Positions 1 through 64,000 of a stretch of DNA of 64,000 bases are shown piece after piece; positions within the stretch are counted from its first letter, which is position 1, and each line of letters begins with the position of its first letter. Under the pieces are notes generated by a model that made no database searches, was not told the origin of the DNA, and saw only the letters and a program-made list of their open reading frames with translations. Position numbers and translations under genes: made by a program. Origin of the DNA: Macrostomum lignano (Eukaryota); the NCBI GenBank assembly GCA_002269645.1, contig NIVC01003606.1, positions 24,453 to 88,452 on the forward strand, given 5' to 3'.

Positions 1-884
1 TGATTCAGGTATTGGTTTAGAATGATTCAGGTATTGGTTCAGAATGGTTCAGGTATTGGTTCAAAATGATTCAGGTATTGGTTCAGAATGATTCAGGTAT
101 TGGTTCAGAATGATTCAGGTATTGACTCAGAATGATTCAGGTATTGACTTAGAATGATTCAGGTATTGGTTCAGAATGATTCAGGTATTGGTTCAGAATG
201 ATTCAGGTATTGACTCAGAATGATTCAGGTATTGACTCAGAATGATTCAGGTATTGGTTCAGAATGATTCAGGTATTGGTTCAGAATGATTCAGGCATTG
301 ACTCAGAATGATTCAGGTATTGGTTCAGAATGATTCAGGTATTGACTCAGAATGATTCAGGTATTGACTCAGAATGATTCAGGTATTGGTTCAGAATGAT
401 TCAGGTATTGGTTCAGAATGATTCAGGTATTGGTTCAGAATGGTTCAGGTATTGGTTCAAAATGATTCAGGTATTGGTTCAGAATGATTCAGGTATTGGT
501 TCAGAATGGTTCAGGTATTGGTTCAGAATGATTCAGGTATTGGTTCAGAATGATTCAGGTATTGGTTCAGAATGATTCAGGTATTGGTTCAGAATGATTC
601 AGGCATTGACTCAGAATGATTCAGGTATTGACTCAGAATGATTCAGGTATTGACTCAGAATGATTCAAATATTGGTTCAGAATGTTTCAAATATTGGTTC
701 AGAATGATTCACATGTTGGTTCAGAATGATTCAGGTATTGGTTCAGAATGATTCAGGTATTGGTTCAGAATGATTCAGGTATTGGTTCAGAATGGTTCAG
801 GTATTGGTTCAGAATGGTTCAGGTATTGACTCAGAATGATTCAGGTATTGGTTCAGAATGGTTCAGGTATTGGTTAAGAATGAT
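1..884. repeat. 22-bp minisatellite (AGAATGATTCAGGTATTGGTTC)n, in a GPCR intron, runs off the window start
   Basis: About 40 tandem units read directly; variants GGTTC/GACTC. Confidence 0.97.
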
Positions 885-922
885 TTATTAACGATTTCAA
901 GGCATGATTCAAGCATGATTAA

Positions 923-3383
923 CAGTAGGAATACCAAGCCATTTTTCCGCCCGTCGAACTACCAAGGGAGGGGGGGAAAATTCCCCCCCCCTGACAAATT
1001 TTTTTGCTGCGCCGGAACGGAGCAACGCAGACACACAAAATTCAAGAACACGGGCTAACTTTTTGTTGCGCACCTTCTCAAACAAGAATCAAGTCGCCAG
1101 CCCTCCGGACCGTCGAGATATTCGACGATTCTGCCAGAAGGTCGGATTTTTCCCATAAGCGCTAGTGTATTCAGTACACCCCTGTGCGCCAATCAGCACT
1201 GCGCCTCAGTGCAGCCTTGCCAAGTCTCCAAATTTCATCAGCACGTCGACCACATGTGTCTGCATCAGCTCTGACTTCGTTGGTCACTAGCCTTCACCCA
1301 GGCGGAGCTTCTGGACCTTCAACAGGTGGCACCAAGTGACTATGGACACTCTGATACGAATTTCTCGAGTTTCGCTGATCAAGCCTCGACAGTGGGCATA
1401 CCTCAACTGCTAGGTATCCTCAGCTAGTCTCTCGAGCCTTCCATCATCACCCCGACGCCGTCGGCACCTTCAACGGATTACACCAGGTGACTATGAACAC
1501 CCTGATGCAAATTTCTCTAGTTTCGCTGATCAAGCCTTGCCAATGGGCAAGCCTCAACCGCGGAACATCTTCAGCTAGTCTCTCAAGCATTCAGTCATCA
1601 CTCGGACGCCGTCGGCACCTTCAACAGATGACACCAGGCGACTATGAACACCCTGATGCAAATTTCTCGAGTTTCACCGATCAAGCCTCGACAGTAGGCA
1701 AGCCTCAACTGCCGGACACCCTCAGCTAGTCTCTCAAGCATTCCGTCATCATCCCGACGTCGTCGGCTCCTTCAACAGATTACACCAGCTGACTATGGAC
1801 AGCCTGATAATAATTTCTCTAATTTCGCTGATCAAGCCTCGATAGTGGGCAAAAATCAACTGCTGGACATCCTCAGCTAGTCTCTCAAGCATTCCGTCAT
1901 CATCCCGACGCCGTCGGCTCCTTCAACAGATTACACCAGCTGACTATGGACAGCCTGATAATAATTTTTCTAATTTCGCTGATCAAGCTTCAATATTGGG
2001 CAAACCTCAACTGCTGGACATCCTCAGCTAGTCAGTCAAGCATTCCGTCATCACCCCGACGCCGTCGGCACCTTCAACAGGTGGCACCAGGGGAGTAATG
2101 ACACCTGAGCGTGATTTTTCATCATGCTCTTAACATTTCTGAAGCTCTCAAAATTTTTCAAGCACGGAAATTGCTATAGTTATGCTTGTTGCTGTATATT
2201 TATATTATTATTACACATACTTTTATGCATACGAGCTACATACATATTTTATTCGAAAAGCTGTTTAGTTTATTCAGCTATAATACTGAACCCAATGCAG
2301 AAAGGGTTATGCTTTAAAAAAGCCAGTAAATTCAGTCGGTTTTTTCATTTTTTAATTATTATGATTCAGAAATGTTAAGAGCATGATGAAAAATCACGCT
2401 CACGTGTCATTACTCCCCTGGTGCCACCTGTTGAAGGTGCCGACGGCGTCGGGGTGATGACGGAATGCTTGACTGACTAGCTGAGGATGTCCAGCAGTTG
2501 ATTTTTGCCCACTATCGAGGCTTGATCAGCGAAATTAGAGAAATTATTATCAGGCTGTCCATAGTCAGCTGGTGTAATCTGTTGAAGGAGCCGACGGCGT
2601 CGGGATGATGACGGAATGCTTGAGAGACTAGCTGAGGGTGTCCGGCAGTTGAGGCTTGCCTACTGTCGAGGCTTGATCGGTGAAACTCGAGAAATTTGCA
2701 TCAGGGTGTTCATAGTCGCCTGGTGTCATCTGTTGAAGGTGCCGACGGCGTCCGAGTGATGACTGAATGCTTGAGAGACTAGCTGAAGATGTTCCGCGGT
2801 TGAAGCTTGCCCATTGGCAAGGCTTGATCAGCGAAACTAGAGAAATTTGCATCAGGGTGTTCATAGTCACCTGGTGTAATCCGTTGAAGGTGCCGACGGC
2901 GTCGGGGTGATGATGGAAGGCTCGAGAGACTAGCTGAGGATACCTAGCAGTTGAGGTATGCCCACTGTCGAGGCTTGATCAGCGAAACTCGAGAAATTCG
3001 TATCAGAGTGTCCATAGTCACTTGGTGCCACCTGTTGAAGGTCCAGAAGCTCCGCCTGGGTGAAGGCTAGTGACCAACGAAGTCAGAGCTGATGCAGACA
3101 CATGTGGTCGACGTGCTGATGAAATTTGGAGACTTGGCAAGGCTGCACTGAGGTGAGTGTACTGAATACACTAGCGCTTATGGGAAAAATCCGACCTTCT
3201 GGCAGAATCGTCGAATATCTCGACGGTCCGGAGGGCTGGCGACTTGATTCTTGTTTGAGAAGGTGCGCAACAAAAAGTTAGCCCGTGTTCTTGAATTTTG
3301 TGTGTCTGCGTTGCTCCGTTCCGGCGCAGCAAAAAAATTTGTCAGGGGGGGGGGAATTTCCCCCCCCCTTGGTAGTTCTACTG
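923..3383. mobile_element. Foldback-type non-autonomous DNA element: about 1.0-1.2-kb inverted arms built from 151-bp tandem units, about 220-bp AT-rich spacer, flanked by TTAA
   Basis: About 956-2143 is the reverse complement of about 2367-3378. TTAA|CAGTAG at 919-928 and CTACTG|TTAA at 3378-3387. No transposase ORF. Confidence 0.85.
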
Positions 3384-3477
3384 TTAAGGTGGGAGTGAGG
3401 TATACTTCAGGTGGGACCCAGCTAACTATGTTTTGGACCCTTGAAAAGATTTTTAAACAGTTCAGAACGGTTCTCAC

Positions 3478-6400
3478 CCGAATATCCTCGGGATTCATGT
3501 CGCTGATGTTGGTTTCCAGAACTTCAACATCCCCGTTAGACGCGATGGCCATTGGGTTCATTGCCTCGCCCAGGTTGGCGTCCACCTGCGAGTACATCAG
3601 GCTGCGACTGTTTACGGTGCTCCTTGGCGGGCTGTGCACGTACCACAGCTGGAACAGTCGAGAGGTGGAAGGTGGAAATTACTGGTCAGGCTTGGATTAA
3701 ATAGGGTCTCCGGTTCCTTGAATTTGTGTTACTGGTTTCTTAGAATAAATTTACCGATTTCTTAGAATCAACGCACCGATTTCTTAGAAACAAAACACGG
3801 ATTTCTTAGAATCAAAACACCGATTTCTTAGAATCAAAACACCGATTTCTTAGAATCAAGTCACCGATTTCTTAGAATCAACTCACTGGTTTCTTTGAAT
3901 CAATTCACTGATTTCTTAGAATTAAGCCACTGATTTCTTATAAAAATTGAATCACTTCGGAGCGTACTCGTATCAATGATATCTCTAGAGTAAATTAACT
4001 GATTCTCCAAGATTGAGCCACTGATTCTCAGACTACTTACTCACCGATTCCCATTAAATTATCAAACATTCCATAACTTTATGAAGAAATTTTTGTCCAC
4101 CAATCCAATCGCACTCACCCGCGGCCCCAGGACCAGAGCAGCCGTGACAGTGACAGTGGCGTGGCAGCGGCCAAAATACATCAGGTAGACGTAGTCAGGG
4201 TGCAGACTGGTCTGTACAAAGTGCCTGTTGCGAAACAGAATCGGGTTTTTGCTCGGATTGCCGCCAGTCACTTTCCTTCACTTTCTAAGTTTCCTAAGAC
4301 ACATTTCGGCGCCATCAAAGACACATTTAACCCCCCCCCCCCCGAGACACATTTCAGCATCATCAAAGACACGATAAAACCTCTCAGAGACACATTTCGG
4401 CGCTATCAAAGACACGATAAAACCTCTCAGAGACACATTTCGGCGCCATCAAAGACACGATAAAATCTCTAAGCGACACATTTCGGCGCCATCAAAGACA
4501 CAATTAAAGCCCGCAAAGACACAATAACACGCAAGCCACATGATCCGTGCAAACAGCGGCAGCCGCCCGGACGCACCTGGCCACATGGTAGGCCAAGGAC
4601 ACGCAGAGCTCCAGCGCCAGGGCGGCGGTGATGCAGCGAACCTCGCCGCAGTCGGACGGCGCCGACCGCACGCAGTAGCAATAAAACAGGCCGAACGCCA
4701 GGAAGACCAACTCGCCTGAGGCCAAAGGAGAGGGCAATCTCGGATATCAAAGTATGAAAATCCATACAGGGAATCCCAATTTTGAAATTCCCAAATTTTA
4801 AATTCCTAAATCGAAATTATGAATCGGCTTCCAGTCCCGAATCACAAGTCATGAATCCCAAGTACCGAATCCCAAGACCCAAATCCCAAGTCCCGAATCC
4901 CAAGTCCCGAATCCCAAGTCCCGAATCCCAAGTCCCGAATCCCAAGTCCCGAATCCCAAGTCCCGAATCCCAAGTCCCGAATCCCAAGTCCCGAATCCCA
5001 AGTCCCGAATCCCAAGTCCCGAATCCGGAGCCCGCACCTACCGGCAGCGCAGACGGCCTCCCAGTAGCCGATGGCGCACACCCGGAAGCTCAAGTCGCTG
5101 TCGCTGTCAATCCGGCTGTCCTCCAGCAGCAGCTGTCCGGTGAGGGCCAACTGTCCGCAGCCGGTCTGTCCGGACAGCCGCCGGCCGTGGTCAAGTGTGG
5201 CCGCAGTCCAGGCCGCCATGAAGCCGGTGGCCACCGTGACGATGCCGCCCAGGTACTTCAACAGGTCGCGATCTCGGACGTGGACTCGGTGGGCCTTGCG
5301 AGACTGAAAGCTGCACAGAATGCTGCAACGGGGGCGCGGGTTGACTGTTGGAAGCAGTGCGGTGAGCGGTAGATGGCCTGTGTCTGCAGCGTGACACGAC
5401 CCGTGTCTATAGAGTGACACGTGAGCTGTGTCTATAGAGTGACATGAGCGGTGTCTATAGAGTGACATGAGCGGTGTCTATAGAGTGACATGAGCGGTGT
5501 CTATAGAGTGACATGAGCGGTGTCTATAGAGTGACATGAGCGGTGTCTATAGAGTGACATGAGCGTTGTCTATAGAGTGACATGAGCGGTGTCTATAGAG
5601 TGACATGAGCGGTGTCTATAGAGTGACATGAGCGGTGTCTATAGAGTGACATGAGCGGTGTCTATAGAGTGACATGAGCGTTGTCTATAGAGTGACATGA
5701 GCGGTGTCTATAGAGTGACATGAGCGGTGTCTATAGAGTGACATGAGCGGTGTCTATAGAGTGACATGAGCGGTGTCTATAGAGTGACATGAGCGTTGTC
5801 TATAGAGTGACATGAGCGGTGTCTATAGAGTGACATGAGCGGTGTCTATAGAGTGACATGAGCGGTGTCTATAGAGTGACATGAGCGGTGTCTATAGAGT
5901 GACATGAGCGGTGTCTATAGAGTGACATGAGCGGTGTCTATAGAGTGACATGAGCGGTGTCTATAGAGTGACATGAGCGGTGTCTATAGAGTGACATGAG
6001 CGGTGTCTATAGAGTGACATGAGCGGTGTCTATAGAGTGACATGAGCGGTGTCTATAGTGACATGATCGGTGTCTATAGACTGACACAACCTGTGTCTAT
6101 AGACTGACACAACCTGTGTCTATAGAGTGACACAACCTGTGTCTATAGACTTACCGATAAATCTTCACAACCAAAGTGCCGTAGGTAACGGCAAAGCCAA
6201 TCTCTCTAAACCACGGTATCATAAAGCAGATTTCGTAGCTGGGCTGCAGGTACATCAGGAACACGGTTGCATACAGCATGGCCACGCCCAGCAAGAACAG
6301 CTCCAGCAGAATCCACACGGCAGCTTTTATCACCTGAAATTTGACAGTTCCAGAACTCAATGAGTGATTGACTTTATAGCATCTATGGCTAAATTCGCTA

Positions 6401-9400
6401 AATTTTACGTCATAGACTAGGGAGGTCACACAAAGACTAGTGATGACTTGGTCATACAGACCAGGCTGTTGGTCACACAGCCTAGTGAGTTGGTCACAAA
6501 AATGAGAGAGCTGGTCACAGATTTTAGACACTGGGTTGATCACAGATGTTAGACGCTGAGTTAGTCACACATGCTAGCGAGTTGGTCACACATGCTAGCG
6601 AGTTGGTCACACAGGCTAGAGATTGAGTTGGTCACACAGGCTAGAGACTGAGTTGGTCACACAGGCTAGAGACTGAGTTGGTCACACAGGCTAGAGACTT
6701 AGTTGGTCACACAGGCTAGAGATTGAGTTGGTCACTCAGGCTAGCGAGTTGGTCACTCAGGCTAGCGAGTTGGTCACTCAGGCTAGCGAGTTGGTCACTC
6801 AGGCTAGCGAGTTGGTCACTCAGGCTAGCGAGTTGGTCACTCAGGCTAGCGAGTTGGTCACTCAGGCTAGCGAGTTGGTCACTCAGGCTAGCGAGTTGGT
6901 CACTCAGGCTAGCGAGTTGGTCACTCAGGCTAGCGAGTTGGTCACTCAGGCTAGCGAGTTGGTCACTCATGCTAGCGAGTTGGTCACTCAGGCTAGCGAG
7001 TTGGTCACTCAGGCTAGCGAGTTGGTCACACAGGCTGGAGATTGCGTACACGCTGTCATCTCTCACCCGGTTCTTCCTGGCCCTGAACACAATCCCCGCG
7101 GTCAGCAGGCAGATGGTCATGAAGAAGGTCTGGACGATCAGCGGCACCGCCCTCAGCTTGTCCAAGTCGTACTTAATGAGACACCGGCCATCTGTGGCGC
7201 AGGAGTCCGGACAGGCGGCCGGGCAGGGGCCACACTCCATCCCCGAATAGTTTGATGGCCGGCCATTCAGGTGCAGCAGGTACTGCTGCCTCACTTGCTC
7301 TCCGTGAAATTGCCATGGTGAAAGTACTTCCTGCACTTGCACATGAAGTTCTGGTCGGTGAAACCCATGCCTGGAATGTGCGAGCACTGGGGGAGGGGTG
7401 GGGGAGGTGAGACTATCTGATGGGGTGAGACTAGACTATCTGAAGGGGTGAGACTAGACTATCTGATGGGGTGAGACTAGACTATCTGATGGGTTGAGAC
7501 TAGACTATCTGATGGGGTGAGACTAGACTATCTGATGGGTTGAGACTAGACTATCTGATGGGGTGAGACTAGACTATCTGATGGGTTGAGACTAGACTAT
7601 CTGATGGGGTGAGACTAGACTATCTGATGGGGTGAGACTTTCTGATGAGGGTGAGACTATCTGATGGGAAGGTGAGACTATCTGATAGGGAGGTGAGACT
7701 ATCTGATGGGAAGGTGAGACTATCTGATAGGGAGGTGAGACTATCCGATGGGGGTGAGACTATCTGATGGGGAGGTGAGACAATCCGATGGGGGTGAGAC
7801 TATCTGATAGGGAGGTGAGACTATCCGATGGGGGTGAGACTATCTGATGGGGAGGTGAGACTATCCGATGGGGTGAGACTATCTGATGGGAGGTGAAACT
7901 ATCTGATGGGAAGGTGAGACTATCTGATGGGAGGTGAAACTATCTGATGGGGGTTGAGACTATCTGATGGGGATAGTATGGGAGTCTTCGGGAATGCAGG
8001 ATGACGGGTTTAGTGTAAAAGTACACCACAGAGAATGAGGTGCGGTCAGGACGCTGAAGCGCGTTAATAATCACAGGGAACTGGATTCTTCGGGAAGCCT
8101 TTTCCTTTGCAGGGGATTATTGTCATGGGATTTGAAATTGCGGCCTGACCAAGCCGCGACAGCAGACAGGATGCCTGTGAGATGATGGCTGGCAAAATTC
8201 CTATAGGGAAACTGAGTCAGCTACTCCCGACCCTGGATACCTCGGTAGTTGCCTGGTTGCACACATCGTTAGCGTAGAATGAGCCGAATGTGCTGTCATT
8301 GAGGCACTGGTTCACCTCGAGCTCGTTGATGTCGAACTCCAGCACTATCCAGCCTCTGCAATGGGCGGTAGTGTTTGAGATCTTACATTTTTTAAATATA
8401 GTGCAAAGCAAACAGAGATATAAACGGTGAGGAGAGAGGGAGAAGAGAGAATCGAAGGAGAGTAGATGAAGAGAGAAGAGAGGGGGAGTAGAGAGGGAGA
8501 GAAGAGAGGGAAAGTAGAGAAGGAGAGTAGATAGGGAGAGTAGATAGGGAGAGAAGAGAGGGAGAGTAGATAGGGAGAGCAGAGAGGGAGAGTAGATAGG
8601 GAGAGTAGATAGGGAGAGTAGATAGGGAGAGAAGAGAGGGAGAGTGGAGAGGGAGAGTAGAGAGGGAGAGTAGAGAGAGAGAGAAGGGGGAGAGTAGAGA
8701 GGGAGAGAAGAGAGGGAGAGTAGATAGGGAGAGTAGAGAGGGAGAGTAGATAGGGAGAGTAGAGAGGGAGAGTAGATAGGGAGAGTAGAGAGGGAGAGTA
8801 GATAGGGAGAGAAGTGGGAGAACGGAGGGAGTAGCGAGGGAGAGTAGAGAGGGAGAGAAGGGGGAGAGTAGAGAGGGAGAGAAGGGAGGAATATTATGGA
8901 GAGTTGCAGGGAGCAGACGCACGGGCATCTCAACACCCTGCCATGAAGCGTGCAGCGGCCGTCACAAGCCATTAGAATCAGGTCGATGCCCATGGTGAGA
9001 ATGATCAGATAAAGAGCGCAGAGAGCAGCCCAGAGAGCAGTGCAAACACAGAAGCGTTCAATCAATGCGCATTGATTTGGCAGCCAGTGGCGGCCAGCCT
9101 GTCTGATTGATAATCAGAGCCGCCCTGTGCCAAATCACGTGCACTGGAAGCCTTCAAAGGGGGGTCCCTGATCGTCTTTGTGTGCGCGCAGGCGTCTTAT
9201 CTCAGCGCCAGCTGGTGGGTGCTGTTGGGAATTTCTGCGGTTTGAAGACTTCTTTTATCTGGGTAAGCACGCTGGGGAGTTCAACCGGGAGAGAGAGAGA
9301 GGGAGAAGAAAACTTTGAGAAGTGGGAGAATTCGACCAGGCGCAGTTATATGATTGGCATTGGATAAAATTTTGCCTTGATCTTTGCCGCTATGTCGCAT

Positions 9401-11775
9401 GCCGACTTGGAGAGGGGCCAAAGTGGCTTTGGAGATTGCAAAGTTTAGGAATCCTGAATTTTGGGGATCGTGAATCTAGAGAATGGTGAATCTCGGGGAA
9501 TCGTAAATCTCGGGGGGTCGTGAATCTCGGGGGATCGTGAATCTCGGGGATCGTAAATCTCGGGTGGGGATCGTGAATCTCGGGTGGGGATCGTGAATCT
9601 CGTGAGATCGTGAATCTAGAGAATAGTGAATCTCGGGGGATCATGAATCTCGGGTGGGGATCGTGAATCTAGGGAATAGTGAATCTCGGGGATCGTGAAT
9701 CTCGGGTGGGGATCGTGAATCTCGGTGGAGATCGTGAATCTAGAGAATAGTGAATCTCGGGGGATCATGAATCTCGGGTGGAGATCGTGAATCTAGAGAA
9801 TAGTGAATCTCGGGGATCGTGAATCTCGGGTGGAGATCGTGAATCTAGAGAATAGTGAATCTCGGGGGATCGTGAATCTCGTGAGATCGTGAATCTAGAG
9901 AATAGTGAATCTCGGGGGATCATGAATCTCGGGTGGGGATCGTGAATCTAGAGAATAGTGAATCTCGGGGATCGTGAATCTCGGGTGGGGATCGTGAATC
10001 TCGAGTGGAGATCGTGAATCTAGAGAATAGTGAATCTCGGGGAATCGTAAATCTCGGGGGGATCGTGAATCTCGGGTGGGGATCGTGAATCTAGAGAATA
10101 GTGAATCTCGGGGATCGTGAATCTCGGGTGGGGATCGTGAATCTCGAGTGGAGATCGTGAATCTCGGGTGGGGATCGTGAATCTCGAGGGATCGTGAATC
10201 CCGGGGGATCGTGAATCCCGGGGGATTGTGAATCTCGGGACATTTAACCATGTGAACGGAAAGTGTACCCGAGGTGACTCACTTCACAGCCAGCGAGCGG
10301 GGCTGGCCGCTGAGGAAGGGCACAGCGTAGGAGAACAGCCAGCGGCCCAGACGGCACACAAACACGGGCGGGTTCCAGAAGCCCTCGGCCTCTGTCACCA
10401 CCTTCACCTGACCGCCCAAGCCGCCGTCCTCGCCGCGGGTGTCCAGCAGCCGCAGCAGGCCGGAAGTAAACGGCTGCAGGTATGTCTGGTCCTTCATCCT
10501 CATCCGCTGGCTCGGACGGCTGGCAACCCGCTGGGCAATTTGATGGCTCTGCTGCCGCCCCAGCCATTCGAACCCGGGCTCCAGCAGGTCGGGGCGCGGC
10601 GGGCCCGCTATGGACACCTGGTGAGAGTCAGGTGGCTCAGGTTACACTGTCGCCTGTATTATTCGTGAATCTAGAGGGCGGGGGTGTGAATCTATGGGGA
10701 TCGTGAATCTAGAGGGGATCGTGAATCTCGGGGATCGTGAATCTCGGGGGATCGTGAATCTCGGGGATCGTGAATCTCGGGGGATCGCGAATCTCGGGGG
10801 ATCGCGAATCTCGGGGGATCGCGAATCTTGGGGTATCGGGAATCTCGAGGATCATGAATCTCGGGGATCGTGAATCTCGGGGGATCGCGAATCTTGGGGG
10901 ATCGTGAATCTCGGGGATCGTGAATCTCGGGGGATCGCGAATCTCTATATTACAATATATCCCTATATTACACTGTGCCTGTATTACACTGTGCTTGTAT
11001 TACACTGCGCTTGTATTACACTGTGCCTGTATTACACTGTGCCTGCATTACACTGTGCCTATATTACACTGTGCCTATATTACACTGTGCCTGTATTACA
11101 CTGTGCTTGTATTACACTGTGCTTGTATTACACTGTGCTTGTATTACACTGTGCTTGTATTACACTGTGCTTGTATTACACTGTGCCTGTATTACACTCC
11201 GCCCACGTCGCCCCTCACCCTTTGAGCATAGTTCTCAATCAGCACACTGCTATTGGCATGCCGGAAGGCGTGCGGTACAGTTTCTAGCACCGAACTGTCA
11301 TTCAGCAGCACCACGTAGCAGCCAAAGACCCTCGAGTCGCTGGCCACAATGGAGCTGGCCACGCTGTACCAGAGCGCGTTGTAGCCATCCGCCTCGTTGA
11401 TCACCCGGAACCAGGCCTCGAACGGCCGGTTGGCCAGCTGGTAGATGTAGTTGAACAGGTTGGCTATGCTCAGAACTGACCGCACCGAGCGGTCAAATCC
11501 GCGGTAGTGCACCGGCCGCTGCCGCTCCGACTCTTCCTTGCTGAAGGCTGTCAGCGGGAACCGGCTGCGGTTCTGCGTGCCCAGACAGCGCCTGGCGCCG
11601 CCGCCGCTGCTGCTGGCGTTGCTGACGGCCTCCCGGACGAATGCCACTACTGTGGAGAACTTGTCCCCGGACTCGAATCGGCGCCTGTAGTGCTCCGGCA
11701 GCTCGGCAAAGTAGGAACTCCCGAAGGAGCCGCCAGGGTGGGCAGCAGCGTCAGACACAGCAACAGCGGCTTCAT
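3478..11775 (-). CDS. GPR158/GPR179-like class C GPCR (signal peptide, extracellular domain, Cys-rich linker, 7TM); 3' end lies beyond position 1; two apparent 1-bp frameshifts
   Basis: Exons (minus): 11775-11219, 10617-10283, 8355-8241, 7386-7067, 6333-6155, 5322-5042, 4715-4577, 4224-4119, 3648-3478, all GT-AG and phase-compatible. Motifs that match recalled GPR158: FWNPPVFVC, FDINELEVNQC, WFREIGFAVTYGTLVVKIYR, SRKAHRV, ELVFLAFGLFYCYCVRSAP, CHATVTVT, DMNPEDIR (GPR158 has SLDPEDIR). Confidence 0.9.
3735..3960. repeat. Degenerate 20-21-bp minisatellite (ACCGATTTCTTAGAATCAA..) in a GPCR intron
   Basis: About 10 units visible. Confidence 0.9.
4290..4505. repeat. About 41-bp degenerate tandem repeat (AGACACATTTCGGCGCCATCAAAGACACGATAAAACCTCTC) in a GPCR intron
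   Basis: 4-5 units visible. Confidence 0.85.
4850..5030. repeat. 14-bp minisatellite (AATCCCAAGTCCCG)n
   Basis: About 11 near-perfect units, starting about 15 nt inside the donor at 5041. Confidence 0.95.
5395..6150. repeat. 22-bp minisatellite (GTGTCTATAGAGTGACATGAGC)n
   Basis: About 33 units filling the intron 5323-6154; each unit contains the palindrome TCTATAGA. Confidence 0.97.
6440..7035. repeat. 21-bp minisatellite (GAGTTGGTCACTCAGGCTAGC)n with a degenerate left edge
   Basis: About 15 near-perfect units at 6722-7030 plus decayed units. Confidence 0.95.
7410..7975. repeat. 21-25-bp minisatellite (GAGACTAGACTATCTGATGGGGT and variants)
   Basis: Tandem units; array ends at the polypyrimidine tract of the acceptor at 7387. 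Confidence 0.93.
8425..8890. repeat. GA-rich low-complexity tandem repeat (GGGAGAGTAGA..)
   Basis: Purine-rich units on the plus strand. Confidence 0.92.
9455..10240. repeat. Composite minisatellite (GATCGTGAATCTCGG.. / GAATCTAGAGAATAGT)
   Basis: Variable 16-21-bp units. Confidence 0.93.
10665..10945. repeat. Same GATCGTGAATCTCGGGG minisatellite in the adjacent intron
   Basis: 16-17-bp units sharing the core of the 9455-10240 array. Confidence 0.92.
10950..11200. repeat. 16-bp minisatellite (TGTATTACACTGTGCT/C)n
   Basis: About 15 units. Confidence 0.95.
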
Positions 11776-12661
11776 CACGCGGGGATGATGGAGAATCTCA
11801 GCCGACTAAAGTAACAAAGGAAAATATCAAACTGGTTAATTTTATTGGAACAATGTGAGCGTAGTTTGCTCTGCCGTCGGCTGGTGGAGAGGCGGCAGCG
11901 GGGAGAGAAATGAAGGGAGCAGTGAGTGAGAGAGAGGAGAGCCTGGGGTTTCCAAGGCTGTGGCGGGATCGATCTGGGGAAGAAAACCAGAGGAGGATTG
12001 AATTTGAAAGGAGAAAAGTAGAGAGAGGGGAGCTAGGGCGAGCGTAGAGGTGGCTCACAAATAAATATTTATTTTCACTGAGAGAGAGAGAGGAGCGGGG
12101 AGAGGGGGCCTGTGGGGACACTGACTGAGGGGTCGTGGTTCGCACTGGGGTTAGAAGAGATTTCGGCGGAGGCGAGTAGGGCAAAGGAGAGGGTAGGGGA
12201 TGTTGCAGCCTCCCCCTGCCTGGCGGAGAGACAGAGAGAGAGAGCAGGAATCGCAGTGGGGAAGGCAGGTTTCCCGATCAGTGGAGGGGATCTCTGGAGA
12301 GGGACAACTTCGGTCTGAACAGGCTGGAGCGGTTGGGAAGGTCCTATGCGATTTTGGAACACCCGTGGCGGTCCCCATGTGCAGGGGGAGGGACGGGAAG
12401 AGGATTCGCTGGCCAGCGGTTGGCTGCTGGTGGGAGAGGCAGTGCAAAACTCGATAGATAAAGCGTCACTTTACAGCGCCTCCCTCTCGCCCTCGCCCAC
12501 ACAGGCGAAATGCTGTGGGTGGTCGCGGTGGCAATGCAAGCGAGTCTTAGTGCGTCATCAGCTTGACACCTTGCTTAATAAAGAGCAGTTGAAGAGCAGC
12601 GCGAAAAACAAAAACAATTCATTCACTGCTGAGAGAAACAGAGAGGGAACAGACGAATAGG

Positions 12662-13340
12662 ATAGAGTGGCAGAGAGTCGTAGAGAGTGGCAGAACTCGG
12701 AGAGTGGCAGGACTCGGAGAGTGGCAGAACTCAGAGAGTGGCAGAACTCAGAGAGTGGCAGAACTCGGAGAGTGGCAGAGAGTCGTAGAGAGTGGCAGAA
12801 CTCGGAGAGTGGCAGAACTCAGAGAGTTGTAGAGAGCGACAGAGTGACAAAATATCAGAGAGCGGCAGAGAGTGGCAGGGAGTGGTAGAGAGCGGCAAAG
12901 AGTGGCAGAGAGTGGTAGAGAGTGGCAGAGAGCGGCAGAGAGTGGCAGAGAGTGGTAGAGAGTGGCAGAGAGCGGCAGAGAGTGGCAGAGAGTGGCAGAG
13001 AGCGGCAGAGAGTGGCAGAGAGTGGCAGAGAGCGGCAGAGAGCGGCAGAGAGTGGCAGAGAGTGGCAGAGAGCGGCAGAGAGTGGCAGAGAGCGGCAGAG
13101 AGTGGCAGAGAGTGGTAGAGAGTGGTAGAGAGTGGCAGAGAGTGGCAGAGAGCGGCAGAGAGTGGCAGAGAGTGGTAGAGAGCGGCAGAGAGTGGCAGAG
13201 AGTGGTAGAGAGTGGCGAAGAGTGGCAGAGAGTGGCAGAGAGTGGCAGAGAGTGGCAGAGAGTGGTAGAGAGCGGCAGAGAGTGGCAGAGAGTGGTAGAG
13301 AGCGGCAGAGAGTGGCAGAGAGTGGTAGAGAGTGGCACAG
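12662..13340. repeat. 10-bp minisatellite (AGAGTGGCAG)n, intergenic
   Basis: Units AGAGTGGCAG/AGAGCGGCAG/AGAGTGGTAG. Confidence 0.96.
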
Positions 13341-13899
13341 CGCATCACTCTGAAACGAGAAGGGCAGGAGGCTCAGAGGATAAATTTGAGTCAGATTGGC
13401 ACAGCGAGCTCCGGAGACGCAAGTCCAACCGTTTCCAAAATTGGTATGAAATTCCAGTTTGTCCAATTATCTCAACTGACTCAGGGTCGCATCTGTCGAT
13501 GCATGTTGAGCGCAATTTTCCCCAGTTGAACATGAGCAGACCGGGCCGGGGCTGCTGTCGAACAGGTGTCCCCAGCTCTCTGTAATTATCTGGGTCTCTG
13601 AGCCTTCCTCCTCCAGGCCTTTCTTTATGGAAGCGCCTCAATTAAGCGGAGTCATTTTCTGCAATTTTTCTAGAATTTTCCGAGAATTTCACTTCCATCT
13701 TTGTTAAAAATTCGAAGGATTGCCCTAGCACTGGGGGAGTTGACGCTGAGGGTGGAGCAAGGCGTGAGCTTAGAAAGCTAAGAGCTGAAAAAGAGAGGAT
13801 GCTGCGGGGTTTGATGAACTGTCAAAAGTCTTTACAGACAAGACAGCTGCGTCAGGAGCTGCTGCTGCTTCTGTCTTTCTTTCCTTCCGCACCGTGTCA

Positions 13900-14388
<489 letters not shown>

Positions 14389-14844
14389 CCCTTAGAGTCC
14401 TTTCAAGAAATCTTATCCCTCAGAGTAGTGGAGATCTAACCTTTTAAACGTGACATTGATATTAACAAATAAATGGTAGTCAAACAAAATGATTCAAAAA
14501 AATCCATTCAGAAACAACGAAAATTCACTGATATCGTATATATTGACTTTTACAGTTTTTTAAAGCTGATAGTAAAGGACTTTAGCTCATAGCCTGCGTA
14601 TGCACAAGAAAGTTCCTTGACAATTTTACCAAAACGCGGACAAAAACCGATAGAAAACTAAGCAAGGCGCTGTGAAGACAGACAGACAGTGGCAGATTTT
14701 CTTATGCATTTTTGCTCTATCTAGACACAAAACAGATTTAATGCGATGACGCAAGAGCAATTAGCAAACCGGATGTTGCTTACGGCTATTATGAACAGAT
14801 TGCATGATCAGACTGACGGAAAAAAGCAATGCTGATTTATTTGG

Positions 14845-16580
14845 GTGTGACTCACTAACTTTGGGAGTAACTCACAAAGTTTGAAAGTGACTCACCAAGT
14901 TTGAGAGTGACTCACCAAGTTTGAGAGTGACTCACCCAGTTTGAGAGTGACTCACCCAGTTTGAGAGTGACTCACCCAGTTTGAGAGTGACTCACCCAGT
15001 TTGAGAGTGACTCACCCAGTTTGAGAGTGACTCACCCAGTTTGAGAGTGACTCACCCAGTTTGAGAGTGACTCACCAAGTTTGAGAGTGACTCACCCAGT
15101 TTGAGAGTGACTCACCCAGTTTGGGAGTGACTCACCCAGTTTGAGAGTGACTCACTAAGTTTGGGAGTGACTCACTAAGTTTGAGAGTGACTGACCCAGT
15201 TTGAGAGTGACTCACCTAGTTTGAGAGTGACTCACTAAGTTTGGGAGTGACTCACCCAGTTTGAGAGTGACTCACCCAGTTTGAGAGTGACTCACCCAGT
15301 TTGAGAGTGACTCACCCAGTTTGAGAGTGACTCACTAAGTTTGAGAGTGACTCACCCAGTTTGAGAGTGACTCACCAAGTTTGAGAGTGACTCACCCAGT
15401 TTGAGAGTGACTCACCCAGTTTGGGAGTGACTCACCCAGTTTGAGAGTGACTCACTAAGTTTGAGAGTGACTCACCCAGTTTGAGAGTGACTCACCCAGT
15501 TTGAGAGTGACTCACCCAGTTTGAGAGTGACTCACCTAGTTTGGGAGTGACTCACTAAGTTTGGGAGTGACTCACCCAGTTTGAGAGTGACTCACCAAGT
15601 TTGAGAGTGACTCACCCAGTTTGAGAGTGACTCACCAAGTTTGAGAGTGACTCACTAAGTTTGAGAGTGACTCACCCAGTTTGAGAGTGACTCACCCAGT
15701 TTGAGAGTGACTCACCCAGTTTGAGAGTGACTCACCCAGTTTGAGAGTGACTCACTAAGTTTGGGAGTGACTCACTAAGTTTGAGAGTGACTCACCCAGT
15801 TTGAGAGTGACTCACCTAGTTTGAGAGTGACTCACTAAGTTTGGGAGTGACTCACCCAGTTTGAGAGTGACTCACCCAGTTTGAGAGTGACTCACCCAGT
15901 TTGAGAGTGACTCACCCAGTTTGAGAGTGACTCACCAAGTTTGAGAGTGACTCACCCAGTTTGAGAGTGACTCACCAAGTTTGAGAGTGACTCACCCAGT
16001 TTGAGAGTGACTCACCCAGTTTGGGAGTGACTCACCCAGTTTGAGAGTGACTCACTAAGTTTGAGAGTGACTCACCCAGTTTGAGAGTGACTCACCCAGT
16101 TTGAGAGTGACTCACCCATTTTGAGAGTGACTCACCTAGTTTGGGAGTGACTCACTAAGTTTGGGAGTGACTCACCCAGTTTGAGAGTGACTCACCAAGT
16201 TTGAGAGTGACTCACCCAGTTTGAGAGTGACTCACCAAGTTTGAGAGTGACTCACCCAGTTTGAGAGTGACTCACCCAGTTTGAGAGTGACTCACCCAGT
16301 TTGGGAGTGACTCACCAAGTTTGAGAGTGACTCACCCAGTTTGAGAGTGACTCACTAAGTTTGAAAGTGACTCACCAAGTTTGAGAGTGACTCATAAAGT
16401 TTCAGAGTGACTCACTAAGTTTGGGAGTAACTCACAAAGTTAGAAAGTGACTCACCAAGTTTGAGAGTGACTCACCAAGTTTGAGAGTGACTCACCCAGT
16501 TTGAGAGTGACTCACCCAGTTTGAGAGTGACTCACCCAGTTTGAGAATGACTCACTAAGCTTGAGAGTGACTCATTCTCA
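14845..16580. repeat. 20-bp minisatellite (GAGTGACTCACCCAGTTTGA)n, intergenic
   Basis: About 85 units; nearly all contain TGACTCA. Confidence 0.98.
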
Positions 16581-17083
16581 GCAGAGTGACCCACTTGATT
16601 TGCCAGAGTAAATTTTAGTGACTCATTGTATCTGTGACCAAATACAAGTTAACAGTGCCAGATAAAGTAAAATGGCAATTTTAAGAAGGAGTAATTAAAA
16701 ATTTTAAAGCGGGTCAGTCGACATTGAAAGTAAAGTAAAGCTGCTGACAGAAAATAGTTGCATCATCTGAAGTTGCAGAAGATCAAAGTGACAAAAGATA
16801 AAGTTGTCGCCACAATTTTGACAAAAATTTCTAAGAAATAGAAAAAAACATTCTCTTGTGATTGACCTGTCTTTCATCGCATCGGATCTACAGACTCGGG
16901 AGTAATGTGAAAAAATTCAAGACTCGTATAGATACACAGAAGTAGTCACTGGATAATTTCTGTTTAACGAGGAAAATATTTTAAATAAATAAGTTCCGTG
17001 CGATTGTGGCATTGACAGGATATTTTAGATATTGCAATTTTTTCAGACAGAAAAAAATAACAAACGACAGACAATAAAGTTAT

Positions 17084-17089
17084 TTTATT
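17084..17089 (-). promoter_or_regulatory. Candidate polyadenylation signal (AATAAA) for the TRAF gene
   Basis: TTTATT on the plus strand, about 625 nt beyond the TRAF stop. Confidence 0.35.
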
Positions 17090-17164
17090 AATAGATTTGT
17101 TATAAGCCATGCCATGCTTTGCGTCAGCTCATCTGCCACATCTCTTAAAGAGCTCAGAAATACC

Positions 17165-17605
17165 CAGCTAGATATGCGACTTCTAGAGCTAGATATAGTC
17201 TACTTCTAGAGCTAGATATAGTCTACTTCTAGAGCTAGATATAGTCTACTTCTAGAGCTAGATATAGTCTACTTCTAGAGCTAGATATAGTCTACTTCTA
17301 GAGCTAGATATAGTCTACTTCTACAGCTAGATATACCACTTCTAGAGCTAGAAATAGTCTACTTCTAGAGCTAGATATAGTCTACTTCTAGAGCTAGAAA
17401 TAGTCTACTTCTAGAGCTAGATATAGTCTACTTCTAGAGCTAGATATACGACTTCTAGAGCTAGAAATAGTCTACTTCTAGAGCTAGATATAGTCTACTT
17501 CTAGAGCTAGATATAGTCTACTTCTAGAGCTAGATATAGTCTACTTCTAGAGATAGAAATAGTCTACTTCTAGAGCTAGATATAGTCTACTTCTAGAGCT
17601 AGATT
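17165..17605. repeat. 23-bp minisatellite (TCTAGAGCTAGATATAGTCTACT)n
   Basis: About 18 units just downstream of the TRAF stop codon. Confidence 0.96.
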
Positions 17606-17712
17606 TCTTCTCCAATATGACCGCAACTTCAAGAGAAAACAGTCGCTTAAAACAGAATTTTTTTGCTTCGATCTGTCCTCGTCACTCTACTTCATTTCGC
17701 AAGCCTCCCAGC

Positions 17713-24862
<7,150 letters not shown>

Positions 24863-25186
24863 GGCGTCTTCGCTGTTCAGAAACTATCAGTGCTTCGTTC
24901 TCGAGCTCGAGTTAACTGGATTTAGCCGGAGTGACCGCGCTAAGCCAAGACTGCTCTGCCGCCTCTGATATTGCCAGCTTTCTCTTCCTGCATCGCCACT
25001 CCTCAATCCCTGGCCCAGTGAGCAGCCCTCAGCTCTGCGATCCCCCGTCCCTCCGCCCTCCACCCCATTATTCTCCCGTTTGTCCCAGCGCCACTCGCAA
25101 TTTCGTTCCTCGCCCGGTCTCCAGTGCAGAGCCTCAGCTTCGCCGCCCACCCCAAACTAACGCGCCTACCCACGCCAAGCAGAGTG

Positions 25187-25200
25187 GTTACCATGACAAC
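25187..25200. promoter_or_regulatory. RFX X-box-like motif GTTACCATGACAAC upstream of TRAF
   Basis: One mismatch to GTTNCCATGGNAAC; about 325 bp 5' of the TRAF ATG. Confidence 0.45.
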
Positions 25201-26174
25201 CGAGGCCGCGCACGAAATCAGCAGGCTCTGCCCGGTTGCCAACCAAAAAGTCCTCACTCAAAAAAGCTTGTACCGGGCTAGGCTTTCCTCCGCAGACTGC
25301 AGCCCCCCCCCCCCCCTACAAGACCCGCCAGCTGCCCTCGCCCCATCGTGTGGGTGAGCAGGAACAGCTGAAATAGAGGAACTGCCTATCACCATCTGTT
25401 GATCAAGTCAGTTATGCATTTAATTCCCATCAGTTCTGACTTGTGGAAGCCGACGGCTCCCATCCTGTCCCCACCCACCGGTTGTGCGTGACGCTCAATC
25501 TAGTGCCTGAGCCAGCGGACCGCATTGTTTCATGACCAGCAGCAGCAGCCACTTAGATATAGTGTTTTATCCCAGCTATCTGTTGTACTACACCACCTGT
25601 CCTCATCTATCCGACCTCGCTATCCTCATGAGCTCTTCCTCATGCATGCCGGGAGCAGTTTTTAAACTGTACACTCCCAATTCTTACTCTGCTCAAACAG
25701 AGCCTTCTTTCTCCTCCTATTGCTTCGATTTTTGGGATAATAAAAAGGGCAGAATGGGAGACGGACGAGCCGGCACCTCACCCCATGGTTTCCTGTTTAT
25801 CCTGCAGCCCAGTCATCCCCCGCAGGCTGCAGTAGCGTGCTGAATTTTTTAGTTTTCTTACTACGAGTACAATGATTTGTCCCGGCAATTGGCCTGACGC
25901 CAGGTCTCCCAGTGACGGTCTGATGCTCGTCAGCGGTTTTGTTTGCTACAAGCTTATCTAGCCTAGACCTTCCTCTGAAGTTAGTGACGATACTAGCAAT
26001 TTTAGCACATTTTCTTAAGAACCAATTTCTTCTTAAGTTTAAAAAATTTAAATTAAAAAATTCATTTTAAGAATGAACCTTTTTCAAAGTAAAATTGTCG
26101 CAGACAAATATGTTTACTATGAATCTCTTTTTTTCTAAAATTAACAAAGACGACAAAATAAAGCTTTCACAAAG

Positions 26175-27550
26175 ATAACAGACATCCCCCCTAAATAGAA
26201 AACATCCCCCAGATAGCAAGCGATTCCCAGATAGCAAGCATCCCCCAGATAGCAAGCATCCTGCAGATAGCAAGCATCCCTCAGATAGCAAGCATCTCCC
26301 AGATAGCAAGCATCCCCCAGATAGCAAGCACCCCCCAGATAGCAAGCATCCCCCAGATAGCAAGCATCCCCCAGATAGCAAGCATCCCGCAGATAGCAAG
26401 CATCCCCCAGATAGCAAGCATCCCCCAGATAGCAAGCATCCCCCAGATAGCAAGCATCCTGCAGATAGCAAGCACCCCCCAGATAGCAAGCATCCCTCAG
26501 ATAGCAAGCATCCCCCAGATAGCAAGCATCTCCCAGATAGCAAGCATCCCTCAGATAGCAAGCATCTTCCAGATAGCAAGCATCCCACAGAGGGGGGCCG
26601 TAGCCCAGCGGTAGCGCAGCTGCTCTGGTGTGCCGCGACCCAGGCTCGATTCCAAGTGCAGTCACATTAATTTGGGGCTGGATTGGAATCTTGGCTTGGC
26701 TCGCTTGTGCAATTAACGGCCTTGAGAGTCAACCCCCCCCCCCAAGGCGCAGTGAAGTGTACATGCCTAACAATTGATAAAGTTAGGGCCGCTGTACACT
26801 CCTGTGTGAGTGTGTGCCTGCGTAACGTATCCGCGCGCTTGTATGCCTGCTCAGGGGAGTCGGCGGAATGGGCAGTTAATGCCTCTCGCCGGTTGTGTGC
26901 CAATGACGCTTAAATTGCGACAGGGTGCACACAACCTCCCTGCCTCTAAAAAAAATAAAAAAAGCATCCCCCAGATAGCAAGCACCCCCCAGATAGCAAG
27001 CATCCCCCAGATAGCAAGCATCCCCCAGATAGCAAGCATCCCCCAGATAGCAAGCATCCCCCAGATAGCAAGCACCCCCCAGATAGCAAGCATCCCCCAG
27101 ATAGCAAGCATCCCCCAGATAGCAAGTACCCCCAGATAGCAAGCATCTCCCAGATAGCAAGCATCCCTCAGATAGCAAGCATCCCCCAGATAGCAAGCAC
27201 CCCCAGATAGCAAGCATCCTGCAGATAGCAAGCATCCCCCAGATAGCAAGCACCCCCCAGATAGCAAGCATCCCCCAGATAGCAAGCATCCCCCAGATAG
27301 CAAGCATCCCCCAGATAGCAAGCATCCCCCAGATAGCAAGCATCCTGCAGATAGCAAACATCCCCCAGATAGCAAGCATCCCTCAGATAGCAAGCATCCC
27401 CCAGATAGCAAGCATCCTGCAGATAGCAAACATCCCCCAGATAGCAAGCATCCCTCAGATAGCAAGCATCCCCCAGATAGCAAGCATCCTGCAGATAGCA
27501 AACATCCCCCAGATAGCAAGCATCCCTCAGAGAGCAAGCATCTCCCCGAT
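26175..27550. repeat. 18-bp minisatellite (AGATAGCAAGCATCCCCC)n interrupted by a SINE
   Basis: Arrays at 26175-26590 and 26960-27550. Confidence 0.97.
26592..26963 (+). mobile_element. tRNA-derived SINE, second full-length copy, inserted in the minisatellite
   Basis: Same head, body and poly(A) as 22462-22821; AAGCATCCC on both sides (possible TSD, ambiguous inside a repeat). Confidence 0.88.
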
Positions 27551-27855
27551 AGTCTGCCCAATCCGCTGACTCGTGAGCACATACGAGCATACAAGCGCCA
27601 ATACTGTACGCTGACACGCACACGCTCACACAGGGTGTACACAGCGGCTCTGACTGTCTAATCGTCAGGCATGTACACTCTCCGTGCCTTAGGGAGGGGG
27701 GTTGGCCCTCATGAGTGTACATTGCACTACATCCCCCTCCCCGCCCAATATTCGTGCACACCAGCCCCAAATGAATGCGTTTGCACGCGGAATCGAACCA
27801 GGGGTCCTGTGACGCGATGAGTCTGCCGCGTTAATCTCTGAGCTGCTCTGCTCCC
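27550..27855 (-). mobile_element. SINE of a second family: different tRNA-like head, shared core
   Basis: Minus strand GGGAGCAGAGCAGCTCAGAG..GGTTCGATTCC, then GAGGGCCAACCCC..GTGTACATGCCT..GCCGCTGTACAC as in the other SINEs. Confidence 0.75.
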
Positions 27856-28381
27856 AGTAGCTCTGCTAAAAGCTTCTGTTATGCCAGTGCTCGCGCAGGA
27901 GCAAAACTGCGGAAACTTTACTGCTTTTGCTATTGCTAATGGCCTGGCTTTGTCAGGGAGAGAGGGAGACGCGCGTAGAGACAGAGATGCAATACAGATG
28001 ATGCGATCGCAGATGCTGTCAGGGCTTCTGAATTTCCGGCCTTAACAACGCGCTTTCAGAATTTTATAGACCCAGCCGCCGATGCAGCATTGGGTGAGAG
28101 TCTGCGGGAGAGATGGAGAGAAAGAGGTTGATGCCGTGTGGGCCAGCATCTGCTGCTATCCGCTAGGCACCAAGTCCGTTGTTTATCGCGGCTGAGACCG
28201 CTGGCCTGCAAATATTTGCCTTGTATGGAAATGCGCTAGGAAAGACGCGAAGAGAGAAAGTTGCAAAAGCAAACAGGTCGATTTAGACTGCAACAGCTTG
28301 GCAACTGGCATCGGCGACGGGGCCCAACACGGACAGCTTGACGGCTTAGCAAATCTAAAAAATTAAAGAAGTGGAATTGCG

Positions 28382-28528
28382 ATGCACTGCAGCAGCTGGG
28401 CGGCTCTGCTGCGGATGGTCGGCTGCTGCATCTGCCTGCCTCTGCTCACCAGCTGTGCCGACTACTCTTGTGAGTTTCTGTTGGTCTGCGTGTCTGTCTG
28501 TCCGTCTGTCTGTCTGCCTGTTCTGTCT

Positions 28529-28591
<63 letters not shown>

Positions 28592-28642
28592 TAGTGTCTG
28601 TCTGTCTGTCTATCTGTTTGTCTGTCTGTCTGTCCGTCTTAG

Positions 28643-28704
<62 letters not shown>

Positions 28705-31700
28705 CCTGTCCTGTCTGTCTGTCTGTCTGTGGGCCTGTCTGCTAGTGCCTGTTTCCATGGTAACAAGCTAAGCTCCGCTCACCCGCAGACTCCAGCAGTC
28801 GCTATGTCAAACTACCTCTAGCCGCGCTGAGACAGCAACCATGGCAAAGTTTAAATGCAGATGAAAGCATTAAAAGCGTAAGCGGCACTCTCTGCCGACA
28901 CTTTGCAGCCACATCACATCGCAGTCAAAGTGCTTTATACTTTTTTCTCATGGTAGTTCTACCGTCGGACTGGCAGCTGAACGATGTGCAGATCAAGAGT
29001 GAGTGCACACTGTCTTCTGCGCCCTTTATTCCTAGAGCCGTCTCACTCCCTCCCAATAGGCACCCCTCATTCCTTCAGCCTCCTCACTCCCCCCAAATGG
29101 ACACCCCTCATTCCTACAGCCTCACTCCCCCCAAATGGACACCCCTCATTCCTACAGCCTCCTCACTCCCCCCAAATAGACGCCCCTCATTCCTACAGCC
29201 TCCTCACTCCCCTCAAATAGACGCCCCTCATTCCTACAGCCTCCTCACTCCCCCCAAATAGGCACCCCTCATTCCTACAGCCTCCTCACTCCCCCCAAAT
29301 GGACACCCCTCATTCCTACAGCCTCACTCCCCGCAAATGGACACCCCTCATTCCTACAGCCTCCTCACTCCCCCCAAATGGACACCCCTCATTCCTACAG
29401 CCTCCTCACTCCCCCCAAATAGACGCCCCTCATTCCTACAGCCTCCTCACTCCCCCAAATGGACACCCCTCATTCCTACAGCCTCCTCACTCCCCCCAAA
29501 TAGGCACCCCTTATTCCTACAGCCTCCTCACTCCCCCAAATGGACACCCCTCATTCCTACAGCCTCACTCCCCGCAAATGGACACCCCTCATTCCTACAG
29601 CCTCCTCACTCCCCCCAAATGGACACCCCTCATTCCTACAGCCTCCTCACTCCCCCCCAATAGACGCCCCTCATTCCTACAGCCTCACTCCCCCCAAATG
29701 GACACCCCTCATTCCTACAGCCTCACTCCCCGCAAATGGACACCCCTCATTCCTACAGCCTCCTCACTCCCCCCAAATAGACGCCCCTCATTCCTACAGC
29801 CTCCTCACTCCCCCCAAATGGACACCCCTCATTCCTACAGCCTCCTCACTCCCCCCAAATGGATACCCCTCATTCCTACAGCCTCACTCCCCGCAAATGG
29901 ACACCCCTCATTCCTACAGCCTCCTCACTCCCCCCAAATGGACACCCCTCATTCCTACAGCCTCCTCACTCCCCCCAAATAGACGCCCCTCATTCCTACA
30001 GCCTCACTCCCCCCAAATGGACACCCCTCATTCCTACAGCCTCCTCACTCCCCCAAATGGACACCCCTCATTCCTACAGCCTCCTCACTCCCCCCAATAG
30101 ACGCCCCTCATTCCTACAGCCTCACTCCCCCAAATGGACACCCCTCATTCCTACAGCCTCACTCCCCGCAAATGGACACCCCTCATTCCTACAGCCTCCT
30201 CACTCCCCCCAAATGGACACCCCTCATTCCTACAGCCTCACTCCCCCCAAATGGACACCCCTCATTGGACACCCCTCATTCCTACAGCCTCCTCACTCCC
30301 CCCAAATAGACGCCCATCATTCCTACAGCCTCCTCACTCCCCTCAAATAGACGCCCCTCATTCCTACAGCCTCCTCACTCCCCCCAAATAGGCACCCCTC
30401 ATTCCTACAGCCTCCTCACTCCCCCCAAATGGACACCCCTCATTCCTACAGCCTCACTCCCCGCAAATGGACACCCCTCATTCCTACAGCCTCCTCACTC
30501 CCCCCAAAATGGACACCCCTCATTCCTGCAGCCTCCTCACTCCCCCCAAATAGACGCCCCTCATTCCTACAGCCTCCTCACTCCACCCAAATGGACACCC
30601 CTCATTCCTACAGCCTCCTCACTCCCCCCAAATAGACGCCCCTCATTCCTACAGCCTCCTCACTCCCCCCAAATGGACACCCCTCATTCCTACAGCCTCC
30701 TCACTCCCCCCAAATGGACACCCCTCATTCCTACAGCCTCACTCCCCCAAATGGACACCCCTCATTCCTACAGCCTCCTCACTCCCCCCAAATAGACGCC
30801 CCTCATTCCTACAGCCTCCTCACTCCCCTCAAATAGACGCCCCTCATTCCTACAGCCTCCTCACTCCCCCCAAATAGGCACCCCTCATTCCTACAGCCTC
30901 CTCACTCCCCCCAAATGGACACCCCTCATTCCTACAGCCTCACTCCCCGCAAATGGACACCCCTCATTCCTACAGCCTCCTCACTCCCCCCAAATGGACA
31001 CCCCTCATTCCTACAGCCTCCTCACTCCCCCCAAATAGACGCCCCTCATTCCTACAGCCTCCTCACTCCCCCCAAATGGACACCCCTCATTCCTACAGCC
31101 TCCTCACTCCCCCCAAATAGGCACCCCTTATTCCTACAGCCTCCTCACTCCCCCCAAATGGACACCCCTCATTCCTACAGCCTCACTCCCCGCAAATGGA
31201 CACCCCTCATTCCTACAGCCTCCTCACTCCCCCCAAATGGACACCCCTCATTCCTACAGCCTCCTCACTCCCCCCCCCCCAATAGACGCCCCTCATTCCT
31301 ACAGCCTCACTCCCCCCAAATGGACACCCCTCATTCCTACAGCCTCACTCCCCGCAAATGGACACCCCTCATTCCTACAGCCTCCTCACTCCCCCCCCAA
31401 ATAGACGCCCCTCATTCCTACAGCCTCCTCACTCCCCCCAAATGGACACCCCTCATTCCTACAGCCTCCTCACTCCCCCCAAATAGACGCCCCTCATTCC
31501 TACAGCCTCCTCACTCCCCCAAATGGACACCCCTCATTCCTACAGCCTCCTCACTCCCCCCAAATAGGCACCCCTTATTCCTACAGCCTCCTCACTCCCC
31601 CAAAATGGACACCCCTCATTCCTACAGCCTCACTCCCCGCAAATGGACACCCCTCATTCCTACAGCCTCCTCACTCCCCCAAATGGACACCCCTCATTCC

Positions 31701-34700
31701 TACAGCCTCCTCACTCCCCCCCAATAGACGCCCCTCATTCCTACAGCCTCACTCCCCCCAAATGGACACCCCTCATTCCTACAGCCTCACTCCCCGCAAA
31801 TGGACACCCCTCATTCCTACAGCCTCCTCACTCCCCCAAATGGACACCCCTCATTCCTACAGCCTCACTCCCCCCAAATGGACACCCCTCATTCCTACAG
31901 CCTCCTCACTCCCCCCAAATAGACGCCCCTCATTCCTACAGCCTCCTCACTCCCCTCAAATAGACGCCCCTCATTCCTACAGCCTCCTCACTCCCCCAAA
32001 TAGGCACCCCTCATTCCTACAGCCTCCTCACTCCCCCCAAATGGACACCCCTCATTCCTACAGCCTCACTCCCCGCAAATGGACACCCCTCATTCCTACA
32101 GCCTCCTCACTCCCCCCAAAATGGACACCCCTCATTCCTACAGCCTCCTCACTCCCCCCAAATGGACACCCCTCATTCCTACAGCCTCCTCACTCCCCCC
32201 AAATAGACGCCCCTCATTCCTACAGCCTCCTCACTCCCCCCAAATGGACACCCCTCATTCCTACAGCCTCCTCACTCCCCCCAAATAGGCACCCCTTATT
32301 CCTACAGCCTCCTCACTCCCCCGAAATGGACACCCCTCATTCCTACAGCCTCACTCCCCGCAAATGGACACCCCTCATTCCTACAGCCTCCTCACTCCCC
32401 CCAAATGGACACCCCTCATTCCTACAGCCTCCTTACTCCCCCCCAATAGACGCCCCTCATTCCTACAGCCTCACTCCCCCCAAATGGACACCCCTCATTC
32501 CTACAGCCTCACTCCCCGCAAATGGACACCCCTCATTCCTACAGCCTCCTCACTCCCCCCAAATGGACACCCCTCATTCCTACAGCCTCACTCCCCCCAA
32601 ATGGACACCCCTCATTCCTACAGCCTCCTCACTCCCCCAAATAGACGCCCCTCATTCCTACAGCCTCCTCACTCCCCTCAAATAGACGCCCCTCATTCCT
32701 ACAGCCTCCTCACTCCCCCCAAATAGGCACCCCTCATTCCTACAGCCTCCTCACTCCCCCAAATGGACACCCCTCATTCCTACAGCCTCACTCCCCGCAA
32801 ATGGACACCCCTCATTCCTACAGCCTCCTCACTCCCCCAAATGGACACCCCTCATTCCTACAGCCTCCTCACTCCCCCCAAATAGACGCCCCTCATTCCT
32901 ACAGCCTCCTCACTCCCCCCAAATGGACACCCCTCATTCCTACAGCCTCCTCACTCCCCCCAAATAGACGCCCCTCATTCCTACAGCCTCCTCACTCCCC
33001 CAAATGGACACCCCTCATTCCTACAGCCTCCTCACTCCCCCAAATGGACACCCCTCATTCCTACAGCCTCACTCCCCGCAAATGGACACCCCTCATTCCT
33101 ACAGCCTCCTCACTCCCCCCAAATGGACACCCCTCATTCCTACAGCCTCCTCACTCCCCCCCAATAGACGCCCCTCATTCCTACAGCCTCACTCCCCCCA
33201 AATGGACACCCCTCATTCCTACAGCCTCACTCCCCGCAAATGGACACCCCTCATTCCTACAGCCTCCTCACTCCCCCCAAATGGACACCCCTCATTCCTA
33301 CAGCCTCACTCCCCCCAAATGGACACCCCTCATTCCTACAGCCTCCTCACTCCCCCCAAATAGACGCCCCTCATTCCTACAGCCTCCTCACTCCCCCCAA
33401 ATAGGCACCCCTCATTCCTACAGCCTCCTCACTCCCCCCAAATGGACACCCCTCATTCCTACAGCCTCACTCCCCGCAAATGGACACCCCTCATTCCTAC
33501 AGCCTCCTCACTCCCCCAAAATGGACACCCCTCATTCCTACAGCCTCCTCACTCCCCCCAAATAGACGCCCCTCATTCCTACAGCCTCCTCACTCCCCCC
33601 AAATGGACACCCCTCATTCCTACAGCCTCACTCCCCGCAAATGGACACCCCTCATTCCTACAGCCTCCTCACTCCCCCCAAATGGACACCCCTCATTCCT
33701 ACAGCCTCCTCACTCCCCCCAAATAGGCACCCCTTATTCCTACAGCCTCCTCACTCCCCCGAAATGGACACCCCTCATTCCTACAGCCTCACTCCCCGAA
33801 AATGGACACCCCTCATTCCTACAGCCTCCTCACTCCCCCCAAATGGACACCCCTCATTCCTACAGCCTCCTTACTCCCCCCCCCAATAGACGCCCCTCAT
33901 TCCTACAGCCTCACTCCCCCCAAATGGACACCCCTCATTCCTACAGCCTCACTCCCCGCAAATGGACACCCCTCATTCCTACAGCCTCCTCACTCCCCCC
34001 AAATGGACACCCCTCATTCCTACAGCCTCACTCCCCCAAATGGACACCCCTCATTCCTACAGCCTCCTCACTCCCCCCAAATAGACGCCCCTCATTCCTA
34101 CAGCCTCCTCACTCCCCTCAAATAGACGCCCCTCATTCCTACAGCCTCCTCACTCCCCCCAAATAGGCACCCCTCATTCCTACAGCCTCCTCACTCCCCC
34201 AAATGGACACCCCTCATTCCTACAGCCTCACTCCCCGCAAATGGACACCCCTCATTCCTACAGCCTCCTCACTCCCCCAAATGGACACCCCTCATTCCTA
34301 CAGCCTCCTCACTCCCCCAAATAGACGCCCCTCATTCCTACAGCCTCCTCACTCCCCCCAAATGGACACCCCTCATTCCTACAGCCTCCTCACTCCCCCA
34401 AATAGACGCCCCTCATTCCTACAGCCTCCTCACTCCCCCAAATGGACACCCCTCATTCCTACAGCCTCCTCACTCCCCCAAATAGGCACCCCTTATTCCT
34501 ACAGCCTCCTCACTCCCCCCAAATGGACACCCCTCATTCCTACAGCCTCACTCCCCGCAAATGGACACCCCTCATTCCTACAGCCTCCTCACTCCCCCCA
34601 AATGGACACCCCTCATTCCTACAGCCTCCTCACTCCCCCCAAATAGACGCCCCTCATTCCTACAGCCTCACTCCCCGCAAATGGACACCCCTCTTTCCTA

Positions 34701-37522
34701 AAGTCTCACTCCCTATAGACACCCTCATTTCTACAGCCTCCCCACTCCTTCCTAATGGAGACCCCGCATTCCTACAGCCTCCCCAGTCCTTCCTAATGGA
34801 GAACCCTCATTCCTACAGCCTCCCCAGTCTTTCCTAATGGAGACCCCTCATTCCTACAGCCTCCTCAGTCCTTCCTAATGGAGACCCCTCATTCCTACAG
34901 CCTCACTGTCAACCTCAGCTACTCCCTGTTGTTGATTTCAGTGACTGAACCGCCCAAAGGAAGTATTGATGCAATGGCAGCCATGACAGCCAGAATGACA
35001 GATGAGCTGTCTGGGAAACTCGGACAAGGCTGCAGCTGCCCCAGAGAGGTGCTACCGCAAAGCAACCGAACCCACAGCTGGTTTCCCGCGGAGCCGAACG
35101 GATCGCCGTGGGTTCGCATGCAGACGTGGTTCAGCTTGGATCGGCGCACATTTCGAGCGTCCGTCCAGCGGGTGTGGCTCTTTTGCTTGCCATTTTTAGC
35201 AATTTTTACGCGACTACTTACAGTAGCTGTATCCTATTTTTTATTCCGGACATTTTCAGCTCGAACAGATGAGTCACGTGATCATGGTATTCCACAACGA
35301 TCCGGAAATAGAGGAAGCTGTTTTCGGATTTTTAGTCAACAAGCCCTTGAAGGGTTGGTCAACTTTTTTGACGATATCTTTTGATTGATTAACTTGCATA
35401 GAGAAAAAGTCACTTAACTGATCCTCAATCAACAATCAATTTAGGTATTGAAATCTTCACTGGCGTGATGTCGGCTCTGGCTGTGTGCTTCTCGCTGACC
35501 ATCATGGTTATGACGGCCACCTACCTGCGCAGCACAGCAGTCTCCAAATCTGTGAGCTAGCGAATTTGACACAGATATATCTAATAGGGGAATTAGACTG
35601 ATTGGGTCATGGAATCTAAAAGACGTGTTGTTTTTCACGTGTTGTTTGTCTGTCTGTGTGTGTCTAAGGATTAGAACAATCTTTAAGGGTATTCGCAAGG
35701 CTGGGTTAGAAATACTGAAGTCGGAGATTTGGTGATGGGGAATTAGGGAGGCTGGTCGGAAAATCTGTGATGGGGAATTAGGGAGGCTGGATTGGAGAAT
35801 CAGTGATGGGGAATTAGAGAGGCCTGGATCGGAGAATCAGTTATGGTGAATCAGGGAGGCTGGATTGGAGAATCAGTGAAGGGGAATTAGGGAGGCTGGA
35901 TTGGAGAATCAGTGAAGGGGAATCAGGGAGGCTGGATTGGAAAATCAGTGATGGGGAATTAGGGAGGCTGGATTGGAGAATCAGTGATGGGGAATCGGCT
36001 AGTTGTAATAGTCAATTTCTATAGTGAATTATTTCAATGACAATTGTCAAAGTAAAGTTCAAAGTTTGAACCCTCGAACAATACGCATGCACCGCAACAG
36101 TGCTCGGGAGACCGATCGGGCGGACCCAACTCGCGGTGCCTGAACTCCTACTGCGATACGGGCAGAGAGCGAGAGCAATTCCCGCCGGACACAGGGATCT
36201 ACATGGGCTGAAATTCTGTGCTGCGCCACCACTATAGACACTTGGGCCCGAACGCACCAGGACAATGTACATGTCACTGGCCTGGTACTGACTAAGCAAT
36301 ATATTTTGCTCAAAGTTTACTCCAGAATGAACATATACATGATCTCCTGTTTATTGTGTCTAATTTTTCTAAAACACTTGCCGCTGAGTAGAATAATAAC
36401 TTGCAAATTCAGTAATTTTTCAGTAATCCTTTTCACTGCGCTTATCAAATAAACGGTGCATCATTTTTCAGTGACTCAACGTCAAAAATGCTCTGACTTC
36501 GGGCTCATATATGCTCTGACTTGGGGCTCATGCTCTGACTTGGGGCTCATACATGCTCTGACTTGGGGCTCATGCTCTGACTTGGGGCTCACACAAGCTC
36601 CGACTTGGGGCTCATATATGCTCTAATTTGGGGCTGATATATCCTCTGACTTGGGGCTCATATATGCTGACTGAGGGCTCATATATCCTCTGCTTGGGCT
36701 CATATATGCTCTGCTTGAGGCTCATAGATGCTGACTTGGGGCTCATATATCCTCTGCTTGGGGCTCATATGCTCAGACCTGGGGCTCATATATGCTGACT
36801 TAGGGCTCATATATCCTCTGCTTGGGGCTCATATATGCTCTGCTTGAGGCTCATAGATGCTGACTTGGGGCTCATATATCCTCTGCTTGAGGCTCATATA
36901 TCGTCTGACTTGGGGCTCATATATGCTCTAATTTATGGGTCATAGATGCTCTGACTTGGGGCTCATATATGCTCTAATTTATGGGTCATAGATGCTCTGA
37001 CTTGGGGCTCATATATGCTCTGACTTGGGGCTCATACGGGGCTCTCGATTTTTCAGAAACATTAACCAAGAAAATATGGCGTTTGAAAAGGCATGATTTA
37101 GGCTACTGATGAACAAAGCGACTTTAATTATCTGAGCTGTTCCATCTCTGAGCACTAATTGCCCCATTGGTTCCCCAGGGATTGCTAAAAATCATTCAGG
37201 AACTCAAGAAATCGCTGGCTGTTTTCAGCTAAGAGTAAGTTAAAACTGAATGCAGATTCAAAGTGTTTCGAAAGGGCTGAACTGCCTTTCCAACCAAGTC
37301 TTAATGGTCAATGATGGAACTGCCACGCAGCATCAAAGTGAATTGTTGACCAAAGAGCTGTTGAGAAGCCCTGCTCAGCAGCATCAATCAATCTCTTTGA
37401 CGGCAAGAGTCCCTCGGGGTCGGCCACTGGACAGTGGGCAAATTCTGCATAAAATGGCGAGTGGTTCGACCTCGCCCCCATTGCGTCAACTGCCACAACT
37501 TGACAGGGCCTTCTCAATCTAA
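28382..37522 (+). CDS. Putative uncharacterised type I membrane protein (signal peptide, about 120-aa ectodomain with NRT/NGS sequons, one TM helix, cytoplasmic tail)
   Basis: Exons 28382-28469, 28957-28998, 34942-35171, 35260-35353, 35445-35551 join in frame through GT-AG sites (donors GTGAGT, GTGAGT, GTGTGG, GTTGGT, GTGAGC). [27 protein letters not shown]. Last exon 37256-37522 is tentative (weak acceptor); otherwise the ORF stops at 35560. Confidence 0.62.
28485..28742. repeat. (CTGT)n microsatellite
   Basis: Direct reading. Confidence 0.96.
28751..28764. promoter_or_regulatory. Perfect RFX X-box GTTTCCATGGTAAC
   Basis: Exact match to GTTNCCATGGNAAC; lies in intron 1 of the putative membrane-protein gene. 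Confidence 0.6.
29035..34905. repeat. About 37-41-bp C-rich minisatellite (CCCTCATTCCTACAGCCTCCTCACTCCCCCCAAATGGACAC), about 5.9 kb
   Basis: About 150 units with recurring variant order; fills the intron 28999-34941. Confidence 0.98.
35730..36000. repeat. About 36-bp tandem repeat (GATGGGGAATTAGGGAGGCTGGATTGGAGAATCAGT)
   Basis: About 7 units. Confidence 0.9.
36490..37040. repeat. About 21-23-bp degenerate minisatellite (GCTCTGACTTGGGGCTCATATAT)
   Basis: About 24 units. Confidence 0.92.
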
Positions 37523-38152
37523 CAGGTGAGAAGAACTCAGCTCTTGTGTCAATCAATTTACTAAGCCATGCAGCATTTTGTAGGCCATGAAACTCAATGG
37601 AAGCAGTCGCTTTTCACCCAACTCAAAACACTGTTATAATTGAATCGGCGCGTTGGTCTCATTCGCGATTCTGTATACCAGCAGTCCAAAACCCGCTGCC
37701 GACACTGTCGATGCCATCTGAGCCCCGGCTGCTGTCCGTTGGGACCTTGCCGGACTGGGTGGGGCGCTCAATGCTCTTGGAGTCTAGCAGGGGAGTTGCT
37801 GAACTGCTCAGGTGGCTCAAGAGCCGATAGCGCCTCAAACTGATGCAATTAATACTAGGGTGCCCCATGCTAGCCCCAAAAATGCCGCAGCTGCAGACAA
37901 GGGCACTGAATTATTCACAATCACAAGCTGGTAGCTTATAAAGTCCACAAGGAAAGCGAGTCGAAGAGGCACCGACCGACCGCTCGCAACCAACCGATCG
38001 ACAGAGAAGCCATAGCCAGCCTTACCTCAGCTAGTCCATTGTTCGACAAAATTAATCGGGGAAAAAGGTAGAACAAAACCCATCGGCCGAATCTTTTTAT
38101 CAACAATCTTGCATAATAATCACCCAACCCTGCAGGATCCAAACTTGAAGCC

Positions 38153-38510
38153 ATGCAGCCAGTCAGCGCTATCGCCATCTGCACCTTGTGCTTCCTGGTG
38201 GCCGCCACCTCCGCGGGGCTCGGGGCCGCCCAGGCCGAGGCCGGCAGCAGCGACTGCCGCCTTTCGCCAAGGGAGCTGAGCCGCACCGTGACGTCGCTCT
38301 ACCGCAACTTCCTTATCTACCTGGAGGCGCAGGGTGAGACGGCCCTGGAGCTCGGTGGCCCGGTGAAACGCGGCCCAGCCAAGCGCAAAGACAAATACGT
38401 GTGGAGGTGAGCCAGCCGCGTTGATGAATGCACCAATTTTAAGACAATCCTGAGCACAACTGATCAAAGCAAACCAACTGCCTACTTTCCTACATAACTT
38501 CAGGCTTTGA
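38153..38510 (+). CDS. Putative secreted peptide (prohormone-like) precursor, about 86 aa
   Basis: Acceptor TGCAG| at 38135, start context GAAGCCATG, signal peptide MQPVSAIAICTLCFLVAATSA, dibasic KR sites in GPVKRGPAKRKDKYVWR. Donor AG|GTGAGC at 38406/7 and acceptor TTCAG| at 38503 give ..YVWRL* (unspliced: ..YVWR* at 38410). Confidence 0.7.
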
Positions 38511-39949
38511 AACTCCGAGCAGCACACAAGGGAAGCAAGGAACCTCGGACCGGCAGCGAAGTCACTGATATCTATATCTGTGCCGCTTTGACTGACTGAC
38601 AACACATTTTGCTTTGATAATAAAACAGTTTTTAGGAAAAAATACAAAAGCAAATCGCAACAAAGCTGCCCCTTAAAAGCCGATTATTGACATTAAAAAT
38701 TGAGAAAAAAGGTTCGCTCTGAGCCTAACACAATAAGCTGGTAGTAGTTGAAGGCCGGCCCTGTAAATATATTGGTTTCAACGTAACACTTACAGTACAG
38801 TTACAGTAATATTAATAATAGTAGCAACGATATAATGATTATGAAATTTAAAAAAAAATTTAAACAGAAAAGTCGATTAGACGCAAAAGTGGCAAAACTG
38901 AACACAGCAAATAAAGGAGGCTTGGAGAAGAGTGGGGGGGTCGCAAAAAACTGGAAGTAGAGAAGCAAATACACAGCAAAAAAGGTACCAAAAAGGTCGA
39001 ATAAAGGTACAAATACAAACAAGCATATATATAGTCTGTCAGAGGCGACAATAATACGACACCTGGGGGAAAAAGGTTGCTAGAAAATTGTTTAACAAAC
39101 GGAAAGCCACTAAGGAGAGGAGAAAAAACACAATGTGATAGCTAGATTGAGTTAATGGCTAGGATTCTGTGTCGATGTAAACTCGGGCCAATTCAATTAA
39201 TCATTTAATAGTTAAAGCAATAAAAAACACAGAGAACGCAAAAAGCAAGGATTGCAAGAGAGATTTAATTTTTATGGATCAAGTTTCAAATACAAGCAAA
39301 ACTAAATCCAGCGTATGGTCATAGGCGACAGAGATTTCAAATAGACCGGAATGAACTGAAGCCCTCAGCTCTTTGATAGTGTAATTATTAATAAATAATT
39401 AACAACAAAAAATAACGCTTCAAATTGCACACTTCTTATCCCGCAAAGCAGACACTAACAGAACTGGTTGGCGGAGCCTTTGTAAAAAATGAAGACAAAA
39501 ATGAACGGCTTAGCACAGGACTTGTTAGTATTTAGAACATTAATGCAAAAAACTGCACAACTGAATAGATATGTAGACGTGTGTGTGTGTGTGTGTGTTC
39601 ATGTGTGCAAACAAATATAATAAATTAATAATAATACATAAAAACAGCTGTACCTACCTACTAGTGCAAGTAGGAAATGGAGTTTATTGCCGTTATCCTC
39701 TAACTATCTATATCCACTGCGAGAGGCAGGAGAGGAGGGGCAGATTGGCGGTTTAGCGGGCTCCGTACTTTATAAAAGCAGCAACAAAAAGTGTATCAGA
39801 GCAAAAAAACACAAGAATAGAAAGCGCGACTGTGTGAACTTATCTTTCTTCAAGTAGGTTTACTCACTCAGCGAGTAGATAAACTGAAGGAGGGTACAGT
39901 GCTATTGCCTTTGTCCGCTGAGTCAATAATATAATATTCGCAGGAGGGC

Positions 39950-40008
39950 TGGGGCACACCCTGGTGCAACAACCAACGCTGACGGGTGTACACAGCGGCC
40001 CTAACTTT
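39950..40008 (-). mobile_element. Short SINE core fragment
   Basis: Minus strand AAAGTTAGGGCCGCTGTACAC matches the SINE body. Confidence 0.55.
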
Positions 40009-41443
40009 TATTTCTACACAGATTTTTAATAGAATTATCAACTTGACTATCAGCTGGAGGCAGGCAAATTTCCAGTTTCACGTCAAATGACAACAACCGT
40101 ATTTGCGTACTCAAAGTAGTATATGGATAAAGTAGTATGGATAAAAAATGATTTAGCGGACAAACATAAATTACTATATAATAAAAAGCAAAAAAACTAG
40201 AGACAGAAAGAGGACAAAAAGTAAGAACAAGGCAAGCTAAGAGAGCAATAAGGTCACAATTGCAGATCATGGATTGTTAATATAAGAATATAAACAGGTA
40301 TAGAATATAGAGATATATAGATATAGCTTCAGTATAAAAACAATACCAATTATTTTTGTTTGAAACTTTTGTGATAGAAAATACTTGACCTCGCGCAGTA
40401 TACACTACTAACGGCAATGCTAATAAGTGAGTAAATGTTTTTTATTTAATTTTTTTTCAATAGAACAGTTTTTAAGTTTGAAAAAGATCAACCAGATTGA
40501 CTTCGGTGACATGCAAAGAGTGTTGGGTGGCATCGGGGGTACAAGTGCATGTATAGCATATATATATAGTTAATGTAAACTATTTGGAGCGGAATTAAAG
40601 TACTTGCTAGCTCAAATATCTGTGTATACCCTTACTAATATAAGCTAATAATTAGATGAGGAATGTTTATTCTGCAACGGCAATTTAAGGAGGGGGGGGC
40701 AATTGAAACCCAGACAAAAAAGCAGGCTTGACAGCAATGAAAAAAGAGACTTCCGTATTGAGATTAAAGTGAGCTTATAAAAAAGTAAAAAAAAACAAAG
40801 TTTTACGTTTTTTTGTTTGTGATTTTTTCTTTTAAATAGAAAGCGGCTTATAATATATACGTAAGTTTAAAATATGAAAGCAAAAAATGAAGCAAAAACT
40901 TGAGAATATTTTGTTACACAAATAGACAGTGGAAGCATTTGCAGTCTCATGGACATTACACGGTGCATTTACACATCAATGATATTTGCTTCTCGGAACT
41001 TGAAGCAAAAACATTAGGTTATGACAAAATGGCAACAAACTGGTCGCTTAACAAATACTACTGCAGCGGCTACTACTATCAGTAATAATAATAATAATGA
41101 AAAGTATAAGTTCAAAGAGAAGAACAAAAAATTAAAATTAAAATTGCCCAAAGGGGAGGAAAAGTATTGAGTAAATCATCAATGTTGACACAGAAGAGCA
41201 CCCTTGTTTTAGAAGCAAGTGGGGGGGGGTAGGAGGTCGTATTGTCAGTGACAGCGGGCAAAACACCGCGGATCAAGTTATGTTAATCCTTACAATCCGT
41301 TTCATCCAGCGAAAGTCTGGCCTTGTAATGCTCAGTCTGAAAACGGACAGATAGTGAGTTGCTAGGGGAAAGGAGAGGTTATTAATTGAGATAAAAATTA
41401 AGAATGCCATTCTCAAGACATACACAAAGTGCCACAAGAGAAA

Positions 41444-41703
41444 GGGGAGCCGTAGCCTAGTGGTCTAGCTCGGCGTTCCGATGGGCCAGCGACCCAGGCT
41501 CGATTCCAAGTGCAATTAACGCTTTTGAGGGCCAACCCCCAAAGCGCAGTGAAGTGTACATGCCTAACGATAAACAAAGTTAGGGCCGCTGTACACTCCT
41601 GTGCCTGCCCAGGGGAGTCGGCAAAATAGTAGCAATGCCTCTCGCCGGTTGTGTGACTTAATGTCGCTTAAAGTGCAGTGCGCCTAGCCTTTAACTAAAA
41701 AAA
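41444..41703 (+). mobile_element. tRNA-derived SINE, diverged and internally deleted copy
   Basis: GGGGAGCCGTAGCCTAG head, GGCTCGATTCCAAGTGCA, shared core, short A tail; deletion between the two GTGCA/ATTAA-like motifs. Confidence 0.8.
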
Positions 41704-41709
41704 CTCGAA

Positions 41710-42292
41710 CTATGAGACAAGGGGTGCCAACTTTGAGACAAGGAGCGCCAAACTTTGAGACAAGGGGCGCCGACTTTGAAAGAAGGGGCACAAAATTCGA
41801 GACAAGAGGTGCCAACTTTGAGACAAGGGGCGCCAACTTTGAGACAGGGGGCGCCAACTATGAGACAAGGGGCGCCAACTTTGAGACAAGGGGCGCCAAC
41901 TTTGAGACAGGGGGCGCCGACTTTGAGACAAGGGGCGCCGAAATTTAAGACAAGAGGCGCCACGCCCACTTGGAGACAAGGGGCGCCAACTTTGAGACAA
42001 GGGGCGCCAACTTTGAGACAGGGGGCTATAACTATGAGACAAGGGGCGCCAACTATGAGACAAGGGGCGCCAACTATGAGACAAGGGGTGCCAACTTTGA
42101 GACAGGGGGCGCCGACTTTGAGACAAGGGGCGCCGAAATTTAAGACAAGAGGCGCCACGCCCACTTGGAGACAAGGGGCGCCAACTATGAGACAAGAGGT
42201 GCCAACTTTGAGACAAGGGGCGCCAACTTTAAGACAGGGGGTGCCAACTTTGAGACAAGGGGTGCCAACTTTGAGACAGGGATCACCAAACT
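41710..42292. repeat. 21-bp minisatellite (GAGACAAGGGGCGCCAACTTT)n
   Basis: About 26 units, inside the predicted brat 3'UTR intron. Confidence 0.96.
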
Positions 42293-42351
42293 GAAATCTA
42301 AGAAAGAAAAAGCCCCTTAACAAGAGCAATAGAACAAGGCTTACCCAGGTC

Positions 42352-45300
42352 TCAACTAATATAGAGAGTATTGAGCACCAGCACGTGGTGATTATTCTTG
42401 GCCAGGGTCACCACATAGCCCTCGCTAGTGATCTTCAGGCCGCAGCAGCGGGACACTTTCACAGCCGGGCACTCGAACTCGGAGGTGAGCTGTCCGGCCG
42501 AGTTAAACACGGCCACGTGGAACTTGTTGCCATGGGAATCGCCGACTAGCACGTCGCCGTGGTCGCTAATGTCGATGCCGTTAGGAAAATTAGTGATAAC
42601 CTCTGAACCGATGCGTCTAAGGAAGACGCCGTCGTCTTGAAAGACGCAGACGCAGTGGCCTTTGAAATCGCAGATGAAGTACTCGCGGCCCTGGATGGCA
42701 ATGTCGGACGGCTCGCGCATATAGCTGGAGCAGTCGAACCATTTCACCAGGTCGCCAGTGTCGGCGATGACAAACACTGTTGGCGACACGGAGTCCACAG
42801 CCACGATGTGCTGCTGACTGTTGATGGCCAGTCCGGCCACAATGTCGATGTATCGGACGGTGATCTTGCGCAGGAATTGGCCGGTCTTGCTGAACAGCTG
42901 CATCCGGCTGCGCTCGCTGCCGCGGTCGCAGACAACGAATCTGGAGGACTGGCGCATCACAGCCACCTTGCGCGGATACCACAGCTGGCCCTCCTCGCGG
43001 CCGGCGATGCCGAACTGGGACTTGTGCTCGCCGGACTTGTCGAATATCTGCAGTAGTTTAGGGATTCCGGATCGGCACTCAGGGATATGTTAGTTGCTAG
43101 GGGGATTTTTTGGATGGTTAGTTGCTTGGGGCGATTGTTGGGGTGCGTTTTAGTTGCTAGGGCGATTGTTGGGGTGGATTTTAGTTGCTAGGGCGATTGT
43201 TGGGGTGGATTTTAGTTGCTAGGGCGATTGATGGGATGTATTAGTTGCTACGGGACTTTTCTAAAGAATCAGCTTGCTAGGGCGGTTGTTTGCGGTGCAC
43301 TTGTTGGCGGGAAGATATTTTGAGTCGATTAGTTGCTGCGGGGTGCCTACAGTATTTAGTTGCTATGACGATTTTAGGATTGGATTAGTAATCATAACTA
43401 ACGCAGCCCCACCTGAATGCGATGATTTTGAGTGTCGGCCACAACAATGTCCTCCTCAGGGCCGAGGCAGAAGCCGTGCGGCGAGTTGAACTGGCCAATT
43501 GCGGAGCCCAGCGAGCCCCATCGATGCCGCACAGTCATGGGAATGCACCGGCCAGTCCGGAAGGCCCCGGCAGCCGAGGCCACCGACGACTTCGGATTCT
43601 GCTGAGTAGGCGACGCGGAGCCCGGCGCCCCGCCGCCAACAATACTGCCAGCGCCGCTACTGCCGGCGCCACCACCGGCGCCGACGCCGACAAGCGAAGC
43701 AAAGTCGAACTGTTGCTGCATGACATCTAGCTGAAGCTTGCCAACTCCGCCCAGTACGGAGCTGAGCAGCGGCTCGGAGCCAATGCTGACGCCGCTGTCG
43801 GAGCCAGGCGCGCCCGGGCTGGGCTGGGAGGGCAGGCCGAACAGGGCCGGGTTGTTGCCGGTGGCGTACGTCACTGGCGGACCGGCCGGTGCCGGCTCCG
43901 GCTTGATGGCGAAGGCGGACGCCTGCGGTGCAAACAGAGAGGGGATCGATTGGAGCTGGCTGACACACGCCAAAACAGCATCTCTGTGAACTTCCTAATT
44001 TAGATGTCCACAGTGCTGCGGATAGTATCCGGGTATTTTAGACACGGTGGCATTCTGGGTATTTTTGACACGGTGGCATTCTGGGTATTCTAGACACGGT
44101 AGCATTGGGGGTATGTCAGACACGGTAGCATTGGGGGTATTTTAGACACGGTAGCATTGGGGTATTTCAGACACGGTAGCATTGGGGTATTTCAGACACG
44201 GTAGCATTGGGGGTATTTTAGACACGGTAGCATTGGGGTATTTTAGACACGGTAGCATTGGGGTATTTCAGACACGGTAGCATTGGGGTATGTCAGACAC
44301 GGTAGCATTCTGGGTATTTTAGACACGGTAGCATTGGGGGTATGTCAGACACAGTAGCATTGGGGTATTTCAGACACGGTAGCATTGGGGTATTTCAGAC
44401 ACGGTAGCATTGGGGGTATTTTAGACACGGTAGCATTGGGGTATTTTAGACACGGTAGCATTGGGGTATTTCAGACACGGTAGCATTGGGGTATGTCAGA
44501 CACGGTAGCATTCTGTGTATTTTAGACACGGTAGCATTGGGGGTATGTCAGACACGGTAGCATTGGGGTATTTCAGACACGGTAGCATTGGGGGTATTTC
44601 AGACACGGTAGCATTGGGGTATTTCAGACACGGTAGCATTGGGGGTATTTCAGACACGGTAGCATTGGGGGTATTTTAGACACGGTAGCATTGGGGTATT
44701 TCAGACACGGTAGCATTCTGGGTATTTCAGACACGGTAGCATTGGGGTATTTCAGACACGGTAGCATTCTGGGTATTTTAGACACGGTAGCATTGGGGTA
44801 TTTTAGACACGGTAGCATTCTGGGTATTTTTGACACGGTGGCATTGGGGGTATTTTAGACACGGTAGCATTCTGGGTATTTTAGACACGGTAGCATTCTG
44901 GGTATTTTAGACACGGTAGCATTCTGGGTATTTTAGACACGGTAGAATTCTGGGTACTTTAGACACGGTAGCATTCTGGGTATTTTAGACACGGTAGCAT
45001 TCTGGGTATTTCAGACACGGTAGCATTGGGGGTATTTCAGACACTGTAGCATTCTGGGTATTTTAGACACTGTAGCATTCTGGGTATTTCAGACACGGTA
45101 GCATTGGGGGTATTTCAGACACGGTAGCATTCTGGGTACTTTAGACACGGTAGCATTCTGGGTATTTCAGACACGGTAGCATTCTGGGTATTTCAGACAC
45201 GGTAGCATTGGGAGTATTTCAGACACGGTAGCATTCTGGGTATTTTAGACACGGTAGCATTCTGGGTATTTTAGACACGGTAGCATTCTGGGTATTTCAG

Positions 45301-47671
45301 ACACGGTAGCATTGGGAGTATTTCAAACACGGTAGCATTGGGGGTATTTCAGACACGGTAGCATTGGGAGTATTTTAGACACGGTAGCATTGGGGGTATT
45401 TCAGACACGGTAGCATTGGGGTATTTCAGACACGGTAGCATTGGGAGTATTTTAGACACGGTAGCATTGGGGGTATTTCAGACACGGTACTTCAGTTTTC
45501 CACACCTGCTGCAAATCGCCAGAAGCGGCTTCGCCAAGCGCGGCGGCAACAGCGGCCGCATTGACCGGCATGCCGGATGCGGCCGCGGCGGCAGCAGCGG
45601 CGGCGGCGGCAGACACCGCGGCATTGGCTGGTACAGCAGTCGTAGTGGGCGTGGGCGGGCCGCCGGGCGTTACAAAGCGACCAAAATTCGATAGCACGAG
45701 ACTGCGAAACTCGGCGTGATTGGCTTTGAACGGCACCGAGGCCGGCAGGTCGGTGTCCCAGTGGCTGCGCATGAGTGTGGCCGCCCAGTCCCTGAGCACC
45801 TTGGCTGCGTAGGCGGCGCAAACAGGGCCGGCGCGATCGCTGTAAGCTCGGACGAAAGCGGCCGCCTCGGACATCTGGTCGGCGCCCTTGGCAACGGCGT
45901 CTAGCTGTTCCATGACTCGCATCTCCAGATCGCTGTGCAGTTTGCGATTTTCTTCTAACAGACGATTTCCAGCCTCTTCGATGAAGGCCTTGTAGGAGGC
46001 CAGGGCCTCGCGAATGGCGCCCTCGTTGTGCTGTCGGCTGTCCTCGATCTCGGTGAGGCGCTCCTGCGAGCGGGGAGAGATAAGTTACTTGGGATTTACT
46101 AATACGATCCAATTAACAGTACGAAACATGGAAATTTGCACCTGGGAAGGGGGTAGTCATATGAGGATCTGGATGACAAAGTAACTTCAGGATCTGGGAG
46201 TCGGGAGGAGATATTAGATTAACTTAAGAATATAAAGATGGCGGATTAACCTGAGGATCTGGGACTGGGAGATGGCGGATTAACCTGAGGATCTGGGACT
46301 GGGAGATGGCGGATTAACCTGAGGATCTGGGACTGGGAGATGGCGGATTAACCTGAGGATCTGGGACTGGGAGATGGCGGATTAACCTGAGGATCTGGGA
46401 CTGGGAGATGGCAGATTATAATAATGATTTGTAGTGAGGTAGGCAGCCGGTTAACCGTGAGAACATGAGAAACAGGTTTTATAACTCAGATACTGTATTT
46501 AAGTGGTTGGCAACTAGCTCACCTGCATTTTGACGTGCTCAATTTGCCATTTACGCTGGCAATCGCGCAGCTTCTTAGCGTCGTCGGCCAGAGCGGCAAC
46601 GAGCCGCCGGCCGGCTGACAGGGCCGGTTCCACCCGGTGCAGCTTGTGGCCGGTAGCCACGCATTCGGCGCAGTGCAGGCCGGCACAGTCGTGACAGTAG
46701 TAGCGAGTCCGTTCGGCCGGATGCTCGGCGCAGCTCAGCTGGGCGCCAACCTGGTCGGCGTCGTCATCATCGTCGGCAGCTCCTTGGTCGTCGTTGTCAC
46801 CGTTGCTGGCCTCGGCGTTGCCGTTGCTGCCGCCTGCGGAGGCGAGGTCGCGGACCCGGTGCCTGCTGAACATCTTCATGACGGAGTGCGCCTGCCGGCA
46901 GGCCTGACACAAGTAGTCGGCGCATTCGCGGCATCTGGCAACCGCTTCGGCTCCGGTTGTGCAGCCGCCGCAGCGAGGCTGCTCCGCCTTTGGCGCGGCT
47001 TCCTGTGGTTGTAGGTCCAAAGGGGTGTTTCTTCGGGATTTCGAGGGGATATATGGGATCTGGGAGGATATGGGGATGTCGAGGGGATATATGGGATCTG
47101 GGAGGATATGGGGATGTCGAGGGGATACAGGGGATCAGGGAGAATATGGGGGGAGGGGTTTGAGCGAATCTGGGACGATGTGAGCATTTCTTATGGCCAA
47201 ACTCACCCGCATGTACAGATGGTCGCGAGTCAGGCCAGCCAATCCCAGATTGGCATCCAACACAGTGGGGGTGTGGCATTTCGGACAGAAAAGTACAAGA
47301 TCGGCCAGCCCAGTGCGGCTGGCCTGCAGGCAGGGCAGATCAAAGCGGTGCAGGCAGGCCAGGAACACCGGCTCGGTGAGAGGCCGCTGGCACAGGCTGC
47401 AGTCGCCAGCCAGAGAGGCGGCCTTGGCTACCGCAGCCTCTTGCTGGCTAACCGCATCGTCTCCATCAAGACAGCAATTGCCGAATGTCTCCAGCAGACC
47501 GGCGGCCTCAGCTGCGTCATCCTCTTCGTCAGATTTATTGTTGCCATTGCCGATATTGAAGTGGCGGCCAGTCAGCTGATTATATTCCTCATTGTTACCG
47601 AGCAGCAGCTGGGAGCCCGGGCTGCTCTGCTCCAAGATGTCATCGTAGGCGTGGGTCATCTCGTCCGACAT
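42352..47671 (-). CDS. brat: Brain tumor (brat/NCL-1)-type TRIM-NHL protein: RING-like, two B-boxes, coiled coil, NHL repeats; 902 aa
   Basis: Exons (minus): 47671-47207, 47002-46523, 46063-45506, 43922-43413, 43047-42352, all phase 0 and open. NHL motifs [85 protein letters not shown] match recalled Brat. Confidence 0.94.
43095..43330. repeat. About 30-bp degenerate repeat (TTAGTTGCTAGGGCGATTGTTGGGGTGGAT) in brat intron 4
   Basis: About 6 units. Confidence 0.85.
44030..45490. repeat. 24-25-bp minisatellite (AGACACGGTAGCATTGGGGTATTT)n in brat intron 3
   Basis: About 58 units. Confidence 0.97.
46240..46415. repeat. About 34-bp tandem repeat (GGCGGATTAACCTGAGGATCTGGGACTGGGAGAT) in brat intron 2
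   Basis: 4-5 perfect units. Confidence 0.93.
47035..47150. repeat. About 38-bp short tandem repeat in brat intron 1
   Basis: GGGATCTGGGAGGATATGGGGATGTCGAGGGGATATAT, about 2.5 copies. Confidence 0.8.
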
Positions 47672-50024
47672 GCCTGCTTCGATGTGATGCTCTTTGGACT
47701 AGACTTCAGACTAGATGGTAGCACAGATATAAAATTATATATGTTTATTGTTTTGACTAGAATATAGAAATTATTTAGTATAGAGTTGGGCAGGCTGTGT
47801 AGGCCAGGAACCAAAAGTGCGCATGAATTAATAAAAATGTAAGAAATCTATATATAGTTCCCTCTCATATGTAGTAATATTGGCCATTCTATAACTGATG
47901 CAAATGAATGTTGCCAGTTCCAAAGCTTTTTTGAGCAGAGCTCTTAACTCCCTGGGGTTGGGGACTCATGCAATCAGAGATTTTTTATGCCTGATGTCTT
48001 TTGAGCTAGTTAAAAGAGCCCAAAGATGACTTGCTCTTATTGGCTGTTGTAGATTCAATACCAATTAGTTCTGGGAGTGAACTGGTCAATTTAAGGGGCA
48101 CTATAAAACCATACTTTTAAATAAATACTTTAAATGCTTTCTATTTAGGGGGAATGCCTGATATCTTTGTAAAGGCTTTATTTTGTTGTCTTTTTGGTAC
48201 TTTTAGAAAAAAAGAGATTCATAGCAAACATCTTTGTCTCTGACAAGTTTACTTAAAAAGGTGATTTATAAAACTGAAGAAAGAATTTTTTTTTAAAAAT
48301 GTTTGCTTTATATTATTGGATTTGCATAAAAAATTCTGTTCCTTGCTTATTGGTTGCCCCAAAGAAGGGTATAGCTAGACACCAAATGAATGAGACACAT
48401 TCAACCATCCCTAGAAGTGGTTAGAACCATGTTCAACCATCCTTAGAACCTATTGGCCTAGTTGATACTAGTGTTGGTGGTACTTGCAATGGAAGAAGTA
48501 GCTTTTGTTGATCTCAACATTGACACCAGGCCTTCCAAGCTGCAATAGATGGTCTTATAGGAATTGGCCAGATATCATAGCAGAAATTCACTAATCCATG
48601 GTAGTCTAGATAGCAATATTTCTATTGTTGCTAGGTGACTAGGTGTCCTCCTGTTTGGCTTGTACTGCCTATTAGTAGATAAAGTTGACTAATTATCTCA
48701 AGGGCAAATGGCAAATAGCTAGATCCTTTTTGGATCAAGGCTTATGTCTAACATTATGGACATGCCTAGTAGTATCAGTCAACAAAGCAACCACTTTCTT
48801 GTTTCTGCAGACATGTAGATAGCTACCTAGGATAGATAAGACAACAACATTGATTGGCTAGCAGGTACTATATGGCTAGCTGATGGATAATTGTATTATT
48901 GGTGGCTATTATTGCACTTAGCTTATATATTGTCCATAATAGAACTGTGGAAGGGTAGCTTGTCTAACAAATAGTAGGAAAATAAATGTCAACATATATT
49001 TAAGCAAAACAAACTATATAGTCCAAAGGCGGGTCAAAACAATTGTGTAGAATTTCAAGTGCCAAGTACACAATGAAAGGAGAAAGAGAAAAATGTGTTT
49101 TTTTATATAGTTTGTACAGAATGTACAGTTTGTTTTGCTTAAAATACATTGGTGTTGGGAATTAAGGTTAATTGAATTTGTTTTGGCAACATCTTGTGTT
49201 TGACAAAACGCATTGGCTAAAAAAGATTTATTTTTATTTCATGTTTTTGTTGACATTCATTTTCCTACTATTTGTCCATAATAAGAATTATACTTGTTAG
49301 TAAGATAAGATAAGGCATCTAGCCATGATTGCTTAAGAGATAGATTAAGACAAGAAATCAAGGTAATAAATCTCTCAAAATCCCTTTTCTACCCTAGTCC
49401 CTTTTCAAAAACAAGGAGCAATTGCAGGTTTTGGCCATAGACATAGCCAATAGCCATCTTAAAGTAATAGATATAGATATAAAATAGATTTATTGCTATA
49501 TCTTAAACTTAGGATTAATTAAGTTTAAAAATTTATTTGCAATAACTATAAGGAAGTGCTTCTTTTATAAAATAATTAAATATGCAAAACTAGAAAATTG
49601 TCTAAAATTGTAGTTTAATAAAATTTACTTCTTTAAAATAAAGGTTTTGGCTTTGGGCAAAAGTAATTAGTATGCAATAATAATATGCAAAATATATAAC
49701 AAAAAGTTGAAATGCATTTTAAAGCAGTTATAGCTATAGCCTAGGTTATATAATAGAAAGCAATGTTGCCACTATAGCAACCAAAGAAATTATTGCAAGA
49801 TAAGAAAAAAATTGCAGGAACAAATTTCTTATTTGTCATAGAGAAAAAGGCACCAGTATGCAAAAACAACTTTCTTTTTTAGCTTTCCATTTCTAATTCT
49901 GTCTTCTATTTGACTAAAAAAACTACTACAATTTGCTATAACTGCATGCAACTCTCATTTACACCGAATCAGTGAAGTAGTCATACAACACAAGCATTTT
50001 CTTAAGGGAAGACAGGCATACAAA

Positions 50025-50640
50025 CACTCAGCAACAGTCGAAACCGCCACCCTACTGAGAGGCGACTTCTCTCTCACCTCAACTGCAAGTGACATAACTT
50101 GCACGACAGTGTGGCTAAAGCTGGGTGAGAGTGAATTCCAGGGTGAGAGTACAAAAGGGACTGGGGTTGGGGTTGGGATGCAACAGTACATGTGACAATG
50201 GTCAGGCATATGACAGACGCTGAATGATGGCCCACTGTTGGCATGCTAGAAGCTGGTGCATCCATCAGCGCAGTTGCTCGCCAATTTGGCCAATCACGTT
50301 CAACAATTCAAGCGCTGTTAACGAAGTCCCAAGAGACTAGAAGTATTCAGCACACAGCCATAGGCAGACAGCGCCATGATCTCCGCGGCTCAACAGCCAG
50401 GGCAAATCAACGTCTGCTGCAGATTGTCAGGCGAACTCCAACCATGCCAGCCATCCTGCTCTATCTAATGTGGGGTAAAAGAAGCAGATGGGGTATCCCC
50501 TGCATCCCCTGATTGCCCTCTCCTGCATTCACTCACACCCAGCTTTAGCCACGCCATGGTGCAAGTTACATCACTTGCAGTTGAGGTGAGAGAGAAGTCG
50601 CCTCTCTTGGTAGGGTGGCGGTTTTGACTGTTGCTGAGTG
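50025..50640 (+). mobile_element. Tc1/mariner internal-deletion derivative (about 113-bp TIRs, N-terminal HTH remnant)
   Basis: CACTCAGCAACAGTC..GTGAAT and ATTCAC..GACTGTTGCTGAGTG|TA are inverted. ORF 50243-50512 MLEAGASISAVARQFGQSRSTIQ resembles the Tc1 paired-like HTH. Left TA TSD not intact. Confidence 0.8.
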
Positions 50641-51769
50641 TATAATATAGATTACTGATGTTCATTATGGAACCGACCCGAGCAACCAACTAAAACACAA
50701 GATGCTATCTATGACCGCTGATGAGTAATAACAATTTTACAACTAAATTTTGTGCTATATTCCAGTTGTCTGAATCTGTTCTCAATTCTATATAGCTAAA
50801 ATAAATTCTTTTAATATTTTAATTGTTGATCAATGTTGGTTAATATAGGGGAAGAAATACTTTTATGTGAATCTTTGTTTGGCTAATCAAATGTTAGTCA
50901 GGCAAAACTGCAGGCTCTTCAGTAGATGTTCATTTTTTCTTTGGAACCTTTGGTAGGACAGATTGAGTGCCGAACTCTGGCTGTCTCTTTTGCCAAGCCA
51001 TTTTGTCAGCAGCTTTCTTCAGTGCTCGCTCGACTGCAGCATGCTCAACCTTCTTTTGCAAGCTTCAAAACCAAAGGCTTGCACAGCCTCACGCTATATT
51101 GATGACATTCATGACACTTGAATTGAGCACAAAATAACACACAGTACTTGAAAAAAGTTGAAAGGACTAATGTCCCTAAAAAATTGCAGGAAATGAGCAA
51201 AATAGACAAAATTATTGCTGAGCAATAAAAAATCGCTGAGCAATAAAAAATTGCAGTGGTGGCAACACTGATAGAAAGGTAGGCCTATACATAATATAGG
51301 GCCTAGCCTGTATAGCCATAGGCATAGGCTATATATAATCTAAATCATGGTGAACATGAAATCTTGACTCAAAATTCAGAGGAAATTTGGAAGGACACTC
51401 AGAAGAAACACTTAAAGATGGCCAAAAATTATTGATAGGCCTTGCCCTTAGTATATAGTGATAATAATTTACACACACTGAGACTAGGAACCAACACCAA
51501 GCTATAGCAGGCGCAGGCCTAGTATATACTTGTTAGGCCTATTTTGACTTAGACTTACGCCCCTATAACCTATCACTAGTTCATACATTGACATCCTGTA
51601 TAATATTTTGTGGCAGACGAACCGGCAGTAGACGAAATGACCGTCAATCAAATAGATGAAGACACTCAGAGACAACACTCTGAGAGTCTGAGTGTTCTTA
51701 ATGTTAAATATTACATTTTTTATTAATAACCTTTTACTTGTTCTGACGGCTCATTTGTCGGCTCCCAGT

Positions 51770-52725
51770 TAGTAGTAGTAGTTGAATTTGGCTCAGACAA
51801 TTAGCCTGTTTGGCCAATATAATATAGGGCAATCAATTGGAGAAATTTTCGAAATAGAAGTTTATAAAGACGAAATTCGACGTAGTAGTAGTAGTAAGAG
51901 AATTTGGCTCAGGCAATTAGCCTGTTTGGCCAATATATTATAGAGCTATGTATTTGGAATTTTCGAATATAGAAGTTTATAAAGACGGTTTGACGACGAT
52001 TTGCTGAGTTATTGTAAAAGATAAAGTATTTGAAAGCGCGCCAGAATTTTTACGGTATTTTTAGACGAAAAGTGACGACTAACAACTAACGAGTATAAAT
52101 ATTAATACAAAAATGAGTACAAATTACGAGGTATAGCTTTAATTGCGAGATTACTTTGGTAAGCGAGTTTGTAAAAAAAAAAAGATGTAGTATTTTTGAA
52201 AGCGCGTGATATTTCAAAGCGTGAAAAACGAACATAAACAATACTTCGAAAGAATTTTACTTTTAACGAATAACGACGATTTAAATATAGGAAATTAAAA
52301 AAGACAGTAAATGAATAAACAACTGAAAAGCGGATTTGTTACACTGCTGATGTATCTGATTCAGTTTGTTTAACTGTTTTAGCTATTCATGACTTCATAT
52401 ATTTTAGCTACACCAGTGAGCTCTTTTCTGACTCTTTTTTCATTTGTAGCATATCCTATCTTGTGTATTTGATTGCTATTTAAGAGGTATTGACAGAAGT
52501 ATTTTTTCCTGATCTCTTCAGTTTGTGGACATTCGGTCAAGTAGTGTAGAATGTCAGAACCATTTCGCGCTCCACACATTTTACATGGTTCTTGAGAAAA
52601 AAAGTTGGGTGTAATCTCGCATTTCAGTTTTAGGAGGGTTGTTATGTAAAAGATAAAGTATTTGAAAGCGCGCCAGAATTTTTTACGGTATTTTTGGACG
52701 AAAAGTGACGACTAACAACTAAAAT
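51770..52725 (-). mobile_element. Possible 3'-end remnants of a non-LTR retrotransposon (CCHC tail, duplicated UTR blocks, (TAC)n tails)
   Basis: CKMC-x9-H-x4-C at about 52590-52520. About 85-bp direct repeat 52010-52095 / 52637-52725. About 110-bp tandem duplication 51770-51990, each unit with a (GTA)n run. Confidence 0.4.
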
Positions 52726-53701
52726 ACAAATTTCAAGTATTTAAAAAGGGAATTATAATATGAGTATGGATGAGTATAAATATGAGTACAAAAATGAGTA
52801 CGAATTTATTGCTTTGATTACGAGATTACGAGATAAGGTACGAATGAAATTCGAACAAAAAATCGAAAAGAAAAAAATGATGTAGACTAGTTTTCAAATG
52901 ATCGCGAATAAGAATATATAACGATATATAGCCGTTAAATATCCAGGTAATTCGGCGACAAGCTAATTCGGCGACAACCAATTCGGCGACAAGTCAGTTC
53001 GGCGACAGCCAATTCGGCGAATGCTGAAGGTTCAAGAAAGTCCAAATACGACACTCGTTGAAATTTAAAATATTGCCATTGTACTTGCCATTCAAGTAAG
53101 GTAATTTTGTTTTAATCATGCCGAATATGCACGTTTTCTAAGAGGTGCGTGTACGTCCCTTTGGAGTCTCGGACTTGGAGTTAGTGAATTTTTAGGTCCG
53201 TACGGCCTATATTTAATTTACGATTATTTGTCATAGCATGTTTACAATATATTTAAATCGACGATCAAACAATTGACGAGTGAAAAAGTTAATTAAAAGT
53301 TAAAAATTTTAAAAGTTAAAACCAAGGTGGACTAGGCCATACAGTAGGATAAAATAGAATGTATAAGTATTCGACGTTACTTTTTTCAAAAAGTTGAAAA
53401 AAATCAACAACTTATAAAAATTGTAGTTGAGTCGCTAGTTTAGTTAGGCGCCGCACTAGTCAGCTGTTTCCCTCGCCCTCGCCCTCGCCCCAGGCTTCTG
53501 TCTGCCGCTGGGCAGTTGCCTGTCCCTTCTCGCCTGTCCTCATAGCTTGTCCTTTGTCCGTTTGCTGGTCTGTCTGTCTGTCCTTTTTTGCCCCTTTTGT
53601 CTCGTGCTCCCGTTTTGCAGTGCCCATGAGACAGCTTGGTCTGGCCTGCCTCTGTTTCATTCTCTGTTTGGCATCTCCAAATTTTTTCAATGTTTCATCA
53701 T

Positions 53702-55387
53702 TGTACTCTGGGCTCGTGTTTATGGGGACATCACGTGCGCCAGGACCCCTGCCTCCTCTGAGACAGAACCCGCTCGCTTGTTGCTAAAAATAGCAACAGA
53801 GTCACTCATGACTCTCAGCGGGGGGCTTTCGTGACATGGTGCAATCGATGCGGGTTCACCCCAACTGCCAGCCGGAAAACTGCCAGCCGACAACTGCCAG
53901 CCGAAAACTGCCAGCCGACAATTGCCAGCCGATAACTGCCAGCCGACAACTGCCAGTCGACAACTGCCAGCCGACAACTGCCAGCCGACAATTGCCAGCC
54001 GAGAAAACTGCCAGCCGGAAAACTGCCAGCCGACAACTGCCAGTCGACAATTGCCAGCCGAGAAAACTGCCAGCGAGAAAAACGCTAGATGTACGCCAGA
54101 CAAAGCGTTTGTACGCAGGCATTTTCCGGCGTATACTACACCTTCCACAATATGGCATTCAGGATCTAGCTAGAAAGTGTAGACAGCTTTGTTTACTATT
54201 TATTAAATCAGTTAATTATTCAGCAAAAACAGGTTACCATTGCATTGTTAAAGAAATCAGTTAGCCTAGCTACAAGTTGTTTTGTTTTATCGCCAACAAA
54301 AGTTTGTAAGCTTGTGCGGCATATGCGCGAATCAGAGCTGGCAACTTTCGGCTCCTGCACGAACATCTTGGTTCAAATTTCGTATTTTAGGTTGCCTTTG
54401 CTCTTTCTTTGAAAGCTTTATTTAAGTAAAGTAATTTAATAGACTTTTCTAGAATTGCGTCATATAGCAATCGCAAATTAAATAATAAAGTAAATAAACT
54501 TTTAATACAAAAATATTTACAATAGCTAGGAATTACAGAATGCCTTCTCCTTCACATATATACTTCTAATGGAAATCTGCAAAAATTAGGGAAGGGAAGG
54601 GCGACATTTAATGCTACCCCACAAGCCTTTTGCTAGCCAAACAGTTTCGTGCTTTTTACTTAGCTAATAAGTAGGCTACAGTAGATTCAATTAGCTAGAA
54701 CTTGTCGGCTGGCAGTTGTCGGCTGGCAGTTGTCGCGGCTGGCAGTTGTCGGCTGGCAATTGTCGGCTGGCAGTTTTCCGGCTGGCAGTTGTCGGCTGGC
54801 AGTTTTCCGGCTGGCAGTTGGGGTGCTCCCAATCGATGCTCCCTATAAATGTGGCCCCTCTCAGGGCTCGGTTCAGTCAACCCCTGTCGCGTTCCCGTTT
54901 TCTGCCTCTCTCAGTCAGAGTCTCTAAGTTTGTGTGCCAAGTTTCCGCCTAAGTTTGAACTCCCAAGTCTCCCGACTTTGCGCGTGCCGTGCTTCTGATT
55001 GCTCCCCTGCTATCAATTTAGCAGGCCAGCTTAGATCGCCCGATGCTAGCACCATCGCTCTAACCCCGCACCAGCCCGGCAGGGACTGCTGACTGTGGAC
55101 ACCTCTGCTTAAGAACTGCTAAATCTGCACGAAGTGCGAGTCTATCTCTCTCGTCTTAGTTATTTGCTTCTACGAGCTCGGCATCTCACCGAAGGCTGCG
55201 ACTCTGCGAAGCTGGTGGCAGCACTACCTACGCTACGAGAACTAGTTTCTAAGAAACCGCACGCTAGACGCCTCCGCCAGGAGCTGGAAGATCTGTCAGC
55301 CCTTCCGAGACAGCCCAAGGAAGCCGCAGACACGACATTGGCGGCAGCGGTCTAGTCAACAACCACAGGCAAGAAACCGGTACTTCA
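53702..55387 (+). mobile_element. Putative 5' LTR of an LTR retrotransposon (left boundary uncertain), split by a MITE
   Basis: Ends in ..TTCA one base before a PBS; TATA-like CTATAAAT at about 54843; about 700 bp after removing the MITE. Confidence 0.55.
53852..54830. mobile_element. Mutator(MULE)-type MITE, 979 bp, TIRs made of 14-bp repeats, 9-bp TSD
   Basis: AATCGATGC at 53843-53851 and 54831-54839. Ends GGGTTCACCCCAACTGCCAGCC / GGCTGGCAGTTGGGGTGCTCCC. (ACTGCCAGCCGACA)n in both arms. Confidence 0.9.
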
Positions 55388-55388
55388 C

Positions 55389-55408
55389 TGGTGGCAGCGG
55401 TGGGATTC
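55389..55408 (+). other. Primer-binding site complementary to the tRNA-Leu 3' end
   Basis: TGGTGGCAGCGGTGGGATTC is the reverse complement of GAATCCCACCGCTGCCA+CCA, the conserved animal tRNA-Leu(AAG/UAG-type) 3' end. Confidence 0.8.
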
Positions 55409-55463
55409 AGAGACCTACCAGGACATCTCCAGACCAACTAAAAACCAGAGAAATACTTTAAAA

Positions 55464-56300
55464 TCATTTGGGGCCATTCAGCAGGCTGCACGCGTCTAGC
55501 AAGCCTTCGGCGGTCCGCGCTCCTGACGTGTATTCGCCCCAGAAGCGCTATGGTACTGCTGTTCCATTCGAAGGTAATTCGGTCTTCGTTGCCTTCGCTG
55601 AGCGCCTTAAGCCACGAGTCGCGATTCGATCGCGACTATCTGGGCCTCTTCGTGCAACAGCCGCACCAGCAGATAAAATTGAAGTCGACCGCGCTGTGCT
55701 CTGGCATTCAGCTTCCAGTGCCACCCTTCGGTGTCATTAGTGCGCACGTCCTTGAAAACACTGAGTTCCCGGATGCTCCAGATCGTGCTTCGCAGCCATG
55801 TAGCCTGCACAAAGTCGCAAAAAAGTTGCAGAGGCTCCAGCTGAACTACAGTTCGTAGTAGCCGAAAAAACTGCTGACTAATTTCTTCATGTGGAAGAAA
55901 CGGCAGCGACATTAATTTGCGGCACACGGACTGTACTTCGAAGTCAGATACGTACAAATTTTGCAGTCCAGAGCTTTGAATGTGGCGATAGATGGCCTGT
56001 GAAACGCATGTGTTTGAAGGCACAAGTAAATTTAAGCAAACAAAACTTATAGTACAATATCTAACCCATTCAAGGTCCAATTTCACCGTCTTACACACCT
56101 GCGTAGATGTAATAGTGAAAAACACAGCCTTTAAGTTGAGCATCTGGAAACTGCTGCCTGCTGACAGCTCGCCAGGCTGCGGCCTCGAAATCCATGACAA
56201 CAGCTGTAGGTTGTGCATGTGGCAAATGCAAATACTTACCGGAATTACATTCTGTATGTTGCCAATTGTGGCATACATCACAGTCAATGTAGCGGCAGCG
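55464..56300 (-). pseudogene. MULE (Mutator-like) transposase, C-terminal part, intron-containing and frameshifted
   Basis: VMDFEAAAWRA..FP..KGCVFH / QAIYRHIQ..LMSLPFLP..RTNDTEGWH..LLDACSLLNGP*. Predicted introns 56239-56204 (36 nt) and 56098-55997 (102 nt). Confidence 0.82.
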
Positions 56301-56304
56301 TCAT

Positions 56305-59300
56305 TGGTGACTATTGAGCTGCTGCCCGAGCAGAGCTGGGACGTCAACTTAGCCTTCTGCAGAGAGGACGAGCGCCCCCGGACCAAGAGGCATCCAATCT
56401 GGGTTCCGGCCAGGAGCGTCGTTACCTCTGCTGACGAGCTCCGGAAAGGACTGCTAGCAGTCAACCGGGAGCTTCCCGCCGCGGGCCTAGTGGTGCATGA
56501 CACCCTTAAGCGCACCGACAGCACTGGCTTCACAGCCATCCTGGGGCTGTCGGACGCCTGGATGAGGCGCTATCCGCACGGCAGCTTCATCAACGTCGGC
56601 CTTTGGAAGCTGCGCATCCGCTCCTACGAGGCCGACCCTCCCCGTGGCAGTGAGCAGGGCGGGGGGGATACGGAGGCGACCGGGGCAGGCGCGAGCTTTT
56701 GCCCAGGCTGCCAAAGCACGGCCGCGCGGGTAAAGCTGAGCGCGCTGCTGAGGGCGGAGGCGACCGACGCCCGGCGCGCAGCACCAAGCGGCGCGGCCTG
56801 TACCAGCGCGCAGCTGAGGCTGTCCGCACCGCTAAAGTCACCCAGCTGAGGAGAGAGGTCGCCGGGACGCCTAGGCGCACCAGTTCGTCCAGGGAGGGTG
56901 GGGACGTCCCAGCTGGGCCCAACCCATCGGGGCAGGGCCAACTGGAGACGGACCCGCCTGCCCAGGCGGCTGGCTGCTCCAGGGCATTGGGCCAGTCTGA
57001 AGCGGAGGACCCCGTGGCCGGTGGGCGAAGGGCGGCGAACGCTGCCTATTGCCTTCCGACCAATCGGGGGCCTTTTGCTGAAGAGGAGCCCATGGACACC
57101 GGCGACCCCGACCCGAAGCTGGTGAGCGCCGAGGAGGAGGAGGAACTCCTGGCGTCTGCAACACCCGATCTGCAATGATGCCAGCGGCTACCTGGTGTCT
57201 GCAGATCAACACCCAGCACTGCGTGGCGGTGTCAGTCAACCTGATGCGCACGACAGAGCAACAGCTTCCGGGCCTGGTCTTCGTGCAGGAGCCCTGGATG
57301 ACTAAAGGTAAGCCAAATAATGTGCCATCTGGCTACCACTGTTTTTGCATGGCGGACTCTCAGCCTCGCCCAAGATCTCTGGTCTTCGCTGCAAAAGCTT
57401 TTGAGGCATGTATGAGACCTGATCTCTCGACTGGGGACATCTGTGTTGTTCAAATCAAAAACCTCATTCCCAATAAACCTGTGCTGGTAGCATCTGCCTA
57501 TTTCCCAGGCGATGCCCCAGTAGTCTGCGACGCACTAGTCAACCTCATTGACTACGCCGAGTCCCGTCGGTTTGAGCTGCTCATTGCAGGGGATGTGAAC
57601 GCACACCACCTGCATGGGGCAGCAGGAACACCAATAACAGAGGCGAGGAGCTGCTGGCATATGTCAGCAGCACTGACCTCAACTTCCGTAACGTGGGCAA
57701 TGCACCAACGTTCAATAATGGGCGGTGAGCCGAAGTCATCGACACCACCATCGCCTCACCCGGACTGCTTTCCGCAGTTACGGGCTGGCGAGTGTGGGAC
57801 GAGGACTCGCTCTCGGACCACCGCTTTATCCGCTTTTGCATTGGGCTGACCAAACAAAAGCCTAAGGTCACTTGGAGTCGGAACGTCAGAAATACCGATT
57901 GGGCCGCCTTTGGCTCGAAGCTGAGCCGAGGCCTTCGGGATCTTGACCCCCCCCCCCCAGTGACCTATCTGACTGCCAGGTGGTGGATGATCTTGCCTCC
58001 TCCCTGGGCGGGGCGATCACCACTGACTTTGAAGCAGCATGCCCTCTAGAAGCCTACAAAGGCAAGAAATCTGCTCCCTGGTGGAACCCAGAGCTCGGGT
58101 CCCTTCGGCGCCGAACCAGGACCCTCCAAAGGCGAGCGCTCAAAACCAAAGACCCATCTGATAGAGAGGCCTATACCCGTGCGATCCACGAGTTTAAGGG
58201 CCAAGTTAAAAGGGCCAAGACGGCCAAGTGGCGCCAATATTGCGAAGGGCTGGAGGGCTCCCGCCCCGTAGCCCGCGTGGTTAAGGCACTCACTAATGAC
58301 CGTTTTTCTAAACTCTCTGTTGTGAAGAGACCTGATGGCTCGGTCACAGAGAGATCTGAAGAGACTCTAGAGCTAATACTCAACAGTTTCTTCCCTAAAT
58401 CTCCGACTCAGCAGGGCCAAGGCGAAAGCAGGGCCCCCTGCTCTCAGGCGAAAGCAGGGCCCGCCTGACCAAACCATGGGAGGGCAAGACCTAGCAAAGT
58501 CTATGATCACCAAAGACCGCATTATTAGAGCGGCAAGGTCCTTTAACCCGTTCAAGGCCCGATAGCATCTACCCAGCGTTCTTGCACGAGGCGGTAAAAT
58601 ACCACCGCTTCCTGGACCTCCTCTGTCGTCTCCTCCGAGCTTGTGTGGAGCTGGGCTATGTACCAGTTGCGTGGAGAGAGGCCTTGGGTGGTCTTTATCC
58701 CCAAGCCTGGAAAGAGCGACTACCAATCGGTGAAGGCCTTCAGGCCTATCAGCCTCACCTCCTTCTGCCTTAAGCTCCTCGAGAGACTGGTGCTTTGGCG
58801 CCTACTTTCGGTCGAGCTGAAGCGCTTCCCACTCTCGCAGAACCAGCACGCTTTCCGCGCGGGCAGGTCTACCGAGAGTGCCCTCCATGTCATTGTTGAC
58901 TTCCTGGAGAGGGCCGTTCTTGGCAGCGGTTTTGCCCTCTCGCTTTTCCTGGACATTGAGGGGGCCTTCGACAACGTCATCTTCGAGGCCTTTTGCAGAG
59001 CCCTGGAATCCAGGGCCACGCACCCTCGCCTTGTCCGGTGGATCATGTTCATGATCCGGAACCGCACTGTTGTGGCCCACCTGAACGGCAGCTCTCTTTC
59101 GGCGCCTGTCCAGAAAGGGGGCCCCCAGGGCGGAGTTCTCACCCCCGTTCTCTGGAACATGGTCATGGATGAGTTGCTTTGCAGTGATCTCCACGACCCC
59201 ATTCTCAAGGTGGGCTATGGCGACGATGTGACCACGATATGTGCGGGCCCCTCGGTTGATACCATCAGAGACCTTCTGCAGGGCTTTCTGGGACGAGCGG

Positions 59301-60150
59301 AGCGTTGGGCAAACCAATGTGGCCTTAGACTCTCAGAGTCGAAAACCACAGCGGTCATGTTTACCAACAAACTGCTCTGTACCATTAGGCGCCTCACCCT
59401 CTATGGAAAGGATATTTCCATGGAGAAGCAGGTCCGCTGCCTGGGCCTCACTCTGGACCACAGGCTTAACTGGACTCCGCACATCAAACTAAAGCTAAAA
59501 AAGCCCTGGCTGTCCTGGCTCAGATCAGGCGCGCCGTAGGCACCACCTGGGGGCTCACCCCCAGGAAGCTGTGGTGGATTTACACTGCCATCATCCGCCC
59601 CTCGGTCAGTTACGCCAGCCTCGTGTGGGCCAGCGGCCTGAGCGTCAAAAGCAACCTCGACGCTCTTTTACAAAATCCAGGGCAGAACTTGCCGCATGAC
59701 TCTGGGCGCTCCACCCTCTACTCCTTTTGAAGGCAAGAATGCCTTCCTCTGTGCCCCTCCTCTGGATATTTATATCAAAGGAGGTGGCGAAGAGCACCCG
59801 GCGTCTTCTAGATGCTGGGGTGGCCTTCAAGAAAGTGCGGGCCTTTAAGAAGCAGTCGCTTTTCCCGCACTCTGACCTCTGCCTCAAGGCTCTCGAGGAG
59901 TGTGGCGGGCTCAAAATCTCACGGACTCGATCCCAGCCACCCTTCTCCTGAGCCAAAGGTATAAGGTCACTATTCAGCCTCGACACGAGGCGAGTGACAG
60001 CTGGAGCGATTCTGAATTCCACTGTTACACTGACGGCTCTATGAGGCATTGTCTTTCAGGCTTCGGAGCTTGCGTCTTCTTCAAGGGAGAAGTGGTGTGG
60101 AGCTACTCCCAGCACACTGGGCTCAACTCAAGTGTTTTTCAGAGCGAGGT
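56305..60150 (+). mobile_element. Non-LTR retrotransposon (R1/LOA-like): partial ORF1 plus frameshifted ORF2 (APE-RT-RNase H), truncated at both ends
   Basis: APE: LQINTQH, VQEPW, AGDVNAHH, SDHRFIRF. RT: FRPISLTSF, QHAFRAGRSTESAL, FLDIEGAFDNV, PQGGVLTP, YGDD. RNase H: YTDGS..SVFQSEV. Several frameshifts. Confidence 0.92.
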
Positions 60151-60202
60151 GTGCTCCCCCAAAAGTAGAAAAACAAAATACAAAAAAAACCAAGACCAAT
60201 CC

Positions 60203-61636
60203 TTAGACCTTATAACAAACAGGTTTACGAGGCCGCAAATCATACGAGCTGTGGGGCTGGAAAGTCTCATCTCCAGAACTCAGCCGGGAGTCACAGTCAG
60301 TCACCTCAGGTTCACGCAGCTCCGAGTCAGAGCCAGCCTTGGCACCCAGATGAATCGATAGCCCAGCCTGATCCTCGGATCCAGCCGCCTCGGTCAGCCG
60401 CCGATCAGCCTCCGCCTCCGGGCGGCAGCTCCATTGGTTTGCGTGCGCCATCCGCAGTCCACCATCTGGTAGGTCAGCTGAGGTCACCAGAGCTGTGTTC
60501 CGGCCGTGCTGCACGATGAACTTGGCCGGAACCGGAGCCGTGCCAGGCCGAGCCCTCAGCCAGATGGAGTCACCCACCTGCTCGGTAATCGTTAGCGGAT
60601 GGCGCAGCCGGCGTCCCCACATGAGAATGTCCGGCGAACTGGAACGATTCCCGCTAGGCCTGCTGGTGCGAATGGTTAGAAGCAAATTCTGCAGGAACTG
60701 GTCAAATGGGAACACTTTCGTCCACGTCTTCAGCCCGCCTTTGAGACTCCTCACCAACCGCTCAGCCTGCCCGTTCGATGCCGGATGGTACGGTGGGGTG
60801 TGCATCTCCTGGCAGCCGACACTGTTCAGCCACTGCGAGACTCTTTCCGACCTGAACTCAGGCGCATTATCCGACACTAGCGTCCGAGGCACTCCATTTC
60901 CGGCGAACACCGCTCTCCGCACTCTCAGCACACTGCCCGCAGACCTGTCTGGGACCTGGACAGCTTCTGGCCAACCCGAGTATGCATCAGACAGCAACAG
61001 TAGCAAGCCCACTCCTGGCACCTCACAGTGGTCCATGTGGACCCAGGACCACGGCTCGCTCTCGGATGGCCAGATGTCAATTTTCCGCTGAACCACCGGC
61101 CGTCTTTCAGCGCACAGCTGACACCGCTCAACAAACTGACGGACATCGCGATACAGTCCAGGCCACCAGAACTCCTTCGACACATGGGCCTTCGTATTTT
61201 CCGCGCTCGGGTGCGCCTCATCATGCGCGGTCTCCAAAATGCGCCGCCGGAGAATGATCGGAGGCACCACCCTGGTACCGTGGATGACCAGCCCGTTTTC
61301 CACAGACAACGCTTCCCGACACGCTTTGTACGGCCGCTCCAGCTGAGAGACCTGACCCCACCGGCCTGTCCTGATTCTCTGCTGGAGTCTTTGAAGCAGT
61401 GAACACCGGGAAGTACTTTCTCTCAGCTCCTCCACGGTAACCAAGCCTCCGTCAGTGATCAACTCAGTCTGGTGAACCGACTCCGTCTCAGGATCGAGGT
61501 TTTCAAAGCTCAGCCTTGATAGAGCGTCAGCATCCTGCATCTTCTTTCCCGGCACATATTCAATCTCGTAATCATAAGCCGATAGCCGCAGAGCCCACCG
61601 GGTTAGTCTGGCAGAAACAGTCTTTGGAAGATTCAT
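60203..61636 (-). pseudogene. Gypsy RNase H C-terminus plus integrase frame
   Basis: RWALRLSAYDYEIEY, HHCC zinc finger (H..H..FWWP..C..C), D..SDNAPEF..SNGQAER. Confidence 0.9.
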
Positions 61637-62597
61637 TGCAAGGATTCAGAATAAACTTCAAAGGCTCGTGATCGGTCTGCAGAATGAATTTCTTCCCTAG
61701 CAACATTTTCCGAGCTCGTTCAACCGTCCAAACAATAGCCAGCGCTTCTCTCTCGATGTTTGAGTAGTTGGTTTCTGCCTGTGTGAGCGCCCTGGACATG
61801 AACATGACGGGATGTCCATACTGGACCAGCACCGCGCCCAAGGACTTCTCGCTCGCATCAACTCGAAGACCGACAGGCGCGGAAACATCCAACGGCTTGA
61901 TGCACGGGTTTGAGGCCAGACTCCTTTTGACCTCCGAAAATGCCGCCTCAGCCACCGCGTTCCATTCAAAGACCCGGTCACCGCGGCGAAGCTCCTGAAG
62001 AGGCCGACATTTCTCAGAAAAGTTTGGAACCAACCGTCCATAAAATTGAGCCAGTCCTAGAAATCTCTCCAAATCTTTCTTGGTCTTCGGCACCTCGACA
62101 TCCATCACACGTTTCACCATGCCCGGATCGGGTTTTATTCCTTCATCATCAATAATGTGACCAAGAAACTTCAGGCTGTTGGCCTCCATCACGCACTTCG
62201 CTTCGTTGATCTTGACATTTGCGGCCTTTAACTTGTTGAGCACCTGCTCCCTAATTTTCTGCAACTCTGCCCGGCTCGCAGCACCGATCAGCACATTGTC
62301 CTGATATACTATGACACATGGATGGTCTCCCAGGAGCTTTTCCATCACACGTTGAAAAACAGATGGCGACACCTTAATGCCATACGGCAACCGGTTAAAC
62401 CTGTAGCAACCAAACGGAGTGTTTATGGTGGTCACCGCTTTCGATTCCTCATCCAGGGGAACCTGATAGTACGCATCCGATAGGTCTAACCGACAGAACA
62501 GCTTCTTGTTGGCCATTTTCGAAAAGGCTGTCTCAATCGAGGGAGTGAGGTTCGGTCTGGTCTTGAACCAACCGATTAACAGCCGAATAATCTCCAC
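61572..62597 (-). pseudogene. Gypsy reverse transcriptase/RNase H frame, catalytic YxDD changed to YQDN
   Basis: LDLSDAYYQVPL, FNRLPYG, YQDNVL, KFLGHII, VDAS..LGAVL, NYSNIEREALA, TDHEPL. Confidence 0.9.
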
Positions 62598-64000
62598 AAA
62601 TTCTCACGGATGCCCGATCTGACTTCACCGTCACCACAATTGGACTGCCCCTTTCCGACGACATCACCTTCTCAACGATTCCAGCACTTTCCATCAAGTC
62701 CAGCTCCTTCTTAACCAAGTGCTTCAGCGCTAAGGGCAGTTCTCTGGCTGCCTGGAAAATTGGCTTAGCTCCAGCACAAAGACGGATCTCTCCCGTAGCA
62801 CCAGATATTCCCAACAAGCTCTCATACCTGTTACTGGCGGCTGACTCATCAGAACTGGCATGGTGCACCGGTGCGAGGACCAGCAGATTCCGGCCGAGCA
62901 GCCTAAACTCCTGTTGGCAATCGATGACGGGCAGCTCTGCCGCCTTGAAGCGGCCGTTGTTGCCAGTGGTCTCCACCAGGCATTCCAGAACGCCCATCTG
63001 TCTCATAACGTGTCCGTCATACGCCAGCAATGCGCGACTTCGCCGACTTCAGCGGGGGCCTTCCGAGCTCATTCCAGATCCTTCGTGAGATTAACGAGCA
63101 GGAGGCACCGCTGTCCTTCTCCATCAGCACTTCTCTGTGATTGATTTTCACAGTGCAGAACTCGGCAGGCTTTCCTTCTCCACAGTAGAATACGGGCTCA
63201 TCACAATAGGAGTCTTCTGGACTCAGCTGAGTGCGGACTGCTTCAGCTGGGGCAGCGAAGTGGGTCCTGGCACCGCGGCACACACGGGCAAAGTGGCCAG
63301 GCTTTCCACATTGATTGCAGGTGGCTCTCAGGGCTCGGCAGTCAGCGGGCTTCTGGTGCGATCTCAACCCGCAACGCTGACAGCGCTGGTGTCCGAAGTT
63401 CTGCTTCTGCCTCATAACCGAATTAACGTTGGCAGAGCCGGAGCTATCCGGATGGCAGTGAGCTTCATCAGCCGTAGTCAGACCCGCGGTCGACAGCGAC
63501 CTAGCCTGGTGCACCACCGAATCCACGAGAGTCGAGTGAGCAGCAGCCAGGGACCCAGCTGAAAAGTTGCTGACCATCAGCAGCTGCTGAACATATTCTG
63601 TGACCTGATCGACCGTCAGTTCTTGAGTCACTTCACGTTCGAGCACCTTGTTCCTGATGTTCGAGTTGGCCAGACCGGCAATGAGCCGCATCTTGATGAG
63701 CGCTTCGGCGGGGTCCGCTCCTTCCTTTTCAGGCTCTCGAACTCGCATACGACGGCTTGCTCCCTGAGACGAGCGGCATAGCTGGTGACGGTTTCGCCTT
63801 CGGCCTGGCGCATAGACATGAAGGCTGTCCTCTTAGCGATCTGCAGTTTCTTCTTGGGCTCCACAAACGTCAGTAGGCATTGCTTGATTTCAGACCATTT
63901 CATCTCAGACGGGGTTTTTGGAGCAACCAGCTGCTTGACTTTTATGAGCTCAGCGACCCGAGGCAGCCATGAAAGCGTCGGTCAAACGCTCGTCTCTCGT
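62533..64000 (-). pseudogene. Gypsy gag-protease and RT N-terminus, frameshifted
   Basis: RQAEGETVTSYAARLRE, MRLIAGL, CQRCG..CNQCGKPGHFARVC, EKDSGASCSLIS, SPIVVTVK..VRICGDY. Confidence 0.85.

Follow-up and report, generated by a model that had tools for sequence, protein, structure and literature searches.

A small transcribed gene of Macrostomum lignano encoding a candidate secreted peptide precursor

The locus and its neighbourhood

We analysed a stretch of 64,000 nucleotides from the flatworm Macrostomum lignano, hereafter called the window. The annotated locus on contig NIVC01003606.1 (assembly GCA_002269645.1, Mlig_3_7) corresponds to positions 28153-48510 of the window, with 100% identity. 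It includes a small gene on the plus strand, whose two coding segments are joined over a 97-nt intron and specify a protein of 86 aa (Table 1). This protein is identical to the GenBank entries PAA50579.1 and PAA92904.1, each described as "hypothetical protein" of Macrostomum lignano (BOX15_Mlig007256g2 and Mlig010764g1). The initial annotation had presented the ORF as an unrecognised precursor. No known family was found for it, as detailed below, but it was already deposited in GenBank under this name.

The surroundings of the gene are rich in repeats. Minisatellite arrays are densely distributed over the window, at 29028-34904 and at many other places (e.g., 1-885, 14847-16574, 18776-20055, and 44031-45489). 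The largest of them, a 41-bp unit repeated approximately 146 times and strongly C-rich on the plus strand, lies inside the span of an annotated 279-aa gene without Pfam domains (28382-36211, plus strand). On the other side, a TRIM-NHL or Brat-like gene of 902 aa with B-box and NHL domains occupies positions 42352-47671 of the minus strand. Its last exon (42352-42966) shows 72-78% identity to the NHL domains of arthropod and schistosome Brat/TRIM2-3 proteins, and no match in the protein database was obtained with the ORF (47135-47671) located at the annotated 5' end of this gene. Further along, retrotransposon pol fragments span 58643-62597. They comprise an integrase (H2C2 and rve, 60203-61636) and a reverse transcriptase with RNase H (61572-62597) on the minus strand, and a second reverse-transcriptase ORF on the plus strand (58643-59539).

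Table 1. Features of the 86-aa gene and of its predicted product, in window coordinates
Feature	Position	Strand	Remarks
TATAAA, putative TATA box	37937..37942	+	About 215 nt 5' of the start codon; pattern search
CTGCAG acceptor-like motif	38130..38135	+	38136 (G) is the base directly after
Coding exon 1	38153..38406	+	Codons 1-84 and AG, the first two bases of Arg85; product PAA50579.1 / PAA92904.1
Signal-peptide-like N-terminus, residues 1-28	38153..38236	+	Kyte-Doolittle and -3/-1 rule only
Amphipathic helix, residues 39-59 (PRELSRTVTSLYRNFLIYLEA)	38267..38329	+	AlphaFold2, hydrophobic moment
First dibasic site K72-R73 (AAA CGC)	38366..38371	+	
Second basic site K77-R78-K79 (KRK)	38381..38389	+	R73 is P6
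C-terminal peptide KDKYVWRL, codons K79-W84 and two bases of R85	38387..38406	+	
Intron, 97 nt, phase 2	38407..38503	+	Splits the Arg85 codon; AG/GTGAGC ... TTCAG/G
Last exon, coding part	38504..38510	+	G (third base of Arg85), CTT (Leu86), TGA; 7 nt
AATAAA, putative poly(A) signal	38619..38624	+	109 nt 3' of the stop codon; presumed use

Gene structure and transcript support

Read without splicing, the ORF begins with the ATG at 38153, ends with a TGA at 38408-38410, and specifies 85 aa ending in ...KDKYVWR. Removal of the intron extends it to 86 aa ending in ...KDKYVWRL, with the stop codon at 38508-38510. This intron has GTGAG as its donor and CAG as its acceptor, in agreement with the splice consensus of M. 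lignano, which is GT[G/A]AG for donors and CAG for acceptors (PMC8629364), and the RNA-based GenBank model carries exactly the 38406/38504 splice. The 97-nt intron of the initial annotation is confirmed. Its retention had been said to change only the last residue of the protein; L86 is indeed the only residue affected, but it is deleted rather than changed.

The annotation of Mlig_3_7 has only transcript assemblies as its source, both RNA-seq-guided and de novo, in which ORFs were called by TransDecoder (PMC5730564). Since this annotation is purely RNA-based, both the gene and its intron have transcript support, and we conclude that the 86-aa ORF is a real, transcribed coding gene. The unspliced 85-aa ORF is also embedded, amid largely nonsensical sequence, in residues 613-697 of the UniProt entry A0A1I8HGM9, a protein of 1411 aa called "PBPe domain-containing protein" that was predicted ab initio from an older assembly. 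We regarded this entry as a chimera and disregarded it.

The start codon stands in the context GCCATGC, with an in-frame TAA 36 nt 5' of it. By pattern search, it is the first ATG to follow the TATAAA at 37937; no other is present in the likely 5' UTR. This TATAAA falls in an indel-free block (37753-38653) common to the three genomic copies described below, and it suggests that the 86-aa gene may have a promoter of its own. The initial annotation had placed the beginning of the gene at 38136. This was incorrect, as the coding sequence begins at 38153 and 38136 is the first base after the CTGCAG acceptor-like motif. The sequence CTGCAG/G at 38130-38136 agrees with the motif [T/C]TNCAG of spliced leader (SL) trans-splice acceptors in M. 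lignano (PMC8629364). If this acceptor were used, the ATG found at the 3' end of the SL would not share the frame of the ORF and would open an overlapping, out-of-frame reading frame of 56 codons that belongs to 38109-38279. An operon is not indicated, because the nearest same-strand gene upstream ends about 1.9 kb away.

The GC content of the ORF at the three codon positions is 0.61/0.54/0.86. At the third position (GC3) it resembles the NHL exon, the last one, of the Brat-like gene nearby. Among the 108 ORFs of the window that start with ATG and have at least 70 aa, it is in the top 2% for GC3 and in the top 6% for GC3 excess. For comparison, we considered a long open frame of 177 codons that spans the whole locus on the minus strand (38120-38653) and that could, in principle, encode the true product, with the plus-strand ORF as its shadow. 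The antisense frame starts with TTG, has a flat codon-position GC (0.63/0.49/0.54), lacks Pfam matches, and runs through the plus-strand intron. The splice sites, the TATA box, and the AATAAA are all on the plus strand, which is also where the RNA-based annotation calls the gene. The probability of this alternative is hence negligible, and the antisense ORF is a shadow of the plus-strand gene.

Genomic copies

The gene is present in three near-identical genomic copies, each with an intact ORF. Their coding sequences differ at three positions, two of them synonymous and the other leading to the replacement A64T, in the predicted spacer, in the third copy (Mlig007256g1, PAA62244.1). Substitutions between the copies amount to approximately 1-3% inside and outside the gene alike, and because of this equal similarity the copies give no signal of selection.

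The three copies probably derive from a recent genome duplication. The order of genes in the two other genomic copies is TRAF, the 279-aa gene, the 86-aa gene, and Brat, and the window's own contig (L003) has the last three of them (279-aa, 86-aa, and Brat). The upstream neighbour in that order is a TRAF-type gene of 492 aa, with zf-TRAF and MATH domains, on the minus strand (1-1109 of L001 and 1-170 of L002), at a place that corresponds to the region upstream of window position 28153. This shared gene order is consistent with a segmental or a whole-genome duplication.

Features of the protein

The protein starts with MQPVSAIAICTLCFLVAATSAGLGAAQA, in which a hydrophobic core at residues 4-18 is followed by a c-region of small residues. 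Kyte-Doolittle means over nine residues reach 2.8 across residues 4-16, AlphaFold2 (run with no alignment) places a helix at residues 5-18, and the -3/-1 rule, used here as the sole criterion, points to candidate cleavage sites after TSA21 or AQA28. These heuristics agree with the signal peptide proposed in the initial annotation. The helical pro-region proposed there was also recovered. The same AlphaFold2 model, with a mean pLDDT of 60, contains a single helix of high confidence, at residues 39-59 (pLDDT around 87), and a disordered C-terminal tail. The hydrophobic moment of this helix is 0.55, a value reached by only 0.66% of shuffled sequences.

The C-terminal part of the protein has the two KR sites and the terminal KDKYVWR(L) that had been described, and we confirmed that neither site is preceded by an amidation Gly (the preceding residues are V71 and A76). 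Repeated peptide copies and Cys pairs were not found in the 86-aa protein. Both K72R73 and K77R78 directly precede a short peptide at the C-terminus, an arrangement that is classical for prohormones. However, two or more KR occur in 6.7% of the composition-matched shuffles of the mature region. Hence, the prohormone pattern goes beyond chance only weakly, and the count of KR sites is not significant.

Proprotein convertases follow the general rule (K/R)-Xn-(K/R), where n is 0 or 4. The segment R73-G-P-A-K77-R78 has basic residues at P1, P2, and P6, and therefore also fits the motif of furin-type and general convertases. Since a furin-type motif is usable in any secretory cell, cleavage at this place need not be neural. 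The mature protein taken as a whole is basic, with a pI of 9.65 and a net charge of approximately +4.

Searches for homologues

We searched for relatives of the protein in very large databases. A word search of 5.8 billion proteins returned only the M. lignano cluster, and a full HMMER search of 1.84 billion representative proteins returned the protein itself and two spurious bacterial repeat proteins. Pfam gave no match for the ORF even at E-values up to 10, nor did it for the antisense ORF or for the alternative frame. There was equally no match among PDB sequences at E-values up to 10, no relative in a scan of JGI metagenomes, no second copy within the window by tblastn, and no match to Rfam in the window. 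HMMER detected no planarian protein similar to the 86-aa protein. The lack of homologues applies to annotated flatworm and other proteomes and is not a statement on the congeners of Macrostomum. In particular, no already named precursor was matched in Pfam, the PDB, HMMER, or the word search.

The literature gave a similar picture. Gene identifiers, accessions, and peptide strings had no match in the searchable full-text literature, and were absent from the supplement text of PMC5816591, PMC7336406, PMC5977470, PMC12896417, and PMC5946080. The strings WRL, VWR, and YVW are absent from the study of planarian prohormones and from its supplement text (PMC2953531). We found no M. lignano peptidome or single-cell atlas in the literature searched.

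Such an orphan might be an ORF of recent or de novo origin at a transcribed locus, largely or wholly without function, whose prohormone-like features arose by coincidence. The shortness of the ORF, the lack of homologues among 1.84 billion representative proteins, the absence of a selective signal in copies that differ by 1-3% throughout, and KR sites compatible with chance would all fit. Yet, the third-position GC bias is as strong as in bona fide neighbouring exons, the signal-peptide-like N-terminus is clean, the helix is significantly amphipathic, the ORF is intact in the three copies, and the signals for promoter, splicing, and polyadenylation are in good order. We therefore regard a functionless ORF as unlikely.

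Relation to the NPY/NPF superfamily

The npy genes of flatworms and vertebrates have an intron inside the Arg codon that precedes the last residue of the peptide (PMC2953531). Planarians also have an atypical member, Smed-NPY-11, which ends in ...SRPRL-GKR (PMC2953531). This raises the question of whether the gene belongs to the NPY/NPF superfamily as a highly derived form, akin to NPY-11, that has kept the hallmark intron. The intron of the 86-aa gene does split the Arg85 codon, just ahead of the terminal Leu86, and the helix, with its Tyr/Leu-rich LYRNFLIYL, bears a loose resemblance to the helix RNYLRxL that is found in Smed NPY-8 and NPY-9. Phase-2 introns commonly split AG/G codons, so the position of the intron is weak evidence on its own.

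The other features of the protein contradict such a kinship. It ends in ...YVWRL followed by the stop codon, without RxR[FY], without Gly, and without a dibasic site after the last residue, and the KR sites stand between the helix and the C-terminus. We built an HMM from nine Smed NPY pro-peptides (PMC2953531 supplement) and compared the score of the protein with those of 20,000 of its own shuffles. The score was -1.8 bits, and 46-59% of the shuffles scored equally well or better. Pfam had no match up to an E-value of 10, and neither the PDB nor the large protein searches gave any NPY-family match. Given an HMM score no better than that of shuffles, the missing RxR[FY]-G-KR ending, and the two intervening KR sites, we rejected membership in NPY/NPF, which we consider very improbable. 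FMRFamide-like peptides, MIP/W-amides, and other amidated flatworm families do not match either, as there is no Gly before a basic site and no repeated motif. The earlier remark that the protein could not be matched to NPY/F, FMRFamide, MIP, or other families is thus in line with the searches of Pfam, the Smed-NPY HMM, the PDB, and HMMER.

Proposed secretion and processing of the product

We tentatively favour the explanation that the gene encodes a lineage-restricted, convertase-processed precursor of secreted peptides, of neuronal or endocrine nature, although we hold it with somewhat less than even confidence. M. lignano has a homologue of PC2 (RNA815_2403.2) that is expressed in the nervous system and whose RNAi is lethal in post-embryonic development, after hatching (PMC4490696). 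Given this neural PC2, and because the features used here are the same criteria as those applied to planarian secreted peptide prohormones (spp), the prohormone reading is plausible. We infer the secretion and the cleavage of the 86-aa product, any bioactivity it has, and the type of cell, neuron or endocrine cell, that makes it. The architecture and the orphan status put forward in the initial annotation were upheld, while neuropeptide function stays at the level of a hypothesis. The same applies to the idea of a "new peptide family", which is a hypothesis and not a finding.

The same gene could instead encode a small protein secreted by cells that are not neural, such as those in a gland of the prostate (seminal fluid), of the adhesive organs, of the pharynx, of the rhabdites, or of the epidermis. 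The protein may then act intact through its amphipathic helix and cationic tail (e.g., by binding membranes or matrix, or as an antimicrobial), or it may be cleaved by a furin-type enzyme in the constitutive pathway. The signal peptide, the helix, and the basic tail also fit this explanation, as does the basic character of the whole mature protein (pI 9.65), and the furin/PC motif at R73-G-P-A-K77-R78 requires neither PC2 nor neurons. The KR count, reached by 6.7% of shuffles, is also compatible with it. Fast-evolving proteins of reproduction and of glands are typically orphans, and many putative seminal-fluid transcripts are known in M. lignano (PMC5977470). On the other hand, the gene was not found in the supplement text of the seminal-fluid screen and of a study of reproduction genes, in which other identifiers may have been used and which may be incomplete, and both KR sites adjoin the short C-terminal peptide as in classical prohormones. 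We consider a non-neural origin the main alternative, though less likely than not.

If the product is a processed peptide precursor, as we favour, the small pre-pro-protein would enter the secretory pathway and lose its signal peptide after residue 21 or 28. A subtilisin-like convertase would then cut after K72R73 and K77R78, and a carboxypeptidase would trim the exposed basic residues. Three products would be expected from these steps. The first would be an acidic peptide of 43-50 residues that contains one free Cys in addition to one amphipathic helix, the second the tripeptide GPA, and the third a basic and aromatic, non-amidated octapeptide KDKYVWRL (or DKYVWRL). The helix may serve as a sorting or pro-region element, or as a second ligand.

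The 7-nt coding micro-exon would have a particular role in this scheme, since the Leu86 it adds would cap Arg85. The specificity of carboxypeptidases E and D is well established and is the basis for the predicted trimming of Arg85. The capped KDKYVWRL would resist an enzyme of the carboxypeptidase E type, whereas the intron-retaining mRNA would give a peptide ending in ...VWR that such an enzyme is expected to shorten to ...VW. Hence, the difference between the peptides from the two forms of mRNA would exceed one residue.

One may go further and propose a signalling-peptide family restricted to Macrostomum, in which KDKYVWRL, the helical peptide of 43-50 residues, or both are active, and in which splicing picks between a carboxypeptidase-resistant ...WRL and a trimmed ...VW. 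This elaborate version is quite unlikely as a whole. If true, it would be a case of splice-controlled choice of peptide identity by means of a 7-nt micro-exon.

Among flatworms, M. lignano alone can be made transgenic routinely, and the combination of RNAi and reporters allows direct tests of these proposals. A validated lineage-specific peptide signal would extend the picture drawn from planarians, where many prohormones are without homologues and some control reproduction. If the product turned out to be a gland or seminal-fluid protein instead, the gene would be one more fast-evolving orphan. In either case, the gene stands as a candidate rather than a discovery on the evidence so far.

Comparison with known systems

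In NPY/NPF precursors, as in the 86-aa protein, a signal peptide precedes a peptide of about 40-50 residues whose helix is amphipathic and rich in Tyr, and Smed-NPY-11 shares the intron in the Arg codon before a last residue that is Leu. In contrast, the M. lignano protein has no RPR[FYL]-Gly-Lys-Arg end and no amidation, and its helix lies 27 residues from the C-terminus, beyond two KR sites.

The same layout is found among some other precursors. Prosomatostatin, pro-apelin, and pro-urotensin II each carry an active, non-amidated peptide at their extreme C-terminus, after basic sites. They share with the 86-aa protein the signal peptide, a pro-region with an amphipathic helix, the basic sites, the short C-terminal peptide, and a similar size (77-120 aa). 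The likeness is architectural only, as the M. lignano protein has no Cys ring and no sequence similarity to them.

Within the species, the orphan gland proteins of M. lignano, such as the putative seminal-fluid proteins (PMC5977470), match the 86-aa protein, here predicted to be secreted, in being short, secreted, species-restricted, and devoid of domains. A tail made of two KR sites and a terminal peptide is not a described feature of theirs.

A parallel is found in planarians. In Schmidtea mediterranea, a search based on signal peptides and dibasic sites found 51 prohormone genes, including 19 spp genes without homology (PMC2953531). Around 45% of the predicted peptides were confirmed by mass spectrometry (MS), around 85% of the genes showed expression in the CNS, and some of the classes are non-amidated (PMC2953531). 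While Smed-spp-1 to -19 were validated by MS and in situ hybridization, the 86-aa gene is known from its sequence and from transcript-based annotation. It has in common with them (Collins et al. 2010, PMC2953531) that the products are small pre-pro-proteins with a signal peptide and dibasic sites and without homology to a named family. Some Smed-spp also yield non-amidated peptides, and the spp depend on PC2 (PMC2953531). We therefore place the 86-aa gene, as an unvalidated candidate, among the known lineage-restricted precursors of secretory peptides in flatworms.
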